From contig PLZJ01000003.1 of the NCBI GenBank assembly GCA_003152105.1, forward strand, positions 134,899 to 198,898: DNA of 64,000 nt. The letters are read 5' to 3'. Each line of letters begins with the position of its first letter. Positions within the stretch are counted from its first letter, which is position 1. Under the pieces are notes generated by a model, which was not told the origin of the DNA, searched no databases, and was given only the letters and a program-made list of their open reading frames with translations. Source of the stretch: Candidatus Levyibacteriota bacterium (lineage in GTDB: Bacteria > Patescibacteriota > Microgenomatia > Levybacterales > UBA12049). Shown here piece by piece: positions 1 through 64,000 of the stretch. Both the position numbers and the translations under genes were made by a program.

Positions 1-161
1 ATATCCGCTCTATCAAAATGTCGATTTTTATCTCTTTCCTCAAGTGCAAGAATCTCATTTATCCATGGAGGAGTGTCTTTGTCAGGCTTCACTTCACCTG
101 ATCGGAAACGGTCAAGTATACTAACCAACACATCTCCATGATCTCTATTTTCTGACTGCAT
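1..161 (-). CDS. hypothetical protein, ORF running off the window start (N-terminal ~53 aa present)
   Basis: Reverse-strand ATG at 159-161 opens a frame that continues to position 1 (MQSENRDHGDVLVSILDRFRSGEVKPDKDTPPW...). No recognisable motif. Confidence 0.3.
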   Translation of the reverse strand, partial: MQSENRDHGDVLVSILDRFRSGEVKPDKDTPPWINEILALEERDKNRHFDRAD

Positions 162-292
162 ATAGTAATTTTATATCCTATGCAAGTGCGTGTGTCAAAT
201 ACTAAACAAGTAGACAAACGAAGTGTTCTTACCTAATTGTTGCGGAGTTCTTATATTGTTATAATTGATGAGATATATACTATACATAATAT

Positions 293-613
293 ATGTTACT
301 TGCATTAATTGCTGCACTCTTTGTACTTTGGTTTTTTGGATATATACATATTCAGGGATTACAAATTCCAGACATGTCTCTCTTTACTATAAATAATCAT
401 GTGATAACGCTTTGGAATATTCTAATTCTTCTTGTTATAGGTATTATTATTGGAGAGCTTCCAAATCCATTTCGAGCAATTGCGTCTGTCTTTTTAGTAC
501 TTTGGGTTTTATCAGTACTTGGAATAATTGCTTTTGCTGGACTTGATAGTATACTTATTATTTCACTAATCGTAGGGCTTGTACTATATGTAATCACTGG
601 TGCAAGAGCCTAA
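293..613 (+). CDS. small hydrophobic membrane protein (3 predicted TM segments)
   Basis: 106-aa ORF, almost entirely hydrophobic (LLALIAALFVLWFFGY..., VFLVLWVLSVLGIIAFAG). Confidence 0.4.
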   Translation: MLLALIAALFVLWFFGYIHIQGLQIPDMSLFTINNHVITLWNILILLVIGIIIGELPNPFRAIASVFLVLWVLSVLGIIAFAGLDSILIISLIVGLVLYVITGARA

Positions 614-627
614 GATTCCTTACATAG

Positions 628-1329
628 TTACTTAATGTGATCTGACATATTTAGCTCAAGTAATTTATTCAACAATTCTCCAATTTCATAACTTGACGTA
701 TCAATATCGTTTGTCTTAAGAGTTCTAAGTCCTTCGATAATTTTTCGGACTTGCACTGCTTGATCTTTTTTTAAATAATCAATTTTTACTTCATTTTCAG
801 TAAATGTCCGAGATACGACTTGCAAAGAAGCAAAAAAGATACCCGCTTCAATAAATACATTTGTAATATCTTTAATATCAATACTATGTGATTGATATGC
901 CAAAAATTGTCGAAAATTAAAGGTAATTCGATTTTCTTCAACATCAATAGTGTTTGGAAACAAAGTAAATGGAAACGTGGATGAAATACTAATAAGTCGT
1001 CTATTTGATTGTTTGACCAGTTCTTCAACTATATGCTTATCGCTTTCAATTTTGACTTTTTGATCTGCAGCATACTGATCTAATCCCTTGTCTTCTGCAA
1101 TATGCGTTTTTTCTATTTTGTGTTGCAAAATGTTTACGCTTGTAAGTGAATCCTCAGATGTATTTATTTTTTTATTTCTTTGGCCTTGATCATATAATTT
1201 TTTAAGCCAAAAACTTACTTTATTTTCTTCAGTTTGTAATGATTGCCTATCTCTTACCTTAAAAGGATTTTTTGAAAATATAATAGTTGATTTTACTTTC
1301 ACGTATGTACAGTATACTCCTTTATACAT
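628..1329 (-). CDS. hypothetical protein
   Basis: 233-aa ORF with no recognisable catalytic motif. Coding-like composition, followed by a terminator-like hairpin. Confidence 0.45.
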   Translation of the reverse strand: MYKGVYCTYVKVKSTIIFSKNPFKVRDRQSLQTEENKVSFWLKKLYDQGQRNKKINTSEDSLTSVNILQHKIEKTHIAEDKGLDQYAADQKVKIESDKHIVEELVKQSNRRLISISSTFPFTLFPNTIDVEENRITFNFRQFLAYQSHSIDIKDITNVFIEAGIFFASLQVVSRTFTENEVKIDYLKKDQAVQVRKIIEGLRTLKTNDIDTSSYEIGELLNKLLELNMSDHIK

Positions 1330-1362
1330 AAGGAGAGCTTTAGCGCTTCACCTACTTCCACT

Positions 1363-1395
1363 AAAAAACCACAAACAAGCGCTGTTTGTGGTTTT
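1363..1395 (-). terminator. Rho-independent terminator-like hairpin downstream of the YciI-like gene
   Basis: Perfect inverted repeat ccacaaaca-agcgc-tgtttgtgg flanked by A-run/T-run (aaaaaacc...ggtttt). On the minus strand it is followed by a T tract. Confidence 0.5.
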
Positions 1396-1407
1396 AAAAG
1401 CAAGAAG

Positions 1408-1716
1408 TTACATGTCTTTTGCTTCACGAATTTCGACAATACCACCAAATTTAAGATGTGGTGCCATTTGCGCTGCTTTAACAGCATTTTCCATTGAATC
1501 TACTTCAAGTTCTAGCGTTCCAGCAACATCATTATGTGAAGCTTTATAGTCTTCTACACTGTCTGTTGTTACGAGCTTACCACCTGCAAGTGGAACACCT
1601 CCACGAAGAGCTCCTCTGTTCTTGAGCTCATCCATATATGCCATCCATTCCTTTGAATGTTCTTCTAGTTGTTCTTTGGAAACATTTCCTCCTCGAATTA
1701 AAAATAATACCTTCAT
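1408..1716 (-). CDS. YciI-like (YCII/DGPF domain) small protein
   Basis: 102 aa. Pattern MKVLFLIRGG..SKEQLEEHSKEWMAYMDELKNRGAL..GGVPL matches the YciI-family beta-alpha-beta layout. Size is typical. Confidence 0.5.
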   Translation of the reverse strand: MKVLFLIRGGNVSKEQLEEHSKEWMAYMDELKNRGALRGGVPLAGGKLVTTDSVEDYKASHNDVAGTLELEVDSMENAVKAAQMAPHLKFGGIVEIREAKDM

Positions 1717-1793
1717 TTCTATTCACCTCCTTTCGTCATAAAAGTATATCACGAAAAGAAAAGGGGAATTACGGGAAAATATGAAAAAAACGA

Positions 1794-2450
1794 TTAGATT
1801 TGTTCTTCGGAGATAGCAGAAATGTCATCTGCCACTTGTTCAGGGATTATTTTCTTTGTTGTTTTTTTGACAATTTTTTTAACTGGAGGAGTAGGGAAAT
1901 CTACTACGGCTTCTTCAACAACTGGCAATACCTTTTCAACAGTGATTTCTGGTTTCGCTTTTTTTACTTTCTTCGTAGATTCTAATTTTATAGGCTCAAC
2001 ACTTACTTCTTCTTTTGAAGAAGTAGACAGTAAGGATAGTATCTTATCTAATTTTGCATTTACTTCGTCTAACGAAACATTATTTCGAGGTCGCTCATCT
2101 GAACGTTGATTTCCTTTTTCTTTTTGTTCAAAACAATGACTACAGAAAACTTCTCTGCCTTGTCGAGGCTGAAAAGGAATTTGACATCTGTTTCCACAAT
2201 TATCACAAATTGCGTCATACATTGGTCGATCTTGTGGATTTTGTGAACGTCTATCATCATTTCGACGATTCCCTCCACCTTCTAGTTTAAAACAATCATT
2301 ACAAAATAATGGTCTGTTTCCTGTTGGCTTAAAGGGGACTTGGCACGCTGCACCACATTTACTACAAACTGCGCTATGCATTGGGGGGCGTTCTACTCCA
2401 CGATTATATACACTTCTTCCTCTATCTGATCTTCCGTTAAAAATGGCCAT
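1794..2450 (-). CDS. tandem zinc-ribbon protein with lysine-rich C-terminal tail
   Basis: Two copies of C-x2-C-x3-C-x-(V/I)PF-x-P-x3-(R)-x-(L/V)-(F/Y)-C-x2-CF: CSKCGAACQVPFKPTGNRPLFCNDCF and CDNCGNRCQIPFQPRQGREVFCSHCF. C-terminus is KK-rich (KKVKKAKPE...KKIVKKTTKKII). Confidence 0.6.
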   Translation of the reverse strand: MAIFNGRSDRGRSVYNRGVERPPMHSAVCSKCGAACQVPFKPTGNRPLFCNDCFKLEGGGNRRNDDRRSQNPQDRPMYDAICDNCGNRCQIPFQPRQGREVFCSHCFEQKEKGNQRSDERPRNNVSLDEVNAKLDKILSLLSTSSKEEVSVEPIKLESTKKVKKAKPEITVEKVLPVVEEAVVDFPTPPVKKIVKKTTKKIIPEQVADDISAISEEQI

Positions 2451-3183
2451 AATGTAGTATAACAGAAATAGTCCTATAAAAACACGAGCAAAGCAAAATA
2501 TACTATTATTGCTTCTTTTTAAGCAAAGTACTATACTCCAGGTACTATGTCCAGGCCTGAATCAAGACCACAGAATCCAGAAAGAGAAAACGCTGATGCA
2601 AGACGCCGACAATTAAATAGAGATATGGTTGAAAAAGGAAAAAATAGACCTTGGCCACCACTTGTATCCCCAACACAACCAGAGCATTCGCCTAATAACT
2701 ATCCAGAAACTCGTCATACAAACCCAAATAGGCAATTACATTCGCATACACCGAAAAGACTTTTGCACAACAAATAAGGCAGAGTGATATACTACACATA
2801 TGAAGCTTTTGAATAGTCGGAACTTATTTCTTTGTCTTCTTTTACTACTTGCTATCACTTTTATTTTTGCCATTAATCAGTTTTTCATGCTTAGAACGGC
2901 ACATAGCTCATTTGAAAACTACTATAACTTTAGAGGTTGTGTTAGTTTAGTTAAAAAAACAAAAACCTATGGCATTTGTAAGCTCTCATCTGGTAAAACA
3001 ATAAAACTTGTACTTTTTCAAAATAAATGGTATTTAGATAATGATCTTCCTTTTTGTATTGCAAATCATTGTTTTTAATATCCCAGTAACCCTACCGCAG
3101 CGGCATACATAAGCTACATTACTAAAAAATTGGACAAATATAAAAAAATTATATATTATTACTAAACGAGCAGTATAAACGAT

Positions 3184-4101
3184 ATGCCAAAACGTATACA
3201 TGTTTCCATTGCTCTTCCTACATATTCTGGTGGAGAAAGCTTAATCCATACCTTAAAATCCATTTATTCTCAAAGTGCGTATAAAAAATTGCACCACATA
3301 TTGGTAGTTGTTGATGGAAAAAAACTTTCTAAGAAAATACGACTCGAAATACAAAATCCAAAGTTACTCATAAAATACTATCCAAAGAGAAGGGGACAGG
3401 CTGTTCGAATAAATAATATATTTGATTTACTTTTTGATGATTTGATAATACTGACAAACGATGACGTGTTATTGGATCGAAATGTTGTTGAAAATATCAT
3501 ACAAACGTTTCAAAAAACAAAAGCTGATCTAATAGGTTGCAATGTGCAGCCACTAAGTTTTTCTAATGTATTTACAAAAGCGCTCTTTACAGGCCAAATG
3601 GTTCATAAATATATTGCACATAATTGGAATAGGGGAAACAATTACTTTACCTGTAATGGAAGGCTAATTGCAGTTTCAAGAAATCTTGCTAAAAAAATTG
3701 AAATACCAAAAGGTGCAGTAAATAATGATGCATTTATCTATATCTTTACCAAACTTCATAAATTTAAATATGCATTTGCAAAACAAGCGATATGTTATTA
3801 CAAACTTCCTGGAAACTTTAGTGAACACTTACAACAAAATAACAGATTTCAAAATTCTCTCAAAGAAAATAAAGCATACTTTTCCAAACAAATCTATTCA
3901 ATTTACAATTTTCCAAAATCGTTAGCACTGAAAAGCTTTGCCAAATCATTTGTAGCCCATCCTCTTTCTACATTACTCTATATACAAATCCTTTTAAAAA
4001 CGATGAAGCTAAATCTTACGAGTAAAAAGTTTAGAAAAAAAGCGATTTGGAAAACAGATATCAGCACAAAAACATTTAATAAATCACTTCTTGTAAAATA
4101 A
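3184..4101 (+). CDS. glycosyltransferase family 2
   Basis: N-terminal VSIALPTYSGGESL (GT2 signature sheet), VVVDGKK and LTNDDV (DxD-like) motifs. 305 aa. Confidence 0.7.
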   Translation: MPKRIHVSIALPTYSGGESLIHTLKSIYSQSAYKKLHHILVVVDGKKLSKKIRLEIQNPKLLIKYYPKRRGQAVRINNIFDLLFDDLIILTNDDVLLDRNVVENIIQTFQKTKADLIGCNVQPLSFSNVFTKALFTGQMVHKYIAHNWNRGNNYFTCNGRLIAVSRNLAKKIEIPKGAVNNDAFIYIFTKLHKFKYAFAKQAICYYKLPGNFSEHLQQNNRFQNSLKENKAYFSKQIYSIYNFPKSLALKSFAKSFVAHPLSTLLYIQILLKTMKLNLTSKKFRKKAIWKTDISTKTFNKSLLVK

Positions 4102-4141
4102 GTACCGCGTCGTATGTAAACTAAACAAAGATTAAGTGTAA

Positions 4142-5326
4142 TTAGTGTGGGGTAAAGGATATGGCGTCAAGCCAAATAATACTAGACACTTTTGCTAAAT
4201 TAAACTTAACTGAAGCATAAGGGTCAGTCACATGAGAAGTAAATGAATACGTGAATTGTTGCCATTCAGGTGTAATGGTAAAGTCTGCTGTATCATATGG
4301 CTTATGATTTTTATATTGTATAAAAATCTTAAGTGGCCTGCTTATTGTAGCTTTTGCGTAAAAAGTAAGTGTATATGATCTACCAGCTACAAGATTTAAA
4401 TTATTTTGGATAATTTGATAAAACCAATCTCTATCCGCAACATTACCTATATAGGCTACGAAAGAACTATTTCCATCATACGAAGTTGAATTATCTATAG
4501 CATAAAAAGCAGTATATCCTGCACGTTTATAAATATACCAAGGCAAAAAACCGTTTTCAAACGAACCATTGATTAGTGTATTTTTTACTGAAGTTGGAGT
4601 TGGTGTATTTGTAGGTGCTCCAATTGTAGGTATTGGAGTATCAGTTGGAGCTTGAGTAGGAGAAGGTGTCGGTGTATTAGTTGGAATTGGAGTCGCAGTT
4701 GGGGTTGGCGTAGGATTTGCAATATAATATGTACCATTAGTTATGGTAGTTGATTCATCCGTATGAGTACTAGCAGAAATAATGTGGACATCAGTAACAT
4801 TTATGGTACCTGTTCCTACAGCAAGTGCTTGTATGACAAGTTGATAAACTGAACAACTTTGTGAATTATTACCAATTATTCCACCTAAGAAGCTTGGATT
4901 TAAAAGACTTGGAATTTTTATATATGAAAATTTACATAGGCCAACAGTTGGATATAGAATTGATTTGACAAGTAAATTCGAAGAAACTGCAATATTTGCT
5001 TGTGCAACATTAAAAGGATCTAGGCTTTTAATTCCAAGCGAAACAGTAAATGTACTTCCTGGTTGTATTGTCTGAGAGCTTGGACTAATAAACATTGCTG
5101 ATTGAGGTGCCACTTGTTGTGGAGCTGGTGGTTCAAGATTCGGACCAGCAGCATGATTTTGTGTTGTTAAAAAAGTTTTTGAAAGTATTGGCGTAGCAAC
5201 AACAAGAAGCGTTAATACTACCAGGCCAGATTTGATAATAAAATTCTGGTTCTTAAATGATTGCCATACACTTATCACGTACGGATATCTTCTGCTTAAA
5301 TGATCATGTAATCTATTATTTGTCAT
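4142..5326 (-). CDS. membrane-anchored surface protein: cohesin-like domain, Pro/Thr linker, CBM4_9-type carbohydrate-binding module
   Basis: N-terminal TM (VVLTLLVVATPILS). Segment PGSTFTVSLGIKSLDPFNVAQANIAVSSNLLVKSI...LAVGTGTINVTDV resembles type-I cohesin beta-sandwich signature. Linker PTPTPTATPIPTNTPTPSPTQAPTDTPIPTIGAPTNTPTPT. C-terminal INGSFENGFLPW... matches CBM_4_9 (NGxFE...W). Confidence 0.55.
   Translation of the reverse strand: MTNNRLHDHLSRRYPYVISVWQSFKNQNFIIKSGLVVLTLLVVATPILSKTFLTTQNHAAGPNLEPPAPQQVAPQSAMFISPSSQTIQPGSTFTVSLGIKSLDPFNVAQANIAVSSNLLVKSILYPTVGLCKFSYIKIPSLLNPSFLGGIIGNNSQSCSVYQLVIQALAVGTGTINVTDVHIISASTHTDESTTITNGTYYIANPTPTPTATPIPTNTPTPSPTQAPTDTPIPTIGAPTNTPTPTSVKNTLINGSFENGFLPWYIYKRAGYTAFYAIDNSTSYDGNSSFVAYIGNVADRDWFYQIIQNNLNLVAGRSYTLTFYAKATISRPLKIFIQYKNHKPYDTADFTITPEWQQFTYSFTSHVTDPYASVKFNLAKVSSIIWLDAISFTPH
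4592..4645. repeat. 54-nt linker-coding direct repeat, copy 1 (2 mismatches versus copy 2)
   Basis: agttggagttggtgtatttgtaggtgctccaattgtaggt... is identical over 40 nt with 5903-5942, then 12/14 identical. Encodes PTIGAPTNTPTPT on the minus strand in both genes. Confidence 0.8.
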
Positions 5327-5368
5327 ATTGTTAAAATCAAAATTATCGATATAACCTTATACTACATA

Positions 5369-7315
5369 TTAATGTCCAAATTGACTAGCAAATATTGAAA
5401 AGTCAGTTGCGTTGATAACCCCATCTCCATTCATGTCTGAAAATGGATTAAATCCAGATGTTTTATCATAATCACTTAAAAATATTGAATAATCATACAA
5501 ATCCACAACACCATCACCATTTATATCTCCTAATTTATGGACATTAAAGGTAATTTGTGTAGCAGGAGACGAAACTCCAGCTGCATTTTGGCCAACTATT
5601 GCAAATGATTGAAGCCCAATTGGCTTAAGTGTTACCGATGCTTGCCACGTTGTACTTGTTGGATATGTAGTGGTCGAATTTCCGACACTATTAAATAGTA
5701 TTTGCGTCTCCCAACTATCTTTTGTACCAGTTAACACATATGTTGTTTGATACGTTGAAATATTGCTGCTAGTTGGTGATGTGATCACCGGTGCGCTTAG
5801 TGGTTGAGGAGTTGGAGTTGGAGTTGGTGTTGACGTTGGTGGTGGCGCAGTAGGCGTAGGGGTATTTGTTGGCGCTGGTGGAGTTGACGTTGGTGGAAGA
5901 AGAGTTGGAGTTGGTGTATTTGTAGGTGCTCCAATTGTAGGTGCTGGAGTATCAGTAACTATTGGTTCGGGAGTACTCGTTGCAACAACAATATTGTGTT
6001 TTGCAGCAATTACTCTAAAGTAATTTTGGATATAAATACCTCCACCACCTTTGTCGCAGGTAGTTGGCATCCAACTCGTCCACGCTACTTTTTGATTATC
6101 TTGCGTTGCTTTTGGCTTTCTGACCGTTGTTGCACCTGAGCCATCAAATGCATGGACAAGAAGACCGATATTGTGTGCATCAAGATAGTTAAAGAATGAT
6201 GTATCTCTTTTTTCGCCACACAAAGAATCTGTTGCTGAATTTTTTTGATTCCATTCAGTTACCAAAACAGGATATTTATTCGATAAATTACCAAATGCCC
6301 TATCCCAATCTGAGTCATCAAACGTATTTGGATCTATACTACCATACTTAAATACTGCATAAGGATGTTCTGTATAGACAATATTTGGATCATCAAGTAG
6401 ATATGAATCACCAGGATTATTAGGATCTGGCTTTTGAATATTTTCTAAACTCTCAGCCCATTCACCACCATCAGCAATTATTACATTTGTTGCATGATAT
6501 CCTCTAATTTCATTAACCAAATCCTGCATACCTACAATATCTGGATTTGGATCTTCACTTGATACTTTATTTACTTTTATCGGGCAAGACTGATCGACCA
6601 TACAATATTTTCTACCCCATTTCCATTCTTGCCAACCCGTATAGACTGTTTGTCCATTTTCAATTTTTGTGGTGTTTGAATTATTTTGCGGTTCATTATA
6701 TATTTCAAAAATTACTTGTGGATCATTTGCAAGAGGGGACTGCGCAAGTAATTTCCAGGCAGTTTCAGTATCAACTGTTGGCAAAAGACTTTGCGATCCA
6801 CAACCATTATATTCATCATTCACATTTATAATAATACCCGTAACATATTTTTTAGAAAGCGCGACATCTGCTTCTAGTTTATTCAAGTAGTCATTAGCAG
6901 AAATATGTGAATCATTTCCTGCAAGTGCAGGTTGGGAAACTTGATAACGAAGCATTGAGGGAGAACCCCAATTTTGCTTCATGTAGGAAAGCTCATTATC
7001 ATTTAAATTATATGCAGAACCATATGAGCTATTATCACCACAATTTGCTTGATTTAGTGTTCCCATCATATTAAATCCCCACGCAGTAAAGGGACTATCG
7101 TTGTAATATAAAGTTTTACCAATAACATGAAACCCTTGTTCTGATGCTGCGAAATTATGTAACGATTGCTGAAGCATTATTCCAGATGGAATTGAAAGTG
7201 TTATAAGAAGTAACGCAACGATTGCAGACTTTGTTGTCAAAGAAAGAGAGGAAAATAATTTCCATGATTTTTGAATATATGATACGTGTTTTGTATTTGT
7301 CACAATTTCAGCCAT
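5369..7315 (-). CDS. glycoside hydrolase family 5 (cellulase-family) enzyme with C-terminal dockerin module
   Basis: GH5 acid/base motif IFEIYNEPQ and nucleophile motif VLVTEWN. Pro/Thr linker (PTIGAPTNTPTPT...). C-terminal duplicated Ca-binding loops DINGDGVVDLYD / DMNGDGVINATD typical of type-I dockerin. N-terminal TM/signal. Confidence 0.8.
   Translation of the reverse strand: MAEIVTNTKHVSYIQKSWKLFSSLSLTTKSAIVALLLITLSIPSGIMLQQSLHNFAASEQGFHVIGKTLYYNDSPFTAWGFNMMGTLNQANCGDNSSYGSAYNLNDNELSYMKQNWGSPSMLRYQVSQPALAGNDSHISANDYLNKLEADVALSKKYVTGIIINVNDEYNGCGSQSLLPTVDTETAWKLLAQSPLANDPQVIFEIYNEPQNNSNTTKIENGQTVYTGWQEWKWGRKYCMVDQSCPIKVNKVSSEDPNPDIVGMQDLVNEIRGYHATNVIIADGGEWAESLENIQKPDPNNPGDSYLLDDPNIVYTEHPYAVFKYGSIDPNTFDDSDWDRAFGNLSNKYPVLVTEWNQKNSATDSLCGEKRDTSFFNYLDAHNIGLLVHAFDGSGATTVRKPKATQDNQKVAWTSWMPTTCDKGGGGIYIQNYFRVIAAKHNIVVATSTPEPIVTDTPAPTIGAPTNTPTPTLLPPTSTPPAPTNTPTPTAPPPTSTPTPTPTPQPLSAPVITSPTSSNISTYQTTYVLTGTKDSWETQILFNSVGNSTTTYPTSTTWQASVTLKPIGLQSFAIVGQNAAGVSSPATQITFNVHKLGDINGDGVVDLYDYSIFLSDYDKTSGFNPFSDMNGDGVINATDFSIFASQFGH
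5903..5956. repeat. 54-nt linker-coding direct repeat, copy 2
   Basis: Same sequence as 4592-4645, see copy 1. Confidence 0.8.
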
Positions 7316-7529
7316 ACCTACTCTAGTATAGTGAGTAAATTATCAAGAAGTCAACTTTTAGATGATAAAAATAACTAAATAGTAGTTCAGCTCATCAATA
7401 CAATATAATCAATAAACTAAAACTTGCCAATTGAGATCAAATTGCGTATAATAATCCATAATCCTGAAGCTATTTTTATAACTTCACAAAAAATCTAGGT
7501 AAATTAAGAAAGGCAGAGTAAAAAGTACG

Positions 7530-7979
7530 ATGATAAAGGCAGAAACAAAGAAAATTATAAAATCCTCACTTTTTTTTGAGATATTATTTGTTGTTATCGC
7601 ACTTCTTATTATCTTCTCAGGGAATATAAAAACACAACTTTACAAATGGGATCTTCTTCCTCATCCAGAAACATTTACAGAACTCTATTTTGAAAATCAC
7701 ACATTGCTTCCAACAAAAGTTGAAGCAGGGGAGCCATACACGTTTTCCTTTACGACACACAACTTAGAATACAAAACCATGACCTACACTTATCAAATAC
7801 AAATTCAAGATGGAAGCAGAAAAACAACAATACAAAAGGCAAAATTCACTCTCAACCAAAATCAAAAAAAGACTATCAAAGAAACATTCACAGCACCTCA
7901 ACTTTCCAACAGATCAATGGTTGCTGTTGACCTAACAAACAAAAACAATCAACAAATAGATTTTTGGATTACTGAATAA
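7530..7979 (+). CDS. hypothetical membrane-anchored protein
   Basis: 149 aa with N-terminal TM (LFFEILFVVIALLIIF). Stop is 2 nt before the next ATG, so it leads the glycosyltransferase operon. Confidence 0.45.
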   Translation: MIKAETKKIIKSSLFFEILFVVIALLIIFSGNIKTQLYKWDLLPHPETFTELYFENHTLLPTKVEAGEPYTFSFTTHNLEYKTMTYTYQIQIQDGSRKTTIQKAKFTLNQNQKKTIKETFTAPQLSNRSMVAVDLTNKNNQQIDFWITE

Positions 7980-7981
7980 CT

Positions 7982-8746
7982 ATGAATAAAAAGAAAAAAA
8001 TTACCGTATTAATCCCTTGTCATAACGAAGAAAAGGGCATAGGAAAAGTTATTGACGAAATACCAGTTAAGAGACTAAAACGCCTAGGATATATTACGGA
8101 AGTTATTGTTATAAACAATAAATCTACCGATCGAACAGCGCATGTTGCACAATCTCGAGGAGCATATGTACTGGTAGAATTTCGCAAAGGTAAAGGACAA
8201 GCACTTCTCGCAGGATTTAATGCAGTTAGTTCAGATACTTCCTATGTAGTCATGCTTGATGGAGATAATACGTATAAAGCAAAAGAAATGTACCGACTCA
8301 TTGAACCACTTGAGAGTAATTTTTGTCATGCAGTGGTTGGTTCTAGACTTAGTGGAAAAATGAAACATAATTCGTTAAAGTTTTCTAATCGAGTTGCAAA
8401 TTGGGTTTATACTTTTCTAGTTAGACAATTTTACCGTGCTAATGTGACCGATGTTTTAAGTGGATACTTTGCGTGGAAAAAAGAAGTTATAGATGATTTG
8501 AAACACCATATTGAATCAACTGATTTTGCAATAGAAATGGATATAATTACAAAAATGGTAAAACTAGGACATGAAGTTTATTCAGTACCAATAACCTATG
8601 ATGTCAGAGAAGGGAAATCAAAAATTAGTGCATTTGAAGACGGCGTACGAATATTCTATGTCTTATTTAAAAATCTATTTTGGATTCCAAAAAAAACACA
8701 ACATATTAAAAATCAACTAACTTACACAAGCAAATCCTCGGCATAA
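7982..8746 (+). CDS. glycosyltransferase family 2, dolichyl-/polyprenyl-phosphate sugar synthase-like (DPM1/GtrB-like)
   Basis: ITVLIPCHNEEKGIGKVIDEIP N-terminus, VVMLDGDNTY (DxD), ~250 aa size typical of Dpm1/GtrB-type GT2. Confidence 0.75.
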   Translation: MNKKKKITVLIPCHNEEKGIGKVIDEIPVKRLKRLGYITEVIVINNKSTDRTAHVAQSRGAYVLVEFRKGKGQALLAGFNAVSSDTSYVVMLDGDNTYKAKEMYRLIEPLESNFCHAVVGSRLSGKMKHNSLKFSNRVANWVYTFLVRQFYRANVTDVLSGYFAWKKEVIDDLKHHIESTDFAIEMDIITKMVKLGHEVYSVPITYDVREGKSKISAFEDGVRIFYVLFKNLFWIPKKTQHIKNQLTYTSKSSA

Positions 8747-8747
8747 C

Positions 8748-9881
8748 ATGAATATATCACCAATAAAGAAAAAGATAGCGATAGTTTCTGATGCAATTTA
8801 TCCCTACAACAAAGGAGGAAAGGAAAAACGTATTTTTGAAATATCTACAAGACTAGCTAAGAGAGGTCACTATGTGCATATATATACAATGAAATGGTGG
8901 AAAGGTGAAAATATTAAAGTTGAAAATGGAGTTACACTTCACGCGATTAGTCCACTATATCCTTTATATTCAGGAAATAGAAGATCTATAAAAGAAGCCA
9001 TATTTTTTGCCTTACATTGTTTTAAATTATTGTATGAAGACTTTGATGTAATTGAAGTTGATCATATGCCACATCTAATTCTGTTTCCACTTAAAATAGT
9101 TTGCTTGATAAGAAGAAAGAGATTAATTGTAACCTGGAATGAAGTTTGGGGAAGAGTATATTGGATTAAATATATGGGAATTCTAGGTAACATTTCATAT
9201 TTTATTGAAAAATTAAGTGTTTTAATGCCTGATGAAATTATCTCAGTTTCTTATCATACTACCAAAAATCTAAAACACATACTAGGTTTTACAAAAAAGA
9301 TTACAACTATTCCAAATGGAATTGACTTAGAATTAATACGAAATACAAAACCATCTAAAAACAAATCAGATATAATTTTTGCTGGCAGGTTATTATCGCA
9401 CAAAAATATTGATGTATTAATAAAATCTATTTCTCTTTTAATAAAAAAACACCCAAAACTTAAATGTATAATCATAGGTGATGGTCCCGAAAAAAATAAA
9501 TTACTTAAACTAACAGATGATTTAAAATTAAATCATAATATTGTATTTCTTAATTTTTTTAAGAAATCTAAGAAATTATATGCATTAATGAAATCATCTA
9601 AAGTTTTTGTTCTACCTTCAACTAGAGAAGGATTTGGAATTGTTGCAATTGAAGCAAACGCATGCAATATCCCCATAATAACTTCAAAACATAAAGATAA
9701 CGCTGCTAAAGATTTAGTTAAAAAAATGGAAGGTTTTGTTATTGAATTAAATGATAAAGAATTAGCAAGAGCTATCGATTTGCAATTTAATCAAAAATTT
9801 ACTAGTAATTTTTTAGAGTCAGAAAAAAAATATAACTGGAATAGTATTACAAATAAAGTTAATAGTATTTATTTAAAATGA
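8748..9881 (+). CDS. glycosyltransferase family 1 (GT4-type, GT-B fold)
   Basis: C-terminal EGFGIVAIEANACNIPIITS motif (E-x7-E GT4 signature). IIFAGRLLSHKNIDVLIK. 377 aa. Confidence 0.75.
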   Translation: MNISPIKKKIAIVSDAIYPYNKGGKEKRIFEISTRLAKRGHYVHIYTMKWWKGENIKVENGVTLHAISPLYPLYSGNRRSIKEAIFFALHCFKLLYEDFDVIEVDHMPHLILFPLKIVCLIRRKRLIVTWNEVWGRVYWIKYMGILGNISYFIEKLSVLMPDEIISVSYHTTKNLKHILGFTKKITTIPNGIDLELIRNTKPSKNKSDIIFAGRLLSHKNIDVLIKSISLLIKKHPKLKCIIIGDGPEKNKLLKLTDDLKLNHNIVFLNFFKKSKKLYALMKSSKVFVLPSTREGFGIVAIEANACNIPIITSKHKDNAAKDLVKKMEGFVIELNDKELARAIDLQFNQKFTSNFLESEKKYNWNSITNKVNSIYLK

Positions 9882-10825
9882 AAAAAATATCTTTTATAAT
9901 TATAGCTTTTAACGAAGAAAAAACTATTGCACGTTGTATTAAATCTATTATGAAACAAAAAAATCTGTTTGATTACGAAATAATTGTGGTAAATGATAGT
10001 TCAACAGATTCAACTATAAAAGTCGTATCTAAATTCGTTAAAATAAATAAAAGGATAAAACTTCATTCTCTATTAACAAATCAAGGGAGAGGTGCTGCTC
10101 GAAATACTGGAATTAATGCTTCTATTGGTGAATACGTCGCTTTTATAGATGCAGATATTATTTTACCTCAAAACTGGCTAATAACATGCATGAGTTATAT
10201 GGATCGCTATGATGCCGTTAGTGGCATTGCGGTGCCTGATGGTGATGTTAACTATATTTATGTAAAATGTAAACTGAATCCAAAAATTGTATCGCATAGC
10301 ACTATTATAACTGGCAATAATGGCTTATATAATCGAAAAATTTTTGGGTCTGTGATGTTTGACAAAAGTTATAAAAATGGCGAAGACTTTGTTTTCAATC
10401 ATTATTTGAAAAAGAAAAAATATAAAATATATTCAATTACCTCCTTGGTTGTAGAACACAGAGAATCGAAAGATTTTATTAAAGAACTTAAATGGCTTTA
10501 TCAAAGTGGCTTAGGTGCTTCACGCTTATTTAAACAATTCGGTAAATTACGCTTGCCAGATATAACATTTTTTTGTCTATTAATTATTGTTGTCTTAACT
10601 ACCTTGTTAAACTATATACTTCATTTATATATCTTAATACTATTTTTACCTCTTTATGTATTATTTATAAGCACAATACATCTAATTAAAAAATTCCATT
10701 TTCAATTTAACAAATCAATTAGCTTTACTATAGCTATACTTTTAAATAGTATTTTATTAGCTAGTTATTATTGGGGACGTTTTATTGGTATATTTACTGA
10801 AAAAAAGTCAAGGTTCAGTAATTGA
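9878..10825 (+). CDS. glycosyltransferase family 2 with C-terminal TM segments
   Basis: ISFIIIAFNEEKTIARCIKSI, IIVVNDSSTDST, AFIDADI (DxD). C-terminal hydrophobic helices. Start overlaps the previous stop (ATGA). Confidence 0.7.
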   Translation: MKKISFIIIAFNEEKTIARCIKSIMKQKNLFDYEIIVVNDSSTDSTIKVVSKFVKINKRIKLHSLLTNQGRGAARNTGINASIGEYVAFIDADIILPQNWLITCMSYMDRYDAVSGIAVPDGDVNYIYVKCKLNPKIVSHSTIITGNNGLYNRKIFGSVMFDKSYKNGEDFVFNHYLKKKKYKIYSITSLVVEHRESKDFIKELKWLYQSGLGASRLFKQFGKLRLPDITFFCLLIIVVLTTLLNYILHLYILILFLPLYVLFISTIHLIKKFHFQFNKSISFTIAILLNSILLASYYWGRFIGIFTEKKSRFSN

Positions 10826-10857
10826 TAAATAAAACGTATAGTTCAAATTAATATAAT

Positions 10858-11862
10858 ATGAAAAAAACACCTTTTGTAAGTATTTTAATCTGTACATTTA
10901 ACGGTTCTAAAAAAATAGAAAAGTGCTTAAGATCATTGATTAATCAAAATTATCCAAAAAATAAATTTGAATTAATAATTGTTGACGATGGATCTACAGA
11001 TAATACTATTGAGGTAGTATTAAAATTCCCAGTTGTTTTGGTTAAACACCAAAAAAATAAAGGGATCGCAACAGCAAGAAATACTGGGTTAATGAAATCA
11101 CATGGAGAAATTATTGTAAATATTGACGATGATTGTGTTATGGATAAAAATTGGTTGAAAAATTTGATTAAAGCATATGACACCGAAAGCGTAATGGGTG
11201 CAGGAGGTGTATTAATTTTACCAAATAATCCTTCTATCGTAGATGAATACTGTTATCATGTTGGGTATGGGAATCCTACCCCAATTTTATTAGGGAAATC
11301 CAATAACATTGTTGAACGATTTTGGAATTATTTGCATGTCAACTTTACGAATCCTCAATCTAAATACATAAATGGTTCCTTGGTATTTGAGTTTCCAACA
11401 ATTAATTCTTCGTTTAGAAAAAAATATCTAACTAGAATAAATGGATGGAATGAACTTTTCACTACTTCATCAGAAGATCTTGATATATGTAGAAGACTAA
11501 AAAACAGATACCCTAAATTAGATTTTGTTGTAATGCCAAAAGCAAAATTAATACATAAACAAGATTTAACATTGTTAAAATTTCTTTCTAAAGAATACAA
11601 TCGTGGAAAATTAAGAAAGAAATATTACACAATAAAGAATCAAATACCACCATATTTTCCTTTTCCAATTTTATTCATTTTGATTAGTATTATTATAGTA
11701 CTCTTGAAATTATCAGTTATAATTATATTATTTATACCATTTTTACTTTATCCTTGGTGGATTATCAGAGCATTTAATCAAAAAAGAGTTAAAATATTAT
11801 TATTCCCATATTTGCAACTATTACATGAAGAGGCTACAGTTTTAGGGATGTTGATTAATTAA
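10858..11862 (+). CDS. glycosyltransferase family 2 with C-terminal TM segments
   Basis: VSILICTFNGSKKIEKCLRSL, LIIVDDGSTDNT, NIDDDC (DxD). C-terminal membrane helices. Confidence 0.75.
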   Translation: MKKTPFVSILICTFNGSKKIEKCLRSLINQNYPKNKFELIIVDDGSTDNTIEVVLKFPVVLVKHQKNKGIATARNTGLMKSHGEIIVNIDDDCVMDKNWLKNLIKAYDTESVMGAGGVLILPNNPSIVDEYCYHVGYGNPTPILLGKSNNIVERFWNYLHVNFTNPQSKYINGSLVFEFPTINSSFRKKYLTRINGWNELFTTSSEDLDICRRLKNRYPKLDFVVMPKAKLIHKQDLTLLKFLSKEYNRGKLRKKYYTIKNQIPPYFPFPILFILISIIIVLLKLSVIIILFIPFLLYPWWIIRAFNQKRVKILLFPYLQLLHEEATVLGMLIN

Positions 11863-11863
11863 T

Positions 11864-14770
11864 ATGATTTCAATAATAATAATTCTTAAAAATGATTTAG
11901 AAATAATACAAACTATAGGAGGAATAAATGATCAAGATTTTCATGGCGAAGTCGAATTAATAGTTATAGATAGATCAACCATTAATTATCCTCAAATACA
12001 CAGCAGATTTCCTTTAAAATGGGTAAAATTTAATCCAAAAGGCAAACAATTTACTATTCCGGAACAAAGAAATAGAGGACTCACTGAGTCAAAAGGAAAT
12101 ATTATTGTATTTCTGGATGTAAGTTGTATTCCTCAAACAAATTGGTTAACAGAATTAGTAAAACCAATAATAAAGTACAATGAAAAAATTGTGATGGGTA
12201 AAACTGGGTCAATTGGAAAAAAAACATTAAATGACTTATCCTATGATAAATTAGTTAATATTAAATATGTTAATGAAGCACCAACTATAAACATAGCTAT
12301 TTCTAAAGAAATATTTAATACAGTTGGTTTATTTGATGAAAAGCTTGAGTATGGTTCGGACGTAGATTTTAGTTGGCGTGCAATTGATAAAGGATATGCT
12401 ATTCGATATCAACCTTTAGCTCTAGTTAGTCATAACTGGGGCAATAATAAAAGAGAAATAAAACGAACAATTCTATATGGAAAAGCCAGAGCTAGACTTC
12501 TTATTAAACATATTAGAACACGTTGGAAAAACCTGTTTGGTAAAGATTCACCAGTGTTATTATATCCAGCACTTATTATGGGTTTACCAATTACAATCAT
12601 TTATCATTGGTATTTGTTAGTATTTCCATTATTAGTATTAAAAAATACAAAAGAACCAAATCCTATTGGTATAGTATCCAAACATATAATTTATGGGGTT
12701 GGTGTATTAATAGAAATTGTAAATCTATTATTCAAATGTCTAAACAAAATTCTTAAAGAAGCAAACAGTTTAGAATTTACCTACACGCTAGGTCTAGCAT
12801 TATTTTCCGCGATGACTTATGGCTTAATAGTAAATTTTATTTTACCGCAATTTGGTATTAATTCACCTCTTTCATTTCATTATATTTGGCCAGTTTATAT
12901 TTTCTTTTTGTTTCCATTAATTAATCTATTATCAGAAATTAAAAAGTGGTTCAATAAAGATTATTTATCATGGCTGTTAAAGATATTATTTTTATTAAAT
13001 CCTATACTTGCTATAGCAGGAGTAAATTATCTTGATAATACGGGTAATGGATCGCTAGCTTTAGCTTCTGTAGCGTTAATTTGTTTAAATTTTACAATAA
13101 CATTTTTACAAAGAAATTATAGAGATGAAATATTTAAATTATCTTTATATTCATCGGCTATATCATTACTATTAGCTAATTCTCTAAGAAGTCACTTTCT
13201 TGTTGGATGGGATATTCACCAAGAATATTTTGTTTTTCGTCTAACTAATCTTCACAACTTTTGGAATATAAATTCCTTCAGAGATGCTTATAATGCATGT
13301 TTAAGTATTACCATTCTACCAACAATAATTCATAATCTTTCTGGATTTTCACCGTTAACAATATTTCGATTAATATATCCACTAATAATTGCCTTAGTAC
13401 CAATTGTTGTATATCAAGTTGGAACAAAATTAACTGATAAAAAAATAGCCTATGCCGGAGCATTTGCTTTTTTACTCCAAGCTCAATATTTTACAGAATT
13501 ACCATCTCTGCTAAGACAGGGGATAGCTTTTTTGTTTTTTGCACTACTTATTGAAATATTAATTAGCACTAAAATAAGTCAAAAAAGAAGAAACCTTTAT
13601 TTTTTGATATTTGGTATAGGTATGATTTTTTCCCACTATTCCACAACCTACGTAGCATTAGCAATATTATTGTTAGCAAAGATAATCAATGTCATCTTTA
13701 ATAAGTTTTGGTCAGGTAAAGAGTTAACAAGCCCAATAACTTTTAGCTCGTTAACAATTCTTTTTCTTATAACTTTTTTATGGAATACATTAATAACCAA
13801 CACTACACAAGGAATTAATCAAATCTTTATAAATGTCTTTAATAATATTGGTAGCACTTTTTCTCTTGAAAATAAATCTAACATGATCAGAAATATAGTT
13901 TACCAACCTTCCAATAATACAACTGAAGTAATAAATTATTCAAATAAAAGTATGGAAAACATTACTGATCCTCAAAATTATAAAGATTATCAGATTTATC
14001 CGGTGTCATTAAACACTGGTAAATCAGTTTTAATTTCTGATCCAACTCCGATATATTTCCATTTAATAATTCCATGGGTATTTCGCTTTTCAATACTTTT
14101 AGGGTTTATTTATCTACTAATAAATTATTTCAAGAGAAAAGAATCTCCTTTTATTATTAGTATATGCTTTTCAATGTTTATTATAACTTTAAGTATTGGA
14201 ATACTACCATATTTATCAATTAATTATAATTTTGAGAGAGTATTTCAGCAAATGTTAGTATTATTAGCACCTATAAGTATAATTGGTTTTATACATATAA
14301 TTAGGGTTGTTAAAAAAATACCAATTTCCTTACCTATTATCATATTTTTATTATCATATTTCATTCAAACAACCGGATTTGTCGACCATTTTATATATAA
14401 TAGCAGCATATGGATGTATAATAATTCTGGTGAACAATACTACCGTTATTATTCATCAAGTGGTGAAATTAATGGTATCATTTGGCTAGAAAAAAATACT
14501 AATCCAACTATCTTACTGTATGCTGATGAATATTCAAAATTAAGATTTCAAGCATACTCAAATGAAAAATTCAGCTATATTTCTAATCAGATTAACCCAC
14601 CTGTCATAGAAAAAGATAGCTATATTTTCTCAGGTCTAGCTGGAACTAAGGCTAATACTGTATATTCTGAAATCAATAATCAAGCTCTTGAATTTAGTTT
14701 TCCCAATAAATACTTATCTGAAACTAAAAACACAATTTATTCAAACTCAGTTACAAAAATATATAAATGA
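11864..14770 (+). CDS. GT2-domain / large polytopic membrane-domain fusion protein (968 aa)
   Basis: N-terminal ~230 aa with GT2 features (ISIIIILKND..., LIVIDRST, FLDVSC). Followed by ~700 aa with >=14 hydrophobic helices. Start is 2 nt after the previous stop. Confidence 0.6.
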   Translation: MISIIIILKNDLEIIQTIGGINDQDFHGEVELIVIDRSTINYPQIHSRFPLKWVKFNPKGKQFTIPEQRNRGLTESKGNIIVFLDVSCIPQTNWLTELVKPIIKYNEKIVMGKTGSIGKKTLNDLSYDKLVNIKYVNEAPTINIAISKEIFNTVGLFDEKLEYGSDVDFSWRAIDKGYAIRYQPLALVSHNWGNNKREIKRTILYGKARARLLIKHIRTRWKNLFGKDSPVLLYPALIMGLPITIIYHWYLLVFPLLVLKNTKEPNPIGIVSKHIIYGVGVLIEIVNLLFKCLNKILKEANSLEFTYTLGLALFSAMTYGLIVNFILPQFGINSPLSFHYIWPVYIFFLFPLINLLSEIKKWFNKDYLSWLLKILFLLNPILAIAGVNYLDNTGNGSLALASVALICLNFTITFLQRNYRDEIFKLSLYSSAISLLLANSLRSHFLVGWDIHQEYFVFRLTNLHNFWNINSFRDAYNACLSITILPTIIHNLSGFSPLTIFRLIYPLIIALVPIVVYQVGTKLTDKKIAYAGAFAFLLQAQYFTELPSLLRQGIAFLFFALLIEILISTKISQKRRNLYFLIFGIGMIFSHYSTTYVALAILLLAKIINVIFNKFWSGKELTSPITFSSLTILFLITFLWNTLITNTTQGINQIFINVFNNIGSTFSLENKSNMIRNIVYQPSNNTTEVINYSNKSMENITDPQNYKDYQIYPVSLNTGKSVLISDPTPIYFHLIIPWVFRFSILLGFIYLLINYFKRKESPFIISICFSMFIITLSIGILPYLSINYNFERVFQQMLVLLAPISIIGFIHIIRVVKKIPISLPIIIFLLSYFIQTTGFVDHFIYNSSIWMYNNSGEQYYRYYSSSGEINGIIWLEKNTNPTILLYADEYSKLRFQAYSNEKFSYISNQINPPVIEKDSYIFSGLAGTKANTVYSEINNQALEFSFPNKYLSETKNTIYSNSVTKIYK

Positions 14771-15846
14771 AAATTAAAGTATTAGTATATCCTTACGACA
14801 TAAATCCATACCAGAACTTACTTTATAATCATATGCGCAATGGAGTTGAGATAAAATATTTGAAAGGATCAACTTCATCTCAAACAATAAACAATATATT
14901 GCTTCCATTATTACTTATAAAATACAGAGTAAAAGGGTATAAAATTTTTCATCTCCACTGGACCTATGGCTTTACTTTTCCTGGCAAAAATTATCTATCA
15001 CTTTTTTTTTCAACAATATATTACTATTTAATTCTAACTTTTATTAAGTTTACAGGATATAAAATCGTTTGGACTGTTCACAATATTCTTCCTCATGAAA
15101 AACAATTTATCAATGATATTTATGCAAGTAAAGTTTTATCAAAATTATGTAATGTTAAAATAGTCCATTCAAAATCCGCAATTGATGAAATGAGACATTT
15201 AGACTTTGACATTAAAAATATAAATATAATTCCTCATGGAAACTATATTGAATCATATGTAAATGAAATTACTAGAAAGGAAGCGAGAAGAATATTAAAT
15301 ATTAATAATAATGATTTTATTTTTCTTTTTTTTGGGAGAGTTGAAAAATATAAAGGTATTGAATATATGTTAAATGAATTTTCAAAAATTAATAATCACA
15401 ATATTAAACTTATAATATGCGGGGCTTGTACTGATCCAGAACTATTAACAAAAATACAATTATATATTACTAACAGTAATATAACATTTATAAATAAACA
15501 CATTAATAATAATGATATACAAATATTCATGAATGCATCTGATACTGTAATTTTACCATTCAATAAAATAAACTCAAGTGGCTCTGCAATTCTAGCATTA
15601 TCATTCGCTAAGACCATTATTGCACCACAAAAAGGAACATTAAATGAAATGCCAAAAAATGTTGGTTATTTTTATAGTAATGGAAATAATAATGGTTTAT
15701 ATAAAAGTATGATTAATTCAATTTCAAAAAGAAATATGCTTGAAATTATAGGTCAGAATGGATATGAATATATTAAAACTTTTTCTTGGAACAATATTTC
15801 AAAAAAAACGTTAAGACTCTATAAAGAATTAGAACAAAAGGATTAA
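14767..15846 (+). CDS. glycosyltransferase family 1-like (GT-B)
   Basis: FIFLFFGRVEKYKGIEYML and NASDTVILPFNKINSSGSAILALSFAKTIIAP resemble GT4 C-terminal domain. Overlaps the upstream gene by 4 nt. Confidence 0.55.
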   Translation: MKIKVLVYPYDINPYQNLLYNHMRNGVEIKYLKGSTSSQTINNILLPLLLIKYRVKGYKIFHLHWTYGFTFPGKNYLSLFFSTIYYYLILTFIKFTGYKIVWTVHNILPHEKQFINDIYASKVLSKLCNVKIVHSKSAIDEMRHLDFDIKNINIIPHGNYIESYVNEITRKEARRILNINNNDFIFLFFGRVEKYKGIEYMLNEFSKINNHNIKLIICGACTDPELLTKIQLYITNSNITFINKHINNNDIQIFMNASDTVILPFNKINSSGSAILALSFAKTIIAPQKGTLNEMPKNVGYFYSNGNNNGLYKSMINSISKRNMLEIIGQNGYEYIKTFSWNNISKKTLRLYKELEQKD

Positions 15847-15848
15847 TA

Positions 15849-16973
15849 TCAGAGTACCGATTTATATGCATCAAGTGTTTCTTTTGCGCAACGTTTCCAA
15901 CTAAACTTTCTTGATTGATTTATGCCTTTTTTTATAAGGATATTTTGCAAATTATTATTATCTAAGATTTTATTCATTTGTAAACATATTTCATTTATAT
16001 CATAGGGATCTACTTTTATTGCGGCGTCACCGACAATTTCGGATAAAGATGAACTTGAAGAAGTTATAACAGGGACCCCTGATGCCATAGCCTCAAGTGG
16101 AGTAAAGCCAAAACCTTCATATTTTGAAGGATAAACAAATAAATCAGCCCTATGATAATAACTTAATAATTGTCTCTCGTCTATAAAACCTAGAAAATGG
16201 ACAAATTTGTTTAAATTTAATTTATGTATAATCTGGTTAAGCTTAAAAAACTCATCACCATCTCCACCAATTATTAATCTAACATCATTCCTTTTTTTAG
16301 CTAATTTATTAAACGCATATATAGTCTCGTATATTCCCTTTCTTTTTGTAAGTCCACCTAAAAAAAGTATTATTTTTGTATTACTTGATTTTCTTTGTAA
16401 AGGATAAAATTTATTTGTATCTATTCCTGGATAAATTACTAGTATTTTATTTTCAGATATTCCAAGAACATTAATTAAATCTTCTTTAGTTTTTGTAGAG
16501 ACAGCCAATAGAAGTTGGCTTTTTTTTGCGTAGCTAGAATAAGTATTAAAGTAATATTTTTCAAATTTATATCTTGATTCAGAAACCAAAGGAATAATGT
16601 CATGAAAAGTAGTGATTAAAGGTTTTTTATATAATTTTATAGGCATGATTGATTCACTTGGAGAAATTGCATGATAAACTTGTGAATTAATATCTTTCAA
16701 TTCATTCAGCATTGAAAATTTGTTATTTCTAAACCTAGAATAATAGTGAAATTCATTTTTTATTGGATTAATATAACTTTTAATAATATCAGGAATAAAA
16801 GGAGTAATAGGATTTTTTTTACTATTTATAGATGGTGATTGAAACGTATCAGATATAACGTTTAATTGTAAATTTTTATCAAGTAATTTTAATTCCTTAA
16901 CAAGCGTAGTAGTATATCTTCCTATACCATCTTTGCTATGATAATATCTTCCTGCAATAATAGAAACATTCAT
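15849..16973 (-). CDS. glycosyltransferase family 1 (GT4-type)
   Basis: [37 protein letters not shown] (GT4 E-x7-E motif). 374 aa. Confidence 0.75.
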
Positions 16974-17884
16974 AGTTTATGGGAATAACTTCCTGTTCTG
17001 CCAATATAGCCATCTAAAATTCCTTGTAAAATTACCTTAGCCATCTTGAATTCTTTTTTAATTATATGTTTATAAATTTGATAAAATGATTCTTTTAAAA
17101 ATATGGAATTAAAAATTAAATTATCAACAAAAGAATAATTATTTTTATAAAAAAATATTAAATTTCTAATAAAATAATACCTAACATTTTCTTTTCCAAT
17201 AAGATCACTTGATTTTCCAATTTTATGCCAAACTTTTGAGCTTGGTATCGCATAAAGAGAAAAATCATTTTTTACAGCCATAAGACTATAATCCATATCT
17301 TCGATATATAAAAAGTATTCTTCTTTATATAAACCTATTTTATCAATTACACTTTTTTTAATTAACATACTACAGCCAGTAAGAAATTCTACTTTTCTAT
17401 TATTTTTAAATTGACCTCTATCAATTTTTGATTTATTTTTATCGATAAAAGGCCAGGAATTCCTAAAATTGAAGTTAAGTCCTGATGACCATATTACTTC
17501 AGGTTTATCAGCTAAGTAAATAAAAGGACTCAAAATACCTATTTTCTCATCAGTTTCACCAACAGAAACTAATTCAGAAAGAAAATTCTTACTAACAACA
17601 GTGTCATTATTTAATAATAGAATATAATCAGCATCATGTTTTAATGCATATCTTATCCCCACATTACATCCTCCTGAAAAACCTAAATTTTTCAAATTTT
17701 CTAATAATTTAATATTAGGGAATTTTGATTTTATTTCCTTAACTGAGTCGTTTGTCGATGCGTTATCAATCAAAATTATTTTATAATTTTTATAGTCTAT
17801 TTTGAGCAATGATTTTAGACATTCTATGGTGTCTTTATAGCCATTCCAATTTAAAATAATAATGTAAACTAATGGGTATTTCAT
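16970..17884 (-). CDS. glycosyltransferase family 2
   Basis: LVYIIILNWNGYKDTIECLKSL, IILIDNASTDDS, DYILLLNNDTVV (DxD). 304 aa. Overlaps neighbours on both sides by 4 nt. Confidence 0.75.
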   Translation of the reverse strand: MKYPLVYIIILNWNGYKDTIECLKSLLKIDYKNYKIILIDNASTNDSVKEIKSKFPNIKLLENLKNLGFSGGCNVGIRYALKHDADYILLLNNDTVVSKNFLSELVSVGETDEKIGILSPFIYLADKPEVIWSSGLNFNFRNSWPFIDKNKSKIDRGQFKNNRKVEFLTGCSMLIKKSVIDKIGLYKEEYFLYIEDMDYSLMAVKNDFSLYAIPSSKVWHKIGKSSDLIGKENVRYYFIRNLIFFYKNNYSFVDNLIFNSIFLKESFYQIYKHIIKKEFKMAKVILQGILDGYIGRTGSYSHKL

Positions 17885-19128
17885 AAGACTTTAATCCAAA
17901 CGATTATTGAGTATAGTATTGCAATTATACCTTCTCCCAAAAACCAACCATAACCAAGAGTTACTAGTCCCTTGGGAATAACAAAATGAAGTATCGATAA
18001 TAAAATTAAAGGTCCCAAGATGCACATCATCAGAAGCAAATTTAACCTACCTTTAATATTTAATATAGTACTTAAAGTACCATTAATAGAAGTAAAGATC
18101 ACAGATAATGCAAGTAATTGAAGCAAGAAAATGCCTTGACTGGAATATTCTTTACCAAAAAAAAGGAGTATATACTTCCCAAATAAAATTATAAAAATAA
18201 TTGAAGGAATAAGGATCATTATTGTAAATTTAACGGACTTGATAATATATTTTTTCAGTTCTTTATCATTATTACTACCTTCTGCAAATAAGGACTGATT
18301 TATAGATGATTGGATAGCATTTAAAAGTGTAATAATTGACATATCAATGTAGTAATAAGCGGCTTGTTTAGGTCCTAAGCTTGATGCAATCATTAGGGGA
18401 AGAAGATTTAATGGTAAACTTGCAGTGAAACTAGCTATAAAATTAATGAACGATAAATTAAATATTTTGTAAAATATATCCTTTTTTATTGTTAATTTAA
18501 ACTTATATCCAAAAAATTTGTATAAAATATATAAACTAATAAAGAAAGTTATAATCGAACCGAAAGATGTTGAAAAAAATATTGCAAAAGCGCCAAATGA
18601 AATTAATAAAAATGGGAGAAAAATCTTAAAAATACTTCCAATGATAGTTTTAAATAATATATACTTTGTATGTCTATATGCTATAAATACGTTACTATAT
18701 AATGCATCTAAGCTTCCGAAAACTGCAAATATAATATAAATGAATATATAGGCATTATTTTGTTTAAGAAATATTAATTTTGAAGAAAAATAGTTTAATC
18801 CCGAAATATATATAATAGAAATTGCAATTGTTGATATTAAAATAATTGTAATTACAGTATTAATTATATCTACTTTATTTTCAGATTTTGGCAAATAACG
18901 TATAATTCCAGTATTAAATCCAAATAAACTTAGACCTGTTATTAAAGCTAATGAAGAAATCAAGACCGTAGCTAGTCCAATTTGCTCAACCGAAAATAAT
19001 CTTGTATTAATAACCCAAAAAATAAACCCAAAAGACGACATTACTAAGGTGTTTAGCATCAAATAAATAGAATTTCTATAAATAGAATCATTCATAAAAT
19101 GACTATATAAATCTTTAATTAAACCCAT
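17881..19128 (-). CDS. polysaccharide biosynthesis protein / Wzx-like oligosaccharide flippase (MOP superfamily)
   Basis: 415 aa with ~12 hydrophobic helices. Position inside a glycosyltransferase cluster and size/topology typical of Wzx/MurJ-type flippases. Confidence 0.6.
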   Translation of the reverse strand: MGLIKDLYSHFMNDSIYRNSIYLMLNTLVMSSFGFIFWVINTRLFSVEQIGLATVLISSLALITGLSLFGFNTGIIRYLPKSENKVDIINTVITIILISTIAISIIYISGLNYFSSKLIFLKQNNAYIFIYIIFAVFGSLDALYSNVFIAYRHTKYILFKTIIGSIFKIFLPFLLISFGAFAIFFSTSFGSIITFFISLYILYKFFGYKFKLTIKKDIFYKIFNLSFINFIASFTASLPLNLLPLMIASSLGPKQAAYYYIDMSIITLLNAIQSSINQSLFAEGSNNDKELKKYIIKSVKFTIMILIPSIIFIILFGKYILLFFGKEYSSQGIFLLQLLALSVIFTSINGTLSTILNIKGRLNLLLMMCILGPLILLSILHFVIPKGLVTLGYGWFLGEGIIAILYSIIVWIKVL

Positions 19129-20080
19129 GTTTAAATCCTTTCGTCAGTAAATCTGGATAAATATACTTCATAAATAAAAGAAAATAAATAAGAAATAAAA
19201 TCATTCCTAAATAAGTATGGAAAAGATTTATCATAATCTCAGGAGATGTTAGAAGTCCAATCCAAATTAAGATATACACTCTTAAGCAATTTACAATAAA
19301 TAGACCCGTTAATAAGGGGAAATAATATATGAAAACTTTAAAGTGGCTTAATTTGTTCCAATCAAATATTGAAACTAGAAAATATAATGCAGTAAAAAGA
19401 TATATAGAATCTATACCAGAACAAGATTCTTCTATTATAACAACAAAGTTTCGGATAAATAACCCTCTAGGAGGCACTATACTTAATGGTTTAGTGGTGT
19501 ATGAAAACATAAAATATATGACATGTAGAACTATTGAACTTAAATAAGGCCATAGATTCCAAACAAAAAAGATAGACAATTCAAAAAGTATGGATAATCC
19601 AAGACACACTAAAATTGTTTTTATATTTTGTTTAAAGAACTCAAAAGTATAACTAATTCCAAAACATCCCAATATTAAAAATGTTGGGATAGATATAAAA
19701 ATAAGATGAGTAAGAATTAATTGTGGACTATAAAATAAGTTATCTTCGCTCAATATTAATTGTTTAGCTAAATATATAAATATTGGAATTAAAACTAATG
19801 ATAAAAATATTGATACAATATCTATTTTGTTAAATGTCGGGACTTTAATTTTAATTATTTTATCCCGATTAATTAAAATATATGCCATAAAAGCAAATAA
19901 TAATATTTTCCCTAAATTTGGGTATATATAAAAGTAGTATTTATAAAGAAGTTGAGATGGTATTATGAAAAATCCTAAAAATCCTGACTCAACTATAAAT
20001 ATTATCGAGAAAATTATTATACGAACTAGTAATGATTTATGAAATGATAATTTAGATTTCAACATCAAAGAATTATACAT
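19115..20080 (-). CDS. exosortase/archaeosortase-family intramembrane transpeptidase (putative)
   Basis: 321 aa, ~8 TM helices. Contains EESCSGIDSIY (Cys-Ser-Gly active-site-like motif) and N-C-L-R (NxxR) about 45 residues later, as in exosortase/archaeosortase families. Sits in an exopolysaccharide locus, as EpsH-type exosortases do. A PEF-CTERM substrate candidate is at 27256-27723. Confidence 0.45.
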   Translation of the reverse strand: MYNSLMLKSKLSFHKSLLVRIIIFSIIFIVESGFLGFFIIPSQLLYKYYFYIYPNLGKILLFAFMAYILINRDKIIKIKVPTFNKIDIVSIFLSLVLIPIFIYLAKQLILSEDNLFYSPQLILTHLIFISIPTFLILGCFGISYTFEFFKQNIKTILVCLGLSILFELSIFFVWNLWPYLSSIVLHVIYFMFSYTTKPLSIVPPRGLFIRNFVVIIEESCSGIDSIYLFTALYFLVSIFDWNKLSHFKVFIYYFPLLTGLFIVNCLRVYILIWIGLLTSPEIMINLFHTYLGMILFLIYFLLFMKYIYPDLLTKGFKHGFN

Positions 20081-20326
20081 TTTCTTAATCTTAAAGGAAA
20101 GTCAAAAAAAAACTGAATTTATAATGATCTCTTAAAACTTAAAAAGTGTATAGCCTATGTTATATTTTAATCAACCTATTAGGATATGATTTACTCAGAT
20201 TTTATAACACAAATCCTAACTTATTTGAATTTGATATACTACAAAGTCAAAACGCAAGTATTCATTCTTGAGATAAGAAAATAATTCTATTATAATTGAA
20301 AATTAAATTCCCTATATTTTACTAAC

Positions 20327-21826
20327 TTGATTATTATGTATAAAAGCCTCATATCAATAATTAAAAAACATATTGATCTGTTATTTATTGCTTTGGGTTT
20401 ATCTTTAGCACTCAGTTTAAGTCTATATTATCTTGGTAATAAAAGTTTATTTTTGGATGAAGTAGGTTCATTTACCATCACACAAAATTGGACGCACATG
20501 CAGAGCATTTTTAGAAATTCTGAAGGCAATATGTGGTTTTACTACATTCTTTTATACTTCTGGACTAGACTAGGCACGAGTGAAATTATATTAAGAAGTT
20601 TGTCTGCGATTTTTGCTATAGCAACAATTATTCCATTATTTTATCTTACAAAACATATTTTTGGGAATAGAACTGCACGTATCTCAATGATATTATTCCC
20701 AATCAATATTTTTTTTGTTAAGAATGCTCAGTTTGCTCGTGGATATAGTTTATTAATACTTCTTACCACTATCTCATCATATTTATTCTTGCTTTATGTT
20801 CATACATCTAAAAAACGCTACTTATTACTTTATATTATACTAAGCGTACTAAGTGTATATACTCATTTATTTGCTCTATTTGTAATTGCTTCACAATTAT
20901 TCTCTTTAATGTTTCTTCAAAATAAAAAATCTTGGAAATATTTTGCCGTAGCTTATGCTTTAATTCTCGTTTTAATAATACCTATATTTATTTCTCCTTC
21001 CATACATTCCCAGCAAATTAATTGGATAATGAAGCCTACATTAATTTATTTTGTGGGTATATATGCTATTTTATCCGGCGATTTTCTCCCGACTACTCTT
21101 ATATCGAGTTTATTGATCCTATGGTATTTATACTCTATCTGGAATCATGGTAAATTTAAATCTATTATTAATGATTATAATTTTAAATTTGTAGTGATAA
21201 GTTTTTTATTACCATGTATTGCTTCATTTATTTTTTCATTAACTGTAAAACCAATCCTTGTTTTGGAGTATTTAGTTATTTGTTTAGTACCTTTTATACT
21301 ATTACTATCGGCAGCCTTTGACACTATTTATGGTACAAGATTATTTAAAATTATATTGGTTTTATTTATTTTATTTTCCATTATACGTTTACATGGCTGG
21401 TATTCTGAAGATCAAAGATTTGCAGTTGCGATACCTAATAATACTGAGAATTGGAAAACTGCAGCTCAATTAGTTTCAAATTATGCAAAAAATAATGATG
21501 CGTATTTAGTTTTACCCACTTATTCGCTATCATGTTTTAACTATTATTATAATCAAGAAAATTTAAACACAAAAGTTACTGAACTAAAATTGATTATTAA
21601 TAATTCCTCAATCGAAGTTATCTCTAACAATCACATATCACCATTATCAACAATTTTTCAAAAGTATAAAAGGATATGGTATATGCAAGATGTAGTTGCC
21701 GGAGTTGGATACAATAAAATGGAATCAGATATTAATAAGTTATTAAATAAAAAGTATACGTTGATGAGTGGCGTAAAGTTCTTTAGATTAACTGTGTATC
21801 TTTATGAACTTAAGAAAAATAAGTAA
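20327..21826 (+). CDS. polytopic membrane glycosyltransferase-like protein (GT39/ArnT/PMT-like, putative)
   Basis: 499 aa. N-terminal two thirds has ~11 TM helices, C-terminal third is soluble. Architecture matches GT-C enzymes (ArnT / dolichyl-phosphate-mannose protein mannosyltransferase family). Confidence 0.45.
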   Translation: MIIMYKSLISIIKKHIDLLFIALGLSLALSLSLYYLGNKSLFLDEVGSFTITQNWTHMQSIFRNSEGNMWFYYILLYFWTRLGTSEIILRSLSAIFAIATIIPLFYLTKHIFGNRTARISMILFPINIFFVKNAQFARGYSLLILLTTISSYLFLLYVHTSKKRYLLLYIILSVLSVYTHLFALFVIASQLFSLMFLQNKKSWKYFAVAYALILVLIIPIFISPSIHSQQINWIMKPTLIYFVGIYAILSGDFLPTTLISSLLILWYLYSIWNHGKFKSIINDYNFKFVVISFLLPCIASFIFSLTVKPILVLEYLVICLVPFILLLSAAFDTIYGTRLFKIILVLFILFSIIRLHGWYSEDQRFAVAIPNNTENWKTAAQLVSNYAKNNDAYLVLPTYSLSCFNYYYNQENLNTKVTELKLIINNSSIEVISNNHISPLSTIFQKYKRIWYMQDVVAGVGYNKMESDINKLLNKKYTLMSGVKFFRLTVYLYELKKNK

Positions 21827-21832
21827 TACTAT

Positions 21833-22549
21833 TCAAAAGAATAAAATATTATGAGATATGAAATAGAAAGTTATTTGAAAAAGTAGATAAAATATCATCA
21901 CTAAATAAATATTTTTCCAGAAGAAATATAATAATGTGCCACAAAGTCCATAGAGTATAATTATTATTAGTTGTTCATTATTAGTAGTACTATGAAAAAA
22001 TCCATATAGTATTATCGTAAAGATAACTCCAGTTATTGGATTTATCAAGTTGCAAACTGCATTTTGTATTAGTCCTTGAAAATATAATGCTTCACTAACT
22101 GATGAAAGTAAGATAATTAAAGCTGACAAAAATAATGGTAAATTGCTATGAGGCAAATATAGCCCAGCTAAAATACCAAATAATACAGCATAAATCAAAC
22201 TTAAAATTATAAACTTAAATGATCTTAGGTGATAAAGCTTATTTTTTAAAGGTAAGAATGAATAAAATAGTTCAGAAATTATAAGAAGAGATGCGAAAAT
22301 AAATATATCTCTAACTATTAAAGATTGTATAAATAAAGATATAACAAATAATGACAAAAAAGGAATAACACTCAAGTAAGCAAATAGCACTTCTGCATAT
22401 AAATCAAAAATATCATAAATTGTTAAGAACAATAAAAGAATGACCATAGCTGATGTAACTAGTATTCCAACCTGAGGATATAAAACTAAATTAACCTGAG
22501 ATATAAAAAGGAGCGTGAAAACGCATATTAGTAAGTATAAGTGTTTCAT
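21833..22549 (-). CDS. CPBP-family (CAAX protease/Abi-like) intramembrane metalloprotease, putative
   Basis: Polytopic. Motifs SVSEALYFQG (EExxxR-like motif 1) and ILYGFFHST (FxxxH motif 2). Confidence 0.4.
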   Translation of the reverse strand: MKHLYLLICVFTLLFISQVNLVLYPQVGILVTSAMVILLLFLTIYDIFDLYAEVLFAYLSVIPFLSLFVISLFIQSLIVRDIFIFASLLIISELFYSFLPLKNKLYHLRSFKFIILSLIYAVLFGILAGLYLPHSNLPLFLSALIILLSSVSEALYFQGLIQNAVCNLINPITGVIFTIILYGFFHSTTNNEQLIIIILYGLCGTLLYFFWKNIYLVMIFYLLFQITFYFISHNILFF

Positions 22550-22755
22550 GTCAAATGGTTCATTAAAAATAGGATAAAATAAAGTGAACAGGTTATTATT
22601 ACAGGGTATAAAAGCTTTCTAGCTCGTTGTATATTCTCAGTTTTATTAATTGAAGTAAATTCTAACAATAATAGGGCAAAAATCGTAATTAGTGTAATTG
22701 CAATTATAGCAAAATTACGTAAAACATATTCATAATTAAGGTAAGAAAAAAACAT
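22546..22755 (-). CDS. small membrane protein
   Basis: 69 aa, two hydrophobic helices. Overlaps downstream gene start by 4 nt. Confidence 0.3.
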   Translation of the reverse strand: MFFSYLNYEYVLRNFAIIAITLITIFALLLLEFTSINKTENIQRARKLLYPVIITCSLYFILFLMNHLT

Positions 22756-22906
22756 AATTTAATTATAGCAATAAACTGATAAATAAATATTAGCTATAAA
22801 TAGTTGAATGAAAATTATAAATTTATTTAAAAATAACTCAAAACATCCCAGTATAAAAGAATAGGATTAAGTTATATAATATTGATTACAAAATTATTAT
22901 GTTAAT

Positions 22907-23776
22907 ATGAAATTCTTAAAAACGATTGTGGTTATTCCTGTCGGTCCAACTTGTCAAGTTAACTTTATTTTAGATACTTTGAATAGCATTTATTATTATA
23001 TGAATCAAACTTCAACTAAGGTTATTTTGATAGACGATAGTCAAATCGAAACAGGAAAGTTGATTTCAAAAACTTATTCCAAAGTAGAGGTTTTAAAAAC
23101 TCCTTACAATAGAGGTAAAAATGCCGGCTTGTATTATTCATTAGCAGAAGGATTTAACTATGCTTATAAAAACTATAAATTTAAAGTATTATTAAGACTC
23201 GATACTGATGCTCTAATCATAGGGAAAAATCCAGAAAATAAAGCGATCGAATACTTTGAAAAGAATAAAAAAATTGGAATTTTAGGTTCTTATAAATATA
23301 GTTATAATGGTAGACTTCGTGATTTTTCATGGCCAGAACGACAATTAATTTTAGAAAGCTCAATACTCTCTTTGTTAAAAGGATTATATCGAATAAAAGG
23401 TATTTTAACTTTAAGGACAATTACTAAGCAGGCAAAGAAAAACGGTTATATTTTAGGCGAACATTGCATGGGTGGCGCATGTTTTTATAGCTACAACTGT
23501 ATTAAATCTCTATATGATAATAATTATTTACCCATAAAAAATATTCAATGGAGCAAATTGCAAGAAGATATGATTTTTGGATTACTTATTAAATCTATAG
23601 ATATACATATGCATGATTTTGTCCTTGGTAACGATACATTAGGAGTTAAGTGGAGAGGTTTACCGGATAAACCATCTGAATTAATTAAGAAAAAAAAGAT
23701 TATACATTCGACAAGGTTTTTTGAAGACATGGACGAAAAAGCTATTCGTGATTATTTTAAATCAAAAAGAAATTAG
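22907..23776 (+). CDS. GT-A fold glycosyltransferase-like protein (GT2-like)
   Basis: IVVIPVGPTCQVNFILDTLNSI, KVILIDDSQ and LRLDTDALI (DxD-like) motifs. 289 aa. Confidence 0.45.
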   Translation: MKFLKTIVVIPVGPTCQVNFILDTLNSIYYYMNQTSTKVILIDDSQIETGKLISKTYSKVEVLKTPYNRGKNAGLYYSLAEGFNYAYKNYKFKVLLRLDTDALIIGKNPENKAIEYFEKNKKIGILGSYKYSYNGRLRDFSWPERQLILESSILSLLKGLYRIKGILTLRTITKQAKKNGYILGEHCMGGACFYSYNCIKSLYDNNYLPIKNIQWSKLQEDMIFGLLIKSIDIHMHDFVLGNDTLGVKWRGLPDKPSELIKKKKIIHSTRFFEDMDEKAIRDYFKSKRN

Positions 23777-24460
23777 ATGAGAAACAAATTAAAGTCTACT
23801 TTTTATAATCCATTTGATTTTTCATCAAAACCTAATTGGTATTATGGATTATACCGAAAAGAGATGATTAAATATGTACCAAGAACGGCAAAAACAATAC
23901 TTGATGTTGGTTGCAGTAGTGGATTATTTGGAGCTCAATTAAAAAAAGTTTTAGGAGCCGAAGTATGGGGTATTGAATTAAATAAAGAATCTGCATTAAA
24001 AGCTAATGCTAAACTGAGTAAAGTTTTAATTGGAGATATTAATGAATTAATTAAGGACATTCCTGATTCATATTTTGATGCAGTAGTTTTCAATGATGTA
24101 TTAGAACATCTAGTTGATCCCTTTGAAGTACTGTTAAAAATGAAAAAAAAACTTGCTCCTGAAGGTGTAATTGTATGTTCTCTACCAAATATCAGATACA
24201 TAGTAACGTTAAAGCGTTTATTAATCAATAAGCAGTGGAAGTACGAAGACAGTGGAATTATGGATAAAACTCACTTAAGGTTTTTCACTCTTAATAGTAT
24301 TAAGTATATGTTTAAGTCTCTAAATTTTGAGATATTAAAAATTGAAGGTATTAACTCAATTAATTTATGGTTTGTACCATTATTAATCATAATTACATTT
24401 GGATATTTTTCTGATACTAAATATCAAGAATTTGCCTGCGTAGTAAAACCATCTTCGTAA
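23777..24460 (+). CDS. class I SAM-dependent methyltransferase
   Basis: Motif I ILDVGCSSGLFGAQL. Post-I acidic residue (GIELNKE). Motif resembling Methyltransf_11/23 (VVFNDVLEHLVDP). Start is 1 nt after the previous stop. Confidence 0.7.
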   Translation: MRNKLKSTFYNPFDFSSKPNWYYGLYRKEMIKYVPRTAKTILDVGCSSGLFGAQLKKVLGAEVWGIELNKESALKANAKLSKVLIGDINELIKDIPDSYFDAVVFNDVLEHLVDPFEVLLKMKKKLAPEGVIVCSLPNIRYIVTLKRLLINKQWKYEDSGIMDKTHLRFFTLNSIKYMFKSLNFEILKIEGINSINLWFVPLLIIITFGYFSDTKYQEFACVVKPSS

Positions 24461-24502
24461 ATTAAGTAGTTTATTAATAACATATAAATATATGCTAAAA
24501 TA

Positions 24503-26029
24503 GTGCTAGTGAACACTGATATTGCATTGGGAAAACAAGTAAACCAAATTAAGATCGAGAATAAGATAAACAGAAATGTTTATTTGTTAATTACTCTTAC
24601 TTGCTTATTATTTATAATAGTCTTTGCTTTAATATTAGTGAAATTATTGTTTCGTAAACCCTCGGAGCAGCTATATTTAGCTTCTACTTCTCAAAGTCAA
24701 GCATCTATTAACACAAGTAAATTTCCAAATTTAAATCCCTCAAAGCCTTATTACGGAGTAAATGTTGATATGGATCAACTTATTCCAGGATCTAGCAATT
24801 ATTCCATAAACGCGAAAGGCGAGGATTATATAGATATAGCACATCATTTAGGAATAAATCTCTTCCGTATAGATAATGCTATAAGAGGATTTCCGGGAAA
24901 TACTATTTATTCTGAAGCACAATGGAATTATGTACTTGGTAAAATGCAAAAAAATGGAATAAAGGCAATTATACTTATTGAAGGAGTGGATGGTGATGCA
25001 AATCTAAAATCTGATAATATAAATAACGCGTATCTGAACTTCATTCAAAAATATATTATAGATTCTAATGTTGGATATAATTCAGATGTAATAGGTATTG
25101 ATTTAAAAAACGAACCTACATTATCTACTAACAATGTATTATATTTAAAACAAGCAACACAATTAGTTAAAAATAAATACTCTAAAATGCCAGTCTGTGT
25201 AGGGGGTTGGAGAATTGATACTGGGAAGAAAAAAAATGATGGAACTCGTTATTATATTTACAATCAACCTCTTGATGCATCATCACTTTCATCAATAGTA
25301 GATTTCTATTGTGTTCATGTTTATCATTTTGATGAAAAAGACTCTCATGGTAATTATCCCGACCCAACAACATTAACAACAAATTATCTACAACAAATAT
25401 CATCAGTATCAAAGAATAAACCCATATTAATTGAAGAATTTGGTGCAGCAAATAATACTACTATTACTGATCAGGAAACACTTGGAAGTGCTCAAGAACA
25501 AGCAAATGTTTACAACGGCGTATATCAATCAATTATTAAAAATAGAGCTATCAATGTTATTGGTTCTACGGCATATTTATTTGCACCTAGGGGTTCTATA
25601 CCTGATAGCTGGGCAATCTTAAGTAAAAATGGTAATGATATTGATTTCGCAGCTTATGTTTTGCAAAAATATTCTTTAGACAAGTCTGACATATCTCTTT
25701 CATTACCATTTAAAAATATTCCGCAAACATATATATATAAAAATAATACTAGTGGTTCAACACAAACTGTAAAAATAGATGGTAGTATAGGTTTAGTTCT
25801 ACAACTACCTAAATATTATAAATATGTTGGGTTACTATCTTCTAAAAATTTAGCTAATCTTAATGAGGCAGTTCAATTTGATTCAAAAAACAATAATTAT
25901 GATACTGTTATTTATGCAGCTCATTTAGGAATAGTTAAATTTATAGTTTATAATAATCCACTTTGTACATTTGGAAATAGCAACTGTATAAATAATATAG
26001 TTTATTCGATAACTCTCAACATTAAATAA
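24503..26029 (+). CDS. membrane-anchored glycoside hydrolase family 5-like protein
   Basis: N-terminal TM (LLITLTCLLFIIVFALILV). Motifs IGIDLKNEPT (GH5 NEP acid/base) and ILIEEFGA (nucleophile Glu context). Confidence 0.6.
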   Translation: MLVNTDIALGKQVNQIKIENKINRNVYLLITLTCLLFIIVFALILVKLLFRKPSEQLYLASTSQSQASINTSKFPNLNPSKPYYGVNVDMDQLIPGSSNYSINAKGEDYIDIAHHLGINLFRIDNAIRGFPGNTIYSEAQWNYVLGKMQKNGIKAIILIEGVDGDANLKSDNINNAYLNFIQKYIIDSNVGYNSDVIGIDLKNEPTLSTNNVLYLKQATQLVKNKYSKMPVCVGGWRIDTGKKKNDGTRYYIYNQPLDASSLSSIVDFYCVHVYHFDEKDSHGNYPDPTTLTTNYLQQISSVSKNKPILIEEFGAANNTTITDQETLGSAQEQANVYNGVYQSIIKNRAINVIGSTAYLFAPRGSIPDSWAILSKNGNDIDFAAYVLQKYSLDKSDISLSLPFKNIPQTYIYKNNTSGSTQTVKIDGSIGLVLQLPKYYKYVGLLSSKNLANLNEAVQFDSKNNNYDTVIYAAHLGIVKFIVYNNPLCTFGNSNCINNIVYSITLNIK

Positions 26030-26049
26030 CTAAATAATATTATTGTTAT

Positions 26050-27207
26050 TTATTGCACTTTTTGTTGACTTATTAACAAAATTGGTATAATTTCTCCCAG
26101 ATTTATTATTTTATTAGCTTGATGATAAGCAAAAGTATTGTCTGAATTATTCTTGGTATCAAAAACCTTCCCTGCTAAATAATATTCTCCTTGTTCAGTT
26201 TGATTACTTTGTTGTGTGTATATAATTTCATTACCTTTCCATAAGTAAGGAATAAGCGTGGCGCTGTCTGTTGCTGTATAGAGAGTTTGAGTTTCACCGT
26301 TTTGTAAATTTAGCGTCATTAGCTTATCTTTGAAACTAGTTAATGCAATGTTTTTCGTTAAATCAGAAGGAAAAATAAGTAATTGTAATTGCTTTAAAGT
26401 GGAATCAGAGATATTAATTTGACTTGAAACTTGTTGTGTAAATTTTTGACTAAACAGTCCATTATAAGTTTGATAATAGAGTGTATTTGTTTCACTATTA
26501 CAATATATATTAGCTATATTTGCAACCGGTGTGGTAAAAATTCTTGTTGCAGTTTTTTTCTCAAGAGAAAATAAGTATAAGTGGCCTAATTGGGTTTGAA
26601 AAATTACACTAGTTTCATAATGTGACCAACAAATTGGTTGTGGATTACTTCCTAATTCTTGTATGTAAGGGATTTCTTGCGGGGTTGAACTAGAAATAGT
26701 TTGTAGTTGAAATTCTGAAGTATTTTGTTTTGTATTAGGATCAATCACTTTTGTAACAAATATGGCTTTTGAATTGCTAGGAGACACAGTAAGTGGCAAT
26801 GATGTTGTTTCAACAGGATATAAAAAATGACTAACAAGATTTAAATTTGCTGCGGAAGTAGTATTTTGAAGGTACAAATGTGAATTAAATATCGAAAATG
26901 ATGTATATGGAGTTTGATTTGGTTTGGTTTCATATGCTCCATAAATTCCTTGTTGCGAATTGGATTCGATTGTATATTGATAGAGTCTATCAAACGAATT
27001 GTTGTAATCATAATAGAGGAATGTTGTTTGTGGGGTAGGAGTAGGAGTTACAGTTATGGTTGGAACTTTTGAAGTAGATATTTTAGGTAAATGCGGCTTT
27101 TGTCCCATTAAAATAGACAGGCCAAATACCAATATAATACCTACTACAGCCAAAAATGTTGCATGAAAATGACGAGTAAACATATGGGTATTATATCTCA
27201 TTACCAC
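26050..27207 (-). CDS. membrane-anchored secreted protein with Pro/Thr linker (possible beta-propeller-like repeats)
   Basis: N-terminal TM (FLAVVGIILVFGLSILMG), TVTPTPTPQTT linker, Tyr/Thr/Ser-rich repetitive body. Confidence 0.45.
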   Translation of the reverse strand: MVMRYNTHMFTRHFHATFLAVVGIILVFGLSILMGQKPHLPKISTSKVPTITVTPTPTPQTTFLYYDYNNSFDRLYQYTIESNSQQGIYGAYETKPNQTPYTSFSIFNSHLYLQNTTSAANLNLVSHFLYPVETTSLPLTVSPSNSKAIFVTKVIDPNTKQNTSEFQLQTISSSTPQEIPYIQELGSNPQPICWSHYETSVIFQTQLGHLYLFSLEKKTATRIFTTPVANIANIYCNSETNTLYYQTYNGLFSQKFTQQVSSQINISDSTLKQLQLLIFPSDLTKNIALTSFKDKLMTLNLQNGETQTLYTATDSATLIPYLWKGNEIIYTQQSNQTEQGEYYLAGKVFDTKNNSDNTFAYHQANKIINLGEIIPILLISQQKVQ

Positions 27208-27255
27208 AAAATATTCGAATAATTAGAATATCAGTAGATTTAAGTAAGTTTTCTA

Positions 27256-27723
27256 TTACGAAACTTTATGAAGATTTCTTTTTCGCATTAAAAAGAATGT
27301 CCCAATAGCTAAGAATCCTGCAATTGCACCAAGTGTTGTGCTGAATTCTGGAACTGAGAAATTAACTACTGCAAAGTTTATAACAAGTGAATCAGTTGTT
27401 ACTAAATTATTGACACTTGCAGATCCACCACCGGATTGAGACCCTTTGGTACCAGTAACTGAAACAGTTTTTCCAATGACGCACCCGTCGGATTCTGGAA
27501 TTGAAAAACCATAGCTTCCATTTGATAGAGTAGTAGTACTGTGTGAAAACCCGTTACAGGTTTCTGTTACGGATACTCCTGAATCAACGTGATTTGTTGC
27601 ATCTTTCACAACACCTGTAATAGTAGTTATTACTTGTGGTCCTGCGGCAAAAGTTGAAAGAGGAAAAGCAAGCGATGCAATTATAAGACCTGCAGTTGGA
27701 AGTAGTGATTTTTTAAGTGTCAT
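27256..27723 (-). CDS. secreted protein with PEF-CTERM (PEP-CTERM variant) sorting signal
   Basis: N-terminal signal peptide (LLPTAGLIIASLAFPLSTFAAGP). C-terminus ...NFSVPEF-STTLGAIAGFLAIGTFFLM-RKRNLHKVS is a VPEF tripeptide plus TM helix plus basic cluster. This is the PEP-CTERM architecture recognised by exosortase/archaeosortase. Confidence 0.6.
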   Translation of the reverse strand: MTLKKSLLPTAGLIIASLAFPLSTFAAGPQVITTITGVVKDATNHVDSGVSVTETCNGFSHSTTTLSNGSYGFSIPESDGCVIGKTVSVTGTKGSQSGGGSASVNNLVTTDSLVINFAVVNFSVPEFSTTLGAIAGFLAIGTFFLMRKRNLHKVS

Positions 27724-27819
27724 TTTGATTTACTTAATGTACTAAACTATTAATGCTGTGTCAATGACCAAAATAGAATGAGATTAGTAGTTAATTGTGA
27801 AAAGGAATTGTGAAATTAT

Positions 27820-28164
27820 TTATACTCTAATAAGCGGTTTTGGTGAAACAATTGTTTGCGTTTTTAGTTTTGTATTTTCAAGTTCAAGCTCTCGAATTTT
27901 TTGTTGTTGCTCAAGTTCAATTTTCTTGCTTTTTTTAATAGTTGAATCTTTGCCTCGTAGAATTGACCAAGAAGAAAATAACTGGGTCATATGAATAATA
28001 CTTCCAATAAGTAGTCCAATAAGCATTGATGCTATAACGACTACATATAATGGGAGTGCAAAAAAAGTGATTGGTAAAAATTTAACTACAGTAATAGCTG
28101 TATTTTGAGTAGCAAAAAAAGCAAATAAAAGTCCGAATGCTACTGTAAGCAATAATCCAAGCAT
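27820..28164 (-). CDS. small membrane protein with C-terminal coiled coil (LapA/DUF1049-like)
   Basis: Two N-terminal TM helices, then a charged coiled-coil tail (KKSKKIELEQQQKIRELELENTKLK). Layout like the LapA domain. Confidence 0.4.
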   Translation of the reverse strand: MLGLLLTVAFGLLFAFFATQNTAITVVKFLPITFFALPLYVVVIASMLIGLLIGSIIHMTQLFSSWSILRGKDSTIKKSKKIELEQQQKIRELELENTKLKTQTIVSPKPLIRV

Positions 28165-28302
28165 GTACTTAGTATAAGAGGGGAATATAAGGAGGCAGTG
28201 ATAATAGCGTAAGGAATATGCAAGAGCTTAAACATTTCAATAAAGATAATGAGCAATGAATCGCACAATATTTATAATAATAGCATCTAAAAAAGCAAGA
28301 AA

Positions 28303-29499
28303 CTAAGGAAGGCTTGAAAAAAGATTAATTGTTTTATTTACTTCAAGAAGTGGAGTGGAAACATCTTCAGATAAATAGTGCAGCGACCCATGCAACGGAT
28401 ATATATCTGCATTATCAAACGCCTCATCAATTCGTGAATTTGCAAATAATACTTCCGCTGTATTTATGTCACCCGTTGAAAATGCAGTTGCGACGTTATT
28501 GTCATGTAGCCGCATACTGTCTACGATATAGACGACCTTTTTTTCACCATCACGAAGCTCTACTTCAGCAGGTGAAATGGGGTAAAACATATCTCGTGTT
28601 ATTTCAAGTGGCGTAACAAAAAGATTGTTTTGATCGGCACCGATTAAGCGCTGCTTATATTCTATTTCTTTTTTCCCACCGTGCTCTCTTCCTGTATATG
28701 TTTGTCCATGCATAAACGTCATCCATAATCCATTTCGTTTGACAAACGATCCTCCAATACCCGTTTTTACATTATTAAATCCATCAATAATCGGAAAACA
28801 TACTTCATCAAGTTTTATTGGACTATCTGGAAATTCATCTTGTACGTGATACACACTAAATCTGTTCGTATTACCTTGTGCTAGATTATCTTCACGAACC
28901 ATAAAAATAGCACTGTCTGCTGTAGCAGATAAAATCATGGTGTTTTTTCCAATAATACTTCGCATTACAACTGGCGGCTTTGCAATTACCATACCATCTT
29001 TGTCTTTATATATGCGAACAATCATTGGGTGATATTCAGTTGACTGGTTTGGTGGTACGGCAGTTCCTCCAGATACTGATTCGATTGTCCCATCAGGTCC
29101 AACGAGCGTTATACCATCTCGTAAATCTTCGTAGTTCCAAAGCTCCTCAGGAGACTTAGAACGATCTGGCATGCTTCCAGTTGGATCTGGGATAATAAGG
29201 GGCCCTACATCTACACCTGAGCAGGTACGAATTCGATACTCATTATAATCAACTCCATCCTCAACTGTGCCCAAATTGATAATTTGTCTGGCTAAATACA
29301 ATCCAATACCACTATGGTAACTTGCGTTAAACGCGTCCCCAAAAAGCATACGAGCTTGTATCCTATCTCCAATAACAACACTCTTTCCAACATATCCTCT
29401 GGAGATTTCAAGTTTTTCTTGCGTGGTTAAAGAAGGAGTTGGATTTATTCCAACTTCAATAGGAGAAAATGTAGAACCTGTTTCTTGCAAAACTGGCAT
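28303..29499 (-). CDS. uncharacterised cytoplasmic protein (398 aa), GC-elevated island
   Basis: Long clean ORF with noticeably higher GC than the flanks. No TM, no signal peptide, no recognisable motif. Last gene of a three-gene minus-strand set. Confidence 0.5.
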   Translation of the reverse strand: MPVLQETGSTFSPIEVGINPTPSLTTQEKLEISRGYVGKSVVIGDRIQARMLFGDAFNASYHSGIGLYLARQIINLGTVEDGVDYNEYRIRTCSGVDVGPLIIPDPTGSMPDRSKSPEELWNYEDLRDGITLVGPDGTIESVSGGTAVPPNQSTEYHPMIVRIYKDKDGMVIAKPPVVMRSIIGKNTMILSATADSAIFMVREDNLAQGNTNRFSVYHVQDEFPDSPIKLDEVCFPIIDGFNNVKTGIGGSFVKRNGLWMTFMHGQTYTGREHGGKKEIEYKQRLIGADQNNLFVTPLEITRDMFYPISPAEVELRDGEKKVVYIVDSMRLHDNNVATAFSTGDINTAEVLFANSRIDEAFDNADIYPLHGSLHYLSEDVSTPLLEVNKTINLFSSLP

Positions 29500-29593
29500 A
29501 TTTCCTTGTATATCTAAGGTTGATACAACCTGATGAGTTTGTCAATAAGAAAAGGGGATCAAATACAATTTAAGGCACGCCAACTCTTTTTAT

Positions 29594-30322
29594 CTAGTAG
29601 CCTAATTTTTGTGCTTCTTCATATGAAACTTTATAATACCGCTCTGCAAGTTGTGCTCCTAAATAAACAAAATGAGGATTTCTGTAACTTGGGAATAGGG
29701 GAATCATAGGTTCTTTATCTGATTCTGGATTATATGAGTCCGTTACGTGTTCAACAAGCGAATATCCGCTTAATCCTTTGTGGTCTTGTAAAAACGTTCT
29801 TGCCTTAACAGCAAGATCAAGCAGTCGCACATCTTGATTTATCGTACCTTCTGTATGAGTAACTTGTGCTTCTTGATTTAATTCATCGTTTAATGTTCCA
29901 TTTAGTAATGCCTCTCCAAGTGCAAGTGGCAGTCGAACCATATCAATTCCATAGGAAAAATCTGAGCTAGAAACTGCATAGGGCATATCATTTGAATGGA
30001 ATATATGACCAATCATCATTTCTTGCACCAACTGCTGATCTCTAACCATCGCTGTTGCAATTTCTCGAGTTGATGGTGGACGTCCTAATTTACTAAATTC
30101 ATCATTTCGAAGTACTTCTAGACCAGATTCTCTAAATAATTCTGGGTATCTAAGTGGAAATGACAAGGTATTTTGGCATCGTGCCAGTAGCAAATCGGTC
30201 ACTCTTCTAAAATCTTTGTTACTAATATCTGCACTTTGTTGCTGTTCACGAACAAACAAACTTGTCCGCGACGTATCAAGGTGCGTTTGCTCTAAGTCTC
30301 TCCAAGAAGAATCACGTTCCAT
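29594..30322 (-). CDS. uncharacterised cytoplasmic protein (242 aa), GC-elevated island
   Basis: Clean ORF in the GC-elevated region, no recognisable motif. Confidence 0.5.
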   Translation of the reverse strand: MERDSSWRDLEQTHLDTSRTSLFVREQQQSADISNKDFRRVTDLLLARCQNTLSFPLRYPELFRESGLEVLRNDEFSKLGRPPSTREIATAMVRDQQLVQEMMIGHIFHSNDMPYAVSSSDFSYGIDMVRLPLALGEALLNGTLNDELNQEAQVTHTEGTINQDVRLLDLAVKARTFLQDHKGLSGYSLVEHVTDSYNPESDKEPMIPLFPSYRNPHFVYLGAQLAERYYKVSYEEAQKLGY

Positions 30323-30425
30323 ATAAGATGCTATTATAGTATAAATGCTATAGGATTACAAATGAGGCCATATTATTATGTAAGGCAATAGCTAACATGA
30401 GTTACTACTTCTCCTAATACTTAGG

Positions 30426-30782
30426 TTATTTCAATCCTGAATCGGAAGTAGGACTCTGTGAATCGTTATCATTCGTGCTATCAACTACAATCAAGTGAAT
30501 TGTTCCAGTTTTTGAATGTTTCCCAATTAAATCGAATATCGTTTCTTCTAAAGATTTTTCAGCAGGTTTTGAACTAGAAAACTTTGGAATAGTATATGTT
30601 ACTCTGGGAACTGCATCTAAAACATCCTTAACAGGCGTCAAATCATGCAAGTTACCATCTGAATAAAATCCAGCGTCAATTGCTTTTTTATAATTAATCA
30701 TTCTTTGTGTAGGCACAAATTCCTTCCCTTTATTCATAGTGGCATTATAGCAAAAACTGTGTAAAAATATCTTATATAACAA
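30426..30782 (-). CDS. uncharacterised small protein (118 aa; true start may be the internal Met at 30737)
   Basis: ORF in the island. A TATAAT-like box (gctataatgcc) lies just upstream of the internal ATG (MNKGKEF...), so the N-terminus is uncertain. Confidence 0.4.
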   Translation of the reverse strand: MLYKIFLHSFCYNATMNKGKEFVPTQRMINYKKAIDAGFYSDGNLHDLTPVKDVLDAVPRVTYTIPKFSSSKPAEKSLEETIFDLIGKHSKTGTIHLIVVDSTNDNDSQSPTSDSGLK

Positions 30783-30826
30783 AAAGCAGTAAAATGTATT
30801 AAAATGGCATAAATTAACTTATAGTA

Positions 30827-30855
30827 TTGACAGTTGACCTCACATTTACTACAAT
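30827..30855 (+). promoter_or_regulatory. sigma70-like promoter (TTGACA-N17-TACAAT) in the divergent intergenic region
   Basis: ttgaca at 30827-30832 and tacaat at 30850-30855 with 17-nt spacing. A second tacaat lies at 30863-30868 immediately before ATG 30869. Confidence 0.3.
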
Positions 30856-31834
30856 TCCAAAATACAATATGGCAAGAGCTGAAAATGATCAACCACAACA
30901 AGAAAGCTTCTTAAGTAAAAGGATAGGAATGTTTCGTAAAAAAGGGATATTTTCTCCCAGTCCCGTCCAAACTGCTGATGCTGACAAACCACTCTCAGCG
31001 CAACTCCTAGGGGTAAATATGCTTGAGAGCTCAGAAGAAAATATTTCTTGGGATAAATTTAAATTTTATTTCTCAGCACTTCCTCTTTCAATCGAACAAT
31101 TAAATCCAAGTCGCGCTGGATTTGGAGATTTGTATGTAGCGCAAAGAAACTCAGGTCAACCTATAACGGTAGTTCCAATGTATATAAAGGAATGGAAAAA
31201 GGGACATCATGGATTCCATGAAGATTTACTTCTCATTCTGGCACTTAATCATCATGATCATGTTGTTGGAATGAGAACGATAAATATGAAATTTTCTGGA
31301 CCAGTAATTCAATCTGAAGGAGCAGTTGCTTCAGCTATCTGTGATGAAGGAATTGCAAGCGTCTTAGAACAAGTAAGAGATCGAACAATGCATGAACTAC
31401 TTACTAAGCTTCGTCGTGAAGGAAAAGGAATTAAGGCAATTAAACACACTGTGCAAGATGAAAATAAAGGAGCACTTGAAAAGTTTCAAAGCGAAGCACG
31501 TTTACATCCAGAAGATCCATTATTTGCAATGAGATTTGAGCATGCAAGAGAAGATAGACCAAGATGGGAAACGCTTTTTAGTCCAAGTAGTCAAAGACAT
31601 ATTAATCCAAACCAACAAATTTGGATTCAACCAAATGACTTGTTATCGAGAGGATTTTGTTCACCTGAAAAAACGGTGTTTATGATGAAAAAACAAAAAG
31701 GACAAGAGGGTACTGTGTGGGATTTTGAAGAATTTTCTGATCAAACAATTATCAGTACAATGCAACAAAGATATCTAGACAAACCTTACTTAGCAACTCA
31801 AATGAAACTTGCATTGACACAAAGACCTGAATAA
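30827..31834 (+). CDS. uncharacterised protein with protein-kinase-N-lobe-like motif order (likely real start at ATG 30869)
   Basis: The ORF track starts at a TTG that coincides with the -35-like hexamer, and the in-frame ATG at 30869 (MARAEND...) is more plausible. Ordered motifs GFGDLYVA / VVPMYIK / HEDLLL / LNHHDHVVG resemble Gly-loop, beta3-Lys, alphaC-Glu and the HPN-like segment of kinases. No HRD/DFG motif found. Confidence 0.45.
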   Translation: MTVDLTFTTIPKYNMARAENDQPQQESFLSKRIGMFRKKGIFSPSPVQTADADKPLSAQLLGVNMLESSEENISWDKFKFYFSALPLSIEQLNPSRAGFGDLYVAQRNSGQPITVVPMYIKEWKKGHHGFHEDLLLILALNHHDHVVGMRTINMKFSGPVIQSEGAVASAICDEGIASVLEQVRDRTMHELLTKLRREGKGIKAIKHTVQDENKGALEKFQSEARLHPEDPLFAMRFEHAREDRPRWETLFSPSSQRHINPNQQIWIQPNDLLSRGFCSPEKTVFMMKKQKGQEGTVWDFEEFSDQTIISTMQQRYLDKPYLATQMKLALTQRPE

Positions 31835-31869
31835 CAAATTAAGCAGTAATCGCTACTTATATCACTTAG

Positions 31870-32469
31870 TTAGGATTTTTGATATACCTTTTTAAATTGC
31901 GGAAGATCAGCTGCTCTCTTCTCTCTCTTATATCCAAGTTCTACGGCTAGGGCACTTGACCATCCGCTTCGTACTATTGAAGTATCATTATCATCGCTTG
32001 CACTTGCTGCATCAATAATTCTGGCGATTACCGTTTTTCCATCAAAATCCTCTGGATATCTTCTCATAACATCTCTAATAACCCGGTCAGACATAAGACC
32101 AAGTGTTGAACCAAGACCTTTCCCTTCAAATCCTGGTCTTGTAAGCGAGGCAGACGTAATAGTAATTACTCCGTTTTTCGTATGATTAAAATAAAATGAT
32201 CTTCCTGAAACTTCTCCACCCATTAGCACTACTTTACTTAAATTATTATCAGTATACAGAGAATCGGCAAGTGCTGAAGGCTGTGTAAGCGACAGCACAA
32301 GTCGTGCCTGACGAGCATAAATGTTATGCACATAGTACGCCAGTATATAAGGAGTGCGTTCAATGATTTGTTCATGAGATCCAACAAAACCATTAGAATC
32401 ACTAGATCTTTCAAATGGAAGTGAAGCTGATCTTCCTTTTATTGCTGGTCTATTCTCGAGTCCTATCAT
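31870..32469 (-). CDS. GNAT-family N-acetyltransferase-like protein (putative)
   Basis: FEGKGLGSTLGLM resembles GNAT motif A (R/Q-x-x-G-x-G/A). C-terminal ...SALAVELGYKRE resembles a GNAT terminal strand. 199 aa. Confidence 0.4.
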   Translation of the reverse strand: MIGLENRPAIKGRSASLPFERSSDSNGFVGSHEQIIERTPYILAYYVHNIYARQARLVLSLTQPSALADSLYTDNNLSKVVLMGGEVSGRSFYFNHTKNGVITITSASLTRPGFEGKGLGSTLGLMSDRVIRDVMRRYPEDFDGKTVIARIIDAASASDDNDTSIVRSGWSSALAVELGYKREKRAADLPQFKKVYQKS

Positions 32470-32566
32470 AGAACTCCTATTATAGCATAAAATAAGCCTA
32501 TAATAAAGTGTTGTTGAAATAAACCAGCTTCAATGAAGATATTGAGAATAAGATAAAATGAACTAT

Positions 32567-33469
32567 CTATAAATCGGTTACTTGAGGAATTACTTCGAGA
32601 GATACTTTTTTAATCGGATCTATTTCATACATGGTAGGAATGCCCATTATTGCATGATCAATTCCAAGACTATGAAGATGCTTTAATTCTTCAACTACTT
32701 TTTTTGCATCAAACTCAGGTGGCACTTGATAGAGAACTGTTTTTTCAATTTCATCATAATTTCTCCCAACATCGCTGCAATGTTTTTTTAATATATCAAG
32801 TTTTCGAACGAGTTCCTCTTCACCAGCTCTTGCAAATAAATTACATGCATCTGCATACTGTGCAACGTATCGAAGGGTCTTTTTTTCACCACCACCACCA
32901 ATTAATATTGGAGGATGTGGTTTTGAAATAGCTTGCGGATGATTCAAAGGACGGGGGAGAGTAAATTGTTTTCCAGTAAATGCACGCTCATCATCGCTCC
33001 ACATTTGCTTTGCTAGTTTTAATACATCTTCTAGTTGTTCAAATCTGACTTTAATTTCAGGAAATGGAAACCCAAGTGCTTTCGATTCACTTTCATTCCA
33101 TGCAGCACCAACACCAAAATATGCTCTTCCATTACTAATAACATCAAGCGTAGTTACTGCTTTTATTAAAAGTGCAGGTTGTCGATAGATAACTCCCGTA
33201 ACCATTGTTCCAAGTTTTACCTGTTTTGTAATACCAGCTAAATACCCAAGTGTAGTATATGCTTCAAGCATTGGCTCTTCTTCAGGACCGATATATTCTA
33301 TTTGGAAAAAATGATCCATTACCCATAAACTAGAAAAGCCGCCTTTATCAGCAGTTTGTGCAATTTTTGTAAGTATCGAATGGATTGTTTTTGGCTCTCC
33401 AGGCCAAGTGAATTTACTAATTTGAAGTCCGACTTTCATTTCTATAAGTGTAGCGCATTTTTGTAACAT
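32567..33469 (-). CDS. LLM-class (luciferase-like) F420-dependent oxidoreductase
   Basis: MKVGLQISKFTWPG...SLWVMDHFFQ...GTMVTGVIYRQPALLIKAVTTLDVISNGRAYFGVGAAW is a typical luciferase-like monooxygenase / F420-dependent TIM-barrel signature. Confidence 0.75.
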   Translation of the reverse strand: MLQKCATLIEMKVGLQISKFTWPGEPKTIHSILTKIAQTADKGGFSSLWVMDHFFQIEYIGPEEEPMLEAYTTLGYLAGITKQVKLGTMVTGVIYRQPALLIKAVTTLDVISNGRAYFGVGAAWNESESKALGFPFPEIKVRFEQLEDVLKLAKQMWSDDERAFTGKQFTLPRPLNHPQAISKPHPPILIGGGGEKKTLRYVAQYADACNLFARAGEEELVRKLDILKKHCSDVGRNYDEIEKTVLYQVPPEFDAKKVVEELKHLHSLGIDHAIMGIPTMYEIDPIKKVSLEVIPQVTDL

Positions 33470-33522
33470 TTGTGTAAGAAAATATAAACTCTATTGACTT
33501 ATATTTTATATAGTTATATGCT

Positions 33523-33936
33523 TTGTACACAAAACATATGGATAATAGTAAAATCATTGAGGAATTTCGAAAAAACCACGGTAAAGTAGGCGGCATGTTT
33601 GAGGGAATGAATATTTTGCTTGTGACTGCAATTGGTGCAAAATCTGGCAAAGAAATTACCTTTCCCGTTGCGTATACCATTGACGATGGTCAATATATCA
33701 TTGTTGCATCCAAAGGGGGAGCACCTGAGAATCCAAGTTGGTATTATAACTTAACTTCACATCCTCAAGTAGTTGTTGAACTAGGTGATGAAAAATTCAA
33801 TGCGGTTGCTAAGGAAACAATCAATGAAGAAAGAGAACGATTATTTGATTTACACGCAAAAGTTTATCCAACCTTCTATGAATATAAAGCAAAAACATCA
33901 CGAGTTATTCCTGTCTTTTTACTCAAAAGAGCATAA
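33523..33936 (+). CDS. Ddn/DUF385-family deazaflavin (F420H2)-dependent reductase (split-barrel)
   Basis: HGKVGGMFEGMNILLVTAIGAKSGKEITFPVAY...APENPSWYYNLTSHPQVVVELGDEKF matches the nitroreductase-family deazaflavin-dependent oxidoreductase signature (GxKSGK...NP.WY.NL). Confidence 0.7.
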   Translation: MYTKHMDNSKIIEEFRKNHGKVGGMFEGMNILLVTAIGAKSGKEITFPVAYTIDDGQYIIVASKGGAPENPSWYYNLTSHPQVVVELGDEKFNAVAKETINEERERLFDLHAKVYPTFYEYKAKTSRVIPVFLLKRA

Positions 33937-34205
33937 TATATTCTCCTAACTATTGACTTCCATAATCTCCAGAATAGTATCTCAAATGTATATTACATGA
34001 AAGTGAAAAAGAAATAATAAAAATATAGTATATGAGTGGAATGGCAGGGGGAAGAAAATAGGCGCAGAATTGCGTTTTGCGTGCGAGCCCTGGTTGGGGA
34101 TCGTGCCTATTTCTTCTTTCATGCGTATGCATGCCTGCCACTCCTTGGCATCACCTCCTTTCATAGAAATATTTTAGAATCGAACTCTGTGGTTACCCGA
34201 CGTCC

Positions 34206-34850
34206 TTACAGACTTGCTGCAACAACGGGATCCATGTCCATCATGATAACGTGGATTTCCACTTCTCCGTCGACAAGATTACCGAACATGTCACCCATAT
34301 GAAGTCGATACGAGTTGCGTATCTTTTCAGAGGCGGCGGCATCAAGACGCAACTGACATGGTCTGCATGACCGAACGTGATCCTTGAGCTCGCTACTGAG
34401 GTACGGAAATTCGTCGACGGTGAACTCTACTCTGGTCGTCAATCTCTCGAAAGGGTCATCCACCGAGGGTCGATGAGTGAGCAAATCGAACCAATCGAGC
34501 GTGAGTTGCCGATCACAGAGCGCATCCGAAAGATGGGCGACGCCGTCGAAAGGAACCACGCACGCAAAGATTGGGTTTTCGAGATAACGGTTGACATCGT
34601 TATAGAGCAACTGGCCGGGGCCGAGAACAAGAACCAGTGGGCAAGAAGTAAGAAGCTTCGAAAAGTCTTCGCTCTTATTGGCGTAATCGATGATCGACTC
34701 GAGTGAGCCGGTATCCACAACCACAACGTAGTCGCTTGGCCAGCTATCGAAATCAACCACGATCGCATCTTCACTCAAGTCCTCTGGTAGAGCCTTGATA
34801 AGTTCCTCTGAGACTCCCTCGAAAATATACACGAATCGAATTCCTTTCAC
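34206..34850 (-). CDS. hypothetical protein (214 aa) in a local high-GC patch
   Basis: Clean ORF with the highest GC in the window (~50%). No recognisable motif. Overlapping short plus-strand ORFs are likely spurious. Confidence 0.4.
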   Translation of the reverse strand: MKGIRFVYIFEGVSEELIKALPEDLSEDAIVVDFDSWPSDYVVVVDTGSLESIIDYANKSEDFSKLLTSCPLVLVLGPGQLLYNDVNRYLENPIFACVVPFDGVAHLSDALCDRQLTLDWFDLLTHRPSVDDPFERLTTRVEFTVDEFPYLSSELKDHVRSCRPCQLRLDAAASEKIRNSYRLHMGDMFGNLVDGEVEIHVIMMDMDPVVAASL

Positions 34851-35193
34851 GTGAATCAGGTTTTGACTACTCTACGATCTCTGATATTTCATGAGCACTT
34901 CTTAGTAAAAAGCCTCATCCTCTTCCTTCTCTTATTCTTTGTTTTGTTTTTAGTTCACATGCGTAACTCCGTTAACATAAAATTATCATTCCAAAATGGA
35001 AGACACTTTAAGTACCATGTAAAATGATAATCAAAGTGCCTTCCACTTGTATTTCTATAAAGGTGTTAATGAGCCAGTAAAAAAGTAAAAACAACATTTA
35101 ATAGGCAGCTTATGCCTAATTTGCTGTTTTTAGTTTAGGAATTGTATCAGAAAGCATTACATTAGTCAATTACTACAGGGTGAAAAAAGAGAT

Positions 35194-35787
35194 TTATGTA
35201 TGTACATTTTGTGACTTAGAAAATAAAGCTAAATCATCCATAGTATCAATATCAAACGCAGTTGTATTATTCACATATACGTAGTAAGACAAATTATTGT
35301 TTTTTGCACACTTTTCAAATTTTTTTAGACTGTTTCGCCCAAATAAATAGGGGAGTAGTAATGGTTTTTTCATAGCTATTGCGTTTGTTCCTGTTTGCTC
35401 TTTGGAAGAAGCAAAAACAATATCATATTTTCCAAGTAGAGTTACCATATCCTGTACATTCTGGGTCGTAACAAGAGGCAAATCAGAAGAAATAACCAGA
35501 AGTGGTTTTGATTCTACTAATAAAGAGGCTTCAGTCAACGCCTTATTATGTGTTGTTGTTTTGTCAAAAAGTGTTTTTACACCAAATTCTTTTGCTAAAC
35601 TTGCTACTTTCTTGTCTTTTGAAACCAAGTAAATGTCGTCACATACTTTTGAGTGAATAAGAGTAGCTATAACGTGAGATACCATTGATAATACCAACGC
35701 TTCTCTTTGTTCGATACTTAATTGTTTTGAAAGTCGAGACTTTGCATTTGCTAATAACTTAACAGGTATTAATACATTTACTTTCAT
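35194..35787 (-). CDS. cofC: 2-phospho-L-lactate (or PEP-derived) guanylyltransferase CofC
   Basis: MKVNVLIPVKLLANAKSRLSKQLSIEQREAL... matches the CofC/MobA-like N-terminus (IPVK.L..AKSRL). GTNAI motif. 197 aa. Immediately downstream of cofD with a 4-nt overlap. Confidence 0.8.
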   Translation of the reverse strand: MKVNVLIPVKLLANAKSRLSKQLSIEQREALVLSMVSHVIATLIHSKVCDDIYLVSKDKKVASLAKEFGVKTLFDKTTTHNKALTEASLLVESKPLLVISSDLPLVTTQNVQDMVTLLGKYDIVFASSKEQTGTNAIAMKKPLLLPYLFGRNSLKKFEKCAKNNNLSYYVYVNNTTAFDIDTMDDLALFSKSQNVHT

Positions 35788-36707
35788 ATTGCATGTAAAA
35801 CAGTTTCAGCTAATGCTTTCTTTGATAGCAGCGTTTTCATTATTGTATTGGTAATGACAACTTTTATAGCAAATCGTTCAATTTCTTTTTTTAATACACT
35901 ATCCTTCTTATCAATTATCAAAACATCGATAAAGTCTTGATACAGTTTTGCAACACCAATGGCGGATGGTTCAAATCCAAGACCTGAGAGCATCTTATCT
36001 GCTGGACCTTTAATTGTTTTTCCTGCAATTATTGGACTTATTGCTATTTTTTTAGCTTTTGCTTGAAATAACAATTCTCGCATTGTAGGAACTGCTAAAA
36101 TTGCGCCGATACTAACAATTGGATTACTAGGAGCAACAATAATACAATCTGCTCCCGCAATTGCCTCTTTTACCTCATCACTTGGGGTTGCCTGTGCGAT
36201 CCCTTTAAACCACACATCCACTACCTGATCTTTGCATTTTCTTTTTACAAAATATTCCTGAAAGGGAAATACTCCCTTTCTTGTATGTACCATTGTTGTA
36301 ATCTTGTCATTTGTCATTGGAAGAAGAGCTATGGGAATGTTATATCTTTCAACGAGTTGTTTTGTTACTTCAGTTTTTGTTTTACCGCTTTGAAGTAGTG
36401 AAGTACGTAGCAGATGTGTTGCAATATCTTTATCACCAAGCGTAAACCACGTATCAATTCCTAGTTTCTTAAGTTGAGAAAGCGTCGTATATGTGTCATT
36501 TTTTACACCCCATCCTTGTTTTTTATTATTGTTCCCAGATAGTGTATAGATAATAGTGTCAATATCAGGACATACGTATAGACCGTAAAACTCTTCGTCA
36601 TCTCCAGTATTCACGATTACGGTAATGTCTTTTGGATCAGTAACTTTGACGAGTCCTTCTAAAAATCGTGCGGCTCCAACGCCACCTGCGAGTACTGTTA
36701 TTTTCAT
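35784..36707 (-). CDS. cofD: 2-phospho-L-lactate transferase CofD (F420-0 synthase)
   Basis: MKITVLAGGVGAARFLEGL N-terminus characteristic of the CofD/YvcK family. 307 aa. Sits between cofE and cofC. Confidence 0.85.
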   Translation of the reverse strand: MKITVLAGGVGAARFLEGLVKVTDPKDITVIVNTGDDEEFYGLYVCPDIDTIIYTLSGNNNKKQGWGVKNDTYTTLSQLKKLGIDTWFTLGDKDIATHLLRTSLLQSGKTKTEVTKQLVERYNIPIALLPMTNDKITTMVHTRKGVFPFQEYFVKRKCKDQVVDVWFKGIAQATPSDEVKEAIAGADCIIVAPSNPIVSIGAILAVPTMRELLFQAKAKKIAISPIIAGKTIKGPADKMLSGLGFEPSAIGVAKLYQDFIDVLIIDKKDSVLKKEIERFAIKVVITNTIMKTLLSKKALAETVLHAI

Positions 36708-36710
36708 ATG

Positions 36711-37469
36711 CTAACGGAATAAGTCAATTTTTGCATTTCGTAAAAGCGTTTTTGCATCTGTATTTTTTTCTTGATATGCATAGCCTCGGATATGAGCAGC
36801 TGGAACTTTATCTACTTTTCCCATTACAAGTTCTGCACTTGCTGCAAGTTCATCTGCTATACCAATAACACTGGCAGAAAGCGTATACCCATACGAATCT
36901 TTTTCTCCTCTATAATCACGTATTGCCTCCATTCCTGCTACGCCAATTGCAAAATTTACTTGCCCTTCTCTCCATGGCCTTCCCCATGTATCAGAAATGA
37001 TAACCGCGACTTTTTGTACACCACTTAGTTCTTGCAGATTACTTCGAATAAGTTTTGCGGATGCATCTGGATCGCTGGGTAAAAGCGTTGCCGTGTCTGT
37101 GTTTCCAACATTTGATTGATCTATACCAGCATTTGCGCATATAAAACCTTGTTTTGTTTCAGAAATAATTACCCCATGATCCATACGAACTATTCGTTTA
37201 CTTTCTCGAAAAATCAATTCAATAAGACGTGGGTCTTTTTTAAATTCAGTTGCAAAACCTATTGCTTTATCAGAGGGTTCTATTTCGGAAAGCAAAACAA
37301 CTTGCCCTTCAGCTTTGGATACGATTTTTTGTGTAACAACAAGTATGTCACCCTCTTCTATATGAAGATTCTGTTTTTTACATGATGAAACTAAATGCAT
37401 TGCAATGTTTGAGGCTTTTGTAATTTCTCCTATATGCGTAAGAGGTGAAATAATTACTGTATCAGTCAT
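36711..37469 (-). CDS. cofE: F420-0:gamma-glutamyl ligase CofE
   Basis: EEGDILVVTQKIVSKAEGQVV and GANAGIDQSNVG motifs typical of CofE. 252 aa. 4-nt overlap with the upstream Fgd-like gene. Confidence 0.8.
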   Translation of the reverse strand: MTDTVIISPLTHIGEITKASNIAMHLVSSCKKQNLHIEEGDILVVTQKIVSKAEGQVVLLSEIEPSDKAIGFATEFKKDPRLIELIFRESKRIVRMDHGVIISETKQGFICANAGIDQSNVGNTDTATLLPSDPDASAKLIRSNLQELSGVQKVAVIISDTWGRPWREGQVNFAIGVAGMEAIRDYRGEKDSYGYTLSASVIGIADELAASAELVMGKVDKVPAAHIRGYAYQEKNTDAKTLLRNAKIDLFR

Positions 37470-38449
37470 AATGCCCTAAGATTTGGCAGTACCTCTTTTC
37501 CAAGCAGTTCTATAATAGCAGTCTGATTTTTTCCTGTTGTTTGTATAACTACCGTATCAGCATTTACCGTTGTTATCAGTGGTGCATAATTTTCAATATA
37601 ATCAGAAGCGTTTGCAACGATTGAATACCTTGAGAGGATATCTTCTTTTGAAAGCGAATCTGCTTCATCTTGCAACTGCTTTGGATCAACCGCATGATCT
37701 CGGCTAGGAGCTCTGAGCCCTCTCCAAGGCTGAATAGCCAAAAACGCTTCGTCATCATTTTGTGCATAAATTGACCATCTACTTGCTGTTACTTGAAAAT
37801 CTTTTTTCCCAATTGCTTTTGCTTTATCTCGGGTAGGTGATACAACAAGATTTGCACTGTCATCTGCATTTTTAACACTAACAATAATGCCATCTGCATG
37901 TTCAGCAGAGAGCATTCCTGATTTTGGACCTCCAGCAGCAAGAAGTATCGGAACTTTATGTAGCGGAGGGGAGTACAGTTTTACATTTTTAGTTTGATAA
38001 TACTCGCCCTTAAACGTAACTTTTTCTCCGCTTAATAATCTCTGCATAATTTCTAATGCTTCAATCATTCGCTCTGATCGTTCTTTATATTTTGGAAATT
38101 CATACCCAAGTGGAGATTCGTTAATTGATTCACCTGTGCCAACTCCTAAACTTACCCGACCATTCGAAAGTCTATCAATTGTTGCAATTGCTTGTGCAAC
38201 AACTGCTGGATGGTAACGAAAGAGGGGAGTGACAACACCTGTCATCAGTTCTATTTTTTTCGTTGCTTGTGCAACTGCGCCAAGTGTTGCAAATGCAAAC
38301 CCTGAACTTCCTTTATCCTCAACCCATGGATGAAAGTGTTCAGAAACAAAAAGCCCATCAAATCCTGCTTTTTCAGCAAGTACAGCATGTGAAACTAATT
38401 CTTCGGGCTGAAATTGTTCATGTCCTAAATAATAATAGAGTTTTTTCAT
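37466..38449 (-). CDS. F420-dependent glucose-6-phosphate dehydrogenase-like LLM oxidoreductase (Fgd family)
   Basis: LGHEQFQPEELVSHAVLAEKAGFDGLFVSEHFHPW...TPLFRYHPAVVAQAIATIDRLSNGRVSLGVGTGESINE closely parallels the mycobacterial Fgd1 N-terminal half (LGYKASAEQF..., DHFQPW, TPTFRYNPAVIAQAFAT, RVFLGVGTGEALNE). Confidence 0.75.
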   Translation of the reverse strand: MKKLYYYLGHEQFQPEELVSHAVLAEKAGFDGLFVSEHFHPWVEDKGSSGFAFATLGAVAQATKKIELMTGVVTPLFRYHPAVVAQAIATIDRLSNGRVSLGVGTGESINESPLGYEFPKYKERSERMIEALEIMQRLLSGEKVTFKGEYYQTKNVKLYSPPLHKVPILLAAGGPKSGMLSAEHADGIIVSVKNADDSANLVVSPTRDKAKAIGKKDFQVTASRWSIYAQNDDEAFLAIQPWRGLRAPSRDHAVDPKQLQDEADSLSKEDILSRYSIVANASDYIENYAPLITTVNADTVVIQTTGKNQTAIIELLGKEVLPNLRAL

Positions 38450-38508
38450 TCGAGTTGTATCTGTGTATCATAGCAAATTTTTGTGAGATTTATGCAAGAA
38501 AATACTCG

Positions 38509-39438
38509 TTATTCTTTAAGAAGTAATATGTATAAGAATATGAGGCTTGGGATAACAAAAACCATCCCAATACCAAATGACCAAAGCATAAGTTGAAATG
38601 TTTTCAAATCAGTAAACGCGTTATATATGGTAATACTTGGATAAATAAGATAGGGCAAATGAAGGAGGGCAAAGAAAAATAATACTGCTCCCATTAAAAG
38701 AGATATCGTAAGAAATAATAATAAATGTTTTCTTGCAACAAAGAATACCAAGGAAGAAAGTAATAAGAAAATAATTATACTACTATAGATATGTAGGTTA
38801 GCATCGCTCAGTAACATCCAGGAAGAAGTGTGGATAAGATCATACATAAATAATATAAGACTTAAAACAAATATGACATATGAAAAGGAAAGTATTCTTC
38901 TGAGTAAATGGAAATCAGATTTATTTTTACTATAAAATTGATAAAACGATCCAGAAATTAATAGTATGTTTGACAAAACAAGCGCATATATAGGTAAGTT
39001 AAGATTTTGCAAAAAGAGATTAGTAGTATTTCCTGTTATCATATATACAAACCCAGAAGAAAAGAAAAGAGGAGCTAAGAAACAAGATAGAAAAAATACT
39101 ATTCTAATCAACTTCGAATCCATATCACCATAAAAAAGAAATAACATACAAGCAGATCTTACACCAAGAAATAAAAATGCTATAAGGAGCGGAACTATTA
39201 AATTCGTTCCAAAAAAATAGGTTGATTTTGGAAAAAACGTAAAAATACAGATAATAGTGAAAACTAAAAACACATTTGTCGTTTCCCAAATAGGGGATAT
39301 AGCTTGTTTTAACAAGATGTCATTTCTTAGTATTTTTGGGAATAGTAAAAAAAATGATGTTCCATATTCAATTGAAGTAAAAAGCATATACGCATATAAA
39401 AATACAAGTGGAATGAGAGCAGCTAATAATTGATACAT
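38509..39438 (-). CDS. cydB: cytochrome bd oxidase subunit II (CydB), putative
   Basis: 309-aa polytopic membrane protein immediately downstream of cydA (6-nt gap). Assigned by operon context and topology. Confidence 0.5.
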   Translation of the reverse strand: MYQLLAALIPLVFLYAYMLFTSIEYGTSFFLLFPKILRNDILLKQAISPIWETTNVFLVFTIICIFTFFPKSTYFFGTNLIVPLLIAFLFLGVRSACMLFLFYGDMDSKLIRIVFFLSCFLAPLFFSSGFVYMITGNTTNLFLQNLNLPIYALVLSNILLISGSFYQFYSKNKSDFHLLRRILSFSYVIFVLSLILFMYDLIHTSSWMLLSDANLHIYSSIIIFLLLSSLVFFVARKHLLLFLTISLLMGAVLFFFALLHLPYLIYPSITIYNAFTDLKTFQLMLWSFGIGMVFVIPSLIFLYILLLKE

Positions 39439-39444
39439 AATAAA

Positions 39445-40779
39445 TTATAGATCAAGCTTATTCTTTTTATAATGTCGTTTTAAAATCCAAATAGTAACTG
39501 CAAATAAAAAGATATAAAGAGTAGGGAAGAGGTATCCAAATGTTGCAACTGAGGTAGAAGTTGTAAACGCTTGTTTTGTTGTCATAATGCCTCTTATTGC
39601 AAATGGTTGACGACCAACCTCAGTTAATATCCATCCAAATTCAACTGCACAAAATGAAACCACACCAGAGAGAAAAAGTAACAGAAGCATTATTTTTGAA
39701 AAGGCAAATGCTTTTTTAAAACGGGCAAGCAGTAGGAAGAGTAGGGGAATGATCGTGATAAATATGCCACTGCCAACCATAAAATCAAACATATAATGAA
39801 TCCAAAGTGGTGGCCATAATGTTGGATTAAAATAATTAAGTCCCAGAACTCTTGCCTGAGTGGAACCAAAAGAAAGGAAACTAAGTAAGCCTGGGATGGT
39901 AAGTGCATGTAATACACCATGATTTGTTGTAATACCTAAAACTTGAAGTGGAGCATTTGTTTGCGTGGTATAAAGTCCTTCTGCTGCTGCAAGTTTTAGT
40001 GGTTCTGATTGTGCTAAATATTTTGCCGAAGAATCTCCCGTTAGACCAATTAAAAGAACAAAAATAAAACTTACACAAACCAAAAAAGTGATAGTTTTTT
40101 TATAATACATTTTGCGTTTTAATTCTTTTTTATCATTTATTTTTGATTTAAATAAAAATAACGCGTACATTCCTGCAAAAAATAAACACGTTGTTAGATA
40201 ATAAGAAACGATTGAGTGAGTGGTTTCTGTTGGCGTTGCTTGATTAAACATTGCTTTTATTGGATCTATGTTACTTGCTATACCATGTTTATAAGTAAAT
40301 CCAGCTGGGGAGTTCATAAATGCATTTGCTGTTGTAATAAAAAAAGCTGAAGCAACCGAACCCAGAACAATCGGCAATGAACAAAGCCAATGAATATAAG
40401 GATTTTTAAATCGCTTCCAGGTAAAAAGATAAATACCAAGAAAAATTGCCTCAATAAAAAAAGCAAATCCTTCCAAGAAAAAGGGGAGTCCAATTACTTT
40501 ACCAGCAAGTGCCATAAACGTTGGCCAAAGCGTCGAAAGTTGAGTTGATATTATCATTCCGGAAATTGCACCTGTAACAAACAATACGCTCATCACATAA
40601 GACCACCTCTTTGCCATTGTTGTATATAAAATATCATGTCTTACTATACCAAGAAGTTCAGAAAGTGAAACAAGTAGGGGAATGCCAACACCAAGGAGAG
40701 CAAAGATGATGTGAAACCCAAGTGAATCTCCCATTAATGTACGACCATAGTCTAGTTGCATATAGTAATTATAAGACAA
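39445..40779 (-). CDS. cydA: cytochrome bd ubiquinol oxidase subunit I (CydA)
   Basis: GFHIIFA N-terminal helix. LPFFLEGFAFFIEAIFLGIYLFTW matches the CydA consensus ([22 protein letters not shown]). 444 aa, 9 TM. Confidence 0.8.
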   Translation of the reverse strand: MSYNYYMQLDYGRTLMGDSLGFHIIFALLGVGIPLLVSLSELLGIVRHDILYTTMAKRWSYVMSVLFVTGAISGMIISTQLSTLWPTFMALAGKVIGLPFFLEGFAFFIEAIFLGIYLFTWKRFKNPYIHWLCSLPIVLGSVASAFFITTANAFMNSPAGFTYKHGIASNIDPIKAMFNQATPTETTHSIVSYYLTTCLFFAGMYALFLFKSKINDKKELKRKMYYKKTITFLVCVSFIFVLLIGLTGDSSAKYLAQSEPLKLAAAEGLYTTQTNAPLQVLGITTNHGVLHALTIPGLLSFLSFGSTQARVLGLNYFNPTLWPPLWIHYMFDFMVGSGIFITIIPLLFLLLARFKKAFAFSKIMLLLLFLSGVVSFCAVEFGWILTEVGRQPFAIRGIMTTKQAFTTSTSVATFGYLFPTLYIFLFAVTIWILKRHYKKNKLDL

Positions 40780-40876
40780 ATCTTAAACATTGGTAAGCGC
40801 TTAGAATGCAAAAGCAAAAAAGCTTACACTATGTAATTTACTATATTGGCAAAATGTTTTACACTTAAGTAAGAGT

Positions 40877-41239
40877 ATGTGGATCCCTCTATTTCTAATT
40901 GTTCTTGGTTTGTTAGCAGGAGGATTAAGTGGATTAATCGGCATTGGGGGTGGCATTATAATAGTACCCGCTCTTGTGTATCTATTTGGTCTTTCTCAAC
41001 AACAAGCTCAAGGAACAACTCTTGCTCTTCTTCTTCCTCCAATCGGCATCCTTGCTGTATGGCAATATTATAAACATGGATATGTAGATTTTAGGATCGC
41101 ACTATTTATTATTATTGGTTTTTTGATAGGTAGTCTTTTTGGTTCCCGTTTTGCAACAGCACTTCCTGCAAATGTCTTATCAAAAATATTTGGCATTACA
41201 CTACTTCTTGTATCTCTTAAAATGCTTTTCACAAACTAA
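40877..41239 (+). CDS. TauE/SafE-family (sulfite exporter-like) membrane protein, half-size single-repeat form
   Basis: GLIGIGGGIIIVPALVYLFGL motif typical of TauE/SafE (DUF81). Only 120 aa with ~4 TM, i.e. one repeat unit. Confidence 0.5.
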   Translation: MWIPLFLIVLGLLAGGLSGLIGIGGGIIIVPALVYLFGLSQQQAQGTTLALLLPPIGILAVWQYYKHGYVDFRIALFIIIGFLIGSLFGSRFATALPANVLSKIFGITLLLVSLKMLFTN

Positions 41240-41298
41240 TATTAGTATAATTCTTTAACGAAAAGAAATATTTTTTGCTATAATAGCCTGCATGGCAG

Positions 41299-42003
41299 TT
41301 GAAGATCGCGCTCGAGCACCTGAAGAAACTACTATTGATGCTATTACCAAATCTTTCAGAACAAGATGCAAATATGATCGTTCGTGCGTATACGTTATCA
41401 GAAATTGCACACAGAAGACAAAAAAGATTAAGTGGAGAACCATATTTTGAACATGTTAAAGCAATTGCATTAATTTTAATTGATGAATGTCATATTACAG
41501 ATGCATCCATAATAAGCGCTGCATTCTTGCATGATGTAGTTGAAGACACAAAAGCATTCGGAAAACAAGTAAAAATACCCTATACAGTATGGATAGAAGA
41601 AGTACGAAGCAATATTGCACAGCAATTTAATCCAAAAGTCGCAAATAGCGTCGTTGCATTAACAGAACCTGGTGTAGATAAAGTAGAAATAATTGATAAA
41701 AAACAGGCAAAATTGATAAAACATAATCTACTTTTTCATGCACCTGCACAAACACTACTAGTTAAAATGGCTGATAGACTACATAATTTACGCACATTCT
41801 ATCCAAAAGCTGGGATAGACCCCAAAGAACAGAAAGAAAAGAAAATTAAAGAAACAAAAGAAATTCTCATTCCTATATTTAGAAAAGTGCTCAAAACATA
41901 TCCTGTGGAAGGTGCTTATTTACTAAATGAAATTGACAAAGCTATCGCAGTAATTTCCAACTCAACCTTTCTCAGTCCAAATGGATTAAATGGAGGGATG
42001 TGA
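41299..42003 (+). CDS. HD-domain (p)ppGpp hydrolase-like protein (RelA/SpoT-type HD only; small alarmone hydrolase)
   Basis: AHRRQKRLSGEPYFEHVKAIALIL...ISAAFLHDVVEDT matches the RelA/SpoT hydrolase HD signature (H..Q.R.SGEPY..H ... LHDVVEDT). 234 aa, no synthetase domain. Confidence 0.75.
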   Translation: MKIALEHLKKLLLMLLPNLSEQDANMIVRAYTLSEIAHRRQKRLSGEPYFEHVKAIALILIDECHITDASIISAAFLHDVVEDTKAFGKQVKIPYTVWIEEVRSNIAQQFNPKVANSVVALTEPGVDKVEIIDKKQAKLIKHNLLFHAPAQTLLVKMADRLHNLRTFYPKAGIDPKEQKEKKIKETKEILIPIFRKVLKTYPVEGAYLLNEIDKAIAVISNSTFLSPNGLNGGM

Positions 42004-42780
42004 AATTGATTTTTTATTGATCGAATCTTTAATTTCAAGATAGAGTGCTTCATAATCTTTTTTTGATAAATACCATAGTCCTGGTCTGTATGGATTATCC
42101 AGATCATCTATTAATAAATAAATACCAAATGATAATATGCCTATAAAAAGCACTAAAATATATTCAATTACGACATTATCAAAATACAAAAGCAGGGAAG
42201 ACAGAACAATAGCAAACATAGTAGAAAGTATAAATACCCGAACGCCGATTGGTAGCTTGTGAGAAAGTGTTTGTAGTCGTTTTTCCCTATACTCTAAACA
42301 ATTCCTTACTAAATCAAAAGACAATACGCCAATATTTGGATGCTCTGAATAGTTGATATCGAGAACCGTTTCTTCAAGTTCATAAATTGCTCTTTCAATG
42401 TCATCTGAGCGGAAATATAAATTTTTATTATCAATTTTTTCATTTATAATAAGCTTTAAATATGCTGCAATATGCTTTCGAAGATCTACTCGAATAGGTG
42501 TTGGAAAATGATTTGTTAGTACAAACAGCTGTTTAAGAGAAGAAATCTCTCCGTGCGTAGCATCAGTTAACTGATTCCAACTTTCCCATTTTGATTGAAT
42601 AACAAAACCTGAAATAATAGAAAAAAGTATAGTAAAAGCAGAGAAAAGGGGAGAAACACTATCTCTGGTAGTTGAGGATATAAAAATATATTTTAGCTCA
42701 AGATAATGAAAAATAATATATGTTAAAGAAATGAGAATAATGTATCCGCTTATTTTGCTAAATAATACTTTTAAATTCAT
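41986..42780 (-). CDS. hypothetical membrane protein
   Basis: 264 aa with several hydrophobic helices, no recognisable motif. Confidence 0.4.
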   Translation of the reverse strand: MNLKVLFSKISGYIILISLTYIIFHYLELKYIFISSTTRDSVSPLFSAFTILFSIISGFVIQSKWESWNQLTDATHGEISSLKQLFVLTNHFPTPIRVDLRKHIAAYLKLIINEKIDNKNLYFRSDDIERAIYELEETVLDINYSEHPNIGVLSFDLVRNCLEYREKRLQTLSHKLPIGVRVFILSTMFAIVLSSLLLYFDNVVIEYILVLFIGILSFGIYLLIDDLDNPYRPGLWYLSKKDYEALYLEIKDSINKKSISHPSI

Positions 42781-42848
42781 GCTGCTTTTATTATCTTATA
42801 TCTTATCAGATATAACAATTCTAACTTTGGAATTCTCTTAAATCTCAA

Positions 42849-44564
42849 TTACTGGATTACTATATTGAATGCATTTGAAGAATTAATGCTATTAAACAAA
42901 GCATTAATAACTTTATTATTTGGATGTACTATTTTTGCATTTTGTAAATCCACGACCGCTTCGGTTTTATTTCCTAATAAGTAGTCATTATATGCGTCTA
43001 GAATTAAAATATACGAAGATTTTGGATACTCTTGAATTCCTTTTTCTAATACTTTTTTAGCATCTAAGTTATCGTTGTTTTGAATGAGTAACTTTCCAAG
43101 TACCATATAGGTATTTGCATCATGTAGATTCGGGCCATAATTATTTGCTGCATATGCTTTCTGAGCAAAATATACAGCACTATTATGATCGCCTATCTTA
43201 TCTTCAACTAAAGATTTCATTGTTAGGTTATTATCATATGGAAATAAAGCTATAGATGCATCTACATGACTTAACGAATCTAAATAATCACCCGCATTAT
43301 AATACGCGTCCGCCAATTGATTTTCATTACTATAATTATCATCAACATTTACTGCTGTTGAAAAAAGTCGTATATTGTCAGACCAGTAAGTATTTCTAAG
43401 ATTAGTTCTATAACTGAGAAGGACAATTATAATTACAAAAAAGACAATGAATATTTTTTGAAACTTTTTATAGTATGGTAGCTCTTGAACGAATATGCCT
43501 AACATTCCTAAGAGTCCTATCATTGGAAAATATATCCATCGTGCAGCTACGGTATAGTCAAGCGGAATAAATACTTGGAGAAAAAATGCGATACTTGACC
43601 AAAACATAATGAAAAATAAAATATATGCTTTAAAAAGCGTTTTATTTTTTCTATATACAAACCACCCCATCAAAAGTAGAACGATCAGAAAAACTAAATC
43701 ATAGAAAAGAGGCAAATAGAAATTCTTCATTGATACATCGGTTATTATCCATAAATGATTAATCCCTATACGATATGGATAGAAAAACTTATTAATATAA
43801 TAAAATAACATTTGAGGCACATTGAGAAATCTCTGTAAAATAGTAAGGCCAAGTAGTGGATATAAATAGTTTTGCGGCTGCGTAAACCCCATTCCAAGCA
43901 GTTCGCGCATTATTATATAAAAAATACCCGTACCAATAAGACCAATGGATACAATCTTTACATTTTTACGAGAAAATAATAACGAATGAATAAATATAAA
44001 TAAGAAGAAAAATATTCCAGATTCCTTTGCAAGCAAACTAACTAATAACAAAAAGCAAATACCGCTATATTTTTTAATTGTCAACTTTTTTGTATTAAGA
44101 TAGAGTAAAATTGCAATTAAACCAAAAGTCACAAACAACAATCCATCAGCATCACTTATAAAAGCTGCTGTTGCTTCATTCATTGGATGTAGTAAATAAA
44201 CGATAGAAATTATCATGGCAATAGGTTTTTTTAAAAAATGGAGGAAAATATAATACAATAAGCATGCATTTGCTATAAAAAGACAAATTTGAATAACATG
44301 AAAGGGGGTAGGAGAGCTACCAAATAAATGCGCAATGAGGAAATAGTAGAATGCAGTTATAGGTCGGTAGTAACCAGGCTGCGTTGAAACACTCCCATAA
44401 AAGATGTGAAACACATTAAAAGTCCTAGTAACGGGAGGATTTGTATACATTGCATCAGTCCATACAAACTGGTTTCTTAAAATATTCCAAAAAGTTATTA
44501 TACCGACGATAATTACATAAAAGGGGAATTGTTGAAGAATATGTTTGGTAATAAACCTACTCAC
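42849..44564 (-). CDS. polytopic membrane protein with C-terminal TPR repeats (PMT/ArnT-like GT-C architecture)
   Basis: ~400-aa N-terminal domain with >=11 TM helices, then ~170 aa with TPR-like repeats (AYYNAGDYLDSLSHVDASIALFPYDNN..., YMVLGKLLIQNNDNLDAKKVLEKGIQEYP). Confidence 0.5.
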   Translation of the reverse strand: MSRFITKHILQQFPFYVIIVGIITFWNILRNQFVWTDAMYTNPPVTRTFNVFHIFYGSVSTQPGYYRPITAFYYFLIAHLFGSSPTPFHVIQICLFIANACLLYYIFLHFLKKPIAMIISIVYLLHPMNEATAAFISDADGLLFVTFGLIAILLYLNTKKLTIKKYSGICFLLLVSLLAKESGIFFFLFIFIHSLLFSRKNVKIVSIGLIGTGIFYIIMRELLGMGFTQPQNYLYPLLGLTILQRFLNVPQMLFYYINKFFYPYRIGINHLWIITDVSMKNFYLPLFYDLVFLIVLLLMGWFVYRKNKTLFKAYILFFIMFWSSIAFFLQVFIPLDYTVAARWIYFPMIGLLGMLGIFVQELPYYKKFQKIFIVFFVIIIVLLSYRTNLRNTYWSDNIRLFSTAVNVDDNYSNENQLADAYYNAGDYLDSLSHVDASIALFPYDNNLTMKSLVEDKIGDHNSAVYFAQKAYAANNYGPNLHDANTYMVLGKLLIQNNDNLDAKKVLEKGIQEYPKSSYILILDAYNDYLLGNKTEAVVDLQNAKIVHPNNKVINALFNSINSSNAFNIVIQ

Positions 44565-44624
44565 TAAATAAGTATAACATAGCTTTTTAGTAATTGATAA
44601 TACTACTTAACTTGCTTAACTATA

Positions 44625-44918
44625 TTATTTTTGTTTTTCTGGAGGAATAACTTTTAGTACGGTACCAGACAACATAGATAAGGCTTCAAATCCACTTAAT
44701 ATACTTGCATGAACGACAGCTTTTTTAGGAGTTACTTCTGTGCGAGGGAGATGTCTTGGGTAAGGTATATGAATTGAATTAACTCGAACATTTTTAGCTG
44801 TATCGCTAACTTCCACAACATGCTCTACTGCACCGACTTCTTGTTCACGAATAACCCTTGGTCCGCATGGTAATGATATAAATCTAACTTCTTTACTCAT
44901 AGGCATACAGTATAGCAT
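44625..44918 (-). CDS. hypothetical small protein
   Basis: 97-aa ORF (possible internal start at MSKEV). No motif recognised. GC slightly elevated. Confidence 0.3.
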   Translation of the reverse strand: MLYCMPMSKEVRFISLPCGPRVIREQEVGAVEHVVEVSDTAKNVRVNSIHIPYPRHLPRTEVTPKKAVVHASILSGFEALSMLSGTVLKVIPPEKQK

Positions 44919-45054
44919 AGCACTTTTTCAAAAATAGCCTCAAATAATGAGCCATTACCTCAAATTATTAGTTCTCTCAATACAAATAAGACTTATAGTT
45001 GCAAACCGGTTAGGACTATAGTATAATATCCAAATCTTGATAGCATACTAATTT

Positions 45055-46080
45055 ATGGCTACATCTTTTGAAAATTCACGAATATTAGTTACTGGTGGTA
45101 CGGGTTCATGGGGTAATGAGCTTGTTAAACAATTACTAGAACATTATCCAACAATTTCTGAAATCCGCATTTACTCTCGTGGCGAGCACAAACAAGTTGA
45201 AATGAAGCGCAGATTCAACGATAATCCAAAACTCAAATTTATAATAGGAGATATTAGAGATAAAAATATCTTAAATTACGCAATGAAAGGCATAGATATT
45301 GTTTTTCACCTTGCAGCCCTTAAGCATGTCCCGGTTTGTGAAGATAATAGCTGGGAAGCAGTACTAACAAACATTCACGGCACGCAAAATGTTATTGAAA
45401 CTGCAATTGCAAACAAAGTAAAAAAAGTAGTTGATGTATCAACAGACAAAGCTGTTGAACCGTTTAACACATACGGTGTTACTAAAGCTGCAGGAGAGAA
45501 ATTAATGATTAATGCAAATTATAATTATTCTCACAATCATGAATATGCAACTAAGTTCATTTGTATACGTGGGGGTAATGTAATAGGAACAAACGGTTCT
45601 GTTATGCCGCTTTTTAAAGAACAGTTGACATTACATAATGAAGTAACCATAACAAATCCAGAAATGACTCGATATTTAATGAGCACAAAAGAAGCAATTA
45701 GCCTTATTTTTACCGCTGTTGAGGACTCTATGGGAGGCGAATTATTTGTAATGAACATGCCTGGTGCTACAATTAATACAATATCAAATGTTATGATTTC
45801 ACTTTTTGGAAATAAAGATTCTAAAATGAAAATAATAGGGGAGAGACCAGGAGAAAAAATGCATGAGGTACTCGTATCTAAAAATGAGTCTCCATTTACA
45901 TATACAATATCAGATAAGTATTATGTAATTTTGCCACAAATTCATAATGAAGATTTAGTTGAAAAATATAAGAAATTTCCACGATTTAAACAAGTTGAAT
46001 TCTCTTCTTCAAACACAGAACAACTAGGGGAGAAGGAACTAACCGCTATTCTTAAAAAAGAAGACTGGCTATGGAAATAG
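45055..46080 (+). CDS. UDP-N-acetylglucosamine 4,6-dehydratase (PseB/CapD/FlaA1 family, extended SDR)
   Basis: ILVTGGTGSWGNELVKQLL (Rossmann GxxGxxG), FHLAALKHVP, YGVTKAAGEKL (YxxxK) and IGERPGEKMHEVL closely parallel PseB/FlaA1-type dehydratases. Confidence 0.8.
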   Translation: MATSFENSRILVTGGTGSWGNELVKQLLEHYPTISEIRIYSRGEHKQVEMKRRFNDNPKLKFIIGDIRDKNILNYAMKGIDIVFHLAALKHVPVCEDNSWEAVLTNIHGTQNVIETAIANKVKKVVDVSTDKAVEPFNTYGVTKAAGEKLMINANYNYSHNHEYATKFICIRGGNVIGTNGSVMPLFKEQLTLHNEVTITNPEMTRYLMSTKEAISLIFTAVEDSMGGELFVMNMPGATINTISNVMISLFGNKDSKMKIIGERPGEKMHEVLVSKNESPFTYTISDKYYVILPQIHNEDLVEKYKKFPRFKQVEFSSSNTEQLGEKELTAILKKEDWLWK

Positions 46081-46877
46081 GCACAATTGGTATTACGGGT
46101 GGCACAGGATTCATTGGTCAAAACGTAATTACAAAACTCAAAGATAAAAATATTCCCTATGTCCTCTTTACTGGCAATATATTAGACTCCAAAACCGTTG
46201 AGATTTTTTTTAAAAAACATCATATTACAACCCTTATTCATTTGGTTGGAAGCTTTTCTTTACCATTTGAGAATCTCATTGACCTAAATGTTGTTGCTTT
46301 GCAAAATGTTTTGGAAATTGGCGTAAAGTATGGACTTAAAAAAATTGTTTACACCTCCTCTGGCGCTGTTTATGGTGAACCAATAAACGAAACCTCAACA
46401 GAAACTGATCCGTTAACTCCTAATACGCTATATGGACTTTCAAAAGTATTTGCAGAGGAAATGATTGCGTATTATGGAAAAAAAGCTAACATAACACACA
46501 TTATTCTCCGATTTCCAAATGTATATGGCAAAGATAGCAATAAAGGGGTAATCTATAATTTTTTACAAAGTATTAAAAATACGAAATCAGTAACGATAGC
46601 GGGAGATGGCAAACAAATGAGAAACTTTCTCCATGTTTCCGACGCAGCAAATGCAATCGAAAAAGCACTTCTTTATAACGATTCAGATATTTTTAATATT
46701 GGAAGCCCTGTTAATTTATCTATTAATGAAGTTGTTGAAAAGTTAAAAAGCAAATATACATTTACTGTGCGTCACGTAAAAGAAGATAATGAATTGAAAA
46801 AGCTCTTACTAAGTTACGAAAAAGCTGAAAAAGTGCTTGACTATAAACCAACAATTGATACGCTCTTACTCACCTAG
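46071..46877 (+). CDS. NAD-dependent epimerase/dehydratase (SDR family)
   Basis: IGITGGTGFIGQNVITKL Rossmann motif, YGLSKVFAEE (YxxxK). 268 aa. Overlaps the upstream dehydratase gene by 10 nt (translational coupling). Confidence 0.7.
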   Translation: MEIGTIGITGGTGFIGQNVITKLKDKNIPYVLFTGNILDSKTVEIFFKKHHITTLIHLVGSFSLPFENLIDLNVVALQNVLEIGVKYGLKKIVYTSSGAVYGEPINETSTETDPLTPNTLYGLSKVFAEEMIAYYGKKANITHIILRFPNVYGKDSNKGVIYNFLQSIKNTKSVTIAGDGKQMRNFLHVSDAANAIEKALLYNDSDIFNIGSPVNLSINEVVEKLKSKYTFTVRHVKEDNELKKLLLSYEKAEKVLDYKPTIDTLLLT

Positions 46878-46888
46878 CTTACTAAAAA

Positions 46889-47518
46889 TTATTGGTAGCC
46901 CTTCCAAGATCCATCTGCAAATGCACGAACTCTTGGATATGTAGCATACTTAAAAGCTCCTTTGTAGTAAAAATTCACATCACACCAATACAATATCTCA
47001 GATTGATGGTTCACATACGAATGTCCTTCTTTTGTAACTCTTGCAGACCAATCACCGCCAACTCCCGGATCTGGAAGACACTGTCTTTTTGGTGCATTTG
47101 GATTATTGTTTTCTAAGAGTGAATAATATTTAAGTGTTGAATGCTTTTCATCATTTGTAAAAGAAAAATTAAATAATGTAAAATTTCCATTTAATGGTGG
47201 ATATCCATAACGTTGTGATTGGTTATAGAAATCATAATTAGCTGTATATGTATAAATCGGAGCATTATTTTTATTCATTGTAACTGTTTGAGCGGTACCA
47301 CTATCTTGCACTTGCGAAAAATCCATTGGATCTTCTTGAGGCGGCATAGACTGACCATCTAATGATTGCTCTGGTACTGGAGGTGTTATTCCTGCGGCAT
47401 TTTGTTGCCCTTGATGCGATATGGATACACCATATATCGTTATTGGGACAGCAACTATAAGAGCAATAATACCAAAATATCCCCATAAGTTTTGATTCTT
47501 CTTGTATGATTTTGCCAT
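46889..47518 (-). CDS. membrane-anchored secreted hypothetical protein
   Basis: N-terminal TM (YFGIIALIVAVPITIYGV), Pro/Gln-rich linker, Tyr/Asn-rich body. No motif. Confidence 0.4.
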   Translation of the reverse strand: MAKSYKKNQNLWGYFGIIALIVAVPITIYGVSISHQGQQNAAGITPPVPEQSLDGQSMPPQEDPMDFSQVQDSGTAQTVTMNKNNAPIYTYTANYDFYNQSQRYGYPPLNGNFTLFNFSFTNDEKHSTLKYYSLLENNNPNAPKRQCLPDPGVGGDWSARVTKEGHSYVNHQSEILYWCDVNFYYKGAFKYATYPRVRAFADGSWKGYQ

Positions 47519-47611
47519 ATATAAAACCTTTCTATATCAATAGTAGAGTTAACGTAATCTTATTGTCAAGCTTGAATACGATTACTATATATAAAATATA
47601 AAGATTACATT

Positions 47612-48073
47612 GTGTATACAGCACAAATAGCATATAATACCCAAACGATGCCAGGCAGAGTTGAAATTACAGATCATAGAAGAGAGATTGCTATTGAAGT
47701 AGATATCCCAGAAGAAATTAAGCCTTTTTGTATGGCATATTTAAACGCCAAAGGCAAAGTTGAATACCTTGTTACACAATCTATAAATGAAGGTACGCTT
47801 TTTGCATTAGTTAAAGATCCAAATGATATCGATATTCGTTTTGCAGATTATTCTATGACACACGACGGCGTTACGGTTCCAAATATTTATACAAAAAATG
47901 AAGACAATCTAATTGGAAGTTATTTTTTAAGACCTGGCTGTGAACCACTTGAAATAGATTTAGAAAAAGAAAATGGTCATCAACATACTGATGTAGATTC
48001 TACACCTCCAACCGCAACGATATTATTTGAACATATTCCACAAATGCCTTTTTCTCAAAAACCCGATTGTTAA
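47612..48073 (+). CDS. hypothetical protein
   Basis: 153-aa ORF, no recognisable motif. Confidence 0.4.
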   Translation: MYTAQIAYNTQTMPGRVEITDHRREIAIEVDIPEEIKPFCMAYLNAKGKVEYLVTQSINEGTLFALVKDPNDIDIRFADYSMTHDGVTVPNIYTKNEDNLIGSYFLRPGCEPLEIDLEKENGHQHTDVDSTPPTATILFEHIPQMPFSQKPDC

Positions 48074-48975
48074 CCAAAATACATTTCATATTAGTACTCT
48101 GTAAAACCCTCACCTCATTTATAATTCACGACTGTCTAAAACGCCCTAGAAGGCCTTAGAAATACAAAAGAGGTATGGATAGTCATCTCTAAAACTTATC
48201 CGTAAAAATAGATCCCCTGGAATCAATATAAACGGAGAAGCATGCTAAGACAAAATTTTCACTAAATTCTAGCCTCAAATTACGCATAAAAATAAAGTGA
48301 AAAATGGCATTTTAGGCCTATAATGGGGGGATTATAGCATTTTTCAAAGTCAAGAATATAAGGGGAATAAATAAGAGAAATAAGAGGAATAATAGTTAAT
48401 GAAATGTTAATTACAAAAATAAAAGAAAATTAAAAACAGAAAAAAGAGCACTCCTCCCAGGAACTAGCCATGGTTCATGTCGCAAAAGTATTATTGTGCG
48501 ACATGATAGGATCTTCTTCTCCGGACACATATTTCTTCATTAATTACCGAAAGAGAATGGTGGTATATTAATTAGTACAATTAATATACCATATGAAACT
48601 AAGTAACTACCTATTGCACATACGTCGTCCATTTTCTTCCACTCCTTCTGTAAGAGCCCTGTCGCAATAGACGTTCGAGTTTTTTTCGTCCTGTAGGAAT
48701 TAGGCCAACTACCTAAGAAGAGAGTGATTGGCACTTACCAGGCTTGTCTGTTTATATCCTTCTCGTTGAGTGCTCATTGCCTCACTTCTTCCAAATATAA
48801 TGATTTTCAGCCTTGATTCTGTCCTGTGAAAATTCGCATAATAAGCCCGTGAAAACTAAAGTTATCCACATAAAGTATCCTATAATTAACTATATCATAC
48901 TATATCACCTCCTACTCCTCTGCTCTGTTGTTTTTGGAAAATTTATTTGTAAATTACGCGGCTTTTAGTGGATTA

Positions 48976-49827
48976 TTAGCTTCGCCATTGGGTTGAAAAT
49001 ATAAATATAATAAATATTACTAGGCCTACCCATACATACTCCCATAATACATTTCTAAATAATCTCCTATCTATCCATACATGTGATAGTCCAGCCACGA
49101 TATAAAATAACCCAGTTAAAAATAAGGCAATAACTGTTGGTGAACTTGGCCAAAACCATAATAATATGGCCATTTCACTTATACAAAGAGTTAATAAACT
49201 CACCCATGTACCAGATGAAAGAATCGATTTATCAAGTGTATACGTCCAAAGTGAATGATATAGAAGAAAAAATGTAAACACTATGATAATACCTACTGTT
49301 AAAAAAATATTACTATGCAACGAATAGCTTACATTAACAAGGAAAAAGAATGAAACAAGCGTTAAAACAAACGACACTATCCTCGCCCCTGTTAACAAAG
49401 CGATAGTTCTTATAGATGCGACTACAAAAATATTTTCACTCAGAAATAAAGAGTAAAGACCTATTGCATACAATGTTGTTACAATAATATTTGTTAAAAA
49501 ACGTGGAGGTGTTAAATAGTAAAAAAGCCCAAATGACAAGCTATAAAAGAATGGAAGAACAAAAATTTGATACGATTTTGTATCCTGTATATCTGAATAC
49601 ATAGACCAAAGGAAAAACAATTCAGTGCAAATAGCTATTATGAATGAGAAAAGTATCCCCGCATTCATAAATACTCTTTCTGAAAAAAAGAATGCTAGAG
49701 ACAATATTAACATTGCTATAATGAACTTTTGTCTCTTGTTAAAAAGTGCCCTAAGTTTTACACGGTTGCTACCTTTTTTTACTTTAACTTCCCTTTGTTT
49801 TGTTTGTTTAAATGGTAAAGAGATCAT
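48976..49827 (-). CDS. polytopic membrane protein, hypothetical
   Basis: 283 aa, ~8 hydrophobic helices. Lys/Arg-rich N-terminus. Confidence 0.45.
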   Translation of the reverse strand: MISLPFKQTKQREVKVKKGSNRVKLRALFNKRQKFIIAMLILSLAFFFSERVFMNAGILFSFIIAICTELFFLWSMYSDIQDTKSYQIFVLPFFYSLSFGLFYYLTPPRFLTNIIVTTLYAIGLYSLFLSENIFVVASIRTIALLTGARIVSFVLTLVSFFFLVNVSYSLHSNIFLTVGIIIVFTFFLLYHSLWTYTLDKSILSSGTWVSLLTLCISEMAILLWFWPSSPTVIALFLTGLFYIVAGLSHVWIDRRLFRNVLWEYVWVGLVIFIIFIFSTQWRS

Positions 49828-49858
49828 ATACGTGATGCTAAGCTTACACCCCTAAATA

Positions 49859-50590
49859 TTAATTGTCCACATCGATATTAGAATATACTTTCTGCACATC
49901 TTGTAAGTCTTCCATCTTTTCTAAAAATGCTATAACCTGATCTGTAGACTCACTATTCTCCATTGCAATCTTTGTTAGTGGCACATATTCTAGTTCTTCT
50001 TCAGTAATTTCAATTCCTTGTTGAGTTAATAATTGCCTTACTCGAGCTAAATCACTTGGCTTTGTAAAAACATTTACCACTTCCCCACTTTCTTCAACGT
50101 CTTCTGCTCCGGAATCTACTGCCAATAAAAAAATATCGTCTAAACTTTTATCTTTTTTAACGACTTCAATTCTTCCAACTTGCTTAAATAAGTAGGATAC
50201 TGAGCCTGGCTGTCCCATACTCCCCCCTTGTCGATCAAAAAGATTTTTTACTTCTGAGGTGGTCCTCATTTTGTTATCTGTTGCACCTTCTACGATAACC
50301 GCAATTCCATGTGGACCAAATCCCTCATATACTACCTCATCAACATGAGCCATATTTTTTCCTGATGCCCTATCGATAGCTCGTGCTATATTATCTTTTG
50401 GCATATTGGCAGCTTTTGCAGCATCGATAGCAAGTCTTAATCTAAAATTTGAATCTGGATCTCCTATCCCTCCCCCTTGTTTGACAGCGAGCGTAATTGC
50501 CATTGATAATTTTGTAAACGCTTGTCCACGTTTAACATCAGCAGCACCTTTCTGTCTTTTAATAGTTGCCCATTTAGAATGACCGCTCAT
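49859..50590 (-). CDS. yebC: YebC/PmpR-family transcriptional regulator
   Basis: MSGHSKWATIKRQKGAADVKRGQAFTKL is the invariant YebC/TACO1 N-terminus. 243 aa. Confidence 0.9.
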   Translation of the reverse strand: MSGHSKWATIKRQKGAADVKRGQAFTKLSMAITLAVKQGGGIGDPDSNFRLRLAIDAAKAANMPKDNIARAIDRASGKNMAHVDEVVYEGFGPHGIAVIVEGATDNKMRTTSEVKNLFDRQGGSMGQPGSVSYLFKQVGRIEVVKKDKSLDDIFLLAVDSGAEDVEESGEVVNVFTKPSDLARVRQLLTQQGIEITEEELEYVPLTKIAMENSESTDQVIAFLEKMEDLQDVQKVYSNIDVDN

Positions 50591-50715
50591 AATTTTTTGC
50601 TGCTTTACTTAGGCTAAATATTTGTAGTGCAGCTTCGTTATTATACTGTTTCTAGCTTGACTTTTGCAACAAATGATAGTACACTTTTGTAACTTAAAAC
50701 ACATCCGTTTCTAAG

Positions 50716-51384
50716 ATGGATCTTAAAAATCAAGCGATCAAAACTGCCCTTACAGGAGACTGGAATAAGGCAATTCAAATAAACACTTCAATTCTTGAAC
50801 AAGAATCTCAAGACATCGATTCGTTAAACAGATTAGCGTTTGCGTATGCTGAACTTGGAGATATAAAAAACGCAAAAAGTACTTATCAAAAAGTACTTTC
50901 AATAGATAATTACAACCCAATCGCACTCAAAAATTTGAAAAGACTAGCATCCCTTGAAAACGGAAAAGTATCTTCAGCAAATAATAATCACACCCCACTT
51001 TTAACTAATGCCTTCTTAGAAGAAACTGGTAAAACAAAGGTAATTGATTTAAGCAATATAGGTCAAGCAGACATACTCTTAAGACTTAGGATGGGAACAC
51101 CGGTCAAGTTAGCAGTTAAACGATCAAAGATTTTTATTGTAGACGCAGATAATAATTTTATTGGTATGCTCCCTGATAATATAAGCAGTCGACTCATTAA
51201 ACTAATTGAAGGTGGCAATGAATATGAAGCGTGTATTAAATCACTTGATAAAAATAGGGTTACAATTTTTATGAAAGAGACCATTCGGGCAGCTCGATTT
51301 AAGTTTCAACCTTCTTTCTTAACTTCTGAAAAAACTCAATTAGAATTAAAAGAAATTCCTGTACCTAAAAATACCGCTAAGTAG
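50716..51384 (+). CDS. TPR-repeat protein, hypothetical
   Basis: N-terminal TPR-like repeats (WNKAIQINTSILEQESQDIDSLNRLAFAYAELGDIKNAKSTYQKVLSIDNYNPIALKNL). C-terminal domain unknown. Confidence 0.5.
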   Translation: MDLKNQAIKTALTGDWNKAIQINTSILEQESQDIDSLNRLAFAYAELGDIKNAKSTYQKVLSIDNYNPIALKNLKRLASLENGKVSSANNNHTPLLTNAFLEETGKTKVIDLSNIGQADILLRLRMGTPVKLAVKRSKIFIVDADNNFIGMLPDNISSRLIKLIEGGNEYEACIKSLDKNRVTIFMKETIRAARFKFQPSFLTSEKTQLELKEIPVPKNTAK

Positions 51385-51550
51385 CTTGCTCTTCTTTAGA
51401 TGATTGGGGATTATAAAAGATAACACGTCCTTTAGCTAGTTCTCTCGAAGCATGTTCGCTTTCATTTCGTTTGTGCATTTGCTTAAAAGAAAGAAGCGCC
51501 CAAAGAAATGAAAAAATTAATAATCCAATAACTATTTCTATAAATAACAT
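51377..51550 (-). CDS. unannotated small membrane protein (57 aa), possibly co-transcribed with the LCP-like gene
   Basis: ATG (revcomp of cat 51548-51550) 4 nt downstream of the LCP-like stop. MLFIEIVIGLLIFSFLWALLSF TM helix plus charged tail. Below the 60-aa ORF-track cutoff. Overlaps the convergent TPR gene end by 8 nt. Confidence 0.3.
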   Translation of the reverse strand: MLFIEIVIGLLIFSFLWALLSFKQMHKRNESEHASRELAKGRVIFYNPQSSKEEQAT

Positions 51551-51554
51551 ATTG

Positions 51555-52364
51555 TTAAAATTGTTCGTTATTCTCTTTGTCTTGACCGATTGTAATGATT
51601 ATATCCGCAAATGATTTCTTCTGCATAGGTATTGAGTGATAATTGGTAATCTTAACCAATTTAGAAACTGTATATCCTCTACTCCCAACAAAAGTAATAC
51701 TTGAATGTTTTGCTAACTGGTCTGGGCTTTCTACTGATATGACATTTCCACCCATATTCGAAATGACACGAGACAACCTATTTCCAAGACCTGTAACGTC
51801 AGTTTGATTAATTATCTGTATGTTCAAATTTTCTGCAACAATAGCATTATCTTTAAATAACGAGGAAGAAATGTTATCAAGCTTCTCTACATCATATGGA
51901 TAGGTAATTTCACGTTTAGAAACATTTGTTTGATCTATTCCTCTGGAGTAAAACCATAATCTTATTAAATCAATACTTGTCAACTGTTTAAAATCCCTAT
52001 AATGCATCAACATATAAAATAAAACCTGGGTTGAGTTTTCGCTATCTGGTATATTTTGATTTTTAATAAATGCATCAACTGGAATAGCAAGATATTGTCG
52101 AGCGTTATAAATAGTCGTTTTAGAAGACATGCTTAACACTGAAATCGTACTATCTTGAGGAGACAAAGAAAAAGCTCTCACTTCTTTCGCATTATATTGG
52201 ATAAGCAATGTATATCTATGTGTTCCATCAAATGTACTTTTTGCTATTATAGATGCAACTTTAAGTATGCCTGAAAGGAGCAATAAAATAGCAACTCCGA
52301 CTAAAAAGAGTCGAAGTAGCAATGTGCTTTGTTTTTCTTTTCCATGTTCAGTTTTTTTCCTCAT
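51555..52364 (-). CDS. LytR-CpsA-Psr (LCP)-like membrane-anchored protein with LytR_C-like C-terminal domain, putative
   Basis: N-terminal TM (LLLRLFLVGVAILLLLSGIL). Segment RYTLLIQYNAKEVRAFSLSPQDSTISV parallels the LCP core (..LL.G.D....D...L.SIPRDT.V). C-terminal IQIINQTDVTGLGNRLSRVISNMGGNVISV resembles the LytR_C domain. Confidence 0.4.
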   Translation of the reverse strand: MRKKTEHGKEKQSTLLLRLFLVGVAILLLLSGILKVASIIAKSTFDGTHRYTLLIQYNAKEVRAFSLSPQDSTISVLSMSSKTTIYNARQYLAIPVDAFIKNQNIPDSENSTQVLFYMLMHYRDFKQLTSIDLIRLWFYSRGIDQTNVSKREITYPYDVEKLDNISSSLFKDNAIVAENLNIQIINQTDVTGLGNRLSRVISNMGGNVISVESPDQLAKHSSITFVGSRGYTVSKLVKITNYHSIPMQKKSFADIIITIGQDKENNEQF

Positions 52365-52547
52365 GCAAAATTAATCTTTATACGTAATAGTATATTCTTA
52401 ACGTTCTTTTTTCTTCTTTTGCACTAGTTCAGGCAATTCAAGAACAAATGATGAGGATCCTGTATTTTTCCCACCTTGTCCTTTTTTAGCCTTTTTTTTC
52501 TCACCTTTATAAAATCCACCGAAGCTTCCCATACTTCACCTCCTTTA

Positions 52548-53303
52548 TCATAGTATAGCTAAGTTACTAATTTTAGCATAGTTCTCTAAAAAACTTATTA
52601 AGTCTTGCGGTAATTGACTAGTGTATGTTACCGAAATATTTGTTTTTGGATGAGTAAAAATAATTGTACCCGCATGTAAGAATAATCGATGTAATAACTT
52701 CCTATCCTCTCTCGCAGTTTTTCTTCCTCCATATAGTTCATCTGAAAAAATTGGGTGCTGTAAATACTTTAAATGTACTCGAATTTGATGCGTGCGTCCA
52801 GTCAAGGGAGAAACGGAAAGCAAAGAAAGAGTTTCGTGTTGCTTTGTTTGCAGTATATAATACGCCGTAGTACTGTATTTAGTAAAAGAATCTCTTCCTC
52901 CTGCTACTACACCAAATCGTTTTCTATTCCATGTTAATCTACCAACTGGAACTTGAATTTCTCCTTCTGGTGGAATTATTTTTCCATGCACCAATGCTTG
53001 ATATGTTTTTTTAACTATTCTTTCTTTAAATTGCGATTGTAAATTTTTAAATGATGCGATGTTTTTAGCACACAGCAATATTCCAGAAGTTTCTTTATCT
53101 AAGCGATGCACAATACCCATACGTTTTATAAAATCTTCGTTGTTATCAATATCCATTGTTTCAAATGCTTCTCTTTTGTTGGTTTCTAACCAATCCTGAA
53201 GTGTTATCTCATGACGAGTAGTATCTGCCTTATTTACCGTCATTCCCGAGGGTTTATCAACTACAATAATATCTTGATCTTCAAATATAATTTTGGGTTC
53301 CAT
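52548..53303 (-). CDS. RluA-family pseudouridine synthase
   Basis: GIVHRLDKETSGILLCAKN (catalytic Asp motif HRLD..TSG). 251 aa. Confidence 0.85.
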   Translation of the reverse strand: MEPKIIFEDQDIIVVDKPSGMTVNKADTTRHEITLQDWLETNKREAFETMDIDNNEDFIKRMGIVHRLDKETSGILLCAKNIASFKNLQSQFKERIVKKTYQALVHGKIIPPEGEIQVPVGRLTWNRKRFGVVAGGRDSFTKYSTTAYYILQTKQHETLSLLSVSPLTGRTHQIRVHLKYLQHPIFSDELYGGRKTAREDRKLLHRLFLHAGTIIFTHPKTNISVTYTSQLPQDLISFLENYAKISNLAIL

Positions 53304-53306
53304 ATC

Positions 53307-53975
53307 TTATTTCCTTGTTGCATACAAAAATATTACACTTACTGTTGCTAAAATAAAAACAATAAATAATAGTAATTCATCTCCTGAAAAAATGTACAGC
53401 AATCGATCTTTGTCAAAAATTAAATGATCTATTAGTGATATAAAGGAAAATACTGAAACTACGCTTAAAGACAATAGTCCTTCTCTCCCTTTCCATCTTA
53501 AAAAAAGCTGAAATTCTCCAATTAAAACTGAGATGAAAAATAAAATAAATAAAATATTCAAAATGAACAAAAAGACTGTTTTTTGAGAAAAAAGTGCTGG
53601 CAAAAAAGTGAACGGCACAGCACTAAGAAAAGACAACATGAACAAATCAGATAATCTGGCAAAAGGGAGTTTTTTAGTTCTGTAGTACAAGACATAAAAT
53701 AACAATCCTCCCGTCATAGCTCCAATTAATGATAGACCTGGATATTTTAAGATATGGAAAAAAACAAGTGGATTTAAGTACCCTACTTTAAAATGGAATA
53801 GTACATAAAATAATCGAGATGATAAAGCACTAACAAGTAACAATATAAATGCCATATTGAATACTTGTTCAATTGTTACGTTTTTTCTGAATAAGATATA
53901 ATCCTCTCTTGCGAGCAAATATAACGTAAACAGAAACGCGAACATACAAAAAATTACCGAGATAATAACAATCAT
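53307..53975 (-). CDS. hypothetical polytopic membrane protein
   Basis: 222 aa, ~6 TM helices, no signature. Confidence 0.4.
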   Translation of the reverse strand: MIVIISVIFCMFAFLFTLYLLAREDYILFRKNVTIEQVFNMAFILLLVSALSSRLFYVLFHFKVGYLNPLVFFHILKYPGLSLIGAMTGGLLFYVLYYRTKKLPFARLSDLFMLSFLSAVPFTFLPALFSQKTVFLFILNILFILFFISVLIGEFQLFLRWKGREGLLSLSVVSVFSFISLIDHLIFDKDRLLYIFSGDELLLFIVFILATVSVIFLYATRK

Positions 53976-53977
53976 AA

Positions 53978-55237
53978 TTATAAAAATCTTCTAACTAATG
54001 CTGTAAATAGTATAACAACACCTAAGCCTGTTAACACATCTCCTACTCCAAAAATATCTGAAAGCTTTCCAACAGCAATAACTGGTAGCAAAGAAAAAGC
54101 TCCTGTTAAAGCTCCAGTAAATCCATAAATTTTCCCTCTGTATTTATCTTCAGTTTTTTCTTGTATAAGCGTATTTGATGGTACAAAAATTAATGCACCT
54201 CCTATACCAAGAAGGAATGATAAAACAATTATAAAATGCAGATTAGATATTGCAAAAAAATGTGGCAACATTCCGTTAAGCCAAACAAAAAATGATCTTG
54301 ATTCTACTTTCGAACCTAGTGGTAATAATAAAGTGGTAATACCGATAAGTATTAAACCTGAAGTAGATACTTTATCCTTTTTGAAATTCTCAAAATAATG
54401 ACCAACTATTAATGCACCAACGATAAGTCCTATTGCTGCAGGCGTCACTATCAGTAAAGGAAAATTTACTACAGAAATATTTAATATTTGTTTTGCATAC
54501 CCAGGTCCGATCGTCGCAATTATAAGAATTAATGTATTAAAAAATATGAGAAGGAAAATTGACTGGAAGATTTCTTTTGTTTTAACGATAATTTTCCATG
54601 TATCAACTATTTCCGACATTATATATTCTTTTGTTATTTTCGTTTCCTTAATTAATTCATTTTTTTTAGTATTTTTAATAAGAAGGATAAAAAATCCAGA
54701 AATGATAAAAAATAATGTTAAAATAATATATGTATTTCTCTCACCGAGTAAAATTATAAAAGGACCAGAAAGTGCGTACGCAATCAGAATTGATGCGTAA
54801 ATACCAATTCCAAATAAGGCATTTGCTGGTAGTAATAATTCCTTTGGAACAATTTGAGGAATAATCGGTGTTTCAGCAGGAATGAAAAATTGCGTAACAA
54901 CGAAAATCAGGAATCCTATTATATATAGCACTATTAGGTTATGGAAAAATATCGTTAATACAACCAGTAGAAGAGCTCTGGAAAAATTCGTATACAATAA
55001 TACATTACGTTTATTAATTCTATCCACAAATACGCCAGCAATTACACCGAATAATATAGCCGGAACGGTAAAAGTTAAAATTATTCCCGAAACCGCGCTA
55101 CTTGAATTTGTTAACTGAAATACCGCAACGATCAATACAAAATTTAACATGTTCATTGCAATCTGAGAAAATACTTCAGCAAGCCAGATATATAAAAATG
55201 GACGTACACCAAGTACGCGGAATAAACCTTTGTTCAT
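53978..55237 (-). CDS. MFS transporter
   Basis: 419 aa, 12 predicted TM helices. GVFVDRINKRNVLL loop motif between TM2-3 typical of MFS. Confidence 0.7.
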   Translation of the reverse strand: MNKGLFRVLGVRPFLYIWLAEVFSQIAMNMLNFVLIVAVFQLTNSSSAVSGIILTFTVPAILFGVIAGVFVDRINKRNVLLYTNFSRALLLVVLTIFFHNLIVLYIIGFLIFVVTQFFIPAETPIIPQIVPKELLLPANALFGIGIYASILIAYALSGPFIILLGERNTYIILTLFFIISGFFILLIKNTKKNELIKETKITKEYIMSEIVDTWKIIVKTKEIFQSIFLLIFFNTLILIIATIGPGYAKQILNISVVNFPLLIVTPAAIGLIVGALIVGHYFENFKKDKVSTSGLILIGITTLLLPLGSKVESRSFFVWLNGMLPHFFAISNLHFIIVLSFLLGIGGALIFVPSNTLIQEKTEDKYRGKIYGFTGALTGAFSLLPVIAVGKLSDIFGVGDVLTGLGVVILFTALVRRFL

Positions 55238-55242
55238 AATGA

Positions 55243-55800
55243 TTAATTTGCTTTTTCTGAGTAGGAACCTGTCCTTGTATCTATGCGGATTTTATCCCCT
55301 ACTTTAATAAATAGAGGAACCTTTGTTTTAAAACCATTTTCAAGTATTGCGTCTTTAAAAACATTTGTAGCAGAATTTCCTTTTGCTCCAGATCCTGTTT
55401 CAGTAACTACAAATTCCATCTTTGGAGGAAAATTAACGGACAATGGTTCATCCTCTAAAAAACTTATATTTACTTGTTCACCATCTTTTAAGAATTGATG
55501 ATCTGGAATAGAGTTTAGCGTAATAACCACTTGCTCGTAAGAAACTGGATCCATAAAATAAGCGTTCTCATCATCTTTATAAAGAAACTGTAAATCTCTT
55601 TTCATAACTGCCACATCATTTACTCTTGCTCCATTAATAAAACTTTTTTCAGTTGTCGAACCACTTTTAATATTTTTGACTTTTACTTTAATATTTGCAC
55701 TTCCTCTGCCCACTTTGTTGTGTTCATAAGTGACTACTTGGTAGTATTGACCGTATTCTTCAAAAACTGTTCCTGCTCGTAGTTCAGTTACATTTAGCAT
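55243..55800 (-). CDS. efp: elongation factor P
   Basis: MLNVTELRAGTVFEEYGQYYQVVTYEHNKVGRGSANIKVKVKNIKSG is a canonical EF-P N-terminal KOW-like domain. 185 aa. Confidence 0.9.
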   Translation of the reverse strand: MLNVTELRAGTVFEEYGQYYQVVTYEHNKVGRGSANIKVKVKNIKSGSTTEKSFINGARVNDVAVMKRDLQFLYKDDENAYFMDPVSYEQVVITLNSIPDHQFLKDGEQVNISFLEDEPLSVNFPPKMEFVVTETGSGAKGNSATNVFKDAILENGFKTKVPLFIKVGDKIRIDTRTGSYSEKAN

Positions 55801-55801
55801 T

Positions 55802-57304
55802 CTATTTATGTCCTCCTATATAATCTAATAATAATCTAACTCCAAAACCTGTACCACCTTTGTCACCGAACTCATAAGGTTTTTCTGCAAATGCAGGCCC
55901 TGCTATATCTATATGCGCCCAGGGAGTTTTATTAACAAACGCTTGCAGAAATAATGCTGCTGTTATAGCACCACCATATCTAGACGAGGGAATATTTGCA
56001 ATATCTGCTACAGAACTTTTATTTAGTGATCTATATTCTCTCGGTAATGGAAGCTCCCAAATCTTATCTCCTGAAATTTCAGATGCTTCAATAAGCTTTT
56101 TAGCTACATCTTTATTATTAGAAAATAATCCAGCGATATCCATGCCAAGTGCAACCATACATGCACCGGTTAATGTTGCTAGGTCTATAATTTCAGTTGC
56201 ACCTTGCTTTACTGCATATGACAAACTATCTGCCATTGTAACTCTTCCTTCTGCGTCAGTGTTTAATATTTCGATTGTTTTCCCATTTAAGGCAGTTACA
56301 ACATCACCGGGAACAATGCTATTTGCAGAAATCAAATTTGGAGTTGCTGCGATAACACCCATTACTGAAAATTCTGGCTTTTTCTTCGCTATTACTGAAA
56401 ACACTCCAAGTACTGCAGCAGCTCCTGCCATATCCATTTTCATAGTTTGCATGTGATCTCCTGGTTTTACATTTATTCCCCCACTGTCAAAAGTAATTCC
56501 TTTACCAATAAGAGCAAGCTTTCTTTTTGATTTATTATTCTTGGGGGTATACGTCAATACAATGAATTTTGGAGGCAATAGAGATGCCCGAGCTATACCT
56601 AAAAATCCTCCCATTCCCATTTTTTTGGCTTCTTCTTTGTCTATAATTTTGCAAGTTATCTGAGGATCGGATTTACCAATTGAAGAAGCTAAGTCAGCTA
56701 AAAATCCTGGTGTTGCAACTTCAGCTGGCTCATTTACTAAATCCCTTGCTATTATAGTTGCCTGTGCATAATATTCGCCTTTTACAATTGCCGTTTCAAT
56801 GCTTTTTGTTTCATTCTTCTTAATATCTCCAAATAAGATTGTTTGCAATTCTTTCTTTCCTTCTTTTTGTTTTTTGTACTTGGAAAATGAATAATTTGTA
56901 AGCATAATTGTCTCAACAATTAAACTTGTTTGAGTAGACTTACTAATCGCTATATCATTTGGCAATGCAACCAAAACTGCCTGAATTTTTCCGGAAAGAC
57001 TCTTCGTTGCTTTTGCTATGGCAGTTCGCATTTTCGATATGCTAACTTTCTCTTTTTTACCAAGTCCAACTACCACTACTTGTTTTACGAGAGACTTCTT
57101 ATCTAGCGGCACGAATAATACCTGTCCTTTTTTTCCAATAAATTGCTCGAAATTTGCAATTTGCTCAATATGATCTTTTTGATTTTGCGTTAAGATTGAT
57201 GCATTTTCTGCCAATTCATATTGTTTTTCTCTTTTAAACGCAAATAGTAAGGCAACATCAGCAGATAAACTATCTAAGTAGTTTTGAGATATTTCGAATT
57301 TCAT
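55802..57304 (-). CDS. pepA: leucyl aminopeptidase (M17 family, PepA)
   Basis: NTDAEGRVTMADSL (M17 signature NTDAEGRL), GKGITFDSGG, MKMDMAGAAAV metal-binding segments. 500 aa. Confidence 0.85.
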   Translation of the reverse strand: MKFEISQNYLDSLSADVALLFAFKREKQYELAENASILTQNQKDHIEQIANFEQFIGKKGQVLFVPLDKKSLVKQVVVVGLGKKEKVSISKMRTAIAKATKSLSGKIQAVLVALPNDIAISKSTQTSLIVETIMLTNYSFSKYKKQKEGKKELQTILFGDIKKNETKSIETAIVKGEYYAQATIIARDLVNEPAEVATPGFLADLASSIGKSDPQITCKIIDKEEAKKMGMGGFLGIARASLLPPKFIVLTYTPKNNKSKRKLALIGKGITFDSGGINVKPGDHMQTMKMDMAGAAAVLGVFSVIAKKKPEFSVMGVIAATPNLISANSIVPGDVVTALNGKTIEILNTDAEGRVTMADSLSYAVKQGATEIIDLATLTGACMVALGMDIAGLFSNNKDVAKKLIEASEISGDKIWELPLPREYRSLNKSSVADIANIPSSRYGGAITAALFLQAFVNKTPWAHIDIAGPAFAEKPYEFGDKGGTGFGVRLLLDYIGGHK

Positions 57305-57377
57305 TCCTTATATTGTAATAAGTTTGGGCTGATAAATCAACAATAACACAAAGCTGTGATATAATTTGAGCATAAAA

Positions 57378-57461
57378 GCCGGGGTGGCGGAATGGTATAC
57401 GCGGTAGTCTCAAAAACTACTGATTATAATGATCATAGGGGTTCGAATCCCCTCCCCGGCA
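57378..57461 (+). tRNA. tRNA-Leu (anticodon CAA), long variable arm, 3' CCA not encoded
   Basis: Hand-folded cloverleaf: acceptor GCCGGGG/CCCCGGC, 3-bp D-stem, anticodon stem GTAGT/ACTAC with loop CTCAAAA (anticodon CAA), 16-nt variable arm, T-arm AGGGG-TTCGAAT-CCCCT, discriminator A. Confidence 0.8.
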
Positions 57462-57507
57462 CAAAACATGAAATTAATAAAAGAAGTTAATTTTTGAGGA
57501 GAAATAT

Positions 57508-59187
57508 TTATTTTAACCAAAGAACTTGATATGGCATAATATGCATATCCTGTTCTGGAGAATGCTTAGTTCCTGTTAATATATCTACCTTATTTTTGTG
57601 TCCAAATATTTCAATTTTTTCTTTGGGTAATAGAATTTCTTCATCACTTACATTAATTATTGAAATTAGCGATTGACTCCCCTTATATCTTTTAATAGTA
57701 AATAATTTAGTATCCAGATCTAGTATTTCTTGGTCAGTAGTCGGATTAAATAATGGCTCGTTTGCTCTAACAGAGAGCAATTTTTTATACCTATTATATA
57801 CCGTGTGTCTTATTGATGAAGTATCATTTATTTCATCTGAAAGTGTTTGAAACAAAAATTTTTCCCTATTTATTGCCCGTGTATAACCTAACTTTTCTAC
57901 TCCTTCAGTCCAATTTGGTGATCCAAAAAAACTATTAAAATATATTCCTGGAACTCCTTGAAGTGCAACCATTGCAGCTTGACTAGCCATAAATTTATCT
58001 ATATTTTTACCCATTGCCTCAAAAAATACTATATTAAACTCATAGGGCTTTTCAGAACCATCTTCAGCTTTTCTGTACAAAATTTTGCCTCCTCGACTCG
58101 CGCAATATGCAACCAGTGATTGCATTTCTTTTTCTGAAATAAAATTATAAAGCGATAAAACCGGAATACCATCATGGGAAGCACTGAAGTTGAAGAAAGT
58201 TGCCTCATCTGATGGATTTTTTAATGTCTTTGCCCAGTTAGTTAATACACTGGCGTCTCCATTTATAAACGTATGAAGTAAAAGTGGTGGAAGTGCAAAA
58301 TTATAGACAAGTTGCGCTTCATCATTTCCGTTCCCAAAATAAGATATATTTTCGAGATGTGGTCTATTTTGTTCTGTAATTAGCCAAACATTCGGTGAAA
58401 CTTGATTTACTACTTCTCTAAATATTTTTATTATTTCGTGAGTTTGTGGTAAGTCGACTGAATAGGTACCCAGTTGCTTCCACATCATATGAACCGCATC
58501 CATCCGTATTAGTTTTGCTCCATTTTTAATGTAAAATAAAAAGACTTTTATCATTTCAAGTAGAACTTCTGGGTTTTCGAAATTAACATCTATCTGATCA
58601 GCAGAAAAAGTTGTCCAAACATATTTTTTACCAATTTTGGTTTCAAACGCGGTTAACAAAGGGTGCGCTCGAGGACGAAATACTTTTGATACATCGACTT
58701 CCTCATCAAATGCGATAAAAAAATTTACAAATTTACTATCTCCTTCAAGAAATTTTTTAAACCAAACACTCTTTTGTGAAATATGATTACATACAAAGTC
58801 ATACATTAAATCAAAATCAGTTGCAATCGCTCTAACGTCATCCCAAGATCCAAATTCATCTTTTACCTTATAATAATTTATTACAGAAAACCCATCGTCT
58901 GATGAGTAAGGATAAAAGGGTAAAAAATGTACTTTTGGAATACTTCCCTTAACATACTTATTGAGAAATGTATGCATTGTTTGAAAAGTTTTTTTATTCT
59001 CTTCATACACATGGTCTGCGTAACAAATAAGTACAGCATCTTTTTCTGAATACAGTGGGATAGATTTCTTAGGTGCCTTAAACTCTTTAGAAAATGCAGT
59101 GAGAATATGTTGCAGCTTTTTATTTATTTCTTCTCCTCGTTTAGGATATAAGAATTCAAGCTTTTCAATGAATACGTTATCTTTCAT
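57508..59187 (-). CDS. GH13 sucrose phosphorylase-family enzyme (sucrose / glucosylglycerate phosphorylase-like)
   Basis: ICYADHV...FLPFYPYSSDDGFSVINYYKVKDEFGSWDDV, IRMDAVHMMWKQLGT (RxDAV nucleophile region), YNFALPPLLLHTF and FFNFSASHDGI all match GH13_18 sucrose phosphorylase conserved blocks. 559 aa. Confidence 0.75.
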   Translation of the reverse strand: MKDNVFIEKLEFLYPKRGEEINKKLQHILTAFSKEFKAPKKSIPLYSEKDAVLICYADHVYEENKKTFQTMHTFLNKYVKGSIPKVHFLPFYPYSSDDGFSVINYYKVKDEFGSWDDVRAIATDFDLMYDFVCNHISQKSVWFKKFLEGDSKFVNFFIAFDEEVDVSKVFRPRAHPLLTAFETKIGKKYVWTTFSADQIDVNFENPEVLLEMIKVFLFYIKNGAKLIRMDAVHMMWKQLGTYSVDLPQTHEIIKIFREVVNQVSPNVWLITEQNRPHLENISYFGNGNDEAQLVYNFALPPLLLHTFINGDASVLTNWAKTLKNPSDEATFFNFSASHDGIPVLSLYNFISEKEMQSLVAYCASRGGKILYRKAEDGSEKPYEFNIVFFEAMGKNIDKFMASQAAMVALQGVPGIYFNSFFGSPNWTEGVEKLGYTRAINREKFLFQTLSDEINDTSSIRHTVYNRYKKLLSVRANEPLFNPTTDQEILDLDTKLFTIKRYKGSQSLISIINVSDEEILLPKEKIEIFGHKNKVDILTGTKHSPEQDMHIMPYQVLWLK

Positions 59188-59217
59188 ATCTATCGATAAT
59201 AGTAAACAATTTGCCTG

Positions 59218-60549
59218 TTATGCTTCTGGTCTTTTCTTATCAACATTATAAAAACGAATTCTATCTCCACGAAACATTAAGTCAACTTCGCCCATTGGAC
59301 CATTTCTATGTTTTGCAATTAATACTTTTGTTTGAATGTTTGGTGTAATAATTTCTGTTTCTGGTCTATAGATAAACATAACCACATCAGCATCTTGTTC
59401 AATAGCACCACTTTCACGAAGATCTGATAACTGTGGCTTCTTATCTCCTCCACGACTTTCAACGCTTCGATTAAGTTGTGATACAGCAAGTACGGGAATT
59501 TTAAGTTCTCTTGCAATATTTTTCATGGCCTGTGAAACAACTGATACTTCTTGCGTTCGACTTTCAAATTTTCTTCCTGGGTCAACAAGCTGTAAATAAT
59601 CAACAATTAATAGACCAATATCTTGTTCAAGCTGTAAACGTCTTGCTTTTGTTCTAATTTCAGATATTGTAATACCTGGTGTATCATCAATAAAAATTGG
59701 CGCCTCAGCAAGTTCTCCCATTGCATCAGATAATTTTGTGAAATCATCTTCATTTAAATTTCCCGTTTTTAATTTCCACGCATCAACATCTGCTTGTCCA
59801 ACTAGTAACCTATCAACAAGCTCTTCTTGACTCATCTCAAGAGAAAATATTCCAACTGGTGCTTTTTCAACTACTGCAATATGCTGTGCAATATTAATTA
59901 CCATAGCTGTTTTTCCTTGTCCAGGTCTTGCAGCAAGAATAAGTAAATTTGATTTTTGCATTCCAGATAAAACGTTATCTAAATCAACAAATCCTGTTTT
60001 TATGCCTCTAAGTCCTGCACCTTTTTTATGTAATTCATCAATTCTGTCAAAGCTTTCTGCAAGTCCTTCTTTGATTGCGCGAAACCCTCTTTTTAGATTT
60101 TTTTGAGAAATTGAAAATATTAATGATTCAGCTTTATCTATAATTTCACTGGTTTCAACTTCCTCATCGAATCCATATTCGGCAATCTGTCCTCCAGAAT
60201 GAATTAGTTCTCGTCTACTCGATGTTTCCTTAACAAGCTTAGCGTATTGCTCAATATTTGCTGCAGTGGGAACACTATTAATAAGATCTTTTAAATAGTC
60301 CGATCCTACTTTATCTAGTTCTTTTCGTTTTTTTAAAAGTGTAGTGACAGTGATTAAATCAATTGGTTTGCTCTCCTCAGAAAGGGTTTTCATTGTATCG
60401 AAAAGGATCTCATGAGTCTTGGCATAAAAATCTGAGGGTTGAAGAATTTCAGATACTATATTAAAGGCGTCTTTTTCTATGAGGATTCCACCCAATACGC
60501 TTTTTTCCGCATCATCATTATGCGGTGGAATTTTTTGAATTGTTGGCAT
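59218..60549 (-). CDS. dnaB: replicative DNA helicase DnaB
   Basis: N-terminal DnaB domain (AEKSVLGGILIEKDAFNIV), Walker A ARPGQGKTA, motif IDYLQL, arginine finger region RELKIPVLAVSQLNR. 443 aa, no intein. Confidence 0.9.
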   Translation of the reverse strand: MPTIQKIPPHNDDAEKSVLGGILIEKDAFNIVSEILQPSDFYAKTHEILFDTMKTLSEESKPIDLITVTTLLKKRKELDKVGSDYLKDLINSVPTAANIEQYAKLVKETSSRRELIHSGGQIAEYGFDEEVETSEIIDKAESLIFSISQKNLKRGFRAIKEGLAESFDRIDELHKKGAGLRGIKTGFVDLDNVLSGMQKSNLLILAARPGQGKTAMVINIAQHIAVVEKAPVGIFSLEMSQEELVDRLLVGQADVDAWKLKTGNLNEDDFTKLSDAMGELAEAPIFIDDTPGITISEIRTKARRLQLEQDIGLLIVDYLQLVDPGRKFESRTQEVSVVSQAMKNIARELKIPVLAVSQLNRSVESRGGDKKPQLSDLRESGAIEQDADVVMFIYRPETEIITPNIQTKVLIAKHRNGPMGEVDLMFRGDRIRFYNVDKKRPEA

Positions 60550-60551
60550 AA

Positions 60552-61079
60552 TTATCCAAGTAGTATTACTTCCATTTCAGCTGGAAATTTATCAGCGGCA
60601 GTTACAAATTTTGAAACTTTCGATTTTGTTCCTTTTCCAAGTCCCGAAGAAACTTCCTCTGCTTTTTCACCAAATAATACTGCAATTCTAGGTGAAAGTG
60701 ACAATAGTGAAGCAGGACTTGCAATCGTATCGCAGTTACAGAGTAATATCTCTGTATCTTTTTGCTTTCCATGAGCTTTTTCTAAGACGCTCGCTTTTCC
60801 AACAAGAATATCAACACCATCAAGTACAATGGCATAAAGTAATTGATCTCCATTACCAAATCCATTTATTTTTATTCCGCTTATTTCGTATTCACCAGGA
60901 CCAACGATTGATACACGACTTGATTTTTCAAGATCAGAAGAAAAATTTGATTCATCAGCTATTGCATAAAAAAGCATTGCATCTGCTGTAGTTTTAACTT
61001 TTTTAGTAGGCTCAATAACAATAGATCCGAGCTTTCCTTTTACTTTCACTGCATTATCTTCAAGCATGACAATTTCCAT
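60552..61079 (-). CDS. hypothetical protein occupying the position usually held by rplI upstream of dnaB
   Basis: 175-aa ORF 2 nt upstream of dnaB on the same strand. The N-terminus MEIVMLEDNAVKVKGK superficially resembles L9, but the remainder does not. Confidence 0.35.
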   Translation of the reverse strand: MEIVMLEDNAVKVKGKLGSIVIEPTKKVKTTADAMLFYAIADESNFSSDLEKSSRVSIVGPGEYEISGIKINGFGNGDQLLYAIVLDGVDILVGKASVLEKAHGKQKDTEILLCNCDTIASPASLLSLSPRIAVLFGEKAEEVSSGLGKGTKSKVSKFVTAADKFPAEMEVILLG

Positions 61080-61167
61080 GTCCCTATCCTATCACATGCG
61101 TACTTTTCTTGACAAGAAGCGACTTATGAATTATTATAAGAAATGATCTCTTCTGACCCACTTACAC

Positions 61168-61602
61168 ATGAAAACGGAAAAAGTTGTGCTCTCATTTGTG
61201 GCCGCATTATTTGGACTAATTGTCGCATTTGTAGTCTTTTATTTTTACCAAAGTTCAAAAGTAATACCGGTTACAAAAACAGTACTTTCCACGACAAATA
61301 AAATATCCAATCCTACCCCAACTCCAGATAAAAGTTTTTTCTTAACAGTAGATTCTCCTTCAGATGAATCAGTTACCACTAATAAAACAGTTGAGGTTAC
61401 CGGTAGAACCAGTCCAAGCGCAACAGTTACGGTACTTACGCCAACTAACCAACAAGTAGTGCAACCTTCCCAAACTGGCTCTTATTCATTGTCAACTACT
61501 ATTGGGGATGGGGCAAACGTTATTGAAGTTACGGCAATTTCTCCAGACGGAGAAGAAAAAATAGTAGCAAAAACAATAACATTTTCGACAGAGAGTTTTT
61601 AA
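61168..61602 (+). CDS. membrane-anchored secreted hypothetical protein
   Basis: N-terminal TM (VVLSFVAALFGLIVAFVVFYFY), Thr/Pro-rich linker, Ig-like Thr/Val-rich body. Confidence 0.45.
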   Translation: MKTEKVVLSFVAALFGLIVAFVVFYFYQSSKVIPVTKTVLSTTNKISNPTPTPDKSFFLTVDSPSDESVTTNKTVEVTGRTSPSATVTVLTPTNQQVVQPSQTGSYSLSTTIGDGANVIEVTAISPDGEEKIVAKTITFSTESF

Positions 61603-61605
61603 TAT

Positions 61606-62367
61606 ATGAAAAAAATACTATTACTACTTATTAGTTTTATACTACTAGTAACCACCCATGGACTGGTTAATGCACAAACTACAACCTCTACTCCTTCACC
61701 TACAAATTCAGTTACGACAACAGATATTAATAATCAAATCAATGAATTAAAAAATAGAATATCAAGTAAAGTTACTCAGTTAAAACTAGTCGAAAAAAGA
61801 GGATTTATGGGAACGGTTACTGATACATCTAGTACCCAATTAACCGTAACGGATGCTCATGGAAACGCAAGAATAATAGACGTTGATGAATTAACAAAAT
61901 TTGTAAGCGATTTACTGGGAACTACATTTGGCATTTCAGACATTAAAAAAGGTATGGAGCTAGAAATATTAGGTCTCTATAATAAAGATTCCCAGCATAC
62001 ATTGGCACGTGTCATTACCTATACTACAGAACCAGTGTATATACACGCTACGCTAACAAGCATTGATACAAAAGGAAGAAATTATTATGGAGAAACGTCT
62101 AATTCAAAACAGGTTCTAATTGATATTGAGAATAATTCAAATATATTTGCCTACACTAAATCAGGCGGTCTCGCAAAAGCATCTTTCTCTACGGGAGTTG
62201 TAGGATCACATGTAATAGCAAATGGGTATTATGACAAAAAGGATCCGACAAAGTTAGTAGTTACAAATATTATTATATTTTCAGAACTTCCTGCTGATCC
62301 ATCTATTCCCGTTAATCTTACACCTACAACACCTATTACTTCTTCCCCTACTCCAAGTAGCAAATAA
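61606..62367 (+). CDS. secreted hypothetical protein
   Basis: Signal peptide (ILLLLISFILLVTTHGLVNA), Thr/Ser-rich N- and C-terminal linkers. 253 aa. Confidence 0.45.
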   Translation: MKKILLLLISFILLVTTHGLVNAQTTTSTPSPTNSVTTTDINNQINELKNRISSKVTQLKLVEKRGFMGTVTDTSSTQLTVTDAHGNARIIDVDELTKFVSDLLGTTFGISDIKKGMELEILGLYNKDSQHTLARVITYTTEPVYIHATLTSIDTKGRNYYGETSNSKQVLIDIENNSNIFAYTKSGGLAKASFSTGVVGSHVIANGYYDKKDPTKLVVTNIIIFSELPADPSIPVNLTPTTPITSSPTPSSK

Positions 62368-62368
62368 C

Positions 62369-63457
62369 GTGCAAACTTATATCTCATTATTCGAAGCTCT
62401 TAAAAAAGAACCAATAGATGCTATCCTTGTTTCTTCATCTCAAAATATTATTTATATCACCGGCTATTCTAATTTTTCCAAAGTTGAGCGAGATGCTTTT
62501 TTATTAGTGAGCAAAAATAATATCTATATACTAACTAGTCCGCTTTATAAAGAGGCAGTAATGAAACTCATTCCATTTGCAACATATATTGAAATATCTT
62601 CAACATCACCATTACGTAATGCCTTCGAGAAAATCAAATCGAAAGAAAATATTGAAAAACTTGGAATAGAAACAAACAACATTACCGTATCAGAATATGT
62701 AATTCTTAAAAAACATTTTAAACTTAGTAATAGTAGTATCATAGAAATGCTTCGTCAATATAAAACGAAATATGAAATCGAAAAAATAAAAAAAGCATGC
62801 GCTATAGGTGACAAAGCTTTTTTATATATCTTAAAACAACTTCGTGTAGGAGTTACTGAAAAAGATATTGCATACCTACTAACAAATTATATTAGAAAAC
62901 TACATGCGGAAATTTCTTTTGAACCTATTATTGCGTTTGGTAAAAATAGTTCAGATATTCATCATCAACCAACAAATAGTAAATTAACTAAAAATAACTT
63001 TGTGCTATTTGATTTTGGCGTATCCTTTAAAAACTACTGCTCTGATATGAGTAGAACAATATTCTTTGGAATACCAAATGAAAAACAAAAAGAACTTTAC
63101 AATACTGTTTTACTTTCACAAAATCATGCAATTAAAACGCTCAAAACCCAAATTACCAAAGAAAATCATGTAAATGGTTCAGTAGTTGACCAAGCTGCAA
63201 GAGGTGTAATTTCAAAAACTAACTTTCCTCTATTTCCTCATGGTACGGGACATGGCATAGGACTTGCTGTGCATGAAAATCCTAGACTTTCACCAAAATC
63301 TACGAGCACATTAATAAATGGTATGGTCTTTACCATTGAACCAGGCATATATATTGAAGGTGAAGAAGGAGTTAGAATTGAAGATATGTTTGTGATTGTC
63401 AACAATAAGATATTACAACTTACCAAAAGCTCGCATGCATTTTTGTATAACGACTAA
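62369..63457 (+). CDS. M24-family Xaa-Pro aminopeptidase
   Basis: HGTGHGIGLAVHENP (M24B metal-binding signature), FTIEPGIYIEGEEGVRIEDM. 362 aa. Confidence 0.8.
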   Translation: MQTYISLFEALKKEPIDAILVSSSQNIIYITGYSNFSKVERDAFLLVSKNNIYILTSPLYKEAVMKLIPFATYIEISSTSPLRNAFEKIKSKENIEKLGIETNNITVSEYVILKKHFKLSNSSIIEMLRQYKTKYEIEKIKKACAIGDKAFLYILKQLRVGVTEKDIAYLLTNYIRKLHAEISFEPIIAFGKNSSDIHHQPTNSKLTKNNFVLFDFGVSFKNYCSDMSRTIFFGIPNEKQKELYNTVLLSQNHAIKTLKTQITKENHVNGSVVDQAARGVISKTNFPLFPHGTGHGIGLAVHENPRLSPKSTSTLINGMVFTIEPGIYIEGEEGVRIEDMFVIVNNKILQLTKSSHAFLYND

Positions 63458-63502
63458 TATTCATCCTTGAATAATTAAGCTCAAGCTCTATATAATAATA
63501 GT

Positions 63503-64000
63503 ATGTTAAATGATCTAAAAAAAGATGTTAGTCTTATACGAATTCTCGTAATTTTACTAATTTTTGCAGTAATTGTTAATTTATGGACAACTCTTTGGTA
63601 CATTCTCGTTGATTTTTCAGATGTTCTTCTGGTACTTATCTTTTCTTGGCTTTTAAGTTTTATTTTAGAACCAATCGTTGAGTTTATATCAAAAGGTACG
63701 AAACTTTCTAAAGTATGGTCTGCTGTTTTAACATATGCTCTTTTTACACTTGTAATTTCCGTAGCAATTTATTTCTATATTCCTCCAATTGAAAATCAGA
63801 TATTTCGATTGCTACATGTTTTACCAGCTGAACTACAAGGAACTCCAAGCTTTATCACAAAATGGATCCTATCCTTTACAGGATCATTAGATACAATCCT
63901 TTCTGGCATACTATTTTATTTACCTTATATTGCTAATATACTCTTTCTATTTTTTATTACGCTTCTTATATCCTTTTACTTAGTTGTAGACAAAGCAAAT
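63503..64000 (+). CDS. AI-2E family (UPF0118/PerM-like) transporter, 5' portion (runs off window end)
   Basis: ATG at 63503 with an open frame to the window end. LIFSWLLSFILEPIVEFISKGTKLSKVWSAVLTYALF matches the AI-2E N-terminal consensus (L..P.V..L...G..R..A..L.Y). Confidence 0.5.
   Translation, partial: MLNDLKKDVSLIRILVILLIFAVIVNLWTTLWYILVDFSDVLLVLIFSWLLSFILEPIVEFISKGTKLSKVWSAVLTYALFTLVISVAIYFYIPPIENQIFRLLHVLPAELQGTPSFITKWILSFTGSLDTILSGILFYLPYIANILFLFFITLLISFYLVVDKAN

Follow-up and report, generated by a model that had tools for sequence, protein, structure and literature searches.

Do two adjacent genes encode a glycan-cleaving enzyme together with the protein that receives it at the cell surface? 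The question is raised by a gene pair in the 64-kb stretch of DNA analysed here (the window), for which a sequence-only reading had proposed a cell-anchored complex assembled through a cohesin and a dockerin.

Gene pair and modules of the enzyme

Both open reading frames are present exactly as first described, and all features of the pair lie on the minus strand (-). The GH5 gene (5369-7315) encodes 648 aa arranged as a hydrophobic segment, a GH5 domain, a Pro/Thr linker, an X module and a dockerin; this exact protein is already on record, on a 1.14-Mb scaffold. In the 394 aa encoded by the cohesin-CBM gene (4142-5326), a hydrophobic segment comes first, then a cohesin-like domain, and a Pro/Thr linker leads on to a CBM4_9 module. 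The two genes share the same strand, the dockerin gene comes first, and a spacer of 42 nt (5327..5368) separates them. No terminator-like hairpin was found within these 42 nt, and the two genes are probably carried by one transcript. A promoter-like site (TTGACT, 18 nt, TATACT; 7325..7354) lies a short distance before the GH5 start codon and matches the consensus at 10 of 12 positions. Since the scan yielded no more sites in total than shuffled sequence does, we consider it a weak candidate for the promoter of both genes.

The GH5 catalytic domain (6155..7027; aa 97-387) was recognized by PF00150 at 73.4 bits (cut-off 23.5, E 2.8e-20). The acid/base Glu208 lies in the motif IYNEPQ (6692-6694), the nucleophile Glu354 in LVTEWN (6254-6256), and the His317-x-Tyr319 motif is kept as H317-P-Y319. 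These motifs line up with NEP, HxY and TE(W) in two cellulases of known structure, 4hty and 4xzw, and by this alignment the catalytic residues are intact. The enzyme is an orphan, its best non-self relative being 29% identical, and its nearest relatives of solved structure are cellulases and endoglucanases, as weak matches (E 0.007 to 0.1). The 648-aa protein has no carbohydrate-binding module of its own. A Pro/Thr-rich linker (5795..5977; aa 447-507) precedes the C-terminal modules.

The dockerin (5372..5533; aa 595-648) has two loops for Ca binding, D597-D608 and D627-D638, and after each of them comes a helix (H239-248 and H269-279 in the numbering of the fusion model described below). PF00404 Dockerin_1 matched aa 595-641 with 32.2 bits, above its cut-off of 22.9, and the best match in the PDB was the dockerin 2y3n_B (E 7.5e-7). 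The repeats DINGDGVVDLYD (5492-5527) and DMNGDGVINATD (5402-5437) are the Ca-binding dockerin loops, as had been claimed, and they are the only loops of this type in the six frames of the 64-kb window. They read D-I-N-G-D-G-V-V-D-L-Y-D and D-M-N-G-D-G-V-I-N-A-T-D, with D or N at positions 1, 3, 5, 9 and 12. Type I dockerins, as found on the enzymes of C. thermocellum, carry a Ser-Thr or Ser-Ser pair at the recognition positions 10/11 and stand alone, without an X module; PF00404 is a generic dockerin model, and the label 'Dockerin type I' that Pfam gives it is no more specific. Here these positions are L-Y and A-T, and a conserved X module precedes the dockerin, so that the assignment to type I was not upheld.

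This X module (5534..5794; aa ~508-594) is an Ig-like beta-sandwich with a YPTSTTW motif and stands immediately before the dockerin, which is the arrangement of type II/III X-Doc units. The module scored E 3.7e-16 against an HMM of the X part alone, for which 23 natural Coh-X-Doc proteins (self excluded) were used, and the whole tail of the GH5 protein matched the family X-Doc unit at E 1.3e-38 (self excluded). In the single-chain fusion model the X module appears as beta strands with a pLDDT of about 80-88.

The cohesin-like domain and its protein

The check set beforehand for the cohesin-like domain (4715..5101; aa 76-204) was a match to PF00963 (Pfam gathering cut-off 24.1), and the answer was negative. 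The model found no match in the 394-aa protein at E<=1, or in the isolated domain even at E<=10, and Cohesin was absent from the 25 Pfam families listed for 127 relatives of the domain. The cohesin-type strand pattern that had been noticed in the sequence is nevertheless real, with homologues, a profile link to true cohesins and a modelled cohesin fold. At E<=1e-3, homologues number at least 208 proteins, which share the signature FNAAQA...NPSFAGAI and two near-invariant cysteines (C131 and C158). The family profile (A2) retrieved the protein P0152 at E 3.9e-9, and P0152 itself is a PF00963 Cohesin (E 1.8e-11, 44.8 bits); alignment of A2 to P0152 by hhalign gave 98.2% (E 3.5e-14, 124 columns). 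Against the PDB, the top three matches of A2 were ScaB cohesins of R. flavefaciens (5m2o, 2.6e-4; 5aoz, 3.7e-4; 5m2s, 4.9e-3), and a fourth, 5n5p, fell below the significance threshold (E 0.74).

The AlphaFold (AF2) model of the domain is all-beta, with a pLDDT of 95.7 and a pTM of 0.88. When this model was compared with the PDB by Foldseek, 44 of the top 45 matches were cohesins or cohesin-like modules; the sole exception was the CLIPPER adhesin domain at rank 27. The matches cover cohesins of types I, II and III as well as non-cellulosomal ones (TM 0.54-0.76), at an identity of only 8-16% to these solved cohesins. The best of them was the non-cellulosomal cohesin 2xdh of Archaeoglobus fulgidus (E 1.7e-8, TM 0.71). 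Because the PF00963 test failed, it is the profile and fold evidence only that carries the call: by homology and modelled fold, aa 76-204 is a very divergent cohesin.

A Pro/Thr-rich linker (4580..4714; aa 205-249) connects this domain to the CBM4_9 module (4145..4582), which PF02018 matched at aa 249-377 with 55.7 bits (cut-off 25.9, E 8.7e-15) and which extends to the C-terminus. Its matches in the PDB include 1gui_A, the CBM4 of a T. maritima laminarinase (E 2e-8), and 1k42_A, the CBM4-2 of an R. marinus xylanase (E 1.1e-5). The ligands of CBM4-type modules are single glycan chains, not crystalline cellulose. Judged from sequence and models, the inventory of the two proteins is GH5, dockerin, cohesin-fold domain, Pro/Thr linker and CBM4_9, and the Pro/Thr linkers were confirmed.

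The 394-aa protein had been described as membrane-anchored. Its N-terminal hydrophobic segment (5180..5242; aa 29-49), read from the sequence, is followed by NHAAG (aa 57-61). The GH5 protein has a segment of the same kind (7172..7228; aa 30-48), read in the same way and followed by HNFAAS (aa 53-58). Common to both are about 28 residues, about 20 hydrophobic residues and then the motif HN[FH]AA, and the homologue P0006 has the same N-terminal layout, with SHAAG in place of NHAAG. Each segment could serve as a signal peptide or as a signal anchor, with both proteins anchored or both cleaved. Because the layout is the same in the two proteins, an asymmetry of anchored socket and free enzyme is unsupported, and anchoring of the cohesin protein is not established.

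Recurring gene order and the proposed unit

In the family of the cohesin domain, 45 of 127 proteins also have Pfam Dockerin_1 on their chain. Members anchored to the membrane at their C-terminus have a dockerin gene directly upstream on the same strand in 13 of 13 cases, a count that covers the anchored members with enough upstream sequence; the background is a C-terminal dockerin motif in 24 of 875 ORFs. This recurring unit was found in metagenomic relatives, including two genomes labelled Patescibacteria, and it is among Patescibacteria that the cohesin family has its nearest relatives. In the natural relatives the domains follow the order cohesin-X-dockerin, encoded beside a cell-anchored cohesin protein. 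Anchoring occurs via a C-terminal transmembrane helix, not via SLH repeats or sortase, and most members have one cohesin per protein rather than arrays. The GH5-cohesin pair shows the gene order of the recurring unit, the dockerin gene and then the cohesin gene. The downstream cohesin of the conserved unit is of the 'anchor' subtype. That of the window is not; it scored 117.6 bits with the internal-type HMM and 108.6 bits with the anchor-type HMM.

The recurring gene order (13/13) and the shared X-Doc tail support the proposal that the two genes make up a cohesin-dockerin unit. The parts list of a minimal cellulosome is present in adjacent, co-oriented genes, and by analogy the pair looks like a one-enzyme cellulosome. 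The best explanation, to which we give slightly better than even chances, is a two-gene operon encoding a minimal cohesin-dockerin glycanase unit. The data show the modules, the fold and homology of the cohesin, the conserved gene order and the intact catalytic residues; what we infer is the physical contact of cohesin and dockerin, the topology of export, the substrate and the role in the biology of the cell. The N-terminal hydrophobic segments would serve to export both products. The 648-aa protein would be a retaining GH5 beta-glycanase ending in X-Doc, and its dockerin would plug into the cohesin of the 394-aa protein in a Ca-dependent manner. Docking would supply the enzyme with a glycan-chain-binding module in trans; should the cohesin protein keep its N-terminal segment uncleaved, docking would also tether the enzyme to the cell surface. 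The pair would then be a specialised derivative of the recurring unit, in which a dockerin cargo gene lies directly upstream of a membrane-anchoring cohesin gene.

Among known systems, the pair most resembles ClcC/ClcD of Cellulosilyticum lentocellum DSM 5427, in which ClcC (CBM3-X2-cohesin) and ClcD (GH5-dockerin) were shown experimentally to form a heterodimer that increases activity on insoluble cellulose, and whose genes are about 40 bp apart (PMC13487519). Both pairs consist of co-oriented genes at similar spacing (42 nt here) that encode a non-catalytic protein with a single cohesin and a CBM, and a CBM-less GH5 enzyme with a C-terminal dockerin. The cohesin of ClcC is detectable with Pfam, whereas here the cohesin is invisible to PF00963 and stands between a hydrophobic segment and a Pro/Thr linker followed by CBM4_9. 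An Ig-like X module precedes the dockerin on the enzyme here, and the gene order is apparently reversed, with the dockerin gene first. The host of ClcC/ClcD belongs to the Firmicutes, whereas the cohesin family of the window has its nearest relatives in Patescibacteria. Binding and a gain of activity were demonstrated for ClcC/ClcD, whereas the window pair is known from sequence and models.

These data may point to something broader, with chances that we place slightly below even: a so far unannotated cohesin-dockerin system for surface assembly in uncultured bacteria (among reference genomes so far, Patescibacteria/CPR only), resting on a subfamily of cohesins that escapes Pfam. It would comprise a Cargo-Coh-X-Doc gene directly upstream of a membrane-anchored cohesin gene, and poly-cohesin scaffoldin-like proteins too; in the window, the system would have been recruited for a CBM-targeted GH5 glycanase. 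If so, these small cells arm their surface with enzymes and adhesins through cohesin-dockerin contacts, and the GH5-cohesin pair is the CPR counterpart of a minimal cellulosome.

Neighbourhood, substrate and choice of partner

The pair borders on a glycosyltransferase/exopolysaccharide cluster of roughly 17 kb (about 7.5 to 24.5 kb) and is transcribed divergently from it. The cluster contains GT2, GT4 and GT1 genes, a Polysacc_synt flippase, a homologue of the exosortase EpsH and a PMT_2 protein. Another GT2 gene is located just downstream of the cohesin gene, and a second GH5 gene (24503-26029), which is dockerin-less and unrelated to the first, lies at the other end of the cluster. The first reading had overlooked this second GH5, the glycosyltransferase cluster, the X module and the N-terminal hydrophobic segment of the GH5 protein.

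The position at the cluster edge suggests that the target is a glycan of the cell itself and not cellulose. A full version of this role, compatible with docking, has the pair trimming, remodelling or releasing what the neighbouring cluster makes, an exopolysaccharide or envelope glycan, or, alternatively, acting on host surface glycans in episymbiosis; we regard it as possible but rather unlikely. Other exopolysaccharide loci have dedicated hydrolases. Here, two unrelated GH5 genes bracket the cluster, the downstream GT2 gene adjoins the cohesin gene, CBM4 modules bind single chains, and the nearest solved relative of this one, 1gui, is a laminarin-binding CBM4. In a Saccharibacterium, a dockerin protein and glycan-binding surface proteins were reported to be essential, and the authors speculate that host glycans are the target (PMC10633639). 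However, the two genes diverge from the cluster, and the nearest solved relatives of the enzyme, although weak matches, are cellulases and endoglucanases.

Returning to the docking pair, we considered whether its partners are correctly assigned. The GH5 X-Doc could instead dock on a C-terminally membrane-anchored cohesin encoded elsewhere and the 394-aa cohesin take another dockerin, their adjacency reflecting shared regulation or a common origin; this is improbable, though several observations point towards it. The cohesin is slightly nearer to the internal than to the anchor subtype. A single-chain AlphaFold fusion of the window cohesin and the GH5 X-Doc, with 23 natural Coh-X-Doc alignment rows, reached a pTM of 0.51 with a low-confidence linker, and hence the dockerin had no confident placement on the cohesin. 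The best PDB matches to the fused architecture were the CohI9-X-DocII chains of C. thermocellum CipA (4fl4; E 5.6e-10, 13-14% identity), and the partner of the CipA X-Doc is an anchoring cohesin, not an internal one. Like CipA CohI9-X-DocII with SdbA (4fl4, 2b59), the window protein has an Ig-like X module immediately before its dockerin; unlike in CipA, this X-Doc sits on an enzyme and not on a scaffoldin, and in contrast to CipA/SdbA the relatives are anchored by a C-terminal transmembrane helix and mostly have one cohesin per protein. The search for other partners covered the window and its fetched flanks, out of a genome of roughly 1.14 Mb. No further cohesin, dockerin or X-Doc was found within this range, and the single cohesin and the single X-Doc unit adjoin each other. 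Furthermore, the two genes match the conserved dockerin-then-cohesin unit in order and in spacing, and a cohesin-plus-CBM protein is the most sensible partner for a CBM-less dockerin enzyme, as in ClcC/ClcD.

That the cohesin-fold domain acts outside the cell as a generic beta-sandwich, a spacer or an adhesin, and not as a dockerin receptor, the dockerin alone serving as a Ca-, glycan- or wall-binding tail, is very improbable: the PF00963 miss, the absence of Cohesin from the families listed for the relatives, the low identity to solved cohesins and the many non-cellulosomal cohesin- and dockerin-like modules without a demonstrated partner (Peer et al. 2009, in the passage of PMC13487519 that cites it) would fit, but the frequent dockerin fusion (45/127) and the adjacency (13/13) are hard to explain without an interaction, profile-level homology extends to true cohesins (98.2%), and the fold matches are specific to cohesins and not to beta-sandwiches at large.

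The pair itself, read as a docking unit, had been called notable on the grounds that such systems are best known from Clostridia and Bacteroidetes. This rarity was overstated: as PMC13487519 relates from Peer et al. 2009 (its ref. 32), non-cellulosomal cohesins and dockerins are present in all three domains, and a dockerin protein has been reported as essential in a Saccharibacterium (PMC10633639). Outside the cellulolytic Clostridia, in the survey of Peer et al. 2009 as related in PMC13487519, cohesins and dockerins often share a polypeptide, and the proteins that bear them are mostly non-catalytic. Most of the window cohesin's family likewise sits on non-catalytic proteins, often with a dockerin in the same chain, and the best structural match of its model, as noted above, is non-cellulosomal. 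In contrast to the non-cellulosomal cohesins, the family has its two near-invariant cysteines and its own signature, and in the window the dockerin is carried by a glycoside hydrolase and the cohesin by a CBM protein, a division of labour like that of cellulosomes.

Composition of the gene pair

The sequence-only reading had described two neighbouring open reading frames and the calcium-binding loops of a dockerin, and these are present as claimed. The first gene (5369-7315, minus strand) encodes a protein of 648 amino acids with a GH5 domain (aa 97-387, 73.4 bits) and a dockerin (Dockerin_1, aa 595-641, 32.2 bits), and the second (4142-5326, minus strand) encodes a protein of 394 amino acids carrying a CBM_4_9 module (aa 249-377, 55.7 bits). 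All three Pfam matches lie above the curated cut-offs, and the two loops of the GH5 protein are the only dockerin-type loops found in the window in all six frames. The genes are separated by 42 nt on the same strand, with no terminator-like hairpin in between, and a promoter-like site (7354-7325) precedes the GH5 gene, the first of the pair. Identical copies of both proteins were found on a metagenomic scaffold of at least 1.14 Mb with a GC content of 25-39% (ERZ28653421 scaffold_5).

The catalytic apparatus of GH5 is kept: the acid/base Glu208 in IYNEPQ, His317-x-Tyr319 and the nucleophile Glu354 in LVTEWN align with their equivalents in the solved cellulases 4hty and 4xzw. The enzyme is otherwise an orphan, its best non-self relative being 29% identical. 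The nearest solved relatives of the CBM4_9 module are the CBM4 of a laminarinase (1gui, E 2e-8) and the CBM4 of xylanases. The dockerin had been assigned to type I; its recognition positions 10/11 are, however, L-Y and A-T, and it is preceded by an Ig-like X module (the two together are called X-Doc hereafter), which argues against this assignment.

Both proteins start with the same layout, in which about 28 residues are followed by about 20 hydrophobic residues and then by HNFAAS in the GH5 protein and NHAAG in its partner. Because the enzyme shares this layout, the membrane anchoring attributed to the partner is not established. The n-region before the hydrophobic core is unusually long, with its 28 or so residues. 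The motif found approximately 8-12 residues past the hydrophobic segment (window 5144-5158 for the cohesin protein and 7142-7159 for GH5, both on the minus strand) recurs as SHAAG at residues ~50-56 of P0006, a relative of the cohesin protein. It may mark a conserved site of processing or sorting.

Identity of the cohesin-like domain

The first domain of the 394-aa protein had been called a cohesin from its strand pattern. PF00963 matched neither the whole protein (threshold E<=1) nor the domain taken alone (E<=10), and a word-indexed search for homologues of this one domain also gave no match; with A2, the profile of the family of this domain, the word-indexed search retrieved two proteins only. 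The family, to which the word-indexed search of a single domain was blind, was revealed by an exhaustive HMMER search, which found at least 208 relatives at E<=1e-3, with 102 at E<=1e-10. It is compact (~125 residues) and is characterized by two near-invariant cysteines (C131 and C158 in the window protein) and by the signature FNAAQA...NPSFAGAI.

Three independent lines of evidence place this family among the cohesins. Firstly, the family profile retrieved, at E 3.9e-9, the protein P0152, which is recognized by Pfam as a cohesin (E 1.8e-11), and hhalign aligned the family profile with P0152 over 124 columns with a probability of 98.2% (E 3.5e-14). Secondly, the three best matches of the family profile among all PDB sequences were cohesins of R. 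flavefaciens ScaB (2.6e-4, 3.7e-4 and 4.9e-3); one more ScaB cohesin fell short of significance (E 0.74). Thirdly, when the AlphaFold2 model of the window domain, which is of very high confidence (pLDDT 95.7, pTM 0.88), was compared with the PDB by Foldseek, 44 of the top 45 matches were cohesins or cohesin-like modules, with all types represented. The first of these matches was 2xdh, a cohesin from Archaeoglobus fulgidus that is not part of a cellulosome (E 1.7e-8, TM 0.71). On the strength of these profile comparisons and of the predicted structure, we accept that the domain is, by fold and superfamily, a cohesin, of a subfamily that the current Pfam model does not cover. The original claim thus fails with PF00963 and stands with the family profile, hhalign and the structural comparison.

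Architecture and gene order of the cohesin family

Among the best 150 of the at least 208 relatives, two architectures predominate. The anchor type (~61 proteins of ~300 aa) has a signal peptide ahead of a single cohesin, which is followed by a prealbumin/CarboxypepD_reg-like domain and, at the C-terminus, by a transmembrane helix. In about 64 others the cohesin is followed by a dockerin, and 45 of those have a recognisable Ig-like X module (YPTxTxW) in between; we call a cohesin in such a Coh-X-Doc protein the internal type. Pfam detected Dockerin_1 in 45 of 127 family members, and a few members have a poly-cohesin, scaffoldin-like architecture. The closest relatives of the window cohesin, P0002 (371 aa), P0004 (389 aa, a fragment), P0006 (618 aa) and P0003 (911 aa), contain two to three family cohesins in tandem, with Pro/Thr linkers between them, and an N-terminal hydrophobic segment is seen in three of these four (P0002, P0003 and P0006).

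The family signature recovered two genome loci and 32 metagenome loci. These loci contain a fixed gene pair: a gene for a cargo-Coh-X-Doc protein and, immediately after it in the same orientation, a cohesin gene of the anchor type (~300-340 aa). The anchor gene was directly preceded by a dockerin gene in all 13 loci that had at least 300 nt of upstream sequence, against a background in which 24 out of 875 ORFs have a dockerin motif at the C-terminus. The two-gene unit was seen in L003 (2325-7777), L004 (666-2733), L006, L007, L009, L012, L014-L016, L018, L020, L021 and L023. In L003, three dockerin-bearing genes succeed one another ahead of the anchor gene; the anchor-type cohesin is encoded at 6848-7777 and an internal-type one at 5419-6828. 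The cargo domains are variable, those of L003 being an alpha/beta hydrolase that resembles lipases and an N-terminal region that is uncharacterised and has no Pfam match. In the species-representative genomes, profile A3 found two loci, both in MAGs named 'Patescibacteria group bacterium', so that the taxonomic distribution of the family is based on few named genomes.

The gene order of the window pair, a dockerin gene and then a cohesin gene, is that of the conserved unit. Family HMMs built without the window sequences recognized the X-Doc tail of GH5 (E 1.3e-38; 3.7e-16 for the X module alone) and the cohesin of the 394-aa protein (1e-35). Because of these matches, the GH5 protein is most readily interpreted as a cargo of the cohesin/X-Doc system, devoid of a cohesin of its own. 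The 394-aa protein would be a one-off variant of the cohesin partner: by comparison with the anchor type, its hydrophobic segment is N-terminal and not C-terminal, and the CBM4_9 module, present among the 127 family members only in the window protein, replaces the prealbumin-like domain. In the window and its fetched flanks there is a single cohesin and a single X-Doc unit, and these adjoin. The assignment of the window cohesin to the anchor subtype was rejected since it scored slightly higher with the HMM of the internal type (117.6 bits versus 108.6 bits).

Proposed complex and genomic surroundings

Cellulosomes are organised by the pairing of cohesins with dockerins, which is also in common use as a tool of synthetic biology. 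For the window pair, the modules, fold, homology, conserved synteny and catalytic residues are matters of observation, and from here on we infer contact, topology and substrate. Both proteins would be exported, and the X-Doc of the CBM-less GH5 would bind the cohesin of its neighbour in a Ca-dependent manner. The partner would then supply a chain-binding CBM in trans and would possibly tether the enzyme to the cell. Such a complex is the best explanation of the pair, and we hold it with moderate confidence. A single-chain AlphaFold fusion of the window cohesin with the X-Doc tail of GH5, an artificial stand-in for AF-Multimer modeled from an alignment of 23 natural Coh-X-Doc proteins, gave a pTM of 0.51 with a disordered linker, a value expected for independent domains and one that speaks neither for nor against binding in trans. 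A minimal cellulosome-like pair with putative binding is plausible from its modules and from the comparative support of the family loci, while the terms 'anchored', 'type I' and 'cellulose' of the initial proposal are not established.

The closest characterised system is ClcC/ClcD of Cellulosilyticum lentocellum, a minimal cellulosome in which ClcC is CBM3-X2-cohesin and ClcD is GH5_1-dockerin; the genes are ~40 bp apart, and insoluble cellulose is attacked more actively by the heterodimer that the proteins form (PMC13487519). The window pair has the same parts and gene spacing and differs in its lineage, in its domain order, in the subfamily of its cohesin and the family of its CBM, and in the X module carried by its enzyme. 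According to the same article, which cites Peer et al. 2009, non-cellulosomal cohesin- and dockerin-like modules occur in all three domains. A dockerin-domain protein was reported to be essential in a cultivated Saccharibacterium (PMC10633639). The full-text literature that we searched describes no cohesin family or cohesin-dockerin operon in CPR/Patescibacteria.

The pair may act on a glycan of the cell itself or of its host, and this is as plausible as cellulose degradation because the pair borders a low-GC cluster of ~17 kb (~7530-24460, GC 24-29%) with GT2, GT4 and GT1 genes. The cluster includes a GT2-DUF2206 fusion of 968 aa (11864-14770), a Polysacc_synt flippase (17881-19128), an exosortase EpsH homologue (19115-20080) and a PMT_2 protein (20327-21826), and looks like an exopolysaccharide or envelope-glycan locus. 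Its far side is closed by a second GH5 gene (24503-26029, plus strand; 508 aa, GTG start; PF00150 E 1.4e-10), unrelated and without dockerin. The two GH5 genes thus bracket the cluster; they were rejected as paralogues, since BLASTP gave no significant similarity.

Alternatively, the X-Doc of GH5 might prefer an anchor-type cohesin encoded elsewhere in the genome, because the window cohesin is slightly nearer to the internal type and by analogy with CipA. The best PDB match of the fused Coh-X-Doc architecture is CohI9-X-DocII of C. thermocellum CipA (4fl4, E 5.6e-10), a fragment of a primary scaffoldin with an X-Doc that docks onto an anchoring cohesin. If the modules do not bind at all, the pair would be an ordinary secreted GH5 beside a CBM protein.

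If the cohesin-X-Doc complex does form, it would involve a divergent cohesin subfamily invisible to the standard HMM, which surveys based on PF00963 or dbCAN would miss, and lineages such as those of the Patescibacteria MAGs would wrongly appear to have unpartnered dockerins. The recurring gene pair of a dockerin cargo and an anchored cohesin would offer a concrete and testable mechanism for surface display in ultra-small, host-dependent bacteria. The window pair itself would exemplify, independently and in nature, the one-cohesin, one-enzyme design known from C. lentocellum, and would provide a new orthogonal cohesin/X-dockerin pair for designer assemblies.

Several other genes were noted. 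At the head of the cluster and divergent from the GH5 gene, 7530-7979 (plus strand) encodes 149 aa with one N-terminal hydrophobic segment; its matches are DUF1616 (33.4 bits) and CBM_4_9, of which the C-terminal half is covered (29.1 bits, cut-off 25.9). The cluster also contains an Rce1-like protease and a methyltransferase, and a GT2 gene (3184-4101, plus strand) lies just downstream of the cohesin gene. In L003, a protein-mannosyltransferase-like GT2-PMT_2 fusion (7799-10360, plus strand) is found directly 3′ of the anchor gene, and its homologue lies near the two-gene unit of L021 (1728-3395). Such genes may have to do with the glycosylation of Pro/Thr linkers. We do not claim an association between glycosyltransferases and the conserved unit, as few loci (L003, L020 and L021) show it. 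Further along the window, the 32567-40779 region carries the F420 genes cofC (35194-35787), cofD (35784-36707) and cofE/F420 ligase (36711-37469), together with genes for two luciferase-like oxidoreductases, for a quinone reductase dependent on F420H2 (33523-33936) and for both subunits, I and II, of cytochrome bd oxidase (38509-40779). To our knowledge such a set is unusual for a CPR-type genome. In a cluster look-up that covered 12 window proteins, those with housekeeping functions (DnaB, EF-P, YebC and others) shared their clusters with no close relative. Finally, 1794-2450 (minus strand) encodes a protein of 218 aa with two CxxC...CxxC zinc-ribbon repeats (zf_Tbcl_2) and a Lys-rich, low-complexity C-terminal half.

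Follow-up and report, generated by a model that had tools for sequence, protein, structure and literature searches.

An exosortase/archaeosortase-family enzyme and its predicted VPEFG-tailed substrate in a glycan locus of Candidatus Levyibacteriota

The glycan locus and its genes

The window analyzed here is a 64-kb stretch of Candidatus Levyibacteriota DNA. At 19115..20080 (minus strand), it contains an ATG-started ORF for an integral membrane protein of 321 aa that belongs to the exosortase/archaeosortase family, an ORF that a previous sequence-only reading had already described. Public gene calls (P0001) place the start at the internal Met6 (nt 20065), which gives 316 aa. The gene overlaps by 14 nt (ATGGGTTTAATTAA) with the gene of a Wzx-type lipid-linked glycan flippase of the MOP superfamily (17881..19128, minus strand), so translational coupling of both genes is likely. 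The sequence-only reading had called this neighbor Wzx-like, and the overlap and the flippase are both real: it matches PF01943 (Polysacc_synt, 56 bits), PF13440, and MatE.

Seven glycosyltransferase genes (GT4, GT2, GT2, a GT2-DUF2206 fusion, GT1, GT4, and GT2, as assigned with Pfam) span positions 8748..17884. Together with the flippase, they form a low-GC glycan locus, with 24-27% GC vs. 32% for the whole window. DUF2206-type genes are also present in 22 to 27 of the 47 related loci. A PMT_2 (GT-C type) membrane glycosyltransferase gene (20327..21826, plus strand; PF13231, 26.5 bits for a cut-off of 26.1) is divergent from the adjoining enzyme gene, and PMT_2 is again a neighbor in four relatives (L002, L047, L048, and L053). 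Pfam identified a further GT2 gene at 3184..4101. The nine glycosyltransferases initially counted around the enzyme gene were about right, since the block of seven, PMT_2, and this GT2 gene are joined by two weaker candidates: a sub-threshold GT2 (22907..23776) and a GT2-like ORF located outside the profile scan (7982..8746). No Wzy_C gene was recognized with Pfam in the window's locus, and no PssA/PssD-type lipid genes were seen there. A promoter and terminator scan of the 16.8-28.4 kb region found no excess of promoter-like sites (79 vs. 86 ± 9 in shuffles).

Upstream of the enzyme gene there is a gene for an Rce1-like/CPBP intramembrane protease (21833..22549, minus strand; PF02517, 30.1 bits for a cut-off of 22.4). 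In 20 of the 47 loci, a CPBP gene is located upstream of the enzyme gene and on its strand, and one was seen too in L051 and L053. The start of the window's CPBP gene is overlapped by 4 nt by a 69-aa ORF with two transmembrane (TM) segments (22546..22755, minus strand). In L001 this small ORF is among the called genes, and a 72-aa ORF with the same architecture precedes the CPBP gene in L053; we tentatively include it in the cassette.

The predicted cognate substrate is a protein of 155 aa whose gene (27256..27723, minus strand) lies 7,176 nt away from that of the enzyme. Behind a signal peptide (residues 1 to about 26), it has a transthyretin-like beta-sandwich (residues 34-114; two Cys are invariant) and ends in a tripartite sorting signal, VPEFSTTLGAIAGFLAIGTFFLMRKRNLHKVS (27259..27354, minus strand): VPEF directly adjoins a Gly/Ala-rich helix, and an RKR cluster comes after it. 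No other tail of this kind occurs within the window. A protein with a matching C-terminal signal some 7 kb away had been noticed from the sequence, and this is the gene in question. CarboxypepD_reg is sub-threshold on the window's substrate and is found as precomputed annotation on close homologues; every source that names a member of the family annotates it as "hypothetical protein".

Enzyme family, conserved motifs, and substrate pairing

The 321-aa protein matched the Pfam profile PF09721 with 29.0 bits (cut-off 25.7, E 9e-7, profile positions 30-249 of 254) and the NCBIfam profile TIGR04178 with 42.1 bits (cut-off 23, E 8e-11). Both matches are above the curated cut-offs, and they bear out the exosortase/archaeosortase-like identity first proposed for this ORF. 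A better match to Wzy/O-antigen ligase families had been named as the competing outcome, and no such family (e.g., PF04932, Wzy_C) was matched in Pfam at E ≤ 1. The two general models hold for its relatives as well: TIGR04178 was matched by 27/27 sampled relatives and PF09721 was found in all 64 homologue clusters. By profile match, which is well beyond chance, the enzyme is a member of the exosortase/archaeosortase superfamily, a group of 8-TM intramembrane cysteine enzymes that place a Cys/Arg/His site on the outer side of the membrane.

At the subfamily level, the enzyme reached none of the named Xrt or Art models in the profile search. The best one was XrtE (TIGR04162), with 41.3 bits (cut-off 150) and an alignment limited to profile positions 147-294 of 516, and it was also the top-scoring named subfamily for 27/27 clade members. 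Among the exosortase A/B models (TIGR03109, TIGR03113, and TIGR02602), XrtA (19.8 bits, cut-off 208) and 8TM_EpsH (10.3 bits, cut-off 105.6) scored below their cut-offs. The window's enzyme did not match ArtA (TIGR04125) and had no match to ArtC (TIGR03762) at E ≤ 1; weak ArtC matches were seen in 8 of the 27 clade members. There is no curated model for the enzyme clade or for the tail substrate. The literature search found no paper joining exosortases or archaeosortases with Patescibacteria, the candidate phyla radiation (CPR), or Saccharibacteria, and only unrelated matches for VPEID/XrtE. As judged from these profile scores, the clade is a new subfamily that has no name yet, with members in CPR (Patescibacteria) bacteria and in a few DPANN-labelled MAGs; a Pfam scan of the neighbor genes at the DPANN-labelled loci did not confirm an archaeal origin.

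The enzyme carries the three family motifs Cys-x-Gly (with the invariant Cys; Haft 2006), Asn-x-x-Arg, and His-x-x-x-Gly. The C-S-G within EESCSGIDSIY, already pointed out in the sequence, is Cys220-Ser-Gly222 (19415..19423, minus strand); it is invariant in 27 relatives, is placed in the outside loop that connects TM5 with TM6, and contains the proposed nucleophile. The N-x-x-R expected about 45 residues downstream is Asn264-Cys-Leu-Arg267 (19280..19291, minus strand), 44-47 residues after the Cys and near the outer end of TM7, with N264 and R267 invariant. His288-Thr-Tyr-Leu-Gly292 (19205..19219, minus strand), which the earlier description did not include, lies in the outside loop before TM8; H288 is invariant, and the Gly of this motif is replaced by Ser or Ala in the DPANN-labelled branch. 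In the alignment of the 27 relatives, Cys, Asn, Arg, and His are kept down to 25% identity.

We derived the topology from AlphaFold secondary structure and the positive-inside rule applied over 27 sequences. The AlphaFold model (pLDDT 89.8, pTM 0.83) has eight TM helices, and Lys plus Arg per successive loop alternate (3.7/1.1/3.6/0.6/3.4/1.5/3.3/0.7/2.2), both in agreement with the eight TM segments counted from the sequence. The predicted topology is N-in/C-in, with C220 (before TM6), R267 (outer end of TM7), and H288 (before TM8) on three consecutive helices and facing outward. Thus, not only the Cys, whose position at the outer membrane face had been proposed as a check, but also the Arg and the His are predicted on that side. 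A Foldseek search of the enzyme against the PDB retrieved no solved membrane-protein fold (best E 2.5, TM-score 0.24).

To compare this arrangement, we used about 50 related genomes and covered ± 10 kb around the enzyme gene in each. In 43/46 related loci, the enzyme gene has at least one small ORF with a [VI]-P-E-[FYL]-G tail no more than 1.3 kb away, usually abutting it, which agrees with the earlier claim that the window's sorting signal matches the enzyme. The adjacent tail gene is absent in three loci, one of them through masked sequence. The 65 tail ORFs found in about 770 kb are all ≤ 1,231 nt from an enzyme gene, except for the window's own. In the reciprocal test, the enzyme gene abuts the independently found tail protein in 4/4 cases. 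The window is the exception, with the pair 7.2 kb apart and the two genes differing strongly in GC (23.7% vs. 38%), which counts against the pairing. The loci have one to four tail-bearing paralogues in tandem, and many of them, including the window, are single-copy.

Among 62 tails, the motif is P-E-[FYL]: V or I at -1 in 58, P-E in all 62, F, Y, or L in 59, and G at +3 in 57. P-E-P was never seen, and the window's tail has Ser at +3 in place of the usual Gly, as do 5/62 tails. The motif joins the helix directly, without a spacer, as in PEP- and PGF-CTERM. Apart from the V-P-E-F, the only invariant residues of the substrate family are C56, Y71, and C81, with no invariant Lys. The tail is sub-threshold on every curated C-terminal sorting model, including PEP_CTERM (TIGR02595) and LPXTG. 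The best model for the window's tail is PEF-CTERM (TIGR03024), with all 25 positions aligned and 14.2 bits for a cut-off of 23, and only 2/28 tails match it at all; by this curated model, the tail does not score as a bona fide PEF-CTERM. VPEID-CTERM (TIGR04161) did not match the window's tail and matched one of 28 tails weakly.

The substrate is thus predicted to be a single family, cognate to the enzyme, of small (~150 aa) secreted proteins, each made of a signal peptide, one transthyretin-like beta-sandwich with a disulfide, and a VPEFG-type tail with its hydrophobic helix and basic cluster. Over the ± 10 kb covered per genome, the system looks like a dedicated cassette with one substrate family rather than many-substrate sorting. 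The flippase is part of the same picture: a homologue lies within 10 kb of the enzyme gene in 34 of the 47 loci and is directly adjacent in eight. Single-ORF fusions were found in both orders, Wzx-Xrt (P0105) and Xrt-Wzx (P0117), together with a fusion of Xrt to a polysaccharide pyruvyl transferase (P0089), each of them on one metagenomic contig. Judged by gene arrangement, enzyme, substrate, and flippase are a compact cassette.

Proposed mechanism and alternative readings

We consider it likely that the locus encodes an intact, probably active exosortase-type enzyme with one cognate VPEFG-tailed substrate family, and that sorting is tied to the lipid-linked glycan delivered by Wzx. Going by its sequence, the substrate would leave the cytoplasm through Sec and remain held in the membrane by the C-terminal helix, which puts VPEF at the outer leaflet. 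As homology to ArtA and the conserved triad suggest, Cys220 would then attack in or beside the motif, the helix and the basic tail would be removed, and an acyl-enzyme would be formed. The new C-terminus would be handed to an acceptor. Purely by inference, the glycan brought by the flippase to the same membrane face could be this acceptor, or it could instead glycosylate the substrate. In both cases, these ultra-small cells would end up with a surface glycoprotein or glycoconjugate. The CPBP protease is a frequent accessory that may clear the freed helix, a role with a precedent in the exosortase-CPBP fusion XrtE. The window's CPBP does not match the XrtE model, and it is a separate gene rather than a fused C-terminal domain.

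The enzyme is coupled to Wzx here, linked to it in most relatives, and fused to it in some; this arrangement leads us to infer a coupling between sorting and the glycan. For the cleavage step, ArtA offers a precedent: it needs its conserved Cys and Arg to process the C-termini of PGF-CTERM substrates. The third ArtA residue found critical by experiment is an Arg (Arg253) and not a His, which counts against the analogy for a triad with His. Disruption of EpsH in Methylobacillus left EPS production unaffected, and this counts against the glycan as acceptor. In its most direct form, the enzyme would move the small beta-sandwich protein straight onto the lipid-linked glycan freshly delivered by the coupled or fused Wzx, as a minimal CPR module possibly shared with DPANN archaea. 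We regard this direct transfer as rather unlikely.

An acceptor other than the glycan is possible, though we lean against it: the same enzyme and substrate could use a membrane lipid, as Haloferax ArtA does, with the glycan genes nearby because the substrate or the envelope is glycosylated separately. ArtA-dependent C-terminal lipid anchoring is the sole experimentally established outcome in the family. ArtA substrates are heavily glycosylated surface proteins, and the tail proteins have 22% Ser+Thr and, in 32% of cases, an N-x-S/T sequon beside the motif. However, co-glycosylation leaves unexplained the enzyme-flippase fusions in both orders and the pyruvyl transferase fusion, and no PssA/PssD-type lipid genes were seen at the locus. 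More doubtful is that the enzyme acts as a hydrolytic release protease only, shedding the beta-sandwich protein into the medium or the glycan layer with no covalent transfer. The substrate is small and soluble-looking, and there is no published demonstration of transpeptidation by an exosortase or archaeosortase. Yet a tethering helix and a dedicated enzyme would be superfluous for plain release, and the sortase-like Cys/Arg/His site and the tight linkage to envelope-glycan genes favor transfer.

The remaining readings assign the work to other activities. An enzyme that joins the beta-sandwich proteins head-to-tail into a fibre, as class C sortases do with pilins, would account for the one to four tandem paralogues. 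In its favor, many loci have several adjacent paralogues, and Gram-positive shaft pilins (SpaA, BcpA) appeared with weak similarity among the many beta-sandwich matches of a fold search. We rejected such polymerization as very improbable because the family lacks an invariant Lys nucleophile, the pilin matches are weak and generic, and many loci, the window among them, have a single copy. Just as improbable is that the CPBP protease cuts the VPEFG tail, as CPBP myxosortases do on MYXO-CTERM, and that the exosortase-like protein does something else. CPBP-family sorting proteases are known, and the gene is upstream on the same strand in the loci counted above. But it is present in less than half of them, whereas the pairing of tail and enzyme is nearly universal, and CPBP-processed signals carry an invariant Cys in the motif, which VPEFG lacks. 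On this sparse occurrence and Cys-free motif, CPBP was rejected as the tail protease. Hardly credible at all is a Wzy/WaaL-like polymerase or ligase, or a second flippase, that fills the seemingly missing Wzy role. Hydropathy once led to the guess that EpsH is a flippase or polymerase, the enzyme gene is operonic with Wzx, and no Wzy_C gene was recognized in the window's locus. Against this, relatives L054 and L055 have their own canonical, separate Wzy_C gene in the cassette locus. The enzyme also resembles no Wzy/ligase family at E ≤ 1 and no solved membrane fold (TM < 0.25 for the best match), its protease-type Cys/Arg/His motifs are invariant, and the tail substrate is adjacent in nearly all the related loci. 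Model, motif, substrate-pairing, and Wzy_C co-occurrence evidence largely refute a Wzy/ligase identity.

Significance and comparison with known systems

An exosortase-type enzyme with one cognate substrate family would represent a surface-protein system that is conserved in CPR/Patescibacteria and had so far gone unannotated. The envelopes and host-attachment structures of these bacteria are poorly understood. For annotation, we suggest two new models: one for the Xrt-type subfamily and one for a "VPEFG-CTERM" sorting domain. Most known sorting systems are hard to dissect because their substrates are many, diverse, and spread over the genome; one enzyme, one small adjacent substrate family, and a physically coupled flippase are instead a compact candidate for reconstitution. 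Exosortases are widespread and experimentally far less studied than archaeosortase A, and neither transfer nor its acceptor has been established for them. If direct glycan transfer were true, it would identify the acceptor nucleophile of exosortases, long hypothesized and never demonstrated, in a three-gene system simple enough to be reconstituted.

Among known systems, ArtA/PGF-CTERM of Haloferax volcanii shares the family, the conserved Cys and Arg, and a tripartite signal that abuts the helix. Its substrate is a glycosylated surface protein, and its host has no outer membrane; CPR bacteria are generally regarded as lacking one too. The motif differs (PGF vs. VPEFG), and TIGR04125 is not matched here. 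ArtA acts on diverse, dispersed substrates, up to dozens of them, in contrast to one small family beside the enzyme gene. ArtA has no linkage or fusion to Wzx, and a lipid acceptor has been shown for ArtA only.

ArtC (TIGR03762)/PEF-CTERM (TIGR03024) of methanogens shares the signature P-E-F and provides the best model for the window's tail. However, the window's enzyme has no ArtC match at E ≤ 1, its tail is below the PEF-CTERM cut-off, and the system described here has a CPR/DPANN range and a dedicated adjacent substrate. XrtE/VPEID-CTERM also has a motif that begins with V-P-E and an exosortase paired with a CPBP protease. Unlike in XrtE, CPBP is here a separate gene that most of the loci lack, and the enzyme aligns with the XrtE model in the core region only.

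Gram-positive sortases and LPXTG, sortase-pilin clusters included, are analogous in function: they too combine a Cys/Arg/His enzyme with a tripartite signal at the substrate's C-terminus, and the genes of both partners cluster. Their fold is unrelated, an extracellular beta-barrel as opposed to a polytopic membrane protein, and LPXTG has a spacer before the helix.

Finally, XrtA/EpsH with PEP-CTERM resembles our system in the three motifs, the 8-TM topology, the polysaccharide-locus setting, and the proposed sortase-like mechanism. PEP-CTERM hosts all have an outer membrane; their substrates are diverse, with a median number of eight, and most are encoded in single-gene operons under sigma-54/PrsK/PrsR control. 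No regulators of this type were seen here. Unlike XrtA/PEP-CTERM, the system described here is found in CPR hosts, and its one to four substrates are homologous and encoded right beside the enzyme.

Family membership and predicted topology

At the sequence level, the 321-aa ORF that the sequence-only reading had proposed as exosortase/archaeosortase-like was found at 19115..20080 on the minus strand, with an ATG start; every feature noted in that reading was borne out. In public gene calls, the identical sequence (P0001) is translated from Met6, giving 316 aa, and the upstream sequence is compatible with either start.

The enzyme belongs to the exosortase/archaeosortase family, and its site is intact and, by prediction, outward-facing. 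It matched PF09721 nearly over its full length (29.0 bits vs. a curated cut-off of 25.7) and TIGR04178 with 42.1 bits (cut-off 23). The named subfamily models all stayed below their cut-offs (XrtE, 41 of 150 bits; XrtA, 19.8 of 208; XrtV, 12.7 of 313), the ArtA to ArtG models gave no match, and 27 relatives likewise approached no named Xrt/Art subfamily model; XrtE was the top-scoring one for the enzyme and the relatives.

In the paper that defined the family, a protein of eight or more transmembrane helices carries Cys-x-Gly, Asn-x-x-Arg, and His-x-x-x-Gly motifs, each at the outer end of one of three successive helices. All three motifs are present here. Cys220-Ser-Gly222 lies within EESCSGIDSIY (nt 19415..19423) and Asn264-Cys-Leu-Arg267 44–47 residues past the Cys (nt 19280..19291), both as first read from the sequence, and H288-T-Y-L-G292 completes the set. 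C220, S221, G222, N264, R267, and H288 were invariant in an alignment of the 27 relatives, down to 25% identity. Later work suspects a Cys/Arg/His triad, and ArtA activity requires the conserved Cys and Arg.

To place these residues, we combined the helix boundaries of a confident AlphaFold model built from the 27-sequence alignment (mean pLDDT 89.8, pTM 0.83) with the Lys+Arg count per loop over all 27 sequences, which alternates between high and low (3.7/1.1/3.6/0.6/3.4/1.5/3.3/0.7/2.2); together they predict an N-in/C-in protein with eight transmembrane helices. Cys220 falls in a predicted outside loop ahead of the sixth helix, Arg267 is predicted at the outer end of the seventh, and His288 just ahead of the eighth. 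This predicted placement matches the description of EpsH exactly.

A Wzy or ligase reading of the multi-helix protein was rejected: no profile or fold match supported it, the invariant motifs are of protease type, and separate Wzy_C genes (the glycan polymerase/ligase family) occur in related loci L054 and L055. A Foldseek search of the PDB with the model returned nothing related (best E 2.5, TM score < 0.25) and a sequence search of the PDB returned no entries; thus, the enzyme has no solved homologue there and no likeness to a solved ligase, polymerase, or flippase fold.

Regarding distribution, a word-indexed search gave 64 homologue clusters, all with PF09721, and the few named ones bear the label 'archaeosortase/exosortase family protein'. 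In an exhaustive search, 493 cluster representatives passed E ≤ 1e-3, and 27 of these passed E ≤ 1e-30. Among species-representative genomes, we retrieved 47 loci with relatives of the enzyme; many of their TPA labels ('uncultured Gammaproteobacteria') seem generic, and the informative ones were Patescibacteria, Daviesbacteria, Microgenomates, and Saccharibacteria/Saccharimonadales, and also Woesearchaeota and Pacearchaeota. The latter two label the MAGs of L045, L047, and L048. L047 and L048 share the tail protein and the PMT_2 neighbour with other loci; L045 has two enzyme paralogues, and a tail ORF was not found in it. The enzyme in these DPANN-labelled MAGs could reflect cross-domain sharing or mis-binning, and the Pfam content of the neighbours favours neither.

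A small tail-bearing protein family paired with the enzyme

The protein with a sorting signal expected 7 kb away was located at 27256..27723 on the minus strand; it has 155 aa and its C-terminal end is VPEFSTTLGAIAGFLAIGTFFLMRKRNLHKVS. Scanning the 64-kb window for the motif, hydrophobic helix, and basic cluster returned this ORF alone, other than one spurious hit in the enzyme's own sequence.

In the genomes compared, the enzyme gene goes with a single family of small tail-bearing proteins, its probable dedicated substrates. We searched the locus ORFs in two independent ways, with the 155-aa protein and with the tail pattern, and the outcomes agreed. Of 46 related loci, 43 have at least one small tail-bearing ORF (68–236 aa, median 153), and as many as four, no more than 1.3 kb from the enzyme gene. 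Typically it sits immediately upstream in the same orientation and touches or overlaps the enzyme gene; one of the three loci lacking it has masked sequence at the expected site. Across ~770 kb there were 65 tail ORFs; leaving aside the window's own, each was at most 1,231 nt away from an enzyme gene, and none of the 65 encoded a large or unrelated protein. Reciprocally, an Exosortase_EpsH gene abutted each of four tail-protein genes retrieved with a profile, three of which came from contigs absent from the first locus set.

Over 62 distinct tails, the motif consisted of Val/Ile at −1 (58), Pro-Glu (62), and Phe/Tyr/Leu (59), with Gly at +3 in 57 and at +7 in 45; the pattern permitted Asp in the Pro-Glu position (seen in none) and did not demand Gly at +3. 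The motif is succeeded by a hydrophobic span (~19 residues) and then a cluster of Arg/Lys. Two Cys and one Tyr are invariant in the ectodomain, which is modelled as a beta-sandwich resembling 82-residue transthyretin-like/CarboxypepD_reg domains (target-normalised TM score 0.68–0.73, rmsd 2.6–3.3 Å). Neither the tail nor the whole protein reached the threshold of any curated NCBIfam model, and the few sources naming such proteins label them hypothetical.

An N-x-S/T sequon stands just before the motif in 20 of 62 tails (32%; e.g., N-V-S-V-P-E-F-G), against 9% of 8-residue windows elsewhere in tail proteins, in counts that ignore relatedness; the window's own is N-F-S (27355..27366). The putative substrate gene is followed immediately, in the same orientation, by the gene of a 385-aa protein (26050..27207) with a single N-terminal transmembrane helix, a linker rich in Thr and Pro, and numerous N-x-S/T sites; this protein matched nothing in Pfam or NCBIfam.

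The glycan locus and its flippase

The enzyme lies among glycosyltransferase genes, as first noted: seven GT1/GT2/GT4 genes (8748..17884) and a PMT_2 GT-C gene (20327..21826) surround it, together with an Rce1-like/CPBP intramembrane protease gene (21833..22549) and additional glycan-related genes. Its ORF shares 14 nt (ATGGGTTTAATTAA), the overlap previously reported, with a Wzx-type flippase gene assigned by Pfam to Polysacc_synt/MatE (17881..19128).

Profile iteration found a Wzx-type homologue in the fetched flanks of 34 of the 47 loci, nearly always downstream, and directly adjacent to or overlapping the enzyme gene in eight, the window included. We estimate, rather than compute from a control, that a flippase would fall within ±10 kb by chance in only a few percent of ~1 Mb genomes with a few such genes. 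Among distant relatives, the two domains also form single ORFs in both orders: Polysacc_synt then exosortase in P0105, and exosortase then Polysacc_synt/MatE in P0117. Both retain the C-S-G, N-x-x-R, and F-H-T motifs, and their Lys/Arg-rich linkers connect termini predicted to be cytoplasmic. In P0089 the enzyme is fused to a polysaccharide pyruvyl transferase. One contig stands behind each fusion, so artefacts are possible. The gene order in L051 is CPBP, tail protein, small membrane protein, and fusion.

The long fusion proteins are P0089, P0105, P0114, and P0117 (L051:6001-8202, L052:1988-4189); P0114 (802 aa) joins the exosortase domain to a C-terminal half of ~490 aa without assigned family, and several proteins of 426–512 aa carry an N-terminal extension of 200–300 aa, also unassigned. 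In some relatives (L054:899-2131, L055:871-2088), the locus of the enzyme-substrate pair also holds a Wzy_C gene of canonical type, two flippase genes of the Polysacc_synt family, and, on the other strand, a gene for a Glucodextran_B/Big_6 protein. In the window, a 968-aa fusion (11864..14770, plus strand) joins a GT2 domain to a DUF2206 multi-helix domain; DUF2206-type genes recur in 22–27 of the 47 loci and may encode their membrane glycosyltransferase or polymerase. A 69-aa ORF with two transmembrane helices (22546..22755, minus strand) overlaps the start of the CPBP gene by 4 nt, and in one relative a 72-aa ORF of like layout stands ahead of the CPBP gene (L053:2998-3216); such an ORF may encode a small, conserved membrane protein that partners the protease.

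The window itself looks like a rearranged cassette. Enzyme and substrate genes are 7.2 kb apart, with plus-strand GT2-like, methyltransferase, and GH5 genes between them, and the tail has Ser at +3 in place of Gly, as in 5 of 62 tails. A low-GC block (8748..26029, genes of 24–29%) takes in the enzyme gene (23.7%) along with those of the flippase, CPBP, and GTs; it is flanked by genes of 31–39%, and the substrate gene just outside has 38%. The block is possibly a replaced or replaceable glycan island, and amino-acid composition may explain part of the GC contrast.

On either side of the glycan locus stands a GH5 cellulase-family gene (4142..7315 and 24503..26029), and one of the two encodes a type I dockerin domain. 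A CBM_4_9 protein is also encoded, as is a small DUF1616/CBM-like protein (7530..7979), and a protein at 1794..2450 (minus strand) has two CxxC-x17-CxxC domains (TIGR04272, E 9e-31). The window, which matches a 1.14-Mb metagenomic scaffold, has 32% GC and one tRNA and also codes for DnaB and cytochrome bd oxidase, as would suit a bacterium with a small genome; subunits I and II of the oxidase (38509..40779, minus strand) adjoin a luciferase-like monooxygenase in an apparently CPR-type genome.

Proposed action and comparison with known systems

By homology, the Cys would attack the substrate at the outer leaflet, within VPEF or close to it, and the substrate would lose its helix and basic tail. 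The genomic context suggests that the product might be passed to an acceptor tied to the glycan exported by the coupled flippase. Two other outcomes are live: a lipid could be the acceptor, as for ArtA, or the substrate could be plainly released, with no transfer. The system offers a compact setting for testing the acceptor step of exosortases.

We found no literature on exosortases in CPR/DPANN lineages, and the repeated coupling to a Wzx flippase, fusion included, appears undescribed. Annotation pipelines already give the enzyme a generic exosortase-family label, and an exosortase with its cognate C-terminal signal within a polysaccharide locus is a well-known kind of system. New are the unnamed enzyme clade, the unnamed [VI]PE[FYL]G signal, the single conserved adjacent substrate family, and the distribution in CPR and possibly DPANN. 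As in PEP-CTERM and PGF-CTERM, the motif of the VPEFG tails abuts the helix without a spacer, and the Rce1-like/CPBP gene, which lies upstream of the enzyme gene in the same orientation in 20 of the 47 loci, recalls XrtE, an exosortase-CPBP fusion.

What the first reader, a model, noticed from the sequence alone, without database searches (positions are those of the whole stretch)
28303..38449. ~10 kb compositionally distinct (GC-elevated) island bounded by AT-rich native genes
Flanking genes (glycosyltransferases, cydB onward) are roughly 28-33% GC by eye. Between ~28.3 and ~38.45 kb the coding sequence rises to roughly 40-50% GC with different codon preferences, for example frequent GGC/GCC/CGC codons. 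The island contains only uncharacterised proteins plus the F420 module. No integrase, transposase or flanking direct repeat was seen, so the transfer mechanism is unclear. A local ~0.9 kb patch (33.95-34.9 kb) is even more GC-rich.
Basis: seen in the sequence. Interest (0 to 1): 0.6.

Follow-up and report, generated by a model that had tools for sequence, protein, structure and literature searches.

The report
False GC island hiding one foreign gene
The supposed 10 kb foreign "GC island" uses the same codons as the rest of this small AT-rich bacterial genome, and only a 0.8 kb single-gene insert, sitting inside an otherwise conserved coenzyme F420 operon, is truly foreign in composition.

Summary
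The 10 kb island is not a compositional island.

- **GC level.** 28303-38449 is 37.3% GC (36.1% without the patch), not 40-50%. The rest of the window is 32.7%, and the glycosyltransferase block on its left is 25.9%.
- **Cause of the rise.** The rise sits in codon positions 1 and 2, so it reflects amino-acid content. GC3 is 0.225 against 0.210 (p=0.17). Synonymous codon use correlates r=0.96 with the rest of the window. GGC/GCC/CGC are not enriched, and the dinucleotide signature is ordinary.
- **Mobility marks.** I found no integrase, no adjacent tRNA and no flanking repeats above chance.

One part is really foreign: 34034-34821 (788 bp, 50.8% GC). It carries a 214-aa gene with GC3 0.56 (z=11) and a 111-nt hairpin. 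Other assembled contigs reproduce it. It sits between cofC and a luciferase-like oxidoreductase (LLM) gene, and those two genes are adjacent in five related F420 operons. Its protein has only four distant homologues, which share an invariant C...HxxxCxxC.

The host is a Levybacteria-like member of the Candidate Phyla Radiation (CPR). A cofC/D/E, LLM and ddn module next to cydAB is unusual gene content for that group. It was probably acquired long ago, but composition gives no evidence for that.

Verdict: ordinary composition effect plus one recent single-gene transfer. Interest is low to moderate.

The parts
28303..38449 (.). The claimed island. It is 37.3% GC, with native GC3 and native codon usage everywhere except 34034-34821.
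28303..32469 (.). Five genes of unknown function: 28303-29499(-) 398 aa, 29594-30322(-) 242 aa, 30426-30782(-) 118 aa, 30827-31834(+) 335 aa, 31870-32469(-) 199 aa. Codon use is native (GC3 0.21-0.26).
   Evidence: No hit in Pfam, NCBIfam, PADLOC or PHROGs. Four of the five were also searched against PDB sequences, with no hit. Composition. The same genes were called in the public assembly.
32567..33469 (-). F420-dependent luciferase-like oxidoreductase (LLM) of the Rv1855c family. It is the orthologue of the gene that directly follows cofC in relatives.
   Evidence: TIGR03560 scores 280 bits against a cutoff of 231. 66-72% identity to L086, L087, L093 and L094.
33523..33936 (+). Ddn-like F420H2-dependent quinone reductase (FDOR-A). 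Composition is native (GC3 0.25). It is inverted here and placed differently from its position in relatives.
   Evidence: PF04075 E=1e-36. TIGR00026. 61-63% identity to L086 and L093, where it lies elsewhere in the module.
34034..34821 (.). The truly foreign segment: 788 bp at 50.8% GC with sharp edges. The 5' end of the gene runs on to 34832 or 34850.
34036..34146 (-). A 111-nt GC-rich branched hairpin at the outer edge of the foreign segment, 60 nt downstream of the foreign gene and followed by a T-rich run. It is probably the gene's terminator or an RNA stabiliser.
   Evidence: Folding energy -47.2 kcal/mol, z=-5.8. Unique in the window. No Rfam match.
34206..34850 (-). The foreign gene, 214 aa (the public gene call is 208 aa, starting at 34832). 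The predicted fold is an alpha/beta N-terminal domain plus a helical C-terminal part. C112, H158, C162 and C165 are invariant (C-x45-H-x3-C-x2-C).
   Evidence: GC1/2/3 = 0.605/0.340/0.558. Homologues P0037-P0040 with E from 1.8e-10 to 2e-5. Alignment. Structure model with pLDDT 70.9.
34851..35193 (.). AT-rich spacer (32% GC) between cofC and the foreign gene. It holds a promoter-like site on the minus strand (35169-35141) and a palindromic terminator-like hairpin (35102-35118).
35194..35787 (-). cofC (2-phospho-L-lactate/PEP guanylyltransferase)
   Evidence: TIGR03552 scores 141 bits against a cutoff of 105. PF01983.
35784..36707 (-). cofD (2-phospho-L-lactate transferase)
   Evidence: TIGR01819 scores 344 bits against a cutoff of 257.
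36711..37469 (-). cofE (F420-0:gamma-glutamyl ligase). It is single-domain and lacks the C-terminal nitroreductase domain of FbiB.
   Evidence: TIGR01916 scores 265 bits against a cutoff of 181. Length 252 aa.
37466..38449 (-). F420-dependent LLM oxidoreductase of the glucose-6-phosphate dehydrogenase family. It is below the cutoff of the Fgd equivalog model.
   Evidence: TIGR03557 scores 227 bits against a cutoff of 210. TIGR03554 scores 204 bits against a cutoff of 420.
38509..40779 (-). cydB and cydA (cytochrome bd quinol oxidase), immediately downstream of the F420 module on the same strand.
   Evidence: PF02322 and PF01654. GC3 0.235 and 0.225.

Best explanation
The 10 kb stretch is ordinary resident DNA of a small, AT-rich genome from a Levybacteria-like member of the Candidate Phyla Radiation (CPR), sampled from a wood metagenome. 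It looks GC-rich for three reasons.

1. Its genes encode soluble enzymes whose amino acids need G/C at codon positions 1 and 2.
2. It is framed by a very AT-rich glycosyltransferase cluster on the left and by membrane-protein genes on the right.
3. It contains one small insert that really is foreign.

That insert is about 0.8 kb (34034 to about 34850). It consists of one gene plus its own 3' hairpin. It was taken up recently from a donor of about 50% GC and has not yet drifted toward host composition.

The insert landed, by an unknown and probably illegitimate recombination event, at the cofC|LLM junction of a conserved F420 operon (LLM-cofE-cofD-cofC-LLM, with ddn). The same junction also carries a relocated and inverted ddn, so this spot has been rearranged.

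**Shown:** the composition statistics, the operon comparison, and the presence of the insert in other assembled contigs.

**Inferred:** that the transfer is recent, the donor GC, and the role of the hairpin as terminator.

The foreign protein is most likely a small zinc- or thiol-based regulatory or sensor protein, judged from an alpha/beta domain plus an invariant C...HxxxCxxC. This last point has low confidence.
For: **Composition of the 10 kb stretch**
- GC3 of island genes is 0.225 against 0.210 (p=0.17), while GC1 is 0.500 against 0.442.
- Gene GC correlates r=0.96 with amino-acid content.
- Synonymous codon fractions correlate r=0.955 and r=0.964 with the rest of the window.
- The dinucleotide distance is ordinary.

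**The patch is foreign**
- 34034-34821 is 50.8% GC against flanks of 33% and 30%.
- Its gene has GC3 0.558, z=11.4, and codon-use correlation 0.18.
- The non-coding hairpin is also GC-rich at 53%.

**It is a real gene**
- Codon-position periodicity is 0.605/0.340/0.558.
- Four homologues of 196-214 aa share an invariant C, H, C, C.
- The closest homologue lies on a 52% GC contig with matching GC3 of 0.55.
- The structure model has pLDDT 70.9.

**It is not an assembly artefact**
- Four contigs carry the gene.
- Two were read here: the 1.14 Mb ENA scaffold and a 4.3 kb per-run Logan contig from SRR7151521. Both are 100% identical across both junctions.

**It is an insertion**
- In L086, L087, L088, L094 and L095, cofC is followed after 13-83 bp by the orthologue of the 32567-33469 LLM gene.
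- Here 1.72 kb intervene.

**Host**
- DnaB is 70-73% identical to many Candidatus Levybacteria proteins.
- The scaffold is 1.14 Mb.
Against: - No donor sequence closer than 31% protein identity was found, so donor and timing are inferred from composition alone.
- No integrase, inverted terminal repeat, target duplication or att-like repeat marks the insert, so the mechanism is unknown.
- The relatives used for the operon comparison share only 46-72% protein identity and are of unknown taxonomy. 'Insertion here' cannot be strictly separated from 'deletion there', although composition favours insertion.
- No genome of a close relative was available to test whether the 10 kb stretch as a whole is present or absent there.
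- Gene calls outside 25.8-46.7 kb are my own longest-ORF calls.
Confidence: 0.78

Rival explanations
1. One reading: the whole 10 kb was transferred recently from a more GC-rich donor and keeps the donor's composition and codon preferences.
For: Gene GC is about 3 points above the rest of the window (p=0.005). Half of the genes have no known family.
Against: - There is no GC3 step (p=0.17).
- Codon-use correlation with the rest of the window is 0.955-0.964.
- GGC/GCC/CGC are not enriched.
- The dinucleotide signature is ordinary.
- There is no integrase, no adjacent tRNA and no repeat beyond chance at the edges.
- Neighbouring genes outside the island, such as 27256-27723 at 38% GC, are just as GC-rich.
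Confidence: 0.04
2. An old horizontal acquisition whose composition has since drifted to match the host. On this view the F420 module, perhaps together with cydAB, entered this CPR lineage as a block from a non-CPR donor such as Chloroflexota, long enough ago for codon usage to equilibrate. This is compatible with the best explanation and adds a history to it.
For: - The six-gene module recurs as a block on other contigs of 35-39% GC whose flanking genes share nothing with this window.
- Among 185,579 species genomes, the best CofD matches are at most 55% identical. They are named Dehalococcoidia, Binatia or archaea, never Levybacteria or Patescibacteria.
- DnaB, by contrast, finds many Levybacteria at 70-73% identity.
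- The closest named CofC is from Tengunoibacter, a member of the Chloroflexota.
- A 2021 review of F420 distribution lists no CPR lineage (PMC8498797).
- Cytochrome bd in CPR has been reported as rare and acquired by transfer (PMC9166423).
Against: - There is no compositional trace and no phylogeny was made.
- The genome scan works through exact peptide words and can miss relatives.
- The low-GC contigs that share the module (L008, L086, L087, L094) could themselves be CPR. In that case the module would be inherited vertically within a sub-clade.
Confidence: 0.45
3. The GC-rich patch is an assembly chimera or a contaminant fragment.
For: The composition changes abruptly, and only one organism carries the sequence.
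Against: - Four contigs carry the gene.
- The two read here, the ENA scaffold and a Logan per-run contig made with a different assembler, are identical through both junctions.
- The ORF is intact and has a plausible terminator hairpin.
Confidence: 0.04
4. The patch is a structured non-coding RNA. GC-rich intergenic regions in AT-rich genomes often are. On this view it is not a protein gene.
For: It is GC-rich in an AT-rich genome, ORFs are open in several frames, and it contains a strongly folding 111-nt element.
Against: - No Rfam family matches at gathering score, and nothing meaningful appears even at E<=10.
- There is clear three-base periodicity.
- Protein-level homologues have matching length and four invariant Cys/His residues.
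- The predicted fold is a confident alpha/beta fold.
Confidence: 0.04

Closest known systems
Single-gene 'alien' insertions recognised by atypical GC3 and codon usage (classical compositional detection of recent horizontal transfer, with gradual drift toward host composition)
   Same: There is a sharp local jump in GC, GC3, codon usage and dinucleotide signature, confined to one gene plus its 3' element. The insert interrupts a gene order that is conserved in relatives.
   Different: There are no mobility genes, no adjacent tRNA and no repeats. The recipient is a reduced CPR genome. The donor is unidentified, and the gene family has only five detectable members.
Bacterial and archaeal F420 biosynthesis operons (cofC/fbiD, cofD/fbiA, cofE/fbiB) with linked F420-dependent LLM and FDOR enzymes, as reviewed in PMC8498797
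   Same: cofC, cofD and cofE all score above the equivalog cutoffs. They are clustered with two F420-type LLM oxidoreductases and a Ddn-family reductase. Horizontal spread of such genes is well documented.
   Different: - The host is a Levybacteria-like CPR bacterium, a group not listed among F420 producers in that review.
- cofE is the single-domain, archaeal-type form.
- No FO synthase (cofG/cofH/fbiC) lies in the 64 kb window.
- The module abuts cydAB.
Integron gene cassettes (a promoterless ORF followed by a palindromic attC site)
   Same: The unit is one ORF followed by an imperfect palindrome of about 110 nt that ends exactly at the edge of the foreign DNA.
   Different: The palindrome lacks the RYYYAAC / GTTRRRY core sites. 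No intI, attI or cassette array was found among the 60 ORFs scanned with Pfam. The resemblance is in layout only.
Zinc-binding anti-sigma factors (ZAS, Pfam zf-HC2), for example RsrA
   Same: The HxxxCxxC motif and an upstream Cys are invariant across all five family members.
   Different: - The upstream Cys is 45 residues away rather than about 23-26.
- The motif lies in the C-terminal half, behind an alpha/beta domain.
- No sigma factor gene is adjacent.
- The Pfam match is not significant (E=0.069, and in one member only).

Membership tests
Recently acquired genomic island (the 10 kb stretch, 28303-38449) | GC3, codon usage or oligonucleotide signature deviates from the host genome | tested here: not met
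   GC3 is 0.225 against 0.210, p=0.17. Codon-use correlation is 0.955-0.964. The signature distance of 57-64 lies within the window's range.
Recently acquired genomic island (the 10 kb stretch, 28303-38449) | Mobility genes (integrase, transposase), an adjacent tRNA, and flanking direct repeats | tested here: not met
   None of the 60 window ORFs scanned with Pfam has a recombinase domain. The only tRNA is at 57378-57462. The longest repeats shared between the edges are 10-11 nt, which 64-158 of 200 shuffles reach.
Recently acquired genomic island (the 10 kb stretch, 28303-38449) | Absent from the orthologous site in closely related genomes | not testable with these tools
   No fetched locus contains a homologue of the flanking genes.
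Recent horizontally transferred gene (the patch, 34034-34850) | Atypical composition confined to the segment | tested here: met
   GC is 50.8% against flanks of 30-33%. GC3 is 0.558 (z=11.4). Codon-use correlation is 0.18. The signature distance exceeds 1000 of 1000 random segments.
Recent horizontally transferred gene (the patch, 34034-34850) | Interrupts a gene order that is contiguous in relatives | tested here: met
   cofC and the LLM gene are 13-83 bp apart in L086, L087, L088, L094 and L095. They are 1.72 kb apart here.
Recent horizontally transferred gene (the patch, 34034-34850) | An identifiable donor lineage with a close homologue | tested here: not met
   The best homologue is 31% identical (P0037), on a 1 kb contig of 52% GC and unknown origin. 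There is no DNA match in the plasmid, phage or viral collections.
F420 biosynthesis cluster | cofC, cofD and cofE each above the curated equivalog cutoff | tested here: met
   TIGR03552 scores 141 against 105. TIGR01819 scores 344 against 257. TIGR01916 scores 265 against 181.
F420 biosynthesis cluster | An FO synthase (cofG/cofH or fbiC), needed for de novo synthesis | tested here: not met
   No such domain appears among the 60 ORFs of the 64 kb window scanned with Pfam. The remaining 1.08 Mb of the scaffold could not be read.
Integron gene cassette | An attC with R''/R' core sites (RYYYAAC ... GTTRRRY), and intI nearby | tested here: not met
   The hairpin arms read GGAGTGGCAGG...CCTGCCATTCC, with no AAC/GTT cores. 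No integrase was found among the window ORFs scanned.
ZAS / zf-HC2 anti-sigma factor | A significant match to the zf-HC2 profile, and a partner sigma factor gene | tested here: inconclusive
   The HxxxCxxC motif is invariant. However, zf-HC2 reaches only E=0.069, and in one member. Profile comparison with an RsrA sequence that I recalled from memory gave 3.6% probability. No sigma factor gene is adjacent.
Known structured RNA family | A match to an Rfam covariance model | tested here: not met
   The only hit at gathering score is tRNA-Leu at 57378. At E<=10 only chance hairpin hits appear in 33900-35250.

The most novel reading that the evidence does not exclude
A CPR (Levybacteria-like) bacterium, from a group usually regarded as fermentative and poor in cofactors, may carry a compact F420-based route from sugar phosphate to oxygen.

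- An Fgd-family LLM enzyme would reduce F420.
- A Ddn-type reductase would pass the electrons to a quinone.
- The adjacent cytochrome bd would reduce O2.
- F420 would be finished by cofC/D/E from scavenged FO, because no FO synthase lies in the cluster.
- The recently captured Cys/His-motif gene, lodged inside this operon, would be a redox or zinc sensor taken from a neighbouring, possibly host, organism of about 50% GC.
Probability: 0.15. Interest if true: 0.6.

Novelty: new member of a known kind. Interest (0 to 1): 0.3.

Why it matters
For the scan, this is a caution. In AT-rich genomes, total GC judged by eye follows protein type and neighbouring low-GC clusters. GC3 and codon usage must be checked before calling an island.

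What is truly new is modest:
- a clean example of a very recent single-gene capture in a reduced CPR genome, with no mobility machinery;
- a tiny, unannotated protein family with an invariant C...HxxxCxxC.

The more interesting by-product is gene content. A complete cofC/D/E set, F420-dependent enzymes and cytochrome bd sit together in a Levybacteria-like genome. If functional, this would extend F420 use to the CPR and point to a simple oxygen-consuming electron route in organisms thought to lack respiration.

Tried and rejected
**RNA**
- Rfam at gathering score on the whole window, and at E<=10 on 33900-35250, gave only tRNA-Leu and chance hairpin hits. ARAGORN found one tRNA, far away.

**DNA searches with the patch**
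- Distant blastn against plasmids and phages gave no match.
- A viral-contig scan with the protein gave only a 23-residue chance match.
- The hairpin arm was not found in viral contigs, and it is unique in the window.

**Protein family searches**
- PADLOC, PHROGs, NCBIfam and Pfam gave nothing for the foreign gene or the five unknown genes.
- PDB sequence searches gave nothing.

**Structure searches with the model of the foreign protein**
- Foldseek against PDB and against viral structures gave nothing at E<=0.001, only a generic receiver- or flavodoxin-like resemblance.
- The five-member alignment was too divergent for a pattern scan.

**Repeats and mobile-element ideas**
- Several 10-21 nt inverted pairs flank the patch. 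They are not collinear as a terminal inverted repeat would be, and they do not exceed shuffles. I therefore rejected a MITE or IS origin.
- I rejected an integron cassette because the core sites are missing.
- I rejected codon selection for high expression. The non-coding hairpin is equally GC-rich, and EF-P and DnaB in the same window have GC3 of 0.17-0.19.

**ZAS membership**
- A profile comparison with a recalled RsrA sequence was uninformative.

**Synteny with close relatives**
- The genome-collection scan with CofD found nothing above 55% identity.
- The metagenome scan with the LLM gene found only module fragments.

**Literature**
- Searches for Levybacteria with F420, or with cytochrome bd, found no paper.

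Full report
**Observation.** The window is 31.7% GC.

In 1-kb windows the stretch 28.3-38.45 kb runs at 0.34-0.41 GC, with a single peak of 0.464 at 34.0-35.0 kb. The 9-26 kb region runs at 0.23-0.30 and the 39-64 kb region at 0.28-0.37.

Whole-segment values:

| Segment | GC |
|---|---|
| Island, 28303-38449 | 37.3% |
| Island without the peak | 36.1% |
| Window outside the glycosyltransferase block | 32.7% |
| Next 10 kb to the right | 32.0% |
| Previous 10 kb | 27.3% |
| Block 8748-24460 | 25.9% |

Much of the apparent left-hand step is produced by the unusually AT-rich block to the left.

**Is it a codon-usage island?** No.

I called genes by longest non-overlapping ORFs. For 25.8-46.7 kb these agree with the gene calls stored with the public assembly.

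- The eleven island genes, excluding the peak, have mean GC 0.364 against 0.333 for 41 other genes (p=0.005).
- GC1 is 0.500 against 0.442 (p=0.011) and GC2 is 0.369 against 0.346 (p=0.08).
- GC3 is 0.225 against 0.210 (p=0.17).
- Across all genes, GC correlates r=0.96 with the excess of Gly/Ala/Arg/Pro over Phe/Tyr/Met/Ile/Asn/Lys.
Its GC3 of 0.235 is as high as that of the island genes.
- Synonymous codon fractions of the left half and the right half of the island correlate r=0.955 and r=0.964 with the rest of the window.
- The supposedly frequent GGC, GCC and CGC make up 2-14%, 4-12% and 0-5% of their codon families, as elsewhere in the window.
- The dinucleotide signature distance of the island (64, or 57 without the peak) is unremarkable. 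The most deviant 10 kb of the window is the glycosyltransferase block at 100-107.
- No recombinase domain occurs in the 60 window ORFs scanned.
- The only tRNA is 19 kb away.
- The longest repeats shared by the two edges are what shuffled sequence gives.

**What the stretch contains.**

- **Left half (28303-32469).** Five genes with no match in Pfam, NCBIfam, PADLOC or PHROGs. Four of them were also searched against PDB sequences without a match. Their codon use is native.
- **Right half.** An F420 module on the minus strand:
  - an LLM oxidoreductase of the F420-dependent glucose-6-phosphate dehydrogenase family (37466-38449; TIGR03557 scores 227 against a cutoff of 210);
  - cofE (TIGR01916, 265 against 181);
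  - cofD (TIGR01819, 344 against 257);
  - cofC (TIGR03552, 141 against 105);
  - after a gap, a second F420-type LLM oxidoreductase (32567-33469; TIGR03560, 280 against 231);
  - a Ddn-family F420H2-dependent quinone reductase on the plus strand (33523-33936).
- **Downstream.** cydB and cydA follow directly on the same strand.

**The real anomaly.** A maximal-scoring segmentation puts the GC-rich segment at 34034-34821. It is 788 bp at 50.8% GC, between flanks of 33% and 30%, with z=4.6 against all windows of that length.

It holds ORF 34206-34850 on the minus strand:
- 214 aa from a GTG start (the public gene call starts at 34832, giving 208 aa);
- GC1/2/3 of 0.605/0.340/0.558;
- GC3 11.4 standard deviations above the other 66 genes;
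- codon-use correlation 0.18 with the rest of the window, with GGC and GCC each about 45% of their families;
- a dinucleotide distance larger than all 1000 random segments of the same size.

Sixty nucleotides beyond its stop codon, exactly at the outer edge of the GC-rich DNA, lies a 111-nt branched hairpin (34036-34146). It folds at -47.2 kcal/mol (z=-5.8) and a T-rich run follows it on the minus strand. It is 53% GC although non-coding. Codon selection therefore cannot explain the patch.

**Is the patch real, and is it a gene?**

Four contigs carry the 208-aa product. Two were read here: the 1.14 Mb ENA scaffold and a 4.3 kb per-run Logan contig from SRR7151521. Both are 100% identical to the window across both junctions. 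A chimera is therefore unlikely.

No Rfam family matches.

The word-indexed protein search found only the protein itself. The exhaustive HMMER search found four distant relatives of similar length (196-214 aa, 23-31% identity, E from 1.8e-10 to 2e-5). A fifth hit, a 4022-aa protein, had no aligned stretch and I disregard it.

The alignment has ten invariant positions. They include C112, H158, C162 and C165, which form C-x45-H-x3-C-x2-C.

With this shallow alignment, AlphaFold gives pLDDT 70.9: an alpha/beta N-terminal domain followed by helices. Foldseek finds nothing at E<=0.001 in PDB or in viral structures, only a generic receiver- or flavodoxin-like resemblance.

The HxxxCxxC recalls zinc-binding anti-sigma factors, but the zf-HC2 profile is not significantly matched. 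A profile comparison with a recalled RsrA sequence was uninformative. That link stays a lead only.

The closest homologue sits on a 52% GC contig and has matching GC3 (0.55). The others sit on 35-41% GC contigs with GC3 0.38-0.44. The family thus normally has roughly the composition of its host, and only here is it grossly out of line.

**Is it an insertion?** The nearest relatives of the F420 genes are contigs of 35-39% GC: L086, L087 and L088 from Logan; L008, a GTDB species genome named only 'bacterium'; and L093-L095 from JGI. Their protein identity to the window is 46-72%.

In all five that include the junction (L086, L087, L088, L094, L095), cofC is followed after 13-83 bp by the orthologue of the 32567-33469 LLM gene.

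In the window, 1.72 kb lie between them. This consists of ddn, which has native composition, is inverted, and sits at the head of the operon in L086 and downstream of the LLM gene in L093. It also includes the foreign gene with its hairpin and a 343-bp AT-rich spacer carrying a promoter-like and a terminator-like site.

The junction has therefore been rearranged, and the foreign gene is an addition.

No terminal inverted repeat, target duplication or att-like repeat exceeds chance. The hairpin lacks integron attC core sites. No DNA match exists in the plasmid, phage or viral collections. The mechanism is therefore unknown, and I infer illegitimate recombination.

The lack of any drift toward host composition implies a recent event. 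That timing is an inference.

**Host and wider context.**

- The DnaB encoded at 59218-60549 is 84% identical to one unnamed metagenome protein and 70-73% identical to many proteins named Candidatus Levybacteria, along with other Patescibacteria.
- The source scaffold is 1.14 Mb, from a wood metagenome.
- By contrast, the best CofD matches among 185,579 species genomes are at most 55% identical and are named Dehalococcoidia, Binatia or archaea.
- The closest named CofC is from a Ktedonobacteria species.
- Contigs sharing the module share no other gene with this 64 kb window.
- A 2021 review of F420 distribution lists Actinobacteria, Chloroflexi, Proteobacteria and several candidate phyla, but no CPR lineage (PMC8498797).
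- Cytochrome bd has been reported in a few CPR genomes as a horizontally acquired operon (PMC9166423).
- I found no paper linking Levybacteria with F420 or with cytochrome bd.

The F420 module and cydAB are thus unusual accessory content for this lineage. They may well have come in by an old transfer. The evidence for that is gene distribution, not composition, and I could not test it with a tree or with close relatives.

**A functional reading (inference).** According to the same review, Ddn-type enzymes reduce menaquinone with F420H2 and can feed oxygen consumption by the respiratory chain. Here the following genes are contiguous:
- an Fgd-family enzyme;
- the three F420 tail-building enzymes;
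- a Ddn homologue;
- a quinol oxidase.

This suggests a short route from a sugar phosphate through F420H2 and a quinone to O2, perhaps for oxygen scavenging in wood. No FO synthase lies in the window, so FO may be scavenged or made elsewhere in the genome.

This reading rests on family membership only. Substrates, a quinone source and expression are all untested.

**Verdict.** The finding as written is mostly an amino-acid composition effect and a contrast effect. Its one correct compositional claim is the 0.8-0.9 kb patch, which is a recent single-gene acquisition of a rare, uncharacterised Cys/His-motif protein inserted into a conserved F420 operon. This is a new member of a known kind of event. 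The presence of an F420 module next to cydAB in a CPR genome is the most interesting by-product and deserves a separate look.

Noticed in passing
window 8748-24460: A 16 kb cluster of GT1/GT2/GT4 glycosyltransferases, a flippase and an exosortase-family protein. It is 25.9% GC with GC3 0.18 and has the most deviant dinucleotide signature in the window (100-107). This is the real large-scale compositional outlier, and it creates the apparent left-hand step of the 'island'.
   Followed up: partly
window 19115-20080 (-) and 27256-27723 (-): An exosortase/archaeosortase (EpsH-family) gene. Separately, a small secreted protein ends in VPEFSTTLGAIAGFLAIGTFFLMRKRN, which looks like a PEF-CTERM-type sorting signal. 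That would be unexpected in a CPR bacterium. The motif was read by eye and not tested.
   Followed up: no
window 38509-40779 (-): cydBA (cytochrome bd quinol oxidase) lies directly downstream of the F420 module in a Levybacteria-like genome. Cytochrome bd is reported as rare and horizontally acquired in CPR (PMC9166423). Together with the Ddn homologue, it suggests a route from F420H2 through a quinone to O2.
   Followed up: partly
window 4142-7315 (-), 7530-7979 (+), 24503-26029 (+): Two GH5 cellulase-family proteins, one with a type I dockerin domain, and two CBM4_9 carbohydrate-binding proteins, in a CPR genome of about 1.1 Mb from wood. They hint at a plant-polymer-degrading or cellulosome-associated lifestyle.
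   Followed up: no
window 28303-32469: Five consecutive genes (398, 242, 118, 335 and 199 aa) with native codon use and no detectable family in Pfam, NCBIfam, PADLOC or PHROGs. Four of them were also searched against PDB sequences without a match. The 398-aa protein has one partial relative at 90% identity or more in a JGI metagenome.
   Followed up: partly
L086 2848-5145 and L094 3019-4920: In two relatives the F420 module is flanked by a PAS-domain sensor histidine kinase, with a response regulator as well in L094. In the window the only regulator-like gene near the module is the foreign 214-aa gene.
   Followed up: no
L090 and L091 (homologues of the foreign gene): One homologue lies in a thiol-redox neighbourhood (thioredoxin, glutaredoxin, DsbD, a pyridine-nucleotide disulfide reductase, a G6PD-6PGD fusion). 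Another lies three called genes downstream of a Peptidase_M50 site-2 protease. Both fit a redox-sensing or anti-sigma-like role, but there are too few cases to count.
   Followed up: no
window 40877-41239 (+): The TauE/SafE-family ORF is only 120 aa and covers positions 1-109 of a 237-position profile. It is possibly a truncated gene.
   Followed up: no
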